A stretch of DNA of 64,000 bases, from positions 13,330,001 to 13,394,000 of the forward strand of contig OZ059899.1 of assembly GCA_964057225.1 (NCBI GenBank), read 5' to 3'. The stretch comes from Auanema rhodensis (taxonomy: Eukaryota > Animalia > Nematoda). Within the stretch, counting starts at the first letter, position 1, and every line of letters begins with the position of its first letter. Positions 1 to 64,000 of the stretch are shown here, piece by piece. Under the pieces are notes generated by a model. The model saw only the letters and a list, made by a program, of their open reading frames with translations. It searched no databases and was not told where the DNA came from. The position numbers were made by a program, and so were the translations under genes.

Positions 1-3000
1 AAACGTATTGCTTACATACAGCTTCAGACACTCATCCGCATTTTTCCATCTACATTATCGTAGTTGATGAAGTCATGTGCAATGGCTTATGAGCACAAAC
101 ATTTCTCTTATAAGCTTGTAAACTAGGTCATTTTCCACTTCTTTATCTGTTCCATCGAGCTCATTTCTATGTCTGGATGCTCACTCATCCTCATGCTTCT
201 CTATGCATTCTGAACATTGTAAACGCATCTTTTTCTTCAAAGCTCATATTATTTTTCGATGAACTCATTGAGCTCATGATTTTGAGAATTCACTCATCTT
301 CTGACTCTTGAGAAGCGTCTTTTCTACAACTTTTTGAACGTATATAGATAATACAAGATGACTATATACATAGATGGGTGGCTCAACTAACTATCCCACG
401 GCGTTTACCGCCAGTCATTTATAGAATACTTCCGAAATAACTTGACAGATCATCAAGCATTAATTACGAAAACAAGTTCTAAATGGAAAACGTTTTCTTC
501 ACTTTGGTATTATACAAGAGGAAAAAAAGTTTTTTTTCTTCTTTTATGATTCATATACAGCGGAAATTCTTCATTTTCGTTGTCACGTTCTAGCTTTTTC
601 CAAGATGCTTTACAGCATTATCGTACTAGTCGTAGTTGGAAGCGTACATCTGTATACTACTATTCTACCTCCTTTATCCTGAATCTCAAACAACCAACCC
701 AACAAAGCTTATTGTGCTCCTCACCCACTGATCATCATTCTCATTGTCGTGCAGGAGATTTCCAAACGACTTTGAGAGTAAATCGGATTGAGGTCCACGA
801 ATGATTTGTCTTTGAGCCAGGAGTGCTGCAGGCAAAGAAAACCATTGACGAACACGACGGCTCAGGGGTTATTCCAACAAGGTTCTCGCCGACAATGATA
901 TGAACAGTGAGAACCCCCTACCACATTTGCTATCACTATTCTGACTTGCCAACGATGACGCGTAGACGACAGCGTTTATCACATCTACACAATGAGGCAA
1001 CGACAACCGATACACATACACACACACATACACATGGACGTGCACATACACAAAGCCATATACACATTGAAAGCTAAGTGTGCGGCTTTCAGCTGTACCC
1101 CGTTCCTTCGGGGATTGCTCTTCGAACTGCTGTTTTTGTCCAGCCGGTGTAGACAAGCATATTTCTGAGCCTCGAGTTCTTGTGGTTTAAATACAAATGG
1201 CTTACTTCGAATTAGGCGAATCCGAGTCTACCTCTTCAATGTCGATGGCAAATTCAACTACATTTTATTTGAGACAATGCACACAAAAAATAAGAAAATA
1301 TTTATCCTTTTTGCTATTTATTTCAGCTAATTTATATAATTTTTCGACTTGTAACTTTTTTTTCTAAGCTAATGAACTCATAGTGCAAGAAAACTTGGCT
1401 TGTCCCGCCTGAGTAACCGAGCAGAACATGTCAGGGTATGAAGGCTTAGCATCAACCTTGTGTCTATTTCGAAGTTAAAAAAACATAAAAACTGAACGCT
1501 AAAGCTGAGCATCGAAATGATATTTCAATGCTGGCTTAAGAATTTTTTGTCTACCTATTGACATTGTTTTTATGGTCATTCCTCAACATTATTCAAAGTT
1601 TGAGTGATGTAGATCCTCCTCCTCTCTCTCTCACCCTCTCTCTCTCTTTCTCTACAATCAAAAAAGTGAGAAGGAGAAGAGAAGAAGATATGGATAAATC
1701 CAGATGAATCAAATTCACTTGGTTCTTCTCTAGTTTAGCATCGTATCTCATTCTTTCCTGGTCTCTTCGTCATGTTCTGTTTCCTACTGCTTCTCATCCT
1801 AAGCCCATCCTTTTTATCGTGTTGTATTCCTATCCAAAATGGCTCGATTCCGGATTTTACTCGATGTTTGTGCGTCCATCTATCTCCTGCCTGATGCCCA
1901 TACTTTGTTTTGTCAGCATTTTTTCAATTCAGGATGAAAAAAAAGCTGATGTTAGGCTCTAACAAATTCTCTAACTCATAAGAGGTTGTATAAGCTATAA
2001 GCGGGTACATAAGCGGGTACATATGTATGTGTAGATGTTGACGTATGGAACAGAACCTGAAAATACGCATTATCGAAAGAATGTACTGAACTCGAGCATT
2101 AAGGAAACTCACTCAGTGCACACATAGTTAGCTTTGTTAGCTATATTAAAAACAAACGTCTTATTGTATTTGCATCGTGAAATTTTTTCATTTTTTTCGA
2201 GACAAAATGTGCAGCGAGATTGTTCAAATTAACAAAATTCCCAGCATAATGTGTGGATGAATGCCTGAGGCGCTTTGTGCTTATTCTGTTTTTTACGTTT
2301 TCAGCTCGAAATTAGTATTGAGCATGAGTTTCAAGTTTACAAAACTTGAAAACTTCTTCTTCTTCTTCTTCTTTCAATCATCATTCTAGCTTCAAGAATG
2401 ATAAATGGTTGCTACACGTGAAAGGATCACAAGTTTAGGATAATGAAGATTAGCAAGCATATTTTCTCGTTAAACACAAAATTGACATTTGTGACATTCA
2501 CGAATAAGTTCAAATTTTAACCAATTTATGTCGATTAAGCTTTCATACTTCATTCCATAATTTTACGTTTGTGATGTTGCTCTAGCACATGTGCTCTTCA
2601 TTACTCAGCCTTTCCTTGTTGTATGTCCTTTCCTTTTTTCTCTCTCAATTTCTCTTTATTCATCTAGCTATTCCACAAATAGAAAGAGCTGAGGGAAACA
2701 GAGAGAACAGAGAAATGTGAAAGGAAAAGAGAGAGAGGGGGGGGGGGTTGAGAGAGAGGAAGAGGAAGAGAGAGAGAGACAGAATCTGTTGCCATATTTT
2801 CACTCTTATTCTTGCATATAACAACATAGAAACACATGAAAATACATTGAATATTTTAAATTTGTGTTTAACCAAAAGCAATATAAAGCATAAACATAAT
2901 ATTTCTAAAGACAACAATTTATAAAATAAAATATTTTATTTCAAATTTTTTTTTGTCAAAAAGAAGAATAACAAAATCAAATATGATGTAAAGAGCATGA

Positions 3001-5935
3001 GCAGGATCATGATGGAGTTGAAAAGTACAAATATGGAAGATGGACAAAGACATTCTTTAAGCTATTAGAATGAGAAATGATAGTGAATGTGAAGAAATGC
3101 TTAACTAAACAACTATATAGTTTGGAGACGAAACTTGAATACTTCTGAATGGTTAGAGGGTAGCAGATGAAAAGGAAAGAAGGGAAGAGATAGAAGGACG
3201 AAAAGAGGTTGACATGAATTATCATATTTATAATATTATAAATTATATATTATATAATAAACAAATTATAATATTTCTGTTCATAATGCTGCTTCATCTT
3301 AATAACTCTCTCGAATTTCTCATTTGAAAGCTTTCATCTGATGTCATCTAACTTCAATATTCAGCTCATTCATTTACTTATAACTTGCATAGTTTTACTG
3401 AGTAATATACCGATGAAGCATATTCCATTCAAGCATTTTTGAAAAAAATTTCAATGGAAAGGTTAAAATCATCGAATTTTGCCTGAGGCTATTCATTCAT
3501 TCATTCATGTTTGATTCAACTTCTTCAATGTTTCAACTATATTTCGTATTTTTTCTTTCAATTTTCGAAATATCTTCATTGCAAAAGAGCTGGTCTATCC
3601 AGCTGCGACAAAGACGTTTTGTCTAGCAATGTCAAACTCGTGATGGAAGAGTTAGCGGAAAGGACATCAGTAGAAGCTTTAAGTCATGACACTTCTTAGC
3701 ATGGTCGGCTTTTTTTGCATCAAAGAAATGCGGAAACTGCTGACCTCTGAGCCGTCCGAGCTACTTTGGCATAGAGACGATGAAAGCCATTGCGTTGGAA
3801 CTTTTTCAAAATTTTGTTAGTCCAACTTTCAAGACTATTGGCTATATTCACAGATTTATAAATCAAATGGATAGCTTGCGGACCAACAATATCAATTCGA
3901 TTCATCAAGCAGCAGCACTAACATTGATCTTAATCGACTAATTAATTAAGAAAGTATGAATCATGATGAAAGTCAGTTGACTATCTTGCCCTGAGGCGTT
4001 GAATTTATTCTAAAATCTAAGAATATATGATCAAAGTTTAAAATATTATTATGAAACGTCGTACAATCTATGAAGCACCTTCAGCACATTAGCACAAGCA
4101 TGACACGAACTGAAGTATAACGATAATGAAAATGATGAAGTCACTCGTCTTGTATAATCTACATACATTTGATGAAAGTTTGCAAATCATTGATTCAGCA
4201 ATGGTAGTCGAAGCCCGCACATCTCCCATCCGGGTCAGGAACGTCAGTTGGTACTCTTTAGGAAGCTTTTGTGTTCCCGTAATCAAACGAAAATGAAGCA
4301 CCTGTTTAGTATGAAGGCGTTTTCGAATGGAGCAACAATGAAAGTGAAAGAGAAAGAGAGCAGATTTGAGCATTGGCAGTGTGCCAACAGTGATAGCAGC
4401 AACAGCAGCATCAGGAATAGTAGTAGCAGGATTTGTGAGACATACAAAACCATAAAAATGGTTAGGTGTGTTAAAGCTGACTTTACTGCTTCTCCTATTC
4501 CAAATAATCATTGCTGCTTGAAGATGAAGCTCAGCCTGCTTTCTCTTTGGTCTCATCTTCTTCATTTTACTCTGTTGCACGAAGTTAGTCTTCGATCTGA
4601 CCTCAGCAACAAGAGACGATGCTTTTTTACATTGTTTTCTTTGTTTGCTAAGAATTCATTTCAAAGCCTTTTTCCTTAACTTTAAATTCTTCGTTCTGCT
4701 ATGCAGAGGTTGGATAATATGCTACAGAATCTAGAGAATGAGATATCTCACAGCAATTTGAAGCAAAAACTTGTTAGTTGAAGGTGATGAGGTGAGGTAT
4801 ACATGCTTTACTCATGAATCTGCATCGTGAGTACGATGAGCGTTATGTTGATGTTGATGTCATTAAGATACAGAAGACCACCGTGTATACAAAATTTGCA
4901 AACGATCCATCTTTTGATTCTTTTCCGATTTCTTAGTATAACCAGCTGTGCTCAACATTGGCCTGAGGCAACGGAAATGAAAAAGAAATTTAAGAGATAG
5001 AACAAGAATAAAGAAATACAGAAGAGAAATGCAACAAAAGATAGACGGCTTAGGGCTATGGAGATAGCAGGCCTGAAAGATACCAAAGATACATCTCCTG
5101 ACTGAGAGAGACGAAGAATAGAAGGACGAAGAAACCAAAAAGCCTAGCACTGAGAGAGATTAGATAGATGGAGTGAAAAGCACCCGGGTAGAAGATAGAG
5201 ATAAGACAGCCTTCTCTCGGTTGCCTCCCTTCACAAGCTCATCATCTTTCTTCCGTCCGTCCTCAGCTGATCACATCGTCTTCAGATCCACAATCTGACC
5301 TTTCATTTGGACGTGATTAGATTTTCCAATAAGCTTGTGTATTCGTGTTCTATTCATCAGAATTATCAGTGTTTCGGAGTACATACTCATACACAACGAT
5401 TCCTAGTTGTTGTATATTTCCCTTTGGGTATTACAACAAGTAAGAACATCTGAAAATTCTGCTATTTCTGCTTATTCAATACTTCACTACCTGACATCAT
5501 CCCAGCTACCACGAGCAGCATCATCTCTCTGGCATCAGCATCAGCATCATCAACGACAGCAACAGCAGCATTACCATCGTTGTTGTGTGTGTGAGAGTGT
5601 ATGTGCTGCTTTGACTGACGATAATCATCACCACACCATTCTTGTCATCATATTCATCAGCGTTACTTCAGTAGCTAGTCTCGGACGCTCTGACGTATTG
5701 GCGTCAGTGCTCTAGACAGTGCAGAGCATCTGAATCTAGCTAATCTATTCAATTTTTGTCTTATTGTGCTCATAAGTAGCATCATTTTTCACTAGCAAAT
5801 CTTCCGAATTCACCTGCTTCAGCTATATTCACGCACATCTACTCAACCTATAACTATACTCAATCACATTTGTAATATTCCATACGAGATACATCAGAAT
5901 CGTTGCTGCTTATCTGTCTAACTTTTCGAAACGTT

Positions 5936-6086
5936 ATGTCTTTCTGTGAAGATGGTGGCGATGTTTCAGCTACGTTTACCATTCGCGCACCAAATGCTTC
6001 ATCACGTTCAAAGCCATCGCAAGCTTTGAATACAATTAGAGATGACGAGTTATTATCACTCAATTCTATAGATGACGTAACATTCT
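5936..6086 (+). CDS. kin-1: PKA-C alternative first coding exon (phase 1, splices to 18454): MSFCEDGGDVSATFTIRAPNASSRSKPSQALNTIRDDELLSLNSIDDVTF(F)
   Basis: ATG at 5936 with an open frame to donor T|GTAAGT at 6087. The phase-1 T plus TC of the next exon gives F-KEFLEK. DVSATFTIRAP...SIDDVTF-F resembles, from memory, the C. elegans KIN-1 N-terminus DVTACFVLPSP...SILDDPVEDF-KEFLDK. Confidence 0.75.
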
Positions 6087-8954
6087 GTAAGTTTACCTAC
6101 ATTTGAACCTATGCACATCATTCGATACTGAAGTTAAAAAACCTTTCACTTTTGTAATTTCTGCTCTCAGTCAGTCATAATCTGGAAATTTGAGATGCTA
6201 CTACCTTTGCTATATCTTCTTCGTTCTCAACAAAATCCGTTTTTTTCTGTTCTCATCATTTTTCTTTATTGCCAATCAGTTAGTTTCATATAATCATCAT
6301 CTACACTTTATGATTCTGTGCATTTGTCAAGTTTCTACTTCGTGGCTACGCTTGTTTGCCAGCATTTCCCTGTGTATGTGTAAGCGTGTGTAGTTTGATG
6401 CTGCCAACACACAATGCAACATCAGAATATCGACAGAAACTTCGTTTACCAGCTTTATCATGTGGTTAGCATTCTGAGATATAAGCAAGATGTCGAGAAT
6501 GCAACACACAGCTCCAGATGTCATGATGCTAACAAAGAATTATGAAACGGCGAAAAATGAAAATATTGCTTGAATCCAAGCCATAGGGAGATCTCAAACC
6601 GCAACAGCATGCACACAACAGCCGTAGCAGCAAGCAAGTTTGTCTGAAAATGCTGATTGTGGCTCATAGCATTGATGAAGCTGACGCTAAAACTTTTCCT
6701 ACAACAGTTAGTTAAATTGTAAATGATTTGAAGGAGAAGAAGGAGAGAAAGAGAGAAAAAAGGGGCAAGAGAGAGAAGTGGAAAATACATGAAAAATGAG
6801 AAAAAACAGAAACCACATTGGGTTAAAGCTTCGATAGAATGCTATATCTATGTGTGTGCGAATGTGTGTGTTGAACCTAAAACTCACGTTACAGCATATA
6901 ACAAGCTTAAGCCCTATGCCCATCTCATCTAAAGGTGCTGAATTTCGTAGAACAAATGACGCTCAATCAATTTGCAGTTAAGCTTCTTTCATCATCATCA
7001 TCATCATCATCATATTGGCACCCCCAAGAAAAGTGTCATCCAAAAGACATATGTCAACTATCATGTTCTTTATGCAACTTTTGAGTCTTTTTTTTTGTCT
7101 GTTCGAAATTTCTATTTGATAGTACAACCTGTGTTGCGTTATCATCTGCTCACTTTTTGCTTCTAGTTTTTCCCCATTTTTCAACTCTATTCATCAACTA
7201 TCTATCCATTTTTTTGATTGAAACTCAAGAAATTGACAGCTAAATTAAATATTTTTAGAATTATCTATGCTAATTATATCTTTTTTTTTGTAGTTTTTTG
7301 CAAACAAATATTTAATATTCTTAATGACAATTGTTGAATATAATACTTCTCTTATATCTTATACTACTTCTCATCTTTCTATCAAAAAATTTTTTTTGTA
7401 TTATTAATCATTTCTAAAACAAAGTTTTTGAAAAATATTCGATTTGATTGAATTGTTGTTCTAATGCTTCTTCAATAGCATCAAGCGTATGTTCAATCAT
7501 AAATCGCCTCCTCAGGTTGTCATGTCTCATAACAGAATTTGAAAATTGACTTGTTGAAGCTGGTTAAATCTTCATGTTCTTAAGACATCCAGCAGTACAA
7601 ATGATTTCGGTATTTTCAGCCAAAAAAAAAAATTAAAATTTGAAAAGAAAACTTTTACCAACTTTTTTAACAATTTTCAAAAATAAGTTAAATGAGAAGA
7701 CAATGAGTACGAGAACTTGATTATTTGAAAAACTCTCTCTCTCTAACTCTCTCTCTCTCTCTCTCGCCCCTGCTCCCTTCTCTCTCTCTCTCTGCATTTA
7801 ATATTATTCATATAATTTTCACAATACATATAACAAGAGAGACGAGAGACAAGAGAGAGATATTTTTTGTCAATCATTCACTAATTTTCAATGTTTTTTT
7901 CTTGTTTTTTCATTTTCATTCTCCCCCCCCCCTCTCCTCTCATACCTTATTTTCTTTTTTATTCTCCTCTCACTTGTTTTCTAAATATATTAATATATCT
8001 ATGATATATATATATATATATATATAATTTTCCTTCTATTTTTGTCTATTTTTGTGTTACAAATAGTAACCGGAAAGTATAAATAATAACTTTGACGATG
8101 AAATATAACACATATACGGACTGACTTTGTTCCCTCCCTTTCTCTATTCTCTAGTCCGTATGTCATGACAAAAACGATAAAATATGGAAAAGTTGGATAA
8201 TCAAATGATCGAATGGGATCTGAATAAGAATGAAAAAAAAGGAAAAAGAAAAGATAAAGGAGGTTGAAGAGGACAACGAGAAAAAAGGCTTCTTCCCTTA
8301 GTTGCAAAGAGCTTAGAATATTGCTTCAAAAGTTCTTCTACTTCAATCAGCTGGTGGCGAACTCAATGTTTTGTCTAGATGTTCTTTCACCCACTTTTAA
8401 CCAATTTTTTCCGTTTTCTCGTCTTCATCCTTCCATCAGATCTGCTTCTATATCCTTTTCTGCCAGCTTTAGTAATAGCCTTTAAAGAAATATTAATTAA
8501 AGAAAGTATGATAGTAATGATGTAAAATAACAAAATGTGAGGAAATATCTGAAGATATTCATTGATTCAGCTACCATACATCTACAGAGATTCAATGCAA
8601 GCTAACACACGTAAATGCTTATATGATAGATCAAGTTGGAAATGTGTTGTGTTGCTATCTGTTTCACATTCTCATTCACCTATCATTCAATCATTTTTCT
8701 CTACCAAAACATCAAACTACACTTCTATGTATGTATAATATGTATGTTACATACATACATACATGTGTCTGTAGGGCATACTCTCAGCCATCATCGACAT
8801 CATCATATACATGAAACCGGTTCGCCTAACCATCCCAGATGAATACCTCACCATGGATGAACAAAATGAAAAGTTTTTTTTTTGTCATTCTGCCGATTTC
8901 TCTTCTGATGTCAAAATCAGATTTGACAATCGTTTTCAATTATTTCATGTTTAT

Positions 8955-9000
8955 ATGCTGTCAACAACAGGTGATTTGTTGATTAAGGACCAATTGTCAG
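8955..9000 (+). CDS. Candidate additional phase-1 first exon of PKA-C: MLSTTGDLLIKDQLS(V); the frame is also open from ATG 8811
   Basis: CAG|GTAATA donor at 9001 in the phase required by exon 18454. No recognised homology. Confidence 0.3.
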
Positions 9001-10800
9001 GTAATATTTATATGTATTTCCTTTTATTTCTTTACTTAATTGTAAAGAAAAAAACATAAAGAAGAGATTGCCAGCATAAATCCAATTCAATATGTCTTTT
9101 CACTATTATTCATTTTTTTCCCCTGTAAAGCCTAAAATCACGACAACTATTAATTTTTTGTTGGCGTTTTTCATGCATTTTCCAATGTTTTTCCCTTTAG
9201 ATTTGACTTATTCAAGCTAATTTTTGCAAGTTTTGACCACTTAGCCTCAGGCATGTTATTTCTGATTGAAATAGACAATTTCATTTGATTATTCCACTAA
9301 ATGCGATGAAAAAATGTTTTTTTTTCATTTTAATCAACCAACCTTAACGAACTTTAATTATAAATTTTTTGAAAAGAAAAAATTGTCTGTAGTTTGATTA
9401 ATCTCATTAACATAAGGCTTCACGTAAAGGATCACGTCAGCTCACGTGACATTCATTTTGATGGACAATTACGAGAATAGAGGTAGAGCATGCATGCAAT
9501 AAGAGGAAGACAAGCAGTATGGTTAGCATTCCACATAATAATTCCATATAGTTCTCCCTCCCCCATTAATTTTTCTTTTTTTTTTGCACAAAATTAAAAA
9601 AATAAAATTTTTTTGCTTCATACTTTATGACAACAGCATCCCTCCATTCGCTTGCCTCATTCATTTGCGTTTTCTATTCTTCTTTCTCTTCAACTGAACT
9701 CGTTTGTTTTGAATAAAATAAAGTCAGCTTATTTACTGAATAATTTGAAAAAACTGCTTTAAAAAAAGAAACGATTAGTAGTAATTACGACAAAAAAAAA
9801 TGCTACAAATGAAGAAATTTGGTGAGAATAATGTTGATATTAAGCTGAATCTGTGTGCAAAGTACGTAATGCGTATGCTATGAGCAATTAACCTATAGCC
9901 TTTCTCGTCACACGATGACGTCTTGAAGCAAGCATGCTTAATGATGATGTGCACAATGTGGCTATAAGCTTCAGCTGTAAGCATTTCTTCACATTTTTGT
10001 CAAATTTAGTTTCATTTCAACTACATCGTGATATTGAATAGCATATAGAAGTATAGAACATACGGATGTAGATGAGTATGAAGTCAACGCCGTATCTGGT
10101 GTGTCTTAGCCGTCTTCTTCTTCTTTGACCTCGTTGCTTTCATGAGCTTCACGTGCTCTATAACAGCTGATTTGTTCGGTAGCATGCCAGTCCCATAATC
10201 GGAGCCGAATGTTACCGAGCATTACATAATTTGTTGATTCTACCTCAACGGAAAAGCTTTTTATTTTCATTTCTGTCTACATTTCCTCTTCATCTCTTCC
10301 TTTCTCCTCATTTCTCATGCTCTCTCTACTCTCTACTTTATTCTTTGTTTCTCTCCTTCCTTCATATTCTCCCTGAATTTTAGTTTTTCTTCTCTTCTAC
10401 TCCTTCTTCCTCTTCTTCAAAATTTTCGTTTTTGCTAGCCATAGTAGAGACGATAGACGGCTTGAACTTCCGTTAGGTTCCGTTGTCGGTGGATCTGACT
10501 TCTGATTGCTTGGATTATGCATAAAGACATAGTGAGACGCTTCAGGATATGATATTATAGTTAAGAAATACAATTTATGCTAACCGTATGAATGAATTGT
10601 GATGTGGATGATTACGAATAAGATGTAAGAATAGATACATCAAGAAGTAACATGCTGTAACTCTGTATCATTCAAGTTTTATGCATATATCTGTGTTTCT
10701 AAATATAATTTCGGATATATAGTATAGAAAGGATGAATGAAAGAAAAGAAAAAAATGGTTTAGAGAATAGGAAGGAAACATAGTAAGCAGGCGACTAGAA

Positions 10801-10806
<6 letters not shown>

Positions 10807-10863
<57 letters not shown>
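10807..10863. repeat. (AG)n microsatellite
   Basis: Uninterrupted AG run; one of more than 20 AG/CT tracts in 1-45 kb. Confidence 0.95.
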
Positions 10864-10866
<3 letters not shown>

Positions 10867-12837
10867 AGAAAACCTCAGCAGTGAACAGTGTATTTTCTTC
10901 GAAAAAAAAAATAAAAAGCAGAATCAGCAGCATCAGGCGGATAAACAAGCGAAAAAGAAAAAGATATGTATGTGCATACATATGTATATGTATGTATCAA
11001 GACTTATCTCAACCGCCTTCAATGAAATACCTGAGAATCTTGATAATTATTTCGATTTTCAATAGAAAAAAAGGTGAAATATGCTGGCTGAATTTGTTTT
11101 GGCATATGGTGAATAAGGCAAAAATGCATGATATATGATCCAATAGTTCTGAGCTAAATCAGCTTTGATGTAGATTTATTTGGTATAATTGTTATTTTGA
11201 AAATGAGTACATGACGTTTAGTGGGCTCATATGATACTAAGAGCAGGAACACGGGAGTTCTGAGAGACATACTGATGATATGAGAATCATCAGACGACAT
11301 GAGATACAAGACTTGCCAGTAAAGAAATATATTGATGAGTAAATTTGGAAATGGTGTGAAGTTAACAACGATCAGTAGATAATTACAAGATTGAGGGCTA
11401 TTGACAAAGGGGGGGGATTGGAAACTTCATTCAATAGATTTCTCACTTTTTCTCTTAATCTATTGCACTCTCTCTCTATATTTCTCTCTCTATTTCTCTC
11501 TCTGTATAGTATATTTCCCATATTTCTTTCGCTGACGTGCGCTTCTTCTCACTCTTGGAGTAGAGTGCTAAGGGGTTTTGGAGACTCTTGTAATTCTATG
11601 TTTTCTTGTAATAGCCCAAGTCAAGTATCAATGAGCTCCTCTCGATACGAATGCATATCTCTGTCGGTTTTTTTTCTTTTCATCTCATCATATTACTTCA
11701 TCTCTCACTCACAGTTTCATACCCTCTTTTCGGCTTTATCTCTTCTAGTATGAAGTACTTACAAGGCTTGTTCCTAGTATCTTAAAATGACTTTTTTTCA
11801 TCAACACAAGTCAGTTTTGAAGGCAAAAAACCAAAAGAGTTCGAACAAGGCAAGCTAAAAGAGCCAAAAAGAGAATAGAATAGAGAAAGACAGAGGGAGA
11901 GGGAGAGAGAGAATGAAAGAGGGAGAGAAAGCGAGAGTAGTACTACGAGAAGGAAAAAGGGGGTGTGCCCCATGGACCGCCGCAGGAACAACGCGCGGCG
12001 GGCGCGCGGCGGCCCCCTCTCTCTCTTCCAATACTCTCGCCATGTCTGCCTGAGGCTACATCATGTCTTCCAGTAACAAGAAGCTTCAGATCAAATTCTG
12101 TAAGTTGTAATCAAACTTTAATCACTATGACAATCTATATATTAATCCATGTGATAGTAATATGTCTGACCTACTCTTACTGTATCTCGAACCTCAGCTT
12201 CTGCTCTTTCTTTAGTTTTCTTGAGCCACTTCTTTGCATATGTATGCTTATCAGTTCTACTAGCTTATGGTTATTCACATTTCTATCTCCTCATTCTAAC
12301 ATTCTGCTTTCCCTATCTGTATTCTCAAAAAGTATTTTCCATTTCCTTCACCAAGATATCTCTTAAACCTCATCAGCTGACTTCACCTGAAGCCCTTCGT
12401 TTATCATGTAAAATTCATATTTCACTGCGATCATGATAATCGAATAGGCTTTTTTTCTCATAAAATCTTGTCAATTCAATAGTCGAGAAGAACGAAAAAG
12501 CGAATTTTATCTTTGAAGCCATCATACTGCCCAGTTAAACTGAATATTCTGCTACTTAATTCACTAATTTATATGAATAATATATATTTCATTTGAATGA
12601 ATAAGCGCTTTTTAGAGAAAAAAAATGAGCTTTTTTCTTATTCTCTGCTCACCTGGTGCTTTTTCTTAGATTTTTGAGTGTAGGCTCAGCAACTCGGAGC
12701 ATTTTAATAATTAAACCGGAACATGCCCGATGTTGCCAGCCTATCTGGCTTCCCTTTTCCTTCTTCCTTCATCTAAATTTTCCCTATCCTCTTTTCTCTC
12801 TATTACTCGATTTCTCTCTCTCTCTCTACTACTCGAT

Positions 12838-12841
<4 letters not shown>

Positions 12842-12912
<71 letters not shown>
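12842..12912. repeat. (CT)n microsatellite
   Basis: Pure CT run of about 70 bp. Confidence 0.95.
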
Positions 12913-12915
<3 letters not shown>

Positions 12916-15684
12916 TCAATCATCTCACTTGCTGATACGGAATGATGAACAAATTGCAACAATGAACTAAGATGTAAATGTAAAAGAGGTAGATATGAAG
13001 AATATGCTACAAGAACACGATAGTACTGCTTGAAATGGAAAAACATCGACAACGTCATCGTTCCATCACACCTCATGATTCCAAGATTGACGTCGTTGTT
13101 GTCCTTTGACCTCGAATTAGCTATTTTGTGCATGGTCATTCATACAGCCTTCTCGTTTCGCATTCCATTTCTTCTTCTCTCTATCCAGTAAGCCACAGGG
13201 CATTGCACATACCCTGCCATCCAGCCTAGAGGCAATGGACGATCACCATCTACTATCTTTCTCGAAAATAAATAATAAAAAATATATTTCAAGTTTCTCT
13301 GACTCTCTGCTTCTCATAAATTCACTTTATCTCTCTTATTTTCTCTATTTCCTTTATATACCAGCTTCACTTCTTCCTCTATTCTCGAGTTTCTCTCTCT
13401 CTCTCTTTCTCTCTCTCTCTCCCTCTCTCCCTCTCTCTCTCTCTCACTAGTGTAGTAACTCGTAATTGTCATTTCCATTCGTATGTGACTCTTTGATTCG
13501 GGAAAAAATGAAAATCGTCGTCGCTGAGCTTTTGGTTAGCTTAGCAAAAGTTATTGTTTGTTGTTGAAGACAAACCCCTTAAATATGCATTGAGCCGAGG
13601 TGCTGTTGCGCCGTTGTCAACGCTATTCAACTTCACAGTGTTCCGACTCCGACAACGTTGTCGTCAAGAAAGACGTAACTGCTTAGTCTTATGTCAGAAT
13701 CATAGCTGTCGTTTTGCTACCGCTGCCATCGGACAATGTGACCGACGTCGTTGTCGTTTTCGTCGTCGTCGCCAACAACGTCGCCAACAACGTCGCCAGG
13801 CTGTCGTGTCTTGACTGGATGAGCTTGTATATGCGTGTGTGTGTGTGTGTGCTATGAGGATCTGGGTTATCTCTGTACATGTGTGAGTATATTATAACCC
13901 TTTTTCGCCACACAAAAAGATTGACTGGCTGCTTTTTGTATGATTCATTACCGATATGTAGTCCTTCTCGCTCGCCAGCTTCCCGTTGTCTCATGCCTTT
14001 CTCGTTTTTCCGTCCTCTTACGTTCAACCGTGTTTCCCGCTTGTGCCACCCTGCCCCTCTATCTCTCTCTCTCCCTCTCTCTCTCTCTATCTCTCTCTCT
14101 CACTCTCTCTCTTTCTTTTAAACCAATTTCTTCTTGGCTTTCATGTTACTCTATAAGATTCCCATTTTGTTTTTTATATAATGTAGTTTTCATTCTCTTT
14201 CTCACCCTGTATTCAAGTCAAAGAATTCTTTGCTTGGCTTGCTTCTTACGATGCAAAGTCGCAACGAACTAGAAATCGGAACAGATTTTACTCGCTGACA
14301 CATCATCATCATCATCCTCTGATATTGAACATGGAAAATGATGCTGCTGAAAGTCAACATGATCCTTCTTAACAAAAAGATGAAGGAACAAGAAGAGAAG
14401 TGAGCATCATAAGAGTGACCATACGAAGCTTTAATTGCCTTCATATAGCAGCAATTGGCTTCAAGAGGAGCATCAGTCTTTTCCTCATTTCTTCTTCTCA
14501 TCTTTCGCTCTTTCCCCCACGTTTTCTCTTCTTTTTCTCTCATTTTCTCTTGTTTCCACCTTCAATATATGATAGTTTCTTCTCTTGAAGAGATGAAAAA
14601 AACGTTAAAATTTCATTACTTGAACCATCGTACTTCCGACCATTGAAAATTTTTTTTTAAAATAGCCAATAACAGGACATTTTTTATGATTTTTGACGAT
14701 CAACAGGAAATATGATGAGTGCTTATGTGTTCAGGCAGTTAAGATATATTGCTTGAACATGAATATGGCAACTACTTCATCTTCTGCTTTTCCGTAATCT
14801 TTCCATTGGCATGGCTATTTATAGAAGAAAAAACTTCTGATGAGCTCTGAACATATGCTGTTCAAGTGTTCGTTCATGACGATTCTGTGTTTTAACGCTC
14901 AAGCTATTGCTTCGCTTCTCCATTCTGATGATGAGAATTTGCTGCGTATAGTTTTGAATATTCATCTCATCTGCTTGAATCTTTCCAGTTTTTGGAGGAG
15001 GACGCATAGAATGAGGGGGGAGGATGAAGCCTCATCAGTAGCCAGCTGAACATGCTTGTGAATATGTTGCGAAAAACTTTTCTTTATATCCATTTCGCTC
15101 ATTTTGCATTCCACAAGAACAGGAAAAAGATTAAACCGAAAGAAGTAGAGCGAAGGAGCAGCGTGTCAAGCTGGCTACTGAAGATGTGACGAGGCCAAGA
15201 GAATATAGAGATACAACATAACATCTAAGAAACAGAAAAATGAAGCAGAACGGGAAGAATGCCTATATACGTAAAGCGTCGTGTGCATCAACTCTCTCTC
15301 TCTCTCTCTTCCCTCATATCTATCAAGTTTTTCTTCATTTTTTTGCCTTCACCCACTTCTCTGTTTCTCTCACTTCTTGAACTATATATGTAGATTACAT
15401 GTAGCTCCTTCTTCTTCAACCCTCCCCCGTCTTTCCTTTTCACCCCTCCCCTTTCTGAGCGTTGTCGTCGAAACATATTGGACCCGTTGCTTTCTTCTCT
15501 CGGGACACATGCTTCAATCGTAGAGAAAAGGAGGCAGAGAGGAATAGAGAAGGGGAGAAGGATACAAAGTATAAAGAATGCCAAAATATATGAAGACGTA
15601 GAGATTTTAAGTAAAATGGTTTAAAAGAGAAACGACATATGTATTGCTTGGCAGAGAGAAAAAAGGAGAGAGAGAGAAAGAGAA

Positions 15685-15735
<51 letters not shown>

Positions 15736-18044
15736 AAGAAGGGTAGGGGGTAACGTGGGAGGTTAGAAATAAAGTCAATATACAACATAGACAATCAGAG
15801 ACAACACAAGTTGAAACTAATTTGTAGCCTCTGGTCAATATTTCGTTTTGTCGATGTGAGCAACTAATATACGCAACGAGGGAAATTAGTTTCTTGTGTG
15901 CATGTGCTTCCTCCACGTGGGCTTTTGATCCTTCCCATCATATCACATCTCGATGACCTTTGAGCTTGGCAAAGACCGTTAGTTCCTCTTTGTGGCAACA
16001 ACATTGTCTTCAAATGGAAACGAGAAATGATTGTTCGTTACAATCTTTCAGTTGAAACTAATGTAAGATAATCGAGTAGATTCTGCTGGATATGCTGCTG
16101 TTGATCATAAAATTAGAAGCAGCAGTAGCAGGTAGTAGCAGTGGTACTACGACTACGACTACTGCTACTGCTACTACTACTACTGCTGCTGCTGCTTCAT
16201 GTTTATAGTCAACCTGATTTCAAAGAATTAACGATGCTACACGCTTCTACGAATTTTCTTTTGAAATATTGCCAAAGGGACATTTTCATGTTTTTTCTCT
16301 TCTATGAGCTTTCAAAAATAACTTTGTGTATATGTGTTGCCATCAGATTTAAAAATTTGAATGAAAGAAGAACGAAGATGCTGAAAGGGAAAGGGAAAGA
16401 AGAAGAAAAATAGAATTTTCTCTCTTTTTTTCTCATCTCAGAGTAATCAAATGAAACTTTGATGTTGTTACATGTCAGAATATTTAATAGGATCATGATC
16501 ATTTTTAATCAGCAGTATGATGATTTCAAGTATTACCTGCAGCTGTTCTAGCACATGTATAATGATTATGAAAAACTTCTAATTTAACTGAATAATAATA
16601 ATAATAATAATAATATATGATATAGTTAAATTAAAATAAAGAAATTCATCTGTTTTTGCCTCATATCAGCAATTAGCTCTTCTTGGCTCTATGCACACCC
16701 CCTGCCCTCCCCCACTGTGTTACAACTACGTAAATCTGACTTCTTACCCATTAATAATGCTGGAAATCCGGAAAGCGGAATTACAGAATGTATCTTTTCT
16801 CTGCATATCAAATATTTTTATTGCATATCTCTAGATATCATTTGGCATTTATTCTCAAAAATTAGATTTTTATATTTCCGCTGGATACCTTCCTTTCATA
16901 TTTTTTCCCCTAAGAAGGGAGAGAAGCTGATCAAGAGAGAGAGGGAAGGAAAGAGAAGAGAGATTGTTGAGTTGTATAAATCATTTTACCTTCTTTTAAT
17001 GATTATTTATCACATATTTATATATTTTCTTAGTTAGTATTTAGTTGAAAAATTGAAATTTATAATCGAGAAAACCGGAAAAAGTCCGTTTGCAACACAA
17101 GCTAATATTATCTTGAAAAATCTGATGCTGTAGCAACAACACATTACTGAGGGATTACATTGATTTTGTTTGAAAATTAGATTTTCATTTTTTTTTGCTT
17201 TTCAATATTTGAGAGAGAAAGAGAAAAGTTTAATTAACATCAATTTTTCCTTTTTTTTTCCTCAGTCTATTCAATTCTTTTTTGTCTTTCCGACATTCCC
17301 TCTCTCTTTCTCTCCCTCTCTTTCTCTCCCTCTTTTTCTCTCTCTCTCTCTCTCTCTCTGCCATTCTTTATACCTCCCAATATTTTGCTTTTTTCAACTT
17401 TTTTTTGCAAAAAATATAAAAGTTTTTGGAGTAAATATATGTTTTATGTATGATTTATGTTATACATTTATATAGTTAACTAACTATATAATTGAATATG
17501 ATTATAATACTAAAAATAGAAAATTATTTCCCAAAATAGCGGCAAATACCTATGAACGTTTATTGACTATATATGGGTTATATGCCCTAGAGAGAGAGAG
17601 AGAGAAAGAGAGAGATAGATGGAGAGAGAGAGAGGAAGGAAAATATCGGGATCTCTTAGTACTAACAATACCACTCTCAATACTACAACAACAACAACTA
17701 CTACTACTGCTGCTGATGGCGGTGGCTGTGTTGGTGTTTGTGGTGGTCGTGGTGATTGTGGTAGTGGCGATTGTCGTCGTCGCCGTCGTCGCCGTCGCCG
17801 CCGCCGTTGCTGCTGCCGCCATCGTTGTCGTGAGGCTATGATTTCCAGCACATATGAAGATAGAGAGACTGAGAGACGGGAAATGCAAGAGAATTGCTCA
17901 CAAGGAGAGACTGAGTGTGGCAACACATACAAGGGTAGGCTAGCTGGCTCGGCATGGCCTGGCCTTGCCTTGCCTAGTCATGCCCGGGAATCTCTCTGTT
18001 AGACACAGACAAAAAGAGAAACCAAAGCAATAATCAAATGTAAA

Positions 18045-18100
<56 letters not shown>

Positions 18101-18453
18101 AAATTACATAGAAAAAGGAGGGGAAGAGAACAAGAGCAAGATAGGACTAAACAAGGAAAATAGATTTCATTAACTATACATATAGCTAACTAATCTTGAA
18201 TTATTGAATTGAATCATAACTCCACTATTCTCAAGTCATTTTCCATTTTGCTATTTGTGAACAGAAAAGCGATTGAAGAATAATTATAGAATATATAACT
18301 ACTTATACATATAATAAATAAATAATAAAGATTCTAAGCATTCTAACCTTATACTAAACTACAAGAAAACAAAGAAAAATATTTATTTTTCTTATTTAAT
18401 AATAAAAATAATTTTAAAAAAACATTTCATATATTAACTTATTATCATTTCAG

Positions 18454-18515
18454 TCAAAGAATTTTTGGAGAAGGCGCGAGAGGAATTCAAGCAGCGATGG
18501 GAAAATCCAGCTCAG
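18454..18515 (+). CDS. kin-1: PKA-C shared A-helix exon: (x)KEFLEKAREEFKQRWENPAQ
   Basis: TTTCAG acceptor ending at 18453, CAG|GTACG donor, 62 nt. Near-identical to C. elegans KEFLDKAREDFKQRWENPAQ. Confidence 0.96.
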
Positions 18516-21500
18516 GTACGCTTCATTTCTTTTTCCAAAAAAACAAAAAAGAAAAACAACATTATTTTGGTTATTTTAAGTTTTAATCGAAGAGAAATAT
18601 ATTATTTTTGATAAATGAAAATGAATATTTGAAAAAAAAAAAATTTTTTTAAGCATGTTCTTGACCGATTATTCAATTTTAATGTATTTATTGGGACTCA
18701 CATATTCATACATACTATTTCTCTCATTTCAACTATTTTTGTTTATTTATTTTTCTATTTTTTTTTATTTTCTCTTCTGCTTTGGGACCAAAAGGAAAAA
18801 AAAAGATATTTTTCGGAAAAAAATATTTTGTCAAATTTGAGAATTTCTGCTTCATGCCACACAAGAAGGGAAAATCTGTAGATTCAGATTGAATGCTAAA
18901 AGCAAATTTCGTTGCATACAGTAGTCGATTCTGAAGGAAAATTAGTTAAATTGAAATTATATTCATTAACTATGCTTATATACTAAATAATTGTCATTTA
19001 ACTATGTAACTTCATGTTGTTTGATGGATCGGAAAAATCTGTGTTTTTGTTACTATTTTCTGTGTCGTTTGGTCATACTATCAACACATTTTTCTATAAA
19101 ATTTCATAACTCAGCAGTTATTACAGCAACTACTTCTCCTCTTTTGCTTCTTCATAAGCTCAAAATATAGGCTTTGTTTGGATGATAAAACTTTGCTCAA
19201 CATATCCTCAGGCGAACAAGCTTGCCGGCTCCTTTATGACAAGAAGCAGCAGCAGCAACAGTAGTAGTAGTAGTAGTAGTAGCAACTGCAGCAACAACTT
19301 CTATCTCGTCGTATGCTTTTCCTACTTGTTTGAGTATTTTCCAAACAAGCTGCTCAAGAAGGAATGGAAGGAAGAAAAATTTAGTGTCCTTGAGTGTCAA
19401 TAGGAAAAAGAAACTAAGAGAGAGATAGCAGTTAACTTGTTGGACAAAAGCAGGCGTATAGTATGAGTTTCGGCTCGAAGTAAGCTGACTTCGGTATACC
19501 TTATTCCAATGTTCCTTCTCTTCATCCCAATACTATTGCTAAAGCAATACTCCTAGAGCTATAGATGTTGTTTAAGTTTTGAACCCTGTTTTGCAACCAT
19601 TTTGACTCATCTAGCTAAATTGAACAGTTTTTAGGTCTAAAAATACAATTTTTCATTGAATTAAGCATGAAAATTCAATCTTCTCATTTGTAATTTGTTA
19701 TAGTTTATAGTACTTGAAGATGACGTATTATCTTCTGTCTTTTCTCACTTCTTCTCGCCTTCCTCCTTCTGCCACCCCTCTCTCTTACTAGCTTTCTGGC
19801 TTCAGAAAGCTGTGAAGATAACAATAATGATGCTTCTGAAGAGACAACAGAGCTTCTACTTGGTTTTTGGACCAACTTTGATAGAATAACAGGCAGAATA
19901 AGCTATTTTTCTTGGCAATATTTTTCTTTTTCTCGTATATATCTATACATTTTTCTGAAGGAACATTTTCATATGATTTAGTTTGAATAGCTGTAAAAGC
20001 ATTTATAAACTATTTAATATTGACAAGAAAAGCAACGTCTCTCCTTTCCTTTTTTCCTACCTTCCAATGGGCAGACAATCAAAAAGCTTTTTCTTCGTTA
20101 AAGAAGCTTGTAACGTACAAAAACTTCTAGGTTGTTCATTGCTACAAATGAAATGAAGGGGGGGGGGACATTCATATGGAAATTACTAATAGATCCACAT
20201 GAGCAAATACTCATTGTTTTCAAATCCTTTTTGTCTGAAGAAGCTCTTCCATTTTCTCTATCTTACATCATCCTCTCCGTCACGATTCAAGTATTCTGAC
20301 AATGCCACAACAACATATCGTGGCTTTGAGTCTAAAATTAAAATTTTGGACAAAAAATGATTTGGGCTTGACCAAGCCCACCTCATCCATATATGTATTT
20401 CTCTATAGACATCTATCTCCCTTCCTCGGGATATTGTGCTGCCGTTTTGACATATCTGTTTTTCTGGGACTAGCTTCATGTCTTCAGTCAGAGTTGCTGT
20501 TGAATTTTTCTGTTTTTCTATTTGAAACAGATTGAAACACAGACAGAACTTGTAACTTCAAAAGTGAAATGAGAAAATGCTTCATGCAGAACAGACGAGT
20601 CAAAACATGAATACAAGCAAAGAAAAAATGAAAACAATGTGTTGAAGAATCAGTTTCTTGCATGGATGTGGTATCAGGATACTCATGTGCAGATACTCAT
20701 GTGCAGCAACAACATTCGTGATATTTCACCAATTGCTCATCTATAACCAGTTTTATGGTTTAAGATAGCAGAAGTCTTGAAGGGATTAACCGTACGAAGA
20801 TTGGTCTTCTCTCTCGCTTTCTATAACTTTACATGTGTAAGCAAGATAAACATGAAGATAATAAGAAATAGAGAGAGAGATAGAGAGAGAAAGAATAGGA
20901 GAGGAAGCTAGAAAAGTAAGAAGTAAATCGACTCCACGCATATCATATGCACATGACACTCATCCAGCCTTCTCACTTCCGGCTGTCGGTCATGGTTTTC
21001 CTATGAATTATGGTGTAGCATTCCAGAGTTCTGCATAGATTCATGGACATTTGGAATACAAGCATTCTCTCTCTTTCTCTCCCTTTCTCTTTCTCTCTCT
21101 CTCTCTATTTTTCTCTCTCTATCTTCCCCTCTCTTTCTCTTTCTTATGCTCCGACATATTTTTCTTACTTCTTATAGTGATAAACACAACTAACAAATAG
21201 TTTTTTGGAGCAAAGAATGTCATTGTATATGGCGTTTTCAGCGAGAAGGGCGGGAGGGGGGTTAGGGGGCACTCAGACATCTACTTGAAATCTCATAAAT
21301 ATGCTGTGATCGTACACGAATTGTGAATTCAAAGCAATAAGTGAATGCTCTTCTAGTTCACAAGAATCCCTAAAATAGCTTCATATGGGTTCAATTCCTT
21401 ATTTCTTCTTCCTGCTCCTTCCGGCTTCTCTTCATCCGCATCGTCGTCATCTTCATCATCTTAGCAGATTTTGCATGGACAACCCTATTGCTTTGTCGCT

Positions 21501-23911
21501 AATAACATATTGAGCAAGCTGCAGCAGTAATAGATAGGAGGAGTAGCAACAATACTGAAGCAGGACGACACGAGTTCACCGAGAACCTCAATTTGTTATT
21601 CGCGGTATTGTCGGAAGTGAGAGGAGGAAGGCTAGCTGACTTGTTTAGACATCTCAGGCTGTCTCAGCCTGTTCCTGTCGAGCACACCGATAACTATTAC
21701 AAAGCCGAATTGTCGATTAACTATATAGTAGTTGAAAATATTACAAAATGTGATGATTTTTAAGAATCACAGCTCTACAAGCATCGATGATCTCTGTCTG
21801 ATTGTGGTCTGAAGAATTTGAAACAAAAAGAAAATAGATATTCACAGAATATACAATGATTATCATTGTATTATATCATAAGCTAAAACACAACAAATGT
21901 CTTTTTAGCTTGAACGTCTATGAACAATATCTTCATTTTTCAAATTTCTCTTCCGCATTCCTGCTTCTGTCTGATTTTCGTTCGTACTTTTCATCCTTCC
22001 TTCATCAGCGTCATCATCATTAGCTCGTACTTCTCTCTTCATCTCTCCAATTTTCTAATCAAAATCATTATTTTAACATAAATTAAAATTAAATAATATT
22101 AATTATACTATACGTATAGTTACTATATTTATGCTATTTATGCTATTTTCCTATAATTTGTTTCATCAAGTATGGAATAGCTGCTACATTGGAAGTTATG
22201 TAAGAGGAAGGGTATGAAGGGATGGCAATTTGGCTTCCAATTTAAGTGACTATGCTGCATATCTATCATCAGAATTTACACATTGAATTAGAAGAATTTT
22301 CAGCTGAATATCATCCAAATAGATATATACCTCAGAGCATTATGACCTCGAGATCATGAATATGAACTGGATTAAACAAATATAATTGTCCAAAAGCCAT
22401 ATATGAAAAGGTTTTTGTTGTGGTGGCTCGACAAATAAAAATGGCCATCAACTGATCGGTAGACAGAATTTCAACGCGGATAAGCTGAAACAAATGGAAA
22501 TTTTATGTTCAATGGATATGTTTGGATTTGAAATTGGACATGTACCACTACTAGTCTTAGTTATTCAGCATCATTTCATTGAATTTGTACAATATGAGAT
22601 GATGGTGACGATCATCATCATCATGATCATCATCATGGGCATCTAAATTCATGTGAATGTTGAAACAAAGATGATATCTGAAAATGAAGATGCTGTATGG
22701 TTTCAAGGATTTCCGGGAATACACCCCCCATTCATGTCGTGCTGTATCGGATATCCTACAGCTGTAGAATGAAGAGATTTGATGAAAAATGGTCTTAGTT
22801 CAGATAATTGAAGCTGATAACAGATGTTTATGATTCTGATGATTTTATCATTTCATTCGAACAGCATTGAACGAAATTCATTGGCACATAGGCACTGCAT
22901 GTAATCGTGGTCAACGGTGTTGAAGCGCACCAAACGCTAGCATCTGAATCATTTGATTTTTCAATTTTCATTCATTTTTGAATAGATTATTGAATGTAAG
23001 AACATAGTGATTTCAACATATTTCATGTTCACATCATCGTATTGACTTCTGAGATGAAAAAGAAACTTTACGTACTTCACAACATTAACAGCTTGCCGAT
23101 CAATCTGTTTGATGGGAAATTTATTTTACAACAACAAACAATTGTTTTCATCATTTCCCCTATAAACAGTTCAATTTGATGTTTTTTCATTGACACAAAA
23201 GCAGAAAGAAGAAGAAGATAATCATAAAAGTTGAAATCAAAAAGCTATATATACATGTATATATCTTGTTTTCAAATCAATTATTTCAATTTTCAAGTTG
23301 TTATGGTAGTCATCCGTACTTTGTGTTATCAATATCTCTTCGTCGTCGTCGTCTTCTTCTTCTTCTTCTAGTTAGTCTTTGTTCATCTGATTCTTCCATG
23401 TCTAGACCTATAGTTGAAAATACTTTATCATCGATTTAGTTGATGATAATACTTTTTCAATATAATATTCTTTGATTATTCGTATCTCTCTAGTTGTTCA
23501 TTGCATCGATTACTCATGAAATGAGCTCAAACATGCACATCGTCTCAACTACAACCTCGACGACAAGCACTACGACAACGCTTACAACTACAAAACTCTT
23601 TTCATAGATACCGTTGTCTGTTGAAATCATCTAAACAATACGTTTGAACATGATGCCACTACGACAGTAAAAGCATGCATTACTAGCAGTAACAACGACC
23701 ACATCTAATGACAGCGAAACGATGTCTTGTGTCTTCGTTGACGCCTTTTATGTCTTCGTTGCATCTATTTCCTAATGCTCAGACTTCTATTTTTAGAAAT
23801 ATGTAATCGATGCGAGGAATCGAATAGAGCATTCCGATGTAAGAATGCGTCAGGCATAAAAGAGGAGACACACACATACATACATGTATTGCCCCCACCC
23901 CTCTCATCATC

Positions 23912-23963
<52 letters not shown>

Positions 23964-24211
23964 TTTCTATTACTATGTATCTTGTTCTCTTTTTGCAACC
24001 ATCGTATTAGTCAATGGCATGCCGACAGAACATGATATGAAAGATAGAGAAGCTGAGAAGCAATACAAGAATATAAGAAGAAGAAGAAAAGAAGATGAGA
24101 AAATGTTGAAAGAAATGGTCGAATACGAGGGCTGACAGTGTCAGTTCAGTTCATTCAATCAGGTCATTGACTCTTCATCATTTTGACCTTCTTTTACTTA
24201 AATTATATCAC

Positions 24212-24214
<3 letters not shown>

Positions 24215-24267
<53 letters not shown>
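24215..24267. repeat. (AT)n microsatellite
   Basis: Pure AT run of about 53 bp. Confidence 0.95.
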
Positions 24268-24268
<1 letters not shown>

Positions 24269-24577
24269 CTATATATGATATTAATCATATTGTTATATCA
24301 TTCATAGTTATGTTACTAACTTCAAAATATACATATCTCAACAGCTAAACATGCTTGATGTTGTTGTTGTTGTCATGGCATGGACTCAGGTGGAAAGAAG
24401 ATAAACTAAAATAAGAAGCTGAAAAGCAGGCAGGATGTTGGCAAGATATGAGTATTGAAAGATCAAAACAAACATACAAACAACAACATCTACACCAGCA
24501 TCGCTTTCGTTTATTGGCGTTGTTGTCTCTGTTATACCTTCAGACTCGAGAAGCATTCACTGCACTACACCTCATTG

Positions 24578-24628
<51 letters not shown>

Positions 24629-24993
24629 CATCACTTCAAACTTGCCGACATAGCTCCTGTCAAGCTTTATTCAGGATCTGTGGCTGACTCAACTACAGCT
24701 GTGATGATGATGATGACTAGTACGTATAGATCACGAAGAGTATGATGAGAACATCAACAGAGTAAAAGCAATATGAGAAGGAGCGATAAGAGCAAGAAGT
24801 TGAGATGATAAAGTATGAAACTTATAAATCTTAAGCTATATCATATAATATATAATATATTTATTATTATTATTATTTCTTTTTTGTACAATACATATAT
24901 CTATATCTTTCATTTAGCTGAACGTGTAGATTACATCCCACAATATCTATGTATGTATATACTAAGAGAATTAACAGAGATAAAGAGATGAAA

Positions 24994-25060
<67 letters not shown>

Positions 25061-26439
25061 AACATAAAAAATAAAAGCTACAATTTTCTTCATTATTTTA
25101 TTATTTTCACCAAAAAAATAAATAAAAATAAGCAAAATAAGAAAAAAATAGAACATTGTTAAGCTTTAATTGTTTATGAAAAAAATAAGAAAAAAGTAAA
25201 TTGGCCTACAAAAAAATCTTTTTTTTTTCTTTTTTTTTTTGCAAAGAAAAATAAAAGAAAATGTAAGAAGATAGTTGAAGAAATCATAATAAATGTAATT
25301 ATTGTTTTAAAGTAAAAAATCTATTTTTGTATTAACTTCACCACCATCAGTGAGAGAGGGGGAAAGGGGGGGGGACACACATTCATCGTCAAGGTGCAGT
25401 ATTCCCCCTGTCCCCTCCCTTCTCCTCTCTTCACACCCTCTCTCTTAACGATATGACGGCTCCAAAGAAACGTTGCTTTCTTTCTTTTCATTTTCTTTTT
25501 GTAAAAAATTAATTAAATATATCGTTTTACTATTTCCGTTCCAACATATTTACTTCATAAACACATAGACATACACACACACACACACACATACACACAC
25601 ACAAATATATATTTCTTTAACTATTCTCTCAATAGAACTTCTGATATTTTTTTGTTTTGTTTGAAAACAAAAAAAAAATAAAAAGAGCACACGTTTGAGT
25701 TGGTTCTTGCTTCTTCGTGCTTCTTTACCAACTTATTATTCATTTATAACAGCTTAAACTTGAATTTTAAATGATATTAAAGACGAATATTTATTCTCTA
25801 ATATCAATTATCTTTTTAAATATTTTATATAAGATATACATATCTATATATATAAATCTATTTGTATTTATAATTAATTATATAGTAATCATAACATTAA
25901 TATCATATAATAACATTATTTTATAAATTATGCTTTGCGCTTCATTCTAGACATTTCTTCAGAAATATTACAAATTCTTCGATTTCCTCTTCATCAAAAT
26001 AATAATATTATACTATTTTTGAACTTTTTCTTTATTTTTCTTGAAAAATGTTGTTAAATATTTAAAAAATCAAACTTTTCCACACCTATTCACCCCTGTT
26101 TCTCTATCTATCCTTTTATGACAATAAGAGAAAATTATCTGTTTGATTTAGCTAATGCCATGCTTAATTCACGTGGGGTCACGTGGAATTTTTTTTCCTT
26201 TTTCAAAGTGCAGATCACTCGAACGTCTCTCTCTCTCTCTCTTCCTTCCTCTCTCTCTCCCTCTCTCTCTCTCCCTCTCTGTTTAAAAGAATGAATCAAT
26301 TTTTTAAAAACTAAAAATATATTTCTAATCGTATGTTTTCATTTCTTTTTACAATAAAAATCCAAAAATATCTGTAGGAACATCAGCAAAAACTAATGTG
26401 ATCTCCTTTTCTTTAGCTATTCCCAATATCTTACCCTCG

Positions 26440-26500
<61 letters not shown>

Positions 26501-27297
26501 CTTCTTTCGTTTGATTTTGCTTGATGACTACGTCATCCTGTATTACACACAGGACATACGGTTAGGTTAGGAAGAAAAATCCTTAGTTTTCTATCTTTGC
26601 TATTGTAGTTTGATTAAATAGCGATCACATCACACAAGGGGACACAAGAAAATGCTTTCGTGTGTGTTTTCTGCAATTCGAATAGCCGTATGTCGATGTT
26701 TTTCATCTGATTTCCTTTGCGATTCATCGCCATCTATCTAGCTTCTGAACTGAAAAGATCAAATGATCTAAATGCTGGTAGCTGATTGAGAAATCTATTA
26801 AAGAAATTCGAGAAATGACAGAATCCTTTTCGTTTTATCGATATGATCTGCTTTGACTTCCAGACACAAAACGAAATGGTTTGGATGATCACGACAAGCA
26901 AATCGAAGTTTTCAAGAGGGGGAAGATGAAAAATCGAGTGAAAGATGAGGCTGATTAGAGAGAGTAAAGAGAGAAAGAGAATAGTTCTTTTCGTATTTTC
27001 TATCACTTTCTTTTTCTTTTTTTGCAAAACCTATTTATAGAACTTGGCTTTATTAGCACGTGTATATGCGTGCGGTTACTGCTTCTCTCTCTCCCCTCTC
27101 CGCCCCCCTCCCTCCCTTCTTCTCTTTCTCATTTACTCTGTTTCTCTGAACCTCTTTCACTCTCTCTCTATCATTCCCTGTCTGCCTTTTTTCTTGCTTC
27201 TATCTAAAGCTCAGGTGCAAGTGTGGTGGACTGCGGGTGGGTTGTGTGTCTGTATGTGTGTCTTTCTTTGATGTCCAGTACATACACATAACGCTCT

Positions 27298-27358
<61 letters not shown>

Positions 27359-27531
27359 TCTGTTCTTCTCTCTAGTTCTCTCTTTATATATGACCATTTA
27401 ACGTAATTTTGATCTATTCCTTATATGGATTTGTACTGTCGAATGTCTAGCACAATCTCTTTTTTTTCATTTTGGTTTCATTCTATACATATCTTCTTTA
27501 TACCTCTCAATTCTCTTAAATAATTATACAG

Positions 27532-27588
<57 letters not shown>

Positions 27589-28325
27589 TTTTCCCTCTCT
27601 CTATTTTTCCCTCTCTCTCTTCTTCATCTTCTCGTTATGCTTTGTATGAACGGCGCTTAGTACCTCTTCTGTAATACACATTGACTATTTTGAGACTAGC
27701 AAAGAGGAAAAGAGAGAGAGAGAGAGATAGAGAGAGAGAGAGAAATAATGAAAGAGGGAGACGTGTCAGATGAAACGAAGTATATTTGTTTCTCTCATCG
27801 TCTGTCAATCTCTTTGAATTTCCCTCTCTCTCTCTCTCCCTTTTGATATCTCTCTAGCTAACTCGCGGTTTCTCTCATTCTTTCTTGGTTTTTCACATTC
27901 TTTCTCGGATCCCCAAACACACAGAGAGAAACTCCATACGTACATACAGCATCAGTAGCCGACAACGGCGACGACGACGATACCAACACATAACATACAA
28001 GCAGCATACAATCATTTCTAGACTATATGTGAGTATCTGCATAGATAGCTATGTATCTCATAACATAGTAAATGATACAAAATGAAATAGATTAAAGCTT
28101 AATCATTATTCTTTTTCTTGTAAATATCTTTCTAAGTGCTCAAATCCATCTCATGCCTCTTGTATTCTACTATCGTTTGGCAGAGACAATACTTTCAACC
28201 ATCAACCACCCCCGCCCATCTCTTCACCATCCTCTCTCCTATGCTAACTGATTCATTGTACCTGTAATCATCAATATGCCTGTCATTTGGAATAACGAGA
28301 CTAGACAGATTGTTCAGAGACATAT

Positions 28326-28327
<2 letters not shown>

Positions 28328-28382
<55 letters not shown>
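28328..28382. repeat. (CT)n microsatellite
   Basis: Pure CT run. Confidence 0.95.
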
Positions 28383-28385
<3 letters not shown>

Positions 28386-29049
28386 CGCTTTCTCTTATTT
28401 CTCTTTTACACCTTTTCCCTTATACACTCAGCCGCTTTTGGACAGGCAACAGTTCTAGCCAGTCAACCCCAAGCCCAACCAGCACGACGACGAGGACAGT
28501 CGCTAGCTAGACCGTTCTCGTTCATTTCGTCAGAGACCACTTGCAGCTTTTAATGGGTGACTGCTATTTATTTCTGGAAAAAAAAAGAAAAGAAATAGAT
28601 AGATAGATATATACTATATATGAAAAGAAAGAATATATATATACATATTTGGATATTTTCAATGATTTCAACTGCATTTTTCAATTATTCAAAGCTCATA
28701 TGGTCTCTCGTTTTCTTCAAGAAAATTATTTTTTTTTTTCATTTTGAATTTATTAAATTCGTTTTCATCAACAATTTGTTCAAGAAATAGTTCAAAGACC
28801 CTAAATTTGAACTTGTATTCCATCTAATTGCATTTGCATACGTCTTCTCTCCTTTTTTACTTTCATATATATATATATCTTTTCTCCATTTTCTCTTAAT
28901 TTCTTCTTATATCTCTGGAATTTCTAATGATTCTTCGAGCAAAAAGTTGCAAGCTTCAGTTTGAAAGAGTATTCATGCTCATAGCTCAGAAAGAGAAAAC
29001 AGATGAGAAAGAGAGAGGCATAGATGAATTGATAAACATATATATGTAT

Positions 29050-29080
<31 letters not shown>

Positions 29081-29911
29081 GAAAACAGAAAAAATTCGTT
29101 TTTCTCGTCAATTCATTGTACTGAAATTAGCAACTAGTACTCCTGATTCGGCTCTATTACTCTCGTTTTCTTTTTCTCTCCCTCAATGTCTTTCTCTTTC
29201 TCATTCGTTTTCCCTCCTTTCCTCTCTGTCTGCCTCCTCATTGTCTTTATGTCATATCTTGCTCTCTCTCTTTCTTTTATTCTCTCTTTCTCTCCACCAT
29301 ACAAGCATTATCTAAATTTCTGTGTTTCTTTTCTGTCTCTCCGTTGGTATTTCTATTTTCACTCATCAACACCGCCCCCTCTCTACCATCCTTTCTCTCA
29401 CCCCACACCATCAACCAAAACTACTCTACACCTCTTGGCTGTCGTGTTACACGCTCAATAATATCAAAGATTGTGTCTGTTTGTCTGTTGTATCGAAAAG
29501 CAGATAAATTCTTTTTCATCGTAAGCATCATCATCATCATCGTTGTCGTCGTCGTTTTCATATTCGTTGTCATCTTCTTTAACTACTTTTACTTCTTCTT
29601 CTTCTTCTTCTTCTTGACTTGCTTCTTCTGATTTCTGGTGTCGTTGGACATCATTACATCATCATCATATAATCACCCATCCACCGTTTCACAGTTTCTT
29701 GTCTTTTCCTTCTTTTTTTTGTTCTTTTTCATTCATTTGTAAGCCAACCCCAATCATTTTTATCGTTTTTTCTACCGCAAAGTCACAATATTGACTAAGC
29801 GTATACTATATTTGGACATTGATTTTCAATCAACCACCATCTTGAATTCTATATTTATCATCATCATCATATGTGTCTTGTTCTCCTCGTATACTAGTCG
29901 TATAACTCTCA

Positions 29912-31054
29912 ATGTATTCAGCCCTGCTGTCATTTTACCAAACATCGTCGTCTGAAGCTTCTGCTGACGTCGTCGTTCCTGACAACTGCACAACGGTTTC
30001 TGAGCTTGAGCACTCGTCGCAGAGCTCAGCAACGGCTTACGTGGCCGGATCATGCAAGTGGATGTCTCGTCGTAGCGTCTCCACATCAACGGCCCAAGAA
30101 GCTGCTAGCCAAGCTGCCGAAGTACATCCGCTTGTACGCGTTTCGACAACTCTCAAGAACTCTAACATCGGAAAATCTCAAGATATTCTGACACATCGTT
30201 TGACACTAGGAACAACTAATTTAGCAACAGCTCCCTCGAGCTCCAATTCACTGCCGTCACACAAGATGGCTGCTCCCGCCTCAACGCTAATGGCATTCGG
30301 AGGTGTTTTCCCACTCACCAGAGCCAAAGCATTTGTAGGTGGCTTAACACAAGGATTGCCTGTCAAGAAACGACGTTCCTCGTCGTCTCCAGAAGAGACT
30401 ACACGAGAAAAAATTCCACATCTTGAACGTGTAGCAGCAGCAGCTGCAGGACGTCTATTACTGTCGCCATCCTCATCCACCGTGTCGTCATCGAATAACT
30501 CGACAAGCAGCTCATCTCCAAATTCTACACCATCCACACATATCATATCTTCATTGAACTTTCTGAAGCGACGTGAATCATGCGTGAATGCTGGGAAATC
30601 ACCAGCATCAGCACCAATATCGTCTTCAACATATCCATCTTCATCGACATCATCACAATCTTCTAATCATATTCCAATGTCTTCACCTGTGTCATCAACT
30701 TCTCACATGTATTCTTCAAATACTATTATTCCATCTACTACCTCAACATCAACATCAGATAATTGCTCAATACTAGATAGGCCAACGCTTGACTTCTTCT
30801 ATACCGAGCCTTCAACATCAGCTGCAGCTGCCGTAACAGCTATTGCCGCTTCGGCAACAGCTCAACGTCTAGCAGCTGCAGCAGCTGACATACCTGGTCC
30901 ATCCGGCTTATCAGCCCGAATTGGACCATCGTCTGGCATGCCGTCATCAGCCGGATGGACGGTAGCGGAGACGAAAGACGTCAACTTGACTGCCGAACTA
31001 TTCTGGCTCAAGACTCAGCTGTCTGAGCATTGGTCTATGAAATGGCTGTGGCAG
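29912..31054 (+). CDS. kin-1: PKA-C long Ser/Ala-rich alternative first exon (up to 381 aa, phase 0, bypasses the A-helix exon)
   Basis: Longest ORF in the window. It ends VNLTAELFWLKTQLSEHWSMKWLWQ at a CAG|GTCCGT donor, in frame with exon 38784. I recall a similar FWLKTQLSDHWSMKW motif in a nematode kin-1 isoform. Which ATG is used is uncertain. Confidence 0.8.
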
Positions 31055-33684
31055 GTCCGTATTCCAAACTACTACTATTCAAGTTTTTTTTTATAATATT
31101 TCAATTGATATATCTCTATGATTTGCTCATGAAATTAGTTCAATTAATGCTTAATAGTGTCATGAAATTAACTTTAATTGCCTATTGATCCAATATTCGT
31201 CTAATAATATTCTCCAACATACAACAATCTGTTTCAAAAATCTATTTTCAAGCTATTTCTTCAATCTTCTTAATCCTTATCTTTACTTAGACCTCACAAT
31301 GTTATGATTTTCTTTGATTAAAAAAACAATTGCTGGACTATTAGGTGTAAAGAATCTCTTAAACGACTCATACAAGCTTGCTTGTGCACTACCCTTCATC
31401 TGACACGGTTGAGTTATGTAGGTGAAAATAAGAACTAGAGAGAGAGAGGGGGGGGGGAGAGAGAAGAAGAAGAAGGAGAGAGCAGAAGCATACTTTCTAG
31501 CTGTTTTTCTATAATTTCGGTCAACACAGACGAATGATGAATAGCTCATTTTGCTTATGTCTTTTCTATTTTCATCTCTACAACGATTGCCTTTTCTTTT
31601 TGAGTCGATGTCGTTAGGCTATGATGTACACAAGACGAGCTGAGGTTATGCTCTTTGCGTGGTTTTTGTATGTCGGTAAGCAAAATGTGGAAAGAGCTTC
31701 AGAAGGTAAGAGAGTACTAAGACGGAAAATTAGAGAAAGAAAATAGAGATGAATGGATGGATTAATAGAAAGATCGATGAACGGTGTCTGTAAGGTGAAG
31801 AGGAAAAGAGAAAAGGAACGGAGCTAGGTCGAAGGTGAGCAGTATGAGTCTCTCAACGACGGAGAGAGAATACGTGTACATTTCCCTCATTCCCCTACTC
31901 TTTATCTATCGTTTTCTCGATGTCTTAGTAGAAATAGAAGTCTGTGTGTACTTCGCAAACTTCGCCCCTTCAAATCTTCGACTGCCCTTGACACCAACGT
32001 GGAAAGATATAGAGGAGCGAGGGAAAAACATTAATTTGAGAGAGAGAAAGAGATCCAGATAGAGAGAGAGAGAAAGAGCTGGATGAAATAGACTGAAAAG
32101 ACGAATAATTTGTTGAATTCAAGCTATCAACCATGAAAATATTATAAGATATATGAGATGAATATGAGATGAGTAACAGACTTGGAGTCTATTAGCTGAA
32201 AGATCAAAATTCCAGAAATTCAAATAATCTCATCTCATATATGTATAATTGCATTTTGACAAGATAAATATATAGAACTTTTTCATGAAAATCGATCTGT
32301 ATCTAGACATCAACAACACATCATTTGATCCAGATCTTAGACTCTTTTTCTCTATTTTTCCCTTATATGTGTATGTTATATATACACTCTTTCTCTTCAT
32401 AAATATATCTATTTCCTTTTTCTAATTCTCCTACTTGTTTCGTTTATTCTCAGTTTTGTGTCTATTTCTGTCGCCTCCACCCCCGTAATACACATAGATA
32501 CTCTTGTTCCTTGATTGATGCAAACCTATAAAAATCTTTATTTTCTTTTAAAAATGAGAAAAAAAAAGATTTTTTGAGCGCCAACTATTGTTAGCTGTCT
32601 ATAAGGGGAAAAAGAGAAAAAGGAGGGATATGAGAATACCATCTTACTAATATAAGTTGTCGTTGACGGAGAAAAAAAGGTTAACAGGAGAGACAAAGTC
32701 CTTAAGAGAGAGAGAGAGAGATGAAACTAGGACTGTCTAGCTCTGTTTGGATGAAATAACCCTACAGTCGACGATATTTTGTCTATTTTTGGCAAATAGA
32801 AAGAAACTATGAAAAGATCACATGAGGAGGAAAATTACGTTGAGCAAAATAGGATGAAGAGACAACGAGTGCGATATGGAGGGGTTTGAAGAAGGGTAAA
32901 TTGATCGAAAAGAAGAGAATTAGAGATGAACGATGAGGTGAAATGAATTGAAACACTATATAAAGAGTTCAGAACAATGAATGCAGAGAGAGAGAGAGAG
33001 AGAGAGAGAGGCAGAGAGTGAGAGACAATGACCGATAGTTATGAACATGATGACCATGGCTAATTCATACATGTGTAGTCATTGTATTATAGAGGATTAT
33101 AGGAGAGAGGGGAGAATAATGAAGATCTGGATGCAGAAAACAAGATATAGCCGTGATGCTGTTGAAGCTGAAGACGTTAGGTGAGAGGATAGGATGATGA
33201 TTCTCTGAGCGAAACGGATATTCTGTCTTCAGCTAGAACCAGCCTATACCTCATTTTTCTCATCGTATCTCTCTCTCTCTGTCTCTCTGTCTCTAACTCT
33301 CTATATCTTCATCGGCCTCTTGTAAGCATCTCTTTCCATGTTATCCACGATTTTCCTTCTCCTGGAACAAGCACATTAGAATTACTCCTTCTCCTCAAAC
33401 TTCAAACGAGCGAACGAAAAAGATCTGTATCTTCAGAATAGTTTGAATAGTCCTTCTCTCTCTCTGACACTATTCCTCTGTTTTTCTGTATCTGTTACTA
33501 CTGACAGTAAAAGCAACGTCAGAATCTGAATGTTCTTGTACAACATCGTCATCAGTGTGGTCAGCTGAATTCAGTTGAGAGACAAATATTATTTTCTATT
33601 TCTCTACATCATCTTCCGTGTGACGGATAGTTGACTCAAATATCTTTTTTCCCCATCTATTCTGCTATATTCTTCTACCTGTAC

Positions 33685-33939
33685 ATGGCTGCCGTAAAAC
33701 CATTCAATTACTACTACGGTCGCCATCTGAATACGGGCTTCACGTCAACATCGTTGTCACCGGCATCTTTGCCGTCGTCATCGTCATCATTCTCATCGTT
33801 GACATCATCATCAACATCATCATCAAATCGTTTATCATGTGCTTCACCTCGACGACAACGTTCATTACGTCGTCAAGAATACATTTTACCATCGTATGAA
33901 GTCAGCGCATCTCATCGTTATCGTCATCACAGACCTTAT
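33685..33939 (+). CDS. kin-1: Probable PKA-C alternative first exon (85 aa, phase 0): MAAVKPFNYYYGRHLN...RRQRSLRRQEY...HRYRHHRPY
   Basis: ATGGCT start, 255-nt open frame richer in GC than its flanks, consensus GTGAGT donor at 33940 in frame with exon 38784. Confidence 0.6.
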
Positions 33940-35625
33940 GTGAGTATCTCGCGTTTCTGCCTCTCTGCTACTCCATTCCCTTTGTTTTAAATTTTCTCTA
34001 TAAAATTGATAAAAGTATTTATTTTAAAAATTTCCAAAAATATTTCAAGATTTGGGGCCAAAAAGACAGTACAACCTGGAATCTATATTTCATCATTCTT
34101 TTTTTTTCTTCTATTTTACAATTTTTAGAAATTGTTATTGTATAATAACTAGATAACTATATATATATAATACTTATATATAGATTTTCTTTATTTTAAA
34201 ATTAGAAAAGACTATCATCTTACAATCAGAGAACTCCCGCTGTCGTGTTTCAATGCCATCTCTAAGCATGTATGTATGTGTCATCACATCATGTATTTCA
34301 AGTTGCAATTTCAAGTTGCAGCCTAAACCCATTTCAACAATGTCATATATGCTAACTATACTGATTATTCTATTTCTTTGTATTGTTATGATCTGTTGGA
34401 TGTTCATTCATATCTCGGTACTAGTTTTATGCTAGCCATAAACACAATACATACTATGTATATGGCAATATTTACAAAAACTGAAAAGCATGTGTGCAAG
34501 TATCAATGCTATTAGAAATCAAAAAAGATGATCTTAACGCTTTAATGATATTTTATCAATATGTTTATCAAACATACAATTAAAACTTTATTTTTTTGGA
34601 CTTTTTTCATATAAAATTTAAGTTCAAAATGATTGTCTGATTATAATATTAGACTAGATACTATATATAGCTCTTCAGATTCTCTATATTAAGTTAGTTC
34701 AAATGAATAATAATTGCGAAATAATTGAATGAAAAAAGTCTGAAAAGAAAAGAAATAGAGAAAGAAGTTGGAGGAGGAACACTCATAGTTATTCTTGAAG
34801 CTATTTTTAGCTCCATCTCTATTTTTCGCACTCATTCCTTTTTCTTCTACAGCTTTCAATCTCTTAGTTCTTTTCCTCTCTCTCTCTCTCTCTCTCTTCT
34901 TTATTTCTTCTTGCTGTCTCTCTAATTTACTTATTCTCTTAGTTACTCTCTCTCTCTTTCTCGTTTCTTTTTTTCCCTTTCTATTCTCCAAACGAAGTGC
35001 AAGATCAAAGAAAAAGAACAAAGAAGAGAGAGGTGAACGAGAAAATGTGAGAAACTAGCAATGTATATGTTAACGTTTAAGAGAGTATTAGAGAAAAAGA
35101 TGAAAAAGAGAGAGAATTGATTGATCGTCGGTCGATGGTTTTGTCGATTAGTCTGTTTACACACAGGCACTCATATACATACACATACATATACAGTCAG
35201 TGTGCAGGAGGGATCTTTTCGGACATTGACCTAGACTCTCTCTTTCTCTTTCTCTCTCTTTACCTCTGCTTTTTCAATGTTTCCCTTTATGGGCTTGAAA
35301 ATGTTCATCGATTGAGGGACATGAGAAACGGAGAAAGCTTTTGAGCGGCTAAAAAAACAGTAAAATCACCTAAAATTAGACTGAAAAGCGCTGAGAATTT
35401 TCGAAATAAAAAATTTCAAAATTCTTTCTTTCACAACACATTTCAACCAAATTTGACCACATTACACATGATCTATCGGGAAAGAGAAGGGGGGGGGGGC
35501 AGCAATAAGGTGCAATTCAAGAATAGGCTTCTTCGAGAAGTAACATTTGATAAAAAGGAAACACATAACTTTCAACCCAAATAGACAGCGAGCTCTGATG
35601 ATCTTTGAGTTTTTTCCGTTACTCT

Positions 35626-35629
<4 letters not shown>

Positions 35630-35691
<62 letters not shown>
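35630..35691. repeat. (CT)n microsatellite
   Basis: Pure CT run. Confidence 0.95.
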
Positions 35692-35694
<3 letters not shown>

Positions 35695-36149
35695 AGCATA
35701 AAGCATTCACACACAAAAAAAATGAAATAGTACTGGTTGATTGAGTGATTGAGGAACTAATAGCGAACATGTATAGGTCATATTCATCACATTTCTATTG
35801 CAAAATCTATTTTTACACATTTTTTGATACAAAAAAAGCTATTTTGTGTTGCTTTTTTTATGTTTTTGCCCATGCTCTGCTAGGCATACTTAACAACATG
35901 CCGACGGAAATCAACAGTAGCAAGAGCTTGCAAAACGTCTCATGTCAGTTTGTTGTTATTTTTACTTTCATATCTTGAGTCTTTTTTTTTATTTTATACT
36001 ATTTTTAACTTTTTTTTTCTATTTTGAGTAAAAAAACTTGAGTTAAAGTGTGATTTACTGTTCGAACCGAACTGGTCACAAATGAAAAATAATGAAAAAC
36101 GTTTTTTTGAGATATGTGTCTACTTCTCTTTCTCACTCTCACTCTCTCA

Positions 36150-36181
<32 letters not shown>

Positions 36182-36937
36182 TTCCTCATAACACTCAATA
36201 CTCAAGTATTTCTTCTAACAGAATAAAATACTATTACATGAGTTCTAATATCTTCAAGGGACCATTATATTGTTGAAAAACCTTGAATGTAATACTTAAT
36301 TCCTAATAAACTATACGATAAGACTAGATGTTATATGAGAAAATTCAATGATTTCATGTCTATTATATGAAAAACCCATACCATATACGTTTTTATTCTT
36401 TCATTTCATTTCTTATTCCGCTTAAAAAAACTTGTTTTAAGTCATTCTTTGTAAGGTAAGAAATAGAAATATTGAAATAATTTATATTAATTATATGTAT
36501 ATTATATAATTAATATTATATTTAAGATTTTATTTAATTTTTCTATTAATATAAACAATTAGCTAGTTATATTGTATTTCATATAATACTATATAGACTA
36601 AACTGTAAACGGAATTATGTTGCCAAAATATAGGAAATTTAATTCTTTTCTATCAGAAAAGTTGATGGGGCTATTCAACTAGTCCAGTTATACTTGAAAG
36701 ACGAATTTCTCTCTCTCTCTCTCTCCCTCTCTCTTTCTCTCTCTCCCTCTCTCTTTCTCTTTCTCTCTCTTGCTCTCTCTATTCGTGTAAGTTTTTCTCT
36801 TCTAATTTGACTTTAATTGATTCATCTGACTGATTGTTTTATCATTTTAGCAAAACGATAGCGTTTGGTCTTTTAGAAATTAGCATTGGATGACTGATCA
36901 CATAACACACAAAAATGAATTTGTCTCTCTCTCCCTT

Positions 36938-36979
<42 letters not shown>

Positions 36980-38337
36980 CTTAAAAAACGAATTGTTCGT
37001 TTATCATTAAAATTTTATATTTAGAGACATATTAGGGAGATAAAAAAAGATTTCTTATAGTTATGTCTCGTATGATAACTGTTTTCGTTCGTTTTTGTTT
37101 TCAAAGCAAAAACATCATTATACTGGTACATATCTATCAGTTTTTTTTTGTATTTTCCATAACGAACTAACTGATTACTACAAGTAGTTAGTAGTAGTAA
37201 GTAGTAGTAACAGATACACGTATGTATGTGTCTTCTGGAGTACATATAACACGTTGTTGTTACCATTCACCTCTTTCTTCATACTCTATACTCTTATTTC
37301 ATTTTTATTTCAATCATTGATCTCAAATAATTAATAGATAATAGAATTATTTTCGAGAAAAAAAAACTTTTTTTTTGTCTCTGAAATTCATTGATTTCAT
37401 TCATTTTTGCTCAAAAATTTTAAATTAAATTTTCATATGTATTATGAAGAATCTTAATATTCTCTGATGACAATAATCTTTTCAAAAGACATGCAGAGAT
37501 TCTAAGATTGAATATGATCAAAGAGATATAGAAAAGATAAATGAGAGGTATGGGGATGTAACAGCAGCAAAAGAAAAACGGATGAAGCTGATGGAAAGAC
37601 ATCGAAACACTAATATCAGCTGGGAGATAAATCCATAACCGTTTTGGCAACTAGCCAAATAATTTAAAAAGCTGATAAACCATTACTAATACGTCCTTTC
37701 ATTCGCTGTTTTTTGAATTCATATTCTGAAGACCTTAACAATAGCTACAAGAGAAATAAATTATTTGATAAGATAAACTCTCACTCTATCGATCCCTCCC
37801 CCCCCTCCAATCCCCCCCCCCCCCTCTCTCTCTATATCCCCCTCTCTCATCGCTTTTTCTTGCTGTTATTCAGTTTTTGCTCAACATCTTCATCTCATCC
37901 TATACATTCACTACATTAGTATTTTATTTGATAAGCATATATTGCTTGTTACTTGAGATTTAACTCAATTTTCCTTTTGGCAACTTTTTAAAGCTCAAGT
38001 TTTTCATCTCGCCGCCCTTCTCTTCTCATCATTGTGTCCTGAGAATCTGAAAAGTTTTATAAAAATCTACTTGACATCCAAGATCTTGTCTTGGTCTCCT
38101 TATATAGATCGGCGGTATTCACATGCGCTAACATGACAACTGTGAATTCGTGAAGAACATCTATTCTTCTATCTCCACCTACTATTACCATCTTCTATTT
38201 CTCTGAATATACATAAATACATCTCCCTCCTTCATACATTGCGTCCTTCTCTCTCAATCTCACTCCCTCTCTCTCTCTCTCTTTCCTGCCTGCCCTTCCT
38301 TGCCATCCGCCTGCTGCCTGGCACGTTGCCCTCAAGC

Positions 38338-38550
38338 ATGGCAACCAAGACTCGCAAATCTCAATCCATATCAGCTTGTTCATCAACCAGCACAGTTTAT
38401 GAAATACAAGCAGTTCAATCAACTGTTGCGGCTACAACGACAACAGAGTCTACAACAATTTCGACAGCAATGAGTCCCAAGTCATCGGAAGCGTCGTCCA
38501 GTTCGATGACTTCTAGCTCAACGTTAGTCGAAAGTAGAATTGTGCCTTCT
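38338..38550 (+). CDS. kin-1: Probable PKA-C alternative first exon (71 aa, Ser/Thr-rich, phase 0): MATKTRKSQSIS...VESRIVPS
   Basis: ATGGCA start, 213-nt open frame, GTGAGC donor at 38551, then a 233-nt intron to the acceptor at 38783, in frame. Confidence 0.6.
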
Positions 38551-38783
38551 GTGAGCTTTTCTTCTTATATCATCTAAGCTGTCAGCGTTATTGTATTCAT
38601 TTAATCTTTAAGTGAAATATGAAGTTTATTTTTTGATTGAATGACCATAAGTTTGAACTAATATTCAGATAGCAAATCAAAGAACATGCTTAAAATGCAA
38701 ATTTCAAGTTTTAAAAAAAGCAAAAATGTTTCAGCCTAATAGAAATGACCTGATCATCTTATATTATTATTATTTATTTTCAG

Positions 38784-38912
38784 AATACAGCGTCACTGGA
38801 TGACTTCGACCGTATCAAGACTCTGGGAACAGGGTCTTTCGGTAGGGTAATGCTAGTCAAGCATAAGCAGAGCGGAAACTACTACGCTATGAAGATTCTC
38901 GACAAGCAAAAG
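38784..38912 (+). CDS. kin-1: PKA-C core exon: [43 protein letters not shown]
   Basis: TTTTCAG acceptor, Gly-rich loop GTGSFG and catalytic Lys (AMK), AAG|GTCAGT donor. Confidence 0.98.
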
Positions 38913-38999
38913 GTCAGTTACATCAATATGATTTGGCTTATATTCAGTTAATACACATGCAATATGCTATTCTTCATCCACTTCATCTTTTGCTTTCAG

Positions 39000-39098
39000 G
39001 TAGTAAAGCTGAAGCAAGTTGAGCATACACTGAATGAAAAGCGAATTCTACAAGCCATTGACTTCCCCTTCCTTGTCAATATGCAGTATTCGTTTAAG
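39000..39098 (+). CDS. kin-1: PKA-C core exon: [33 protein letters not shown]
   Basis: TTTCAG/GT boundaries; alphaC helix (NEKRIL). Confidence 0.98.
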
Positions 39099-39825
39099 GT
39101 TTGTATTGAAATATTCGAAATTTGGTTCAACTCTTCAGTTATCATAATGAGTTTTCACATTCTTATTACACATGTATAGCCATTTCAATTTTTTTAAGCA
39201 AAAAAACCATCTTCCATTAGCAGCGCTGACAAGCTGTAATCTCAAATTTGAATATTGAGCATGATGTCCTCATGTAATTGCGATGTATTTCATGTTTTTG
39301 CTCATCATGCTTCAATTCTTAAACGTTTTGTGCAACGTCTTCGAAAAAAACGACGACAACGTTGACCATTAGAAGCAGAATTCGAGCTATATTCGTATCA
39401 GAAGCAACATGTTCATTTGCGAACGAATAGCAGAAATTTTGCAGATCAAACAGGCAGCAAAAGCTGGTAAAATGCAAAAAAAAAGTCTTCTTCCTCACGT
39501 TTAACTTTGAAATTAAAAAAATATTTATAATAAAATAGAAATATTATATAAGATTTATAATCATTTCTACTTTCTCGTTCAAATATTCTCGAAATATGAG
39601 CGAGAGAGAGAGTGAGAGAGAGAGAGAGAGAGAGTGAGAGAGAGAGTGAGAGAGAGAGAGAGAGTTAGCTGTTAGAAATATGATTTTTGAAAATCAAACA
39701 ACAACCTTTGCCAAAACTTTATATTATATAGTTAATATGTATATAGCTATATTGTATGTTTTATCTTATATTTTGATAAAAATATTTGAGGAAATAAGTT
39801 CTTGAAAGAGAGGGAGCGAGGAAGA

Positions 39826-39861
<36 letters not shown>

Positions 39862-40546
39862 CTTTACTATATATAGAAGATTAATCCGTTTTCAATCTTC
39901 TTGCGTATCACTTCTCATCCTCTTTTTCAATTCAGATTAGTATCTGGGTCGTCAAGATTATCATATAAATATATTTATAACATAATAATTAGTTATGCCA
40001 AACATTTTTATATGTTTTTGACAGTTTGATTATAACATTCTATATTATAAAATAAAAAAAATGAATAATATCAGGTTGTTCAGTTTACTTTACCATTTTG
40101 ATCAATTATCCTGAACTCTCTCTCCCTTTCTTTCTCTCTCTCTCTCTCTGGTGCTCTTTACTCTACACATAAGGTCCATTACTTCACAAACTAAAGACAA
40201 TTTGTGGTAAAGTACTGAGAATAAGTTGAAAAATACTTTATAACATTGAATTCTCTAGTCATTTTTCATATGAAATATCTAAAAATAAGTAAATTTAGCT
40301 ATAAAAAGATAAGAAGATATATGAAAAGCTATACATGTATATGAATGTTATATTATGGAAAAACATATTAGGAATAGCTTAAGCTTCACATACATGTATA
40401 TATAGCATGTTTTCTATAATTAGTCTTCTAAAATGGATTAGATATTTGTTATAAGTGTATATACATTATGATATTCAGAGATACATGAATGTATCTATCT
40501 ATGTATGTATAGACTGAATCAAAGCAATCACACAAGTATTCATATC

Positions 40547-40550
<4 letters not shown>

Positions 40551-40611
<61 letters not shown>
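40551..40611. repeat. (CT)n microsatellite
   Basis: Pure CT run in a kin-1 intron. Confidence 0.95.
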
Positions 40612-40613
<2 letters not shown>

Positions 40614-41035
40614 ATGTTTTCCTTTTTAAGTTTTTCCATTAGGCAAAAAGAAAGTTATTTTTAGATTTTCTCATTCACATATTCAGTTCTTTTAATAGCA
40701 ATTCATATTCTATTTATACTGAATAGTAAAAATGAATATATGTATATAATTCTATACATATGATTGTCTTCGGACATCTCTCTCTCTCCTTCTCTCTCTC
40801 TCTATCTCTCTCTCTCTCTCATTCTTTTATACTTATTCGGGAAGTATTTTTTTCAATTTGAAATACAGGGCATACATGTGTATTTAAGAACTTGAAATAG
40901 AATAAATAATCTAAATAGTTATATTATTAAGTTTTATACAAATAGAAATAATTTAAAATAAACTGGGGAACAATCAAAAATAATATATTGTATCTTGACT
41001 ATATGTATACATATAATCATGTGTAGTTGTCATGT

Positions 41036-41105
41036 GTTAACAGCTCGCGGGACTTCACGTGAATTGACGTTAACAGCTCGCGTGACATCACGTGAGTTGA
41101 CGTCA
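41036..41105. promoter_or_regulatory. 33-bp x2 tandem element with two TCACGTGA E-boxes and a palindromic CRE TGACGTCA
   Basis: Copies at 41036-41068 and 41069-41101. TCACGTGA at 41055 and 41088; TGACGTCA at 41098-41105. Function is inferred only. Confidence 0.45.
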
Positions 41106-41215
41106 TAACCAAAATTTCATTTAATAATTCAAAATACAAGATAAACGGTTGATTATGAAAAACTCAAAATCAAATATTCTAAATGTTACTCATATCTCAT
41201 TCAAACTATTTGCAG

Positions 41216-41292
41216 GATAACTCGAACCTGTATATGGTACTGGAGTTCATATCAGGAGGAGAAATGTTCTCTCATCTTCGAAGGATTGGACG
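41216..41292 (+). CDS. kin-1: PKA-C core exon: [25 protein letters not shown](R)
   Basis: TTGCAG acceptor, phase-2 GTTAGT donor; kinase hinge region. Confidence 0.98.
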
Positions 41293-41347
41293 GTTAGTTA
41301 CATCATCGTCATCAACATCATCTAATACTTGTTTCATTTCGTTTTAG

Positions 41348-41480
41348 ATTCTCCGAGCCACATTCACGCTTTTACGCTGCTCAGATTGTGCTAGCATTCG
41401 AATACTTGCACTCACTCGACCTCATCTATCGTGATTTGAAGCCTGAAAATCTTTTAATTGACAGCACTGGATATTTGAAG
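41348..41480 (+). CDS. kin-1: PKA-C core exon: [44 protein letters not shown]
   Basis: Catalytic loop YRDLKPEN; AG/GT boundaries in phase. Confidence 0.98.
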
Positions 41481-41507
41481 GTAAACTATATCTATACATA
41501 TATTTAG

Positions 41508-42011
<504 letters not shown>

Positions 42012-42748
42012 GTACTTCATTGTTATATAATTATTCTTATAATTCAAATTTTTTTTATAAAAATTAAAAAAAAAACTTTTTTTTGACAAGTTTCAAAAAA
42101 AGAAAAAAAAAGAAGATTTAATTAGCGAACACGAACGATAAAAACAGGCAAATAGCGTTGAGGATCTGAAAATAGCATGCATTTCTATTAATATTTATAT
42201 TTATATATATATATATATATCTTTTCTATTTTTATTTTATTTTTATTCATAATATTCCGCATTGCACGCATTGTTTGCTCTAAAATTTCAATAGCAATAT
42301 AGATTATCGTATATGTATGTTATAGTTGTTTTTTAATTTATATAATTAAAAAAATATATCTTAACTATGCGCATAGTTAAGTTTTTAAATATTGAAAACA
42401 TACATATACGATATATATACATATAGCTTAACTGCATGACGTGATGGTAATTGTGATGCGCGATATGAAAATGAAAGTTTACATGAATATTTTTCATATA
42501 ATTATTTAATTTTTGAGCATAAATAGCATAATTTATCGATTATTTCGATAGATTTTACTCTAAAGTTTATCATTTTTGAGAATATAAGTCAAATATTCAT
42601 GGAAATTTCTAGTTTAACTATATCGTTCAGCTCTTTTTCAAATCAATATTTTCAGTTTTATATACTATATACTATATATATATATATTTAATTTTAATTT
42701 ATTATTTATTTTCTGACAGCATGATGTGTGTGTTTTCTTTTTGTACAG

Positions 42749-42919
42749 ATTACTCCGGCTTCATTCTCACGTGCTGAAGCTGGCCGCCTGTTCGAAGCGT
42801 TGTATCCGAAGGTAGATGGACCTGGTGATACTCGACATTTCGTGGAAGAAGTCAAGGAAGAACCGGAATGGCATATCGCCACCGAGTGTCAGCTAGCTGA
42901 CACCTTTGCCGAATTCTAG
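42749..42919 (+). CDS. kin-1: PKA-C nematode-type alternative last exon: ITPASFSRAEAGRLFEALYPKVDGPGDTRHFVEEVKEEPEWHIATECQLADTFAEF*
   Basis: GTACAG acceptor after a pyrimidine tract; ends in the FxxF hydrophobic motif and TAG. Matches the known C. elegans alternative C-terminus (GRLFEALYPRVDGPADTRHFVEEV). Confidence 0.93.
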   Translation: MTPASFSRAEAGRLFEALYPKVDGPGDTRHFVEEVKEEPEWHIATECQLADTFAEF

Positions 42920-43982
42920 CTTCGATGTAGCAGTAGACGAACGAACAGCAGCCATATCTCTATCATTCAATACATGTACTTAATATTGTGCCATTATAAC
43001 ATATGCCATATACTAGCTAGTAGTGCTATACATATAGTATACGGCTGATGTCTTAATGTCTCACATGACATCACACACACACACACACACCAGCAATTCA
43101 ACTACGATATGAAAATCACTCTCTCACTGGCTATATGACGACGTTGAGGTTTATGATGAGCAGCAGCACTGACGATGACGATGACGCAGACAGAATACAC
43201 CCCTTCTCCCCCTCCCCTCTCATAGATGGATCTGATTGAGTTATAGTGGATCGCGCACACGAATTTCTCACATTTGAGGAATGTTATAGCTTGATGACAA
43301 GGAAGATGATAATGATTGATGATGTGTTGTGAGTGCTTCTTCTTCTTCTTCTATTACTAAAGCCTTTTCCCCTGTATTTTTCTATTTTATTTTCCTTTTC
43401 TATCCTTTTTTTATTTCTTTTAAACCTTTAACAAGCATCGAAAAGTATGTTTTTCATTTGAAACTGAATGAAAAGCATAAATTTCGAAATTTCCTTTCCT
43501 TTTGCATGATGCATGATGTATGATATTTCAACTGCAATTATTTTCTTCCTTGTTTTGTTTGAACAGCTCAAAGCATGAAGTCATCCGTTTGTTGGATCAA
43601 GTTTTAGATTGTTTTTGTAATTTTTGTACGCAAAAAAACGTGTTGTGTTTGCTTTATAAAGCCAAATTTAATTTTCATATGTGTTGATTGAAAGTTCAAA
43701 TTCCATCTGAAAATACAAAATATTTTGTGTATAATGAATAAGCATAGTATAACCTTTGTGGTGGGAGAGAAGCTACAAATTCATGAAATCATGTGAATGA
43801 AATGAATTGAAAAAAAAAAGAAAAAAAGGACGAAATATGAATAAAGATTATTCTTCTCCCACCTTCTGTTTCGTCTTCCTCTCCAAAAACCTTTGTCAAT
43901 TTCCTATGTGTTACTCTCTTGAGCCAATCATCATCATCACATTCATCACACTTCTTGTGCAGTAATCATGTTTCTGTTTCAG

Positions 43983-44108
43983 GTTGAAGCTCCCTTCTTG
44001 CCCAAATGCCGTGGACCGGGTGATGCCTCCAACTTTGACGATTACGAGGAAGAGCCTTTACGTATTTCCGGAACGGAAAAATGCTCCAAGGAATTTGCCG
44101 AGTTTTAA
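43983..44108 (+). CDS. kin-1: PKA-C canonical last exon: [41 protein letters not shown]
   Basis: TTTCAG acceptor; PxxP, NFDDY, turn-motif Ser and FxxF motifs, then TAA. Confidence 0.97.
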
Positions 44109-44502
44109 TAGAGGGACAGAGGAAAATCTGCTTTCAAAAATCATTTATTTTCTTTTTTTTATTATTTCTTTCTCATAAATATTATAAACTATATATATAC
44201 TATTATATATATATACTATAATATTGTGCTAAACCTAGTCCTCAAATGATACCGTCTCATTCTTCTTATGTGCACAAATTTATATTTTTTTTTTGGAAAA
44301 AAAAGTTCTATTTTCCCAATCTTCTTCTTCTTCTTCTTCATCTTCATCTACACGATACTACCTTGTAGTCTAGAAATAAGTATTGTACATGTCATCAGCT
44401 AGTTCTCTATAACAATCACATCAGTTGTCTTTTAATTTCATCTCTTAGTGGAGAAATGTAAGAACAGAAGTCAAACCTCAAGTGCAAGTTAAACACCCAC
44501 CC

Positions 44503-44544
<42 letters not shown>

Positions 44545-45517
44545 GCTCCACTCTCCCTTCCTCTCTCCCTCTGTTCTCGAATATTCCTTTTCTGAACGCT
44601 TTTGCTTTACTTTGTAAGCAGAATGTCTAAGTTCTCTGAAAGATATTTCGATAAATCTGCGTATTACTGCTCTTCTTACCTCAACAGTTATTCTATTTGT
44701 TCGCAGATACTGTACAACATCATACCGTAATTTTCCTGTTTTCTTCGTACCTCTCTATCCATCGTCCCTTCCCCCTCCGATCCCCTTTATTCTCTTTAGC
44801 CGTCCTGTCTAGCACTGACTCCTCTAATGTAGAATGGTAAATGCCGATTGATCAGCCATTTTCAAGTTCTTCAAAGTTTTGCTGATATTGCCGTGCCCAA
44901 GCGGGTTGCTCTTCAAGTCTCTGTACCCTCCAAATTCAAAGATATTTATATTAACTATATGTTTGTTTCCATTGAATTAATAATAATTATAATATTTATT
45001 ATTTGTATTATTATTTTTTCAATAAACACATGGAGCATATAGAATCAGATCCCTCCGAACCATGCTTCTTTCCATCCAAAATTTGCCTTCCGACGTACAG
45101 ACTCCGTTCACTACAATCATCCTCCACATCTTCCTGTGTCCCTATTTCAAGTGTCGATCCGCTCCACCTTTCAGCTTCAAATGGCTTCCCTTTTAACTCT
45201 ATGATAGATTACTGAAATCCACTCTTTAGCTCAGATCCAACCCTTCTTCCCTCTTCAAACCTCAGTCGTTCCATATTCACAGTCTCGTATTTCTAAACTC
45301 TGTTCGGCCCCTTCCCCCCAGCCCCCACACCCTTTACAAACTTTTTCTTCAAAATATTCGACTGCTCGCCCACACATGTTCTTAAAATCCATCTGATTTC
45401 AACTTCTGCTCCTGCTTTCGTTCAAAGCCAATCGTCTTCGCAGAATCATCATAAGCTGATTCTAAACTTTGTATTGTTTTCATTGTCTCGACACTCTCTA
45501 AGAAGAGATATTCTCAT

Positions 45518-45523
45518 AATAAA
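45518..45523 (+). terminator. Candidate poly(A) signal AATAAA of kin-1
   Basis: AATAAA followed by T-rich sequence at the end of about 1.4 kb of pyrimidine-rich, 3'UTR-like DNA. Another AATAAA lies at 45021. Confidence 0.35.
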
Positions 45524-45994
45524 TTGTCTCTTCTTATTTTTAAATGTATTTATATATATTTTATATTTTTTATATTTGAAAACAGAATCAAAAGCTTTAT
45601 TTTTTATGTGTTTTCTTCATTTGTATCTTTCTTGGGGTTGAATTGAAAATTTTTACAATTGTTTCACACATCGTCAGCCTAAACTACATGTGATGTACTA
45701 ATAGAAGAAACCACAACCATATGCACAACAAGCATACAAACTTCATCACATACTCTTGTGAAGCGTAATCACCTCAGTTATCATGAGCGAATCAAAATAA
45801 ACAAACAGCTATTATACAAGACGGTGAAGCGGGGATCTCACTTTCTATGCTCCAGAAATATTTTCAAATATAGACAAATATATCTATAAAACAGATAAAA
45901 TTGAACGGAAGTTGTTAAAAAAACACAAAACACAATATTTTCAATTTGACAGCATAAATTCCAAACATGGTAATTCAAATCTGTAGAATCTAAT

Positions 45995-48900
45995 TGTAGG
46001 CACTGTGTGTCCGGTGAATGTCCATTTTTCATAAAAATCATCAACTAAAATCAAATACAGATGAACTGAGGTTGGGTATTCAGATGTGTAGATTCTGAAA
46101 TTTCAAGTGAGATTTGGATGTGACTCTCCAATTTTTCGGAAAAATGGTTTATATCGAACACATCCACAAGATTTGTTCACAAAAAAGTTCAGGCTGTAGG
46201 CACTGTGTGTCCGGTGAATGTCCATTTTTCATAAAAATCATCAACTAAAATCAAATACAGATGAACTGAGGTTGGGTATTCAGATGTGTAGATTCTGAAT
46301 TTTCAAGTGAGATTTGGATGTGACTCTCCAATTTTTCGGAAAAATGGTTTATATCGAACACATCCACAAGATTTGTTCACAAAAAAGTTCAGGCTGTAGG
46401 CACTGTGTGTCCGGTGAATGTCCATTTTTCACAAAAATCATCAACTAAAATCAAATACAGATGAGCTGAGGTTGGGTATTCAGATGTGTAGATTCTGAAT
46501 TTTCAAGTGAGATTTGGATGTGACTCTCCAATTTTTCGGAAAAATGGTTTATATCGAACACATCCACAAGATTTGTTCACAAAAAAGTTCAGGCTGTAGG
46601 CACTGTGTGTCCGGTGAATGTCCATTTTTCATAAAAATCATCAACTAAAATCAAATACAGATGAGCTGAGGTTGGGCATTCAGATGTGTAGATTCTGAAT
46701 TTTCAAGTGAGATTTGGATGTGACTCTCCAATTTTTCGGAAAAATGGTTTATATCGAACACATCCACAAGATTTGTTCACAAAAAAGTTCAGGCTGTAGG
46801 CACTGTGTGTCCGGTGAATGTCCATTTTTCACAAAAATCATCAACTAAAATCAAATACAGATGAGCTGAGGTTGGGTATTCAGATGTGTAGATTCTGAAA
46901 TTTTAAGTGAGATTTGGATGTGACTCTCCAATTTTTCGGAAAAATGGTTTATATCGAACACATCCACAAGATTTGTTCACAAAAAAGTTCAGGCTGTAGG
47001 CACTGTGTGTCCGGTGAATGTCCATTTTTCACAAAAATCATCAACTAAAATCAAATACAGATGAGCTGAGGTAGGGTATTCAGATGTGTAGATTCTGAAA
47101 TTTTAAGTGAGATTTGGATGTGACTCTCCAATTTTTCGGAAAAATGGTTTATATCGAACACATCCACAAGATTTGTTCACAAAAAAGTTCAGGCTGTAGG
47201 CACTGTGTGTCCGGTGAATGTCCATTTTTCACAAAAATCATCAACTAAAATCAAATACAGATGAGCTGAGGTTGGGCATTCAGATGTGTAGATTCTGAAT
47301 TTTCAAGTGAGATTTGGATGTGACTCTCCAATTTTTCGGAAAAATGGTTTATATCGAACACATCCACAAGATTTGTTCACAAAAAAGTTCAGGCTGTAGG
47401 CACTGTGTGTCCGGTGAATGTCCATTTTTCACAAAAATCATCAACTAAAATCAAATACAGATGAGCTGAGGTTGGGTATTCAGATGTGTAGATTCTGAAA
47501 TTTTAAGTGAGATTTGGATGTGACTCTCCAATTTTTCGGAAAAATGGTTTATATCGAACACATCCACAAGATTTGTTCACAAAAAAGTTCAGGCTGTAGG
47601 CACTGTGTGTCCGGTGAATGTCCATTTTTCATAAAAATCATCAACTAAAATCAAATACAGATGAACTGAGGTTGGGTATTCAGATGTGTAGATTCTGAAT
47701 TTTCAAGTGAGATTTGGATGTGACTCTCCAATTTTTCGGAAAAATGGTTTATATCGAACACATCCACAAGATTTGTTCACAAAAAAGTTCAGGCCGTAGG
47801 CACTGTGTGTCCGGTGAATGTCCATTTTTCACAAAAATCATCAACTAAAATCAAATACAGATGAACTGAGGTTGGGTATTCAGATGTGTAGATTCTGAAT
47901 TTTCAAGTGAGATTTGGATGTGACTCTCCAATTTTTCGGAAAAATGGTTTATATCGAACACATCCACAAGATTTGTTCACAAAAAAGTTCAGGCTGTAGG
48001 CACTGTGTGTCCGGTGAATGTCCATTTTTCATAAAAATCATCAACTAAAATCAAATACAGATGAGCTGAGGTTGGGCATTCAGATGTGTAGATTCTGAAT
48101 TTTCAAGTGAGATTTGGATGTGACTCTCCAATTTTTCGGAAAAATGGTTTATATCGAACACATCCACAAGATTTGTTCACAAAAAAGTTCAGGCTGTAGG
48201 CACTGTGTGTCCGGTGAATGTCCATTTTTCATAAAAATCATCAACTAAAATCAAATACAGATGAGCTGAGGTTGGGCATTCAGATGTGTAGATTCTGAAT
48301 TTTCAAGTGAGATTTGGATGTGACTCTCCAATTTTTCGGAAAAATGGTTTATATCGAACACATCCACAAGATTTGTTCACAAAAAAGTTCAGGCTGTAGG
48401 CACTGTGTGTCCGGTGAATGTCCATTTTTCACAAAAATCATCAACTAAAATCAAATACAGATGAACTGAGGTTGGGTATTCAGATGTGTAGATTCTGAAT
48501 TTTCAAGTGAGATTTGGATGTGACTCTCCAATTTTTCGGAAAAATGGTTTATATCGAACACATCCACAAGATTTGTTCACAAAAAAGTTCAGGCTGTAGG
48601 CACTGTGTGTCCGGTGAATGTCCATTTTTCATAAAAATCATCAACTAAAATCAAATACAGATGAGCTGAGGTTGGGCATTCAGATGTGTAGATTCTGAAT
48701 TTTCAAGTGAGATTTGGATGTGACTCTCCAATTTTTCGGAAAAATGGTTTATATCGAACACATCCACAAGATTTGTTCACAAAAAAGTTCAGGCTGTAGG
48801 CACTGTGTGTCCGGTGAATGTCCATTTTTCATAAAAATCATCAACTAAAATCAAATACAGATGAGCTGAGGTTGGGCATTCAGATGTGTAGATTCTGAAT

Positions 48901-51900
48901 TTTCAAGTGAGATTTGGATGTGACTCTCCAATTTTTCGGAAAAATGGTTTATATCGAACACATCCACAAGATTTGTTCACAAAAAAGTTCAGGCTGTAGG
49001 CACTGTGTGTCCGGTGAATGTCCATTTTTCATAAAAATCATCAACTAAAATCAAATACAGATGAACTGAGGTTGGGTATTCAGATGTGTAGATTCTGAAA
49101 TTTCAAGTGAGATTTGGATGTGACTCTCCAATTTTTCGGAAAAATGGTTTATATCGAACACATCCACAAGATTTGTTCACAAAAAAGTTCAGGCTGTAGG
49201 CACTGTGTGTCCGGTGAATGTCCATTTTTCACAAAAATCATCAACTAAAATCAAATACAGATGAGCTGAGGTTGGGCATTCAGATGTGTAGATTCTGAAT
49301 TTTCAAGTGAGATTTGGATGTGACTCTCCAATTTTTCGGAAAAATGGTTTATATCGAACACATCCACAAGATTTGTTCACAAAAAAGTTCAGGCTGTAGG
49401 CACTGTGTGTCCGGTGAATGTCCATTTTTCACAAAAATCATCAACTAAAATCAAATACAGATGAGCTGAGGTTGGGCATTCAGATGTGTAGATTCTGAAT
49501 TTTCAAGTGAGATTTGGATGTGACTCTCCAATTTTTCGGAAAAATGGTTTATATCGAACACATCCACAAGATTTGTTCACAAAAAAGTTCAGGCTGTAGG
49601 CACTGTGTGTCCGGTGAATGTCCATTTTTCACAAAAATCATCAACTAAAATCAAATACAGATGAACTGAGGTTGGGTATTCAGATGTGTAGATTCTGAAA
49701 TTTCAAGTGAGATTTGGATGTGACTCTCCAATTTTTCGGAAAAATGGTTTATATCGAACACATCCACAAGATTTGTTCACAAAAAAGTTCAGGCCGTAGG
49801 CACTGTGTGTCCGGTGAATGTCCATTTTTCATAAAAATCATCAACTAAAATCAAATACAGATGAGCTGAGGTTGGGCATTCAGATGTGTAGATTCTGAAT
49901 TTTCAAGTGAGATTTGGATGTGACTCTCCAATTTTTCGGAAAAATGGTTTATATCGAACACATCCACAAGATTTGTTCACAAAAAAGTTCAGGCTGTAGG
50001 CACTGTGTGTCCGGTGAATGTCCATTTTTCACAAAAATCATCAACTAAAATCAAATACAGATGAACTGAGGTTGGGTATTCAGATGTGTAGATTCTGAAA
50101 TTTCAAGTGAGATTTGGATGTGACTCTCCAATTTTTCGGAAAAATGGTTTATATCGAACACATCCACAAGATTTGTTCACAAAAAAGTTCAGGCCGTAGG
50201 CACTGTGTGTCCGGTGAATGTCCATTTTTCATAAAAATCATCAACTAAAATCAAATACAGATGAGCTGAGGTTGGGCATTCAGATGTGTAGATTCTGAAT
50301 TTTCAAGTGAGATTTGGATGTGACTCTCCAATTTTTCGGAAAAATGGTTTATATCGAACACATCCACAAGATTTGTTCACAAAAAAGTTCAGGCTGTAGG
50401 CACTGTGTGTCCGGTGAATGTCCATTTTTCACAAAAATCATCAACTAAAATCAAATACAGATGAGCTGAGGTTGGGCATTCAGATGTGTAGATTCTGAAT
50501 TTTCAAGTGAGATTTGGATGTGACTCTCCAATTTTTCGGAAAAATGGTTTATATCGAACACATCCACAAGATTTGTTCACAAAAAAGTTCAGGCTGTAGG
50601 CACTGTGTGTCCGGTGAATGTCCATTTTTCACAAAAATCATCAACTAAAATCAAATACAGATGAGCTGAGGTTGGGCATTCAGATGTGTAGATTCTGAAT
50701 TTTCAAGTGAGATTTGGATGTGACTCTCCAATTTTTCGGAAAAATGGTTTATATCGAACACATCCACAAGAGTTGTTCACAAAAAAGTTCAGGCTGTAGG
50801 CACTGTGTGTCCGGTGAATGTCCATTTTTCACAAAAATCATCAACTAAAATCAAATACAGATGAACTGAGGTTGGGTATTCAGATGTGTAGATTCTGAAT
50901 TTTCAAGTGAGATTTGGATGTGACTCTCCAATTTTTCGGAAAAATGGTTTATATCAAACACATCCACAAGATTTGTTCACAAAAAAGTTCAGGCTGTAGG
51001 CACTGTGTGTCCGGTGAATGTCCATTTTTCACAAAAATCATCAACTAAAATCAAATACAGATCAACTGAGGTTGGGTATTCAGATGTGTAGATTCTGAAA
51101 TTTCAAGTGAGATTTGGATGTGACTCTCCAATTTTTCGGAAAAATGGTTTATATCGAACACATCCACAAGATTTGTTCACAAAAAAGTTCAGGCTGTAGG
51201 CACTGTGTGTCCGGTGAATGTCCATTTTTCATAAAAATCATCAACTAAAATCAAATACAGATGAACTGAGGTTGAGTATTCAGATGTGTAGATTCTGAAA
51301 TTTCAAGTGAGATTTGGATGTGACTCTCCAATTTTTCGGAAAAATGGTTTATATCGAACACATCCACAAGATTTGTTCACAAAAAAGTTCAGGCTGTAGG
51401 CACTGTGTGTCCGGTGAATGTCCATTTTTCACAAAAATCATCAACTAAAATCAAATACAGATGAACTGAGGTTGGGTATTCAGATGTGTAGATTCTGAAT
51501 TTTCAAGTGAGATTTGGATGTGACTCTCCAATTTTTCGGAAAATGGTTTATATCGAACACATCCACAAGAGTTGTTCACAAAAAAGTTCAGGCTGTAGGC
51601 ACTGTGTGTCCGGTGAATGTCCATTTTTCACAAAAATCATCAACTAAAATCAAATACAGATGAACTGAGGTTGGGTATTCAGATGTGTAGATTCTGAATT
51701 TTCAAGTGAGATTTGGATGTGACTCTCCAATTTTTCGGAAAAATGGTTTATATCGAACACATCCACAAGAGTTGTTCACAAAAAAGTTCAGGCTGTAGGC
51801 ACTGTGTGTCCGGTGAATGTCCATTTTTCACAAAAATCATCAACTAAAATCAAATACAGATGAACTGAGGTTGGGTATTCAGATGTGTAGATTCTGAAAT

Positions 51901-54900
51901 TTCAAGTGAGATTTGGATGTGACTCTCCAATTTTTCGGAAAAATGGTTTATATCGAACACATCCACAAGATTTGTTCACAAAAAAGTTCAGGCCGTAGGC
52001 ACTGTGTGTCCGGTGAATGTCCATTTTTCACAAAAATCATCAACTAAAATCAAATACAGATGAACTGAGGTTGGGTATTCAGATGTGTAGATTCTGAAAT
52101 TTCAAGTGAGATTTGGATGTGACTCTCCAATTTTTCGGAAAAATGGTTTATATCGAACACATCCACAAGATTTGTTCACAAAAAAGTTCAGGCTGTAGGC
52201 ACTGTGTGTCCGGTGAATGTCCATTTTTCATAAAAATCATCAACTAAAATCAAATACAGATGAGCTGAGGTTGGGCATTCAGATGTGTAGATTCTGAATT
52301 TTCAAGTGAGATTTGGATGTGACTCTCCAATTTTTCGGAAAAATGGTTTATATCGAACACATCCACAAGATTTGTTCACAAAAAAGTTCAGGCTGTAGGC
52401 ACTGTGTGTCCGGTGAATGTCCATTTTTCACAAAAATCATCAACTAAAATCAAATACAGATGAACTGAGGTTGGGTATTCAGATGTGTAGATTCTGAAAT
52501 TTCAAGTGAGATTTGGATGTGACTCTCCAATTTTTCGGAAAAATGGTTTATATCGAACACATCCACAAGATTTGTTCACAAAAAAGTTCAGGCCGTAGGC
52601 ACTGTGTGTCCGGTGAATGTCCATTTTTCACAAAAATCATCAACTAAAATCAAATACAGATGAACTGAGGTTGGGTATTCAGATGTGTAGATTCTGAAAT
52701 TTCAAGTGAGATTTGGATGTGACTCTCCAATTTTTCGGAAAAATGGTTTATATCGAACACATCCACAAGATTTGTTCACAAAAAAGTTCAGGCCGTAGGC
52801 ACTGTGTGTCCGGTGAATGTCCATTTTTCACAAAAATCATCAACTAAAATCAAATACAGATGAACTGAGGTTGGGTATTCAGATGTGTAGATTCTGAAAT
52901 TTCAAGTGAGATTTGGATGTGACTCTCCAATTTTTCGGAAAAATGGTTTATATCGAACACATCCACAAGATTTGTTCACAAAAAAGTTCAGGCTGTAGGC
53001 ACTGTGTGTCCGGTGAATGTCCATTTTTCATAAAAATCATCAACTAAAATCAAATACAGATGAGCTGAGGTTGGGCATTCAGATGTGTAGATTCTGAATT
53101 TTCAAGTGAGATTTGGATGTGACTCTCCAATTTTTCGGAAAAATGGTTTATATCGAACACATCCACAAGATTTGTTCACAAAAAAGTTCAGGCCGTAGGC
53201 ACTGTGTGTCCGGTGAATGTCCATTTTTCACAAAAATCATCAACTAAAATCAAATACAGATGAACTGAGGTTGGGTATTCAGATGTGTAGATTCTGAAAT
53301 TTCAAGTGAGATTTGGATGTGACTCTCCAATTTTTCGGAAAAATGGTTTATATCGAACACATCCACAAGATTTGTTCACAAAAAAGTTCAGGCTGTAGGC
53401 ACTGTGTGTCCGGTGAATGTCCATTTTTCATAAAAATCATCAACTAAAATCAAATACAGATGAGCTGAGGTTGGGCATTCAGATGTGTAGATTCTGAATT
53501 TTCAAGTGAGATTTGGATGTGACTCTCCAATTTTTCGGAAAAATGGTTTATATCGAACACATCCACAAGATTTGTTCACAAAAAAGTTCAGGCTGTAGGC
53601 ACTGTGTGTCCGGTGAATGTCCATTTTTCATAAAAATCATGAACTAAAATCAAATACAGATGAACTGAGGTTGGGTATTCAGATGTGTAGATTCTGAAAT
53701 TTCAAGTGAGATTTGGATGTGACTCTCCAATTTTTCGGAAAAATGGTTTATATCGAACACATCCACAAGATTTGTTCACAAAAAAGTTCAGGCTGTAGGC
53801 ACTGTGTGTCCGGTGAATGTCCATTTTTCACAAAAATCATCAACTAAAATCAAATACAGATGAACTGAGGTTGGGTATTCAGATGTGTAGATTCTGAAAT
53901 TTCAAGTGAGATTTGGATGTGACTCTCCAATTTTTCGGAAAAATGGTTTATATCGAACACATCCACAAGATTTGTTCACAAAAAAGTTCAGGCTGTAGGC
54001 ACTGTGTGTCCGGTGAATGTCCATTTTTCACAAAAATCATCAACTAAAATCAAATACAGATGAACTGAGGTTGGGTATTCAGATGTGTAGATTCTGAAAT
54101 TTCAAGTGAGATTTGGATGTGACTCTCCAATTTTTCGGAAAAATGGTTTATATCGAACACATCCACAAGATTTGTTCACAAAAAAGTTCAGGCTGTAGGC
54201 ACTGTGTGTCCGGTGAATGTCCATTTTTCACAAAAATCATCAACTAAAATCAAATACAGATGAACTGAGGTTGGGTATTCAGATGTGTAGATTCTGAAAT
54301 TTCAAGTGAGATTTGGATGTGACTCTCCAATTTTTCGGAAAAATGGTTTATATCGAACACATCCACAAGATTTGTTCACAAAAAAGTTCAGGCTGTAGGC
54401 ACTGTGTGTCCGGTGAATGTCCATTTTTCACAAAAATCATCAACTAAAATCAAATACAGATGAACTGAGGTTGGGTATTCAGATGTGTAGATTCTGAAAT
54501 TTCAAGTGAGATTTGGATGTGACTCTCCAATTTTTCGGAAAAATGGTTTATATCGAACACATCCACAAGATTTGTTCACAAAAAAGTTCAGGCTGTAGGC
54601 ACTGTGTGTCCGGTGAATGTCCATTTTTCACAAAAATCATCAACTAAAATCAAATACAGATGAACTGAGGTTGGGTATTCAGATGTGTAGATTCTGAAAT
54701 TTCAAGTGAGATTTGGATGTGACTCTCCAATTTTTCGGAAAAATGGTTTATATCGAACACATCCACAAGATTTGTTCACAAAAAAGTTCAGGCTGTAGGC
54801 ACTGTGTGTCCGGTGAATGTCCATTTTTCACAAAAATCATCAACTAAAATCAAATACAGATGAACTGAGGTTGAGTATTCAGATGTGTAGATTCTGAAAT

Positions 54901-57900
54901 TTCAAGTGAGATTTGGATGTGACTCTCCAATTTTTCGGAAAAATGGTTTATATCGAACACATCCACAAGATTTGTTCACAAAAAAGTTCAGGCTGTAGGC
55001 ACTGTGTGTCCGGTGAATGTCCATTTTTCACAAAAATCATCAACTAAAATCAAATACAGATGAACTGAGGTTGGGTATTCAGATGTGTAGATTCTGAATT
55101 TTCAAGTGAGGTTTAGATGTGACTCTCCAATTTTTCGGAAAAATGGTTTATATCGAACACATCCACAAGATTTGTTCACAAAAAAGTTCAGGCTGTAGGC
55201 ACTGTGTGTCCGGTGAATGTCCATTTTTCACAAAAATCATCAACTAAAATCAAATACAGATGAACTGAGGTTGGGTATTCAGATGTGTAGATTCTGAAAT
55301 TTCAAGTGAGATTTGGATGTGACTCTCCAATTTTTCGGAAAAATGGTTTATATCGAACACATCCACAAGATTTGTTCACAAAAAAGTTCAGGCTGTAGGC
55401 ACTGTGTGTCCGGTGAATTTCCATTTTTCATAAAAATCATCAACTAAAATCAAATACAGATGAACTGAGGTTGGGTATTCAGATGTGTAGATTCTGAATT
55501 TTCAAGTGAGGTTTAGATGTGACTCTCCAATTTTTCGGAAAAATGGTTTATATCGAACACATCCACAAGATTTGTTCACAAAAAAGTTCAGGCTGTAGGC
55601 ACTGTGTGTCCGGTGAATGTCCATTTTTCACAAAAATCATCAACTAAAATCAAATACAGATGAACTGAGGTTGGGTATTCAGATGTGTAGATTCTGAAAT
55701 TTCAAGTGAGATTTGGATGTGACTCTCCAATTTTTCGGAAAAATGGTTTATATCGAACACATCCACAAGATTTGTTCACAAAAAAGTTCAGGCTGTAGGC
55801 ACTGTGTGTCCGGTGAATGTCCATTTTTCATAAAAATCATCAACTAAAATCAAATACAGATGAACTGAGGTTGGGTATTCAGATGTGTAGATTCTGAGTT
55901 TTCAAGTGAGATTTGGATGTGACTCTCCAATTTTTCGGAAAAATGGTTTATATCGAACACATCCACAAGATTTGTTCACAAAAAAGTTCAGGCTGTAGGC
56001 ACTGTGTGTCCGGTGAATGTCCATTTTTCATAAAAATCATCAACTAAAATCAAATACAGATGAACTGAGGTTGGGTATTCAGATGTGTAGATTCTGAGTT
56101 TTCAAGTGAGATTTGGATGTGACTCTCCAATTTTTCGGAAAAATGGTTTATATCGAACACATCCACAAGATTTGTTCACAAAAAAGTTCAGGCTGTAGGC
56201 ACTGTGTGTCCGGTGAATGTCCATTTTTCATAAAAATCATCAACTAAAATCAAATACAGATGAACTGAGGTTGGGTATTCAGATGTGTAGATTCTGAATT
56301 TTCAAGTGAGATTTGGATGTGACTCTCCAATTTTTCGGAAAAATGGTTTATATCGAACACATCCACAAGATTTGTTCACAAAAAAGTTCAGGCTGTAGGC
56401 ACTGTGTGTCCGGTGAATGTCCATTTTTCATAAAAATCATCAACTAAAATCAAATACAGATGAACTGAGGTTGGGTATTCAGATGTGTAGATTCTGAATT
56501 TTCAAGTGAGATTTGGATGTGACTCTCCAATTTTTCGGAAAAATGGTTTATATCGAACACATCCACAAGATTTGTTCACAAAAAAGTTCAGGCTGTAGGC
56601 ACTGTGTGTCCGGTGAATGTCCATTTTTCACAAAAATCATCAACTAAAATCAAATACAGATGAACTGAGGTTGGGTATTCAGATGTGTAGATTCTGAATT
56701 TTCAAGTGAGGTTTAGATGTGACTCTCCAATTTTTCGGAAAAATGGTTTATATCGAACACATCCACAAGATTTGTTCACAAAAAAGTTCAGGCTGTAGGC
56801 ACTGTGTGTCCGGTGAATGTCCATTTTTCACAAAAATCATCAACTAAAATCAAATACAGATGAACTGAGGTTGGGTATTCAGATGTGTAGATTCTGAAAT
56901 TTCAAGTGAGATTTGGATGTGACTCTCCAATTTTTCGGAAAAATGGTTTATATCGAACACATCCACAAGATTTGTTCACAAAAAAGTTCAGGCTGTAGGC
57001 ACTGTGTGTCCGGTGAATTTCCATTTTTCATAAAAATCATCAACTAAAATCAAATACAGATGAACTGAGGTTGGGTATTCAGATGTGTAGATTCTGAATT
57101 TTCAAGTGAGGTTTAGATGTGACTCTCCAATTTTTCGGAAAAATGGTTTATATCGAACACATCCACAAGATTTGTTCACAAAAAAGTTCAGGCTGTAGGC
57201 ACTGTGTGTCCGGTGAATGTCCATTTTTCACAAAAATCATCAACTAAAATCAAATACAGATGAACTGAGGTTGGGTATTCAGATGTGTAGATTCTGAAAT
57301 TTCAAGTGAGATTTGGATGTGACTCTCCAATTTTTCGGAAAAATGGTTTATATCGAACACATCCACAAGATTTGTTCACAAAAAAGTTCAGGCTGTAGGC
57401 ACTGTGTGTCCGGTGAATGTCCATTTTTCATAAAAATCATCAACTAAAATCAAATACAGATGAACTGAGGTTGGGTATTCAGATGTGTAGATTCTGAGTT
57501 TTCAAGTGAGATTTGGATGTGACTCTCCAATTTTTCGGAAAAATGGTTTATATCGAACACATCCACAAGATTTGTTCACAAAAAAGTTCAGGCTGTAGGC
57601 ACTGTGTGTCCGGTGAATGTCCATTTTTCATAAAAATCATCAACTAAAATCAAATACAGATGAACTGAGGTTGGGTATTCAGATGTGTAGATTCTGAGTT
57701 TTCAAGTGAGATTTGGATGTGACTCTCCAATTTTTCGGAAAAATGGTTTATATCGAACACATCCACAAGATTTGTTCACAAAAAAGTTCAGGCTGTAGGC
57801 ACTGTGTGTCCGGTGAATGTCCATTTTTCATAAAAATCATCAACTAAAATCAAATACAGATGAACTGAGGTTGGGTATTCAGATGTGTAGATTCTGAATT

Positions 57901-60900
57901 TTCAAGTGAGATTTGGATGTGACTCTCCAATTTTTCGGAAAAATGGTTTATATCGAACACATCCACAAGATTTGTTCACAAAAAAGTTCAGGCTGTAGGC
58001 ACTGTGTGTCCGGTGAATGTCCATTTTTCATAAAAATCATCAACTAAAATCAAATACAGATGAACTGAGGTTGGGTATTCAGATGTGTAGATTCTGAATT
58101 TTCAAGTGAGATTTGGATGTGACTCTCCAATTTTTCGGAAAAATGGTTTATATCGAACACATCCACAAGATTTGTTCACAAAAAAGTTCAGGCTGTAGGC
58201 ACTGTGTGTCCGGTGAATGTCCATTTTTCATAAAAATCATCAACTAAAATCAAATACAGATGAACTGAGGTTGGGTATTCAGATGTGTAGATTCTGAATT
58301 TTCAAGTGAGGTTTGGATGTGACTCTCCAATTTTTCGGAAAAATGGTTTATATCGAACACATCCACAAGATTTGTTCACAAAAAAGTTCAGGCTGCAGGC
58401 ACTGTGTGTCCGGTGAATGTCCATTTTTCACAAAAATCATCAACTAAAATCAAATACAGATGAACTGAGGTTGGGTATTCAGATGTGTAGATTCTGAAAT
58501 TTCAAGTGAGATTTGGATGTGACTCTCCAATTTTTCGGAAAAATGGTTTATATCGAACACATCCACAAGATTTGTTCACAAAAAAGTTCAGGCTGTAGGC
58601 ACTGTGTGTCCGGTGAATGTCCATTTTTCATAAAAATCATCAACTAAAATCAAATACAGATGAACTGAGGTTGGGTATTCAGATGTGTAGATTCTGAATT
58701 TTCAAGTGAGATTTGGATGTTACTCTCCAATTTTTCGGAAAAATGGTTTATATCGAACACATCCACAAGATTTGTTCACAAAAAAGTTCAGGCTGTAGGC
58801 ACTGTGTGTCCGGTGAATGTCCATTTTTCACAAAAATCATCAACTAAAATCAAATACAGATGAACTGAGGTTGGGTATTCAGATGTGTAGATTCTGAAAT
58901 TTCAAGTGAGATTTGGATGTGACTCTCCAATTTTTCGGAAAAATGGTTTATATCGAACACATCCACAAGATTTGTTCACAAAAAAGTTCAGGCTGTAGGC
59001 ACTGTGTGTCCGGTGAATGTCCATTTTTCATAAAAATCATCAACTAAAATCAAATACAGATGAACTGAGGTTGGGTATTCAGATGTGTAGATTCTGAAAT
59101 TTCAAGTGAGATTTGGATGTTACTCTCCAATTTTTCGGAAAAATGGTTTATATCGAACACATCCACAAGATTTGTTCACAAAAAAGTTCAGGCTGTAGGC
59201 ACTGTGTGTCCGGTGAATGTCCATTTTTCACAAAAATCATCAACTAAAATCAAATACAGATGAGCTGAGGTTGGGCATTCAGATGTGTAGATTCTGAAAT
59301 TTCAAGTAAGATTTGGATGTGACTCTCCAATTTTTCGGAAAAATGGTTTATATCGAACACATCCACAAGATTTGTTCACAAAAAAGTTCAGGCTGTAGGC
59401 ACTGTGTGTCCGGTGAATGTCCATTTTTCATAAAAATCATCAACTAAAATCAAATACAGATGAACTGAGGTTGGGTATTCAGATGTGTAGATTCTGAGTT
59501 TTCAAGTGAGATTTGGATGTGACTCTCCAATTTTTCGGAAAAATGGTTTATATCGAACACATCCACAAGATTTGTTCACAAAAAAGTTCAGGCTGTAGGC
59601 ACTGTGTGTCCGGTGAATGTCCATTTTTCATAAAAATCATCAACTAAAATCAAATACAGATGAACTGAGGTTGGGTATTCAGATGTGTAGATTCTGAAAT
59701 TTCAAGTGAGATTTGGATGTGACTCTCCAATTTTTCGGAAAAATGGTTTATATCGAACACATCCACAAGATTTGTTCACAAAAAAGTTCAGGCTGTAGGC
59801 ACTGTGTGTCCGGTGAATGTCCATTTTTCACAAAAATCATCAACTAAAATCAAATACAGATGATCTGAGGTTGGGTATTCAGATGTGTAGATTCTGAAAT
59901 TTCAAGTGAGATTTGGATGTTACTCTCCAATTTTTCGGAAAAATGGTTTATATCGAACACATCCACAAGATTTGTTCACAAAAAAGTTCAGGCTGTAGGC
60001 ACTGTGTCCGGTGAATGTCCATTTTTCATAAAAATCATCAACTAAAATCAAATACAGATGATCTGAGGTTGGGCATTCAGATGTGTAGATTCTGAAATTT
60101 CAAGTCAGATTTGGATGTGACTCTCCAATTTTTCGGAAAAATGGTTTATATCGAACACATCCACAAGATTTGTTCACAAAAAAGTTCAGGCTGCAGGCAC
60201 TGTGTGTCCGGTGAATGTCCATTTTTCACAAAAATCATCAACTAAAATCAAATACAGATAAACTGAGGTTGGGCATTCAGATGTGTAGATTCTGAAATTT
60301 CAAGTCAGATTTGGATGTGACTCTCCAATTTTTCGGAAAAATGGTTTATATCGAACACATCCACAAGATTTGTTCACAAAAAAGTTCAGGCTGCAGGCAC
60401 TGTGTGTCCGGTGAATGTCCATTTTTCACAAAAATCATCAACTAAAATCAAATACAGATAAACTGAGGTTGGGTATTCAGATGTGTAGATTCTGAATTTT
60501 CAAGAGAGATTTGGCTGTGACTCTCCAATTTTTCGGAAAAATGGTTTATATCGAACACATCCACAAGATTTGTTCACAAAAAAGTTCAGGCTGCAGGCAC
60601 TGTGTGTCCGGTGAATGTCCATTTTTCACAAAAATCATCAACTAAAATCAAATACAGATAAACTGAGGTTGGGCATTCAGATGTGTAGATTCTGAAATTT
60701 CAAGTCAGATTTGGATGTGACTCTCCAATTTTTCGGAAAAATGGTTTATATCGAACACATCCACAAGATTTGTTCACAAAAAAGTTCAGGCTGCAGGCAC
60801 TGTGTGTCCGGTGAATGTCCATTTTTCACAAAAATCATCAACTAAAATCAAATACAGATAAACTGAGGTTGGGTATTCAAATGTGTAGATTCTGAATTTT

Positions 60901-61363
60901 CAAGTGAGATTTGGCTGTGACTCTCCAATTTTTCGGAAAAATGGTTTATATCGAACACATCCACATGATTTGTTCACAAAAAAGTTCAGGCTGCAGGCAC
61001 TGTGTGTCCGGTGAATGTCCATTTTTCACAAAAATCATCAACTAAAATCAAATACAGATAAACTGAGGTTGGGTATTCAAATGTGTAGATTCTGAATTTT
61101 CAAGTGAGATTTGGCTGTGACTCTCCAATTTTTCGGAAAAATGGTTTATATCGAACACATCCACATGATTTGTTCACAAAAAAGTTCAGGCTGCAGGCAC
61201 TGTGTGTCCGGTGAATGTCCATTTTTCATAAAAATCATCAACTAAAATCAAATACAGATGAACTGAGGTTGGGTATTCAGATGTGTAGATTCTGAATTTT
61301 CAAGTGAGATTTGGCTGTGACTCTCCAATTTTTCGGAAAAATGGTTTATATCGAACACATCCA
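45995..61363. repeat. 200-bp tandem satellite, about 77 copies (76 complete plus about 172 bp)
   Basis: Exact 200-bp periodicity of TGTAGGCACTGTGTGTCCGGTGAATG...CACAAAAAAGTTCAGGC. Only a handful of recurrent SNPs, a 1-bp deletion near 51541 and a 2-bp deletion near 60005. Confidence 0.99.
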
Positions 61364-61562
61364 TGAGAATGTTCGTGAATGAAAAAATACGCAAATTTAA
61401 TTTTTTATGAAAAAATTTGAACAATTATAAAAATAAATGTTAAGACAGTTATACCCGAATACACAAATGTGAAAACCGTGATTAACAGGGCTATATACCC
61501 ATAGTTCAATACACTTAGCCATCACTGTAATGAATTTGTTTGAACTTTGAACTTCTTCCTGT

Positions 61563-63313
61563 TTAGAAGTTCAGTTTGTTTACATCAGCGAGCAAATCGT
61601 CCATTCCCAAAGCTGAAAGATAACTCATATATATGTTATAAACATTATTAATACTATGAGATTTAGGTTTTTGAGGCTCTTCGAGATCCATATCTGAATC
61701 CACATCACTGTTAAGCTCGCCATCATCCTCATCACTCTCTTCCGTCGCACTCAAAGTTCCCTCGTCATCACTGTAATGAATTTGTTTCATAATTAGTGGA
61801 AATAAATTGAAATCAACCTCTCATTGCCGAGAGAAATACCAGTACCCAAAACTTCGCTCACAAGATCTATGAAGGACGATCCAAAACAGTTATTAGTTAG
61901 GGATAATGATCTGAAGCAAAAAAGACATGCTCATTATTCGATAAAGAAACATACACATTGCTTTTGAATGTGCCCTTCCACAACGAAATTATATGCTCAG
62001 CATCTGCAGAACTTAATTCTCCTCCAGATAAATCTACCGACTAATAAACAGAACAAATGAGAAAAATAAATGTTAACTTTCAAAAAAACCTTCAATTTAA
62101 CATGATCCCCAGATGTTAGAGCAGATATAACATCGATGGCTCCCTTTCTACACAATGAATCTCCTAGGTCGAGAACTTCTAGAGCTAGAAGACCTTTTAC
62201 AGCCTTAAGAAATATCACATTAAGAGCACAATGGAAGGAAAAACATACTGCAGCAACAGCTTTAGCTCCAGTAGCGGTGCAAGTATTATCGTTGAAGTTA
62301 ATGACCCGGAGATTAGGATTATATTTCAATGATTCGGCCAATGCTGTTATGCCATCTGATCGTATTCCATTCTGATAGATGATTATCTCCTCCAAACTTC
62401 CAATTTTCTACAAAAAGAAAATAACACACTCAAGTCCAATAAGAAAAAACCTTGAAAGCTTTCGAAAGCGCTTTGGCTCCGGGGTCTTCTAGTCGGTTTC
62501 TGCCGGCAATAAAGGTTTTCAACTGGAAGCTACGTCCACTTCTTTTAGCGTTATCGTAGCATTCTTCTAAGCATGATGCTACAATCTGAAAATAGTAAAA
62601 AAATAGACACTTGTTTAATTCCTGAATAACTCAACCTTTCCACCGGCACCTAAACCGTTATTATTTAATTTTAAAACTTCGAGAGAAAAGGCAGAGCTCG
62701 ATTTTAAGAAATCGGAGATTCCTGAAAGAAATTCTGAATATTTAACAATTAGATTTTCTATATACCTTCAGCTCCAATCGGTCCGAAGGCATTATCTGAT
62801 AGATCCAACTCTACGATCTGGCAATTTGCTCGCATCATAGCTCCGCACATGGATTTCTGAAAGCACTATTCACTTCAAAACAACTAAGTTATAACCTACC
62901 AGAATAGGTGGGATCTCTGTTTTTAAACGGCCAGTAAACATATCGCTCCATAAACACCTCTAGAAAGATTTGAAGTATTTAAGAAATAATACCATATTAA
63001 TACAAATAACGAAAATAAAATTATGACATAGGTAAACAAACTTTAAGTTCAGGATGTTTCAATAAGGATTGCCCTATTCTTTCTCCTGCAGGAACACCAA
63101 CAGTATTTCCTCGAAGAATAAGGGTGTGCATAGTGGGTGCTTTATCAATGACAGAGCAAACAAGTTCAGCTGCATAGAATAAAAGTAAAATCTTCAAAAT
63201 GAGATCGTATTACCGTCTGAAGCCGTATTTAACTTGTATTGCTTATCAAGGAACGAAACAACTTCCTCCTGTTCGACGTTCAGTTTGTTTACACCAGCGA
63301 GCAAATCGTCCAT
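61563..63313 (-). CDS. ran-2: Ran GTPase-activating protein (LRR domain plus acidic tract), terminal complete unit; 405 aa if counted from the ATG at 63313
   Basis: Exons on the minus strand: 63313-63214, 63169-63042, 62959-62900, 62856-62766, 62721-62636, 62585-62451, 62407-62249, 62203-62090, 62040-61955, 61910-61818, 61770-61655, 61612-61563. All are GT-AG, phase-consistent, and total 1218 nt. RanGAP motifs include SFLDKQYKLNTASDA, LRGNTVG, WSDMFTGRLKTEIPP, LDLSDNAFGPIG, LKLNNNGLG, FIAGRNRLEDPGA, QNGI, NDNT and the acidic tract EESDEDDGE. Whether this is the orthologue or a paralogue of ran-2 is unresolved. Confidence 0.9.
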
Positions 63314-64000
63314 TCCCAAAGCTGAAAGATAACTCATATATATGTTATAAACATTATTAATACTATGAGATTTAGGTTTTTGAGGCTCTTCGAGATCCAT
63401 ATCTGAATCCACATCACTGTTAAGCTCGCCATCATCCTCATCACTCTCTTCCGTCGCACTCAAAGTTCCCTCGTCATCACTGTAATGAATTTGTTTCATA
63501 ATTAGTGGAAATAAATTGAAATCAACCTCTCATTGCCGAGAGAAATACCAGTACCCAAAACTTCGCTCACAAGATCTATGAAGGACGATCCAAAACAGTT
63601 ATTAGTTAGGGATAATGATCTGAAGCAAAAAAGACATGCTCATTATTCGATAAAGAAACATACACATTGCTTTTGAATGTGCCCTTCCACAACGAAATTA
63701 TATGCTCAGCATCTGCAGAACTTAATTCTCCTCCAGATAAATCTACCGACTAATAAACAGAACAAATGAGAAAAATAAATGTTAACTTTCAAAAAAACCT
63801 TCAATTTAACATGATCCCCAGATGTTAGAGCAGATATAACATCGATGGCTCCCTTTCTACACAATGAATCTCCTAGGTCGAGAACTTCTAGAGCTAGAAG
63901 ACCTTTTACAGCCTTAAGAAATATCACATTAAGAGCACAATGGAAGGAAGAACATACTGCAGCAACAGCTTTAGCTCCAGTAGCGGTGCAAGTATTATCG
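61569..64000. repeat. 1709-bp tandem segmental duplication (at least 1.4 copies visible)
   Basis: 61569-62291 matches 63278-64000. Only two differences were seen by eye: GAT/GGT (D/G) and one intronic A/G. Confidence 0.95.
63314..64000 (-). CDS. ran-2: RanGAP upstream tandem unit (3' part; runs off the window), fused in frame to the next unit
   Basis: Copy of 61605-62291 displaced by 1709 bp. Exons: >64000-63958, 63912-63799, 63749-63664, 63619-63527, 63479-63364, then junction exon 63321-63214. No stop codon before the next unit. Confidence 0.85.

What the first reader, a model, noticed from the sequence alone, without database searches (positions are those of the whole stretch)
61563..64000. 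Head-to-tail, in-frame concatemer of near-identical RanGAP units (poly-RanGAP)
Seen: 1709-bp units, with 2 differences in the 723 bp compared, introns included. The acidic tail of one unit runs without a stop into MDDLLAGVNKLNVEQEEVVSFLDKQYKLNTASDA, the start of the next LRR domain, whether or not the 42-nt intron at 63363-63322 is spliced. All splice sites, phases and Ran-contact motifs (DMFTGR, DNAFG, GRNRLE) are intact. The last unit lacks any C-terminal domain after the acidic tract. Known: RanGAP is normally a single LRR domain, and vertebrate and fly forms have a C-terminal pore-targeting (SUMO) domain. I recall that C. elegans RAN-2 has a long form with two diverged RanGAP regions (needs verifying). 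Inference: a very recent or concertedly evolving multi-domain RanGAP, so domain multiplication may be recurrent in nematodes.
Basis: partly seen in the sequence, partly recalled or inferred. Interest (0 to 1): 0.8.

Follow-up and report, generated by a model that had tools for sequence, protein, structure and literature searches.

The report
In-frame tandem RanGAP gene array
This nematode gene for the enzyme that switches off the Ran GTPase is made of nearly identical whole-enzyme units joined head to tail in one reading frame, and because multi-unit RanGAPs turn out to be normal in nematodes, it is a fresh, extreme example of a little-described pattern and not a one-off oddity.

Summary
On the minus strand, a 1709-bp genomic unit repeats with 2 differences in 723 bp. 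Each unit has 11 exons, all introns are GT-AG, and it splices to 1176 nt (392 codons). Each unit encodes a complete RanGAP module: an LRR domain with the FTGR, DNAFG and GRNRLE motifs, then an acidic tract. The frame runs from one unit into the next whether or not the 42-nt junction intron is spliced.

The gene ends at 61563 in a decayed extra "head" (…LGMDDLLADVNKLNF*). No C-terminal domain lies anywhere in the 61.5 kb downstream.

What I added:
- "MDDLL…VVSFLDKQ" is the conserved internal linker of nematode RAN-2, not a protein start.
- The chromadorean RAN-2 proteins I examined have two RanGAP units (filarial ones only a degenerate second unit).
- Near-identical 2-4-unit forms without a C-terminal domain already sit unremarked in GenBank (Steinernema hermaphroditum, Mesorhabditis belari, cyst nematodes).
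- Units cluster by species, which is the mark of concerted evolution.

So this is a new, very young or strongly homogenised member of an existing but apparently undescribed kind.

The same stretch was also noted by this scan in an overlapping window.

The parts
63364..64000 (-). 3' part of the upstream RanGAP unit, cut by the window edge. It holds exon 7 (partial, 64000-63958), exon 8 (63912-63799), exon 9 (63749-63664), exon 10 (63619-63527) and exon 11 with the acidic tract (63479-63364).
   Evidence: It matches the next unit at offset 1709 with a single difference, at 63950 in intron 7.
63322..63363 (-). Unit-to-unit junction intron: 42 nt, GT..AG, phase 1, in frame and free of stops.
   Evidence: The ORF 63194-63499 reads through it.
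61655..63321 (-). One complete RanGAP unit of 11 exons and 392 codons: linker (MDDLLAGVNKLNV..VVSFLDKQ), LRR domain with FTGR, DNAFG and GRNRLE, then an acidic tract.
   Evidence: Exon model with all introns GT-AG. Exon-by-exon matches to human RanGAP1 and S. pombe Rna1p. 62% identity to the first unit of strongylid RAN-2 proteins.
61613..61654 (-). Second copy of the 42-nt junction intron.
   Evidence: Identical to 63322-63363.
61563..61612 (-). Terminal exon: a decayed head of a further unit encoding (T)LGMDDLLADVNKLNF, with stop TAA at 61565-61563.
   Evidence: Alignment to the full head shows substitutions and a 1-nt insertion that create the stop. Homology fades by about 61545.
61520..61541 (-). 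22-nt exact relic of the 3' end of intron 10 plus the start of exon 11.
   Evidence: blastn gives 100% over 22 nt, E 5e-5. The local alignment score is 44, against a maximum of 35 in 200 shuffles.
61364..61562 (-). Unique AT-rich 3' flank, the presumed 3' UTR, between the stop and the satellite. It has no canonical AATAAA.
45995..61363 (.). Context only: a 200-bp satellite with 76.9 copies and 98% matches, abutting the 3' end of the gene.
   Evidence: It has no similarity to the RanGAP unit.

Best explanation
What it is. This is the 3' end of one gene. Its product is a chain of complete RanGAP modules, and the structure of the repeat keeps the chain in frame. Each 1709-bp genomic unit splices to exactly 392 codons. 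It encodes a conserved hydrophobic linker, a full RanGAP LRR crescent with the Ran-contacting FTGR, DNAFG and GRNRLE loops, and an acidic tract.

How it arose and is maintained. Because units are identical down to their introns, unequal crossing-over or gene conversion between them adds, removes and homogenises copies without breaking the frame. The array edge has decayed. The last junction leads into a broken extra head, where substitutions and a 1-nt insertion created the present stop codon.

Ancestry. Ancestrally, nematode RAN-2 already had two such units plus a C-terminal helical domain. Here the units are homogenised (99.7% at the DNA level) and the C-terminal domain is gone from this gene. 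The same holds for the multi-unit RanGAPs of Steinernema hermaphroditum, Mesorhabditis belari and cyst nematodes.

Inferred function. It would be a soluble cytoplasmic activator of Ran-GTP hydrolysis with several catalytic sites per molecule. Each site is followed by an export-signal-like linker, and the protein is not anchored through a C-terminal domain.

Shown versus inferred. Shown: the anatomy, the frame, RanGAP identity, linker homology, and the comparative pattern. Inferred: that the array is real in reads, that it is transcribed as one mRNA, the unit count (probably three), and the biochemical consequence.
For: - The 1709-bp period with 2 differences in 723 bp, both substitutions.
- 11 exons per unit, all introns GT-AG, spliced length 1176 nt = 392 codons. 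The junction intron is 42 nt and stop-free.
- Exons 3, 4, 6 and 7 are colinear with human RanGAP1 residues 85-261. Exon 3 aligns to the S. pombe Rna1p stretch FSDIFTGRVKDEIP, which holds the FTGR arginine.
- The unit is 62% identical to the first unit of strongylid RAN-2 and 56% to the second.
- The head MDDLLAGVNKLNV..VVSFLDKQYKLNTA aligns to the internal linker before the second unit of strongylid RAN-2 (xDLLxxxGxxKF..VVSFLxxQLKLNTAEDAE). In those proteins it is certainly internal.
- Two-unit RAN-2 proteins occur in C. elegans, C. briggsae, Haemonchus, Nippostrongylus, Ancylostoma, Ascaris, Toxocara, Pristionchus and Globodera.
- In-frame, near-identical multi-unit genes occur elsewhere. S. 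hermaphroditum has 3 units that are 92-95.5% identical at the DNA level. M. belari has 4 units that are 88-95% identical. Both stop right after the acidic tract.
- Units cluster by species in Mesorhabditis, Steinernema, Globodera/Heterodera and ascarids.
- A C-terminal-domain profile detects Ascaris, Toxocara, Pristionchus, Brugia and Steinernema carpocapsae controls at E 1e-19 to 1e-8. It finds nothing in the six-frame translation of the window, of L001 or of L002.
Against: - The array rests on the assembly alone.
- Only 1.43 units lie in the window.
- There is no transcript evidence that the junction is crossed or spliced.
- No protein of this species is in the searched collections. I could not see the gene's 5' end, nor whether a canonical ran-2 with a C-terminal domain exists elsewhere in the genome.
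- At 99.7% identity, the intactness of the second copy says nothing about selection on it.
- The tree cannot decide whether the unit is of the first-unit or second-unit type (AU p = 0.37).
Confidence: 0.72

Rival explanations
1. Assembly artefact. The genome holds one unit (or a diverged two-unit gene), and the assembler expanded it into near-identical tandem copies.
For: The copies are 99.7% identical, and no reads could be checked.
Against: - The two differences are substitutions, one in an intron and one in the head, as expected of true paralogous copies.
- Even the last unit is followed by a decayed head and a 22-nt relic of a further unit, so a tandem duplication existed at this locus in any case.
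- The neighbouring 77-copy satellite is resolved with variants, which points to long accurate reads. If the genome is the HiFi assembly of Auanema rhodense, as earlier notes suggest (preprint 10.64898/2026.08.27.747507), a 5-kb array lies well within the usual length of HiFi reads.
- In-frame multi-unit RanGAP genes are found in independent assemblies of other nematodes.
Confidence: 0.08
2. Separate genes. Each unit is its own single-domain RanGAP gene, like yeast Rna1p. It would be trans-spliced at the TTTCAG acceptor 8 nt before the ATG of MDDLL, and the upstream RNA would be cleaved in the 42-nt spacer.
For: There is a good nematode acceptor (GTTATCTTTCAG) just before an ATG. An AATAAT lies inside the 42-nt stretch. 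LRR plus acidic tract is a complete RanGAP in fungi (1yrg and 1k5d matches).
Against: - No upstream unit has a stop codon in frame, spliced or not. Separate mRNAs would therefore be non-stop.
- The 42-nt stretch has a proper GT donor and the size of this gene's other introns.
- MDDLL... is homologous to the internal linker of two-unit RAN-2 proteins.
- Relatives are annotated as single multi-unit proteins. C. elegans RAN-2 is a curated two-unit protein, and Ascaris F1KT89 is, to my recollection and not checked here, derived from cDNA.
Confidence: 0.07
3. Segregation-Distorter-like element. An amplified, C-terminally short RanGAP next to a young satellite would act as a meiotic driver, or its suppressor, by disturbing the Ran gradient in gametogenesis.
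For: - The gene lacks the C-terminal domain and abuts a 15-kb 200-bp satellite.
- In Drosophila, a truncated tandem duplicate of RanGAP lacking 234 C-terminal residues drives against the Rsp satellite, and overexpressed wild-type RanGAP also drives (PMC7214746).
- If the genome is Auanema, that genus shows extreme X-chromosome drive (preprint).
Against: - Multi-unit RanGAPs without a C-terminal domain occur in Steinernema hermaphroditum, Mesorhabditis belari and cyst nematodes. No satellite flanks the two of these loci that I could inspect.
- Each unit, and the very C-terminus, keeps the export-signal-like linker motif, whereas Sd-RanGAP has lost its export signal.
- In Segregation Distorter the target satellite acts in trans on the homologous chromosome, not beside the gene.
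- There is no expression or genetic data.
Confidence: 0.05

Closest known systems
Canonical nematode RAN-2, for example C. elegans RAN-2 isoform b (926 aa), Ascaris suum F1KT89 and Haemonchus contortus V3C99_000348
   Same: It has two complete RanGAP LRR-plus-acidic units in one polypeptide. In clade V they are joined by the same hydrophobic linker (xDLLxxxGxxKF..VSFLDxQ), and the Ran-contact motifs are the same.
   Different: There the units are old and diverged (42-73% identity) and are followed by a helical C-terminal domain of about 150 residues. Here the units are 99.7% identical in DNA, that domain is absent, and the gene stops in a decayed further head.
Homogenised multi-unit RanGAPs in GenBank, all annotated as hypothetical or unnamed: Steinernema hermaphroditum KAK0418355.1 (3 units), Mesorhabditis belari CAJ0955496.1 (4 units), and Globodera/Heterodera (2 units)
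   Same: The units are in frame, head to tail and near-identical (84-98% protein identity). The tandem repeat is visible at the DNA level, introns included. The protein ends right after the last acidic tract with no C-terminal domain.
   Different: Their units are 88-95.5% identical in DNA with periods of about 1.45-1.6 kb. Here the identity is 99.7% with a 1709-bp period. This array also has a decayed terminal head and a flanking satellite.
Drosophila Sd-RanGAP (Segregation Distorter)
   Same: It also arose by tandem duplication at the RanGAP locus, giving a product without the C-terminal domain (PMC7214746).
   Different: Sd is a separate truncated copy beside an intact parent gene, not an in-frame chain. 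It has lost its export signal, and its satellite target lies on the homologous chromosome. No drive has been shown here.
S. pombe Rna1p (1yrg, 1k5d)
   Same: A single unit here has the Rna1p layout: an LRR crescent with the FTGR arginine loop, an acidic tract, and no SUMO-target domain.
   Different: Rna1p is a single module. Here the module is repeated within one reading frame.
Polyubiquitin genes (from general knowledge, not tested here)
   Same: They are also head-to-tail, in-frame concatemers of a whole functional unit, kept alike by concerted evolution and varying in copy number.
   Different: Polyubiquitin is cleaved into monomers. No processing site is evident in the RanGAP linker, and two-unit RAN-2 is treated as one protein in C. 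elegans.

Membership tests
RanGAP (Rna1p/RanGAP1) catalytic LRR domain | An LRR domain colinear with solved RanGAP structures | tested here: met
   Exons 3, 4, 6 and 7 match human RanGAP1 9b62_G residues 85-104, 110-133, 165-209 and 211-261, with E from 1.2e-5 to 1.9e-17. Exon 7 also matches Rna1p 190-236.
RanGAP (Rna1p/RanGAP1) catalytic LRR domain | The conserved Ran-contacting loops: the FTGR arginine (Rna1p Arg74 by my recollection of the literature), DNAFG and GRNRLE | tested here: met
   WSDMFTGRLKTEIPPIL aligns to Rna1p FSDIFTGRVKDEIP and to RanGAP1 WSDMFTGRLRTEIPP. LDLSDNAFGPIGAE and AGRNRLEDPGA are present. Catalysis itself was not assayed.
RanGAP (Rna1p/RanGAP1) catalytic LRR domain | An acidic tract after the LRR domain | tested here: met
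   Exon 11 encodes DDEGTLSATEESDEDDGELNSDVDSDMDLEE.
Metazoan RanGAP1 with a pore-targeting C-terminal domain | A C-terminal helical (SUMO-target) domain after the acidic tract | tested here: not met
   A profile of the clade-V nematode C-terminal domain finds controls at E 1e-19 to 1e-8 but nothing in the window (best E about 5). tblastn is also blank. The nematode domain itself is not recognised by Pfam PF07834 at E 0.1 or below, although a gecko control scores 1e-81.
Canonical two-unit nematode RAN-2 | Two or more RanGAP units in one frame, joined by the conserved linker | tested here: met
   The frame is continuous across the junction. The linker aligns to the strongylid inter-unit linker.
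Canonical two-unit nematode RAN-2 | Distinct, diverged first and second units, each orthologous to those of other clade-V species | tested here: not met
   The visible units are 99.7% identical. Placement with the first-unit or second-unit lineage is unresolved (AU p = 0.37).
Homogenised poly-RanGAP without a C-terminal domain (S. hermaphroditum, M. belari, cyst nematodes) | Near-identical in-frame units, with the gene ending just after the last acidic tract | tested here: met
   Here 19 further residues (a linker remnant) follow the tract.
Sd-RanGAP-type meiotic driver | A truncated copy beside an intact parent gene, mislocalised to the nucleus, distorting transmission against a sensitive satellite allele | not testable with these tools
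   Only the anatomy could be compared: no parent copy lies in the window, and an export-signal-like motif is retained. Localisation and transmission need experiments.

The most novel reading that the evidence does not exclude
The amplified RanGAP without a C-terminal domain is not just a housekeeping variant. It would be part of a germline conflict system, either a Segregation-Distorter-like driver or a dosage-based suppressor. That system would be tied to the neighbouring satellite and to the non-Mendelian chromosome behaviour of this (probably Auanema) lineage. Copy number would be kept labile by the frame-preserving repeat.
Probability: 0.05. Interest if true: 0.85.

Novelty: new member of a known kind. 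Interest (0 to 1): 0.45.

Why it matters
RanGAP is normally treated as a single-domain, single-copy housekeeping enzyme. This locus, set beside its relatives, shows a different picture in nematodes. There the whole catalytic module is a repeatable cassette. I found one to four copies per polypeptide. Copies are repeatedly homogenised, and homogenisation goes together with loss of the C-terminal domain.

I found no paper describing this, although the proteins are in public databases. It gives a natural series for asking what extra GAP sites per molecule, and the loss of pore anchoring, do to the Ran gradient in mitosis and meiosis. It is also a clean case of a protein repeat whose copy number can change without breaking the frame.

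It is not a new kind of system, and the drive reading is only a remote possibility.

Tried and rejected
Depth, long-read support and junction-spanning RNA remain untested.

2. Reading beyond 64000.
- An exact look-up of the 101-aa junction ORF found no record.
- A word search with it found nothing.
- Neither the 1.84-billion-protein search nor two further word searches returned any protein of this species. The last one used an alignment that carried this window's own exons by reference.
- The gene's 5' end and any second ran-2 stayed out of reach.

3. The spliced, joined model was never typed into or sent to any search, fold or look-up tool. Public searches used single exons by reference, or the stop-free stretch window:62090-62395:- (exon 7, in-frame intron 7, exon 8). 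The joined model was used only inside local scripts: the frame check, BLAST against proteins already fetched, and trees. No structure prediction was made for that reason.

4. The top of the big search was swamped by unrelated many-LRR proteins with 12-27 matched stretches. True RanGAPs had to be picked out by motif.

5. MAFFT misplaced four short exons in alignment A1. They were dropped for A2.

6. Assigning the unit to the first-unit or second-unit lineage of RAN-2 failed. The tree is a polytomy and the AU test gives p = 0.37.

7. A relation between the satellite and the RanGAP unit: none found.

8. Exon mapping of the M. belari and S. hermaphroditum genes by tblastn was too patchy to compare intron positions.

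9. The Auanema rhodense elimination preprint mentions no RanGAP.

Full report
**1. What is in the sequence**

The region 61563-64000 carries a minus-strand gene. Self-comparison gives a single outstanding period of 1709 bp. Over the 723 bp from 61569-62291 against 63278-64000 there are two differences. One is 61585 A versus 63294 G. The other is 62241 A versus 63950 G, in intron 7. Both are substitutions (blastn 99.45% over 729 bp).

I rebuilt the exon model in a local script. One period holds 11 exons:
- 63321-63214
- 63169-63042
- 62959-62900
- 62856-62766
- 62721-62636
- 62585-62451
- 62407-62249
- 62203-62090
- 62040-61955
- 61910-61818
- 61770-61655

Every intron is GT-AG. Intron sizes are 43-50 nt, with one of 82 nt. 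The spliced unit is 1176 nt, or 392 codons, with no stop.

The junction between units is a 42-nt GT..AG intron at 63363-63322, repeated at 61654-61613. It is itself in frame and free of stops, so the frame is kept whether it is spliced (…KSH-T-LGMDDLL…) or retained.

**2. It is RanGAP**

Searched exon by exon against solved structures, the exons match human RanGAP1 (9b62_G) in order:

| Exon | RanGAP1 residues | E-value |
|---|---|---|
| 3 | 85-104 | 2.6e-6 |
| 4 | 110-133 | 1.2e-5 |
| 6 | 165-209 | 2.2e-8 |
| 7 | 211-261 | 1.9e-17 |

Exon 3 also aligns to the S. pombe Rna1p stretch FSDIFTGRVKDEIP, which contains the conserved arginine loop. Pfam sees only weak LRR_6 hits on single exons, as expected for such short pieces. 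The unit is 62% identical to the first unit of strongylid RAN-2 proteins and 56% to the second.

**3. The 3' end**

After the last acidic tract the gene passes through a second copy of the junction intron into a decayed further head, LGMDDLLADVNKLNF. Substitutions and a 1-nt insertion relative to the intact head create the stop at 61565-61563, and homology fades by about 61545.

About 20 nt further on lies an exact 22-nt relic of the boundary between intron 10 and exon 11, at 61520-61541. This is what the worn edge of a tandem array looks like. It also means a tandem duplication existed here regardless of how many intact copies the assembly shows.

About 200 bp of unique AT-rich sequence follows, then a 200-bp satellite of 77 copies at 45995-61363.

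No RanGAP C-terminal domain exists in the 61.5 kb downstream. tblastn with eight nematode C-termini is blank. A profile built from twelve clade-V C-terminal domains finds Ascaris, Toxocara, Pristionchus, Brugia and Steinernema carpocapsae controls at E 1e-19 to 1e-8. In the six-frame translation of the window it finds only noise.

**4. Relatives change the picture**

No protein of this species is in the collections. The searches nevertheless returned the nematode RanGAP family.

C. elegans RAN-2 isoform b (926 aa) has two complete RanGAP units, with FTGR at residues 70 and 476, DLSDNA at 102 and 508, and RNRL at 172 and 580, followed by a C-terminal helical domain. The same is true of C. briggsae, C. 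angaria, Haemonchus, Nippostrongylus, Ancylostoma, Trichostrongylus, Ascaris, Toxocara and Pristionchus pacificus (P. fissidentatus has two units, but the listed model lacks most of the C-terminal part). Filarial proteins keep a degenerate second unit.

Identity between units within a species ranges widely:

| Species or group | Unit-to-unit protein identity |
|---|---|
| C. elegans | 42% |
| Strongylids | 58-61% |
| Ascarids | 71-73% |
| Mesorhabditis spiculigera | 84% |
| M. belari (four units) | 87-95% |
| Steinernema hermaphroditum (three units) | 97-98% |
| Globodera and Heterodera | 97-98% |

**5. The multi-unit genes of other species are real tandem DNA repeats**

The S. hermaphroditum locus (L002) has three units at a period of about 1446 bp and 92-95.5% DNA identity. 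The M. belari locus (L001) has four units at 88-95%. Both genes stop immediately after the last acidic tract, and neither has a C-terminal domain within 10 kb.

In the fetched set, diverged units (42-73%) nearly always come with the C-terminal domain. The one exception is the short P. fissidentatus model. Homogenised units (84-98%) never have the domain, although the two Mesorhabditis entries are flagged partial. The window's gene belongs to the second group.

**6. Concerted evolution**

In a maximum-likelihood tree of 46 units, units group by species or genus:
- M. belari's four units, at 100/100 support.
- M. spiculigera's two units, at 100/99.
- S. hermaphroditum's three units, at 99/97.
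- The two units of Globodera rostochiensis (100/97) and of Heterodera trifolii (98/83), although the two-unit layout is shared by both genera.

In Caenorhabditis and strongylids, by contrast, first and second units form separate orthologous lineages. That is the signature of repeated homogenisation or re-duplication.

The window's unit falls outside the well-supported second-unit clade, in a polytomy with first-unit lineages. An AU test cannot reject the alternative (p = 0.37). Its body is slightly closer to first units, while its head is of the second-unit or linker type. Both fit a homogenised hybrid.

**7. The linker**

MDDLLAGVNKLNVEQEEVVSFLDKQYKLNTASDAE aligns to the internal linker before the second unit of strongylid RAN-2. 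An example is Ancylostoma VDELLKGVGCMKF…VVSFLDRQLKLNTAEDAE. First units in those species begin directly at M-LSFLD. The methionine of MDDLL is therefore a linker residue, not a start codon. This is the strongest sequence argument for one long protein over separate genes.

In 13 of 14 clade-V linkers this segment carries a hydrophobic pattern, Φx3Φx2ΦxΦ, at the same place. In the window it reads LLAGVNKLNV, and the terminal remnant keeps it as LLADVNKLNF followed by the stop. The pattern occurs in 31% of random 65-residue windows of these proteins, so only the positional conservation carries weight. That it acts as a nuclear export signal is my inference and is untested.

**8. Mechanism, and what is shown versus inferred**

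- Shown: the repeat, the frame, RanGAP identity, linker homology, absence of the C-terminal domain, and the comparative pattern.
- Inferred: unequal crossing-over or gene conversion between 1709-bp units keeps them identical. Because a unit splices to a whole number of codons, copy number can change without breaking the frame.
- Inferred: the product is a soluble chain of RanGAP modules with several catalytic sites.
- Inferred: the count is about three units.

**9. Rivals**

- Assembly artefact (0.08). It is disfavoured by the substitution-type differences, by the decayed relics at the array edge, and by the resolved neighbouring satellite. Earlier notes (s1-373165, s1-391223) tie the genome to Auanema rhodense. 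That species has a PacBio HiFi assembly (preprint 10.64898/2026.08.27.747507), and a 5-kb array is well within the usual length of such reads. I did not verify the species myself.
- Separate trans-spliced genes (0.07). A good acceptor sits 8 nt before the ATG, and an AATAAT lies in the 42-nt stretch. But the upstream units would have no stop codon, and the linker homology argues against this reading.
- Segregation-Distorter-like driver (0.05). The parallel with Sd-RanGAP is real at the level of anatomy (PMC7214746). However, RanGAPs of this type exist in several nematodes, and neither of the two relatives' loci I inspected has a flanking satellite. The export-like motif is retained, and nothing functional is known.

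**10. Limits**

No read depth, long-read or RNA evidence could be obtained, and read laying was not used.
- The joined spliced model was used only inside local scripts. It was never sent to a search, fold or look-up tool.
- No structure was predicted.
- A literature search found no description of tandem RanGAP domains in nematodes. It covers only open-access papers and preprints, so I cannot say the pattern is unpublished.

**11. Verdict**

This is a young or strongly homogenised member of a nematode-wide family of multi-unit RanGAPs, and that family is already present in databases. The finding is moderately interesting as comparative cell biology and is not a new kind of system.

Noticed in passing
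window 61520-61541: An exact 22-nt copy of the 3' end of intron 10 plus the first 5 nt of exon 11 sits just past the gene's stop. It is apparently the relic of a further, internally deleted unit at the array edge.
   Followed up: partly
window 45995-61363: A 200-bp satellite with 76.9 copies and 98% matches ends about 200 bp from the RanGAP stop. Its register shifts by a 2-bp deletion variant near 59990, and later copies form a sub-family. It has no similarity to the RanGAP unit.
   Followed up: partly
L001 10001-17771 (Mesorhabditis belari) and L002 10001-14271 (Steinernema hermaphroditum): Both genes are in-frame tandem arrays of RanGAP units: 4 units at 88-95% DNA identity and 3 units at 92-95.5%. 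Both stop right after an acidic tract, with no C-terminal domain within 10 kb and no flanking satellite. They are annotated only as an unnamed and a hypothetical protein.
   Followed up: yes
proteins P0175, P0177, P0176 (Globodera rostochiensis, G. pallida, Heterodera trifolii): Cyst-nematode RanGAPs have two units that are 97-98% identical within each species yet cluster by species. This is a textbook signature of concerted evolution inside one polypeptide.
   Followed up: partly
proteins P0189 (ostracod Darwinula stevensoni, 886 aa) and P0107 (unknown eukaryote from a Logan contig, 952 aa): Two-unit RanGAPs also occur outside nematodes, with 56% and 62% identity between units. Duplication of the module is therefore not confined to one phylum.
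   Followed up: no
proteins P0174, P0159, P0028, P0196 (C-terminal 160-190 residues): The C-terminal helical domain of nematode RAN-2 proteins is not recognised by Pfam RanGAP1_C (PF07834) at E 0.1 or below, while a gecko control scores 1e-81. It is nevertheless conserved among nematodes, with profile E values of 1e-19 to 1e-8.
   Followed up: partly
window 11000-18000 and 34000-39000: Long CT/GA-type and other low-complexity runs give spurious ORFs rich in SLSLSL, ERERER and poly-T/A stretches. A 394-aa Ser-rich ORF lies at 29912-31096 on the plus strand.
   Followed up: no
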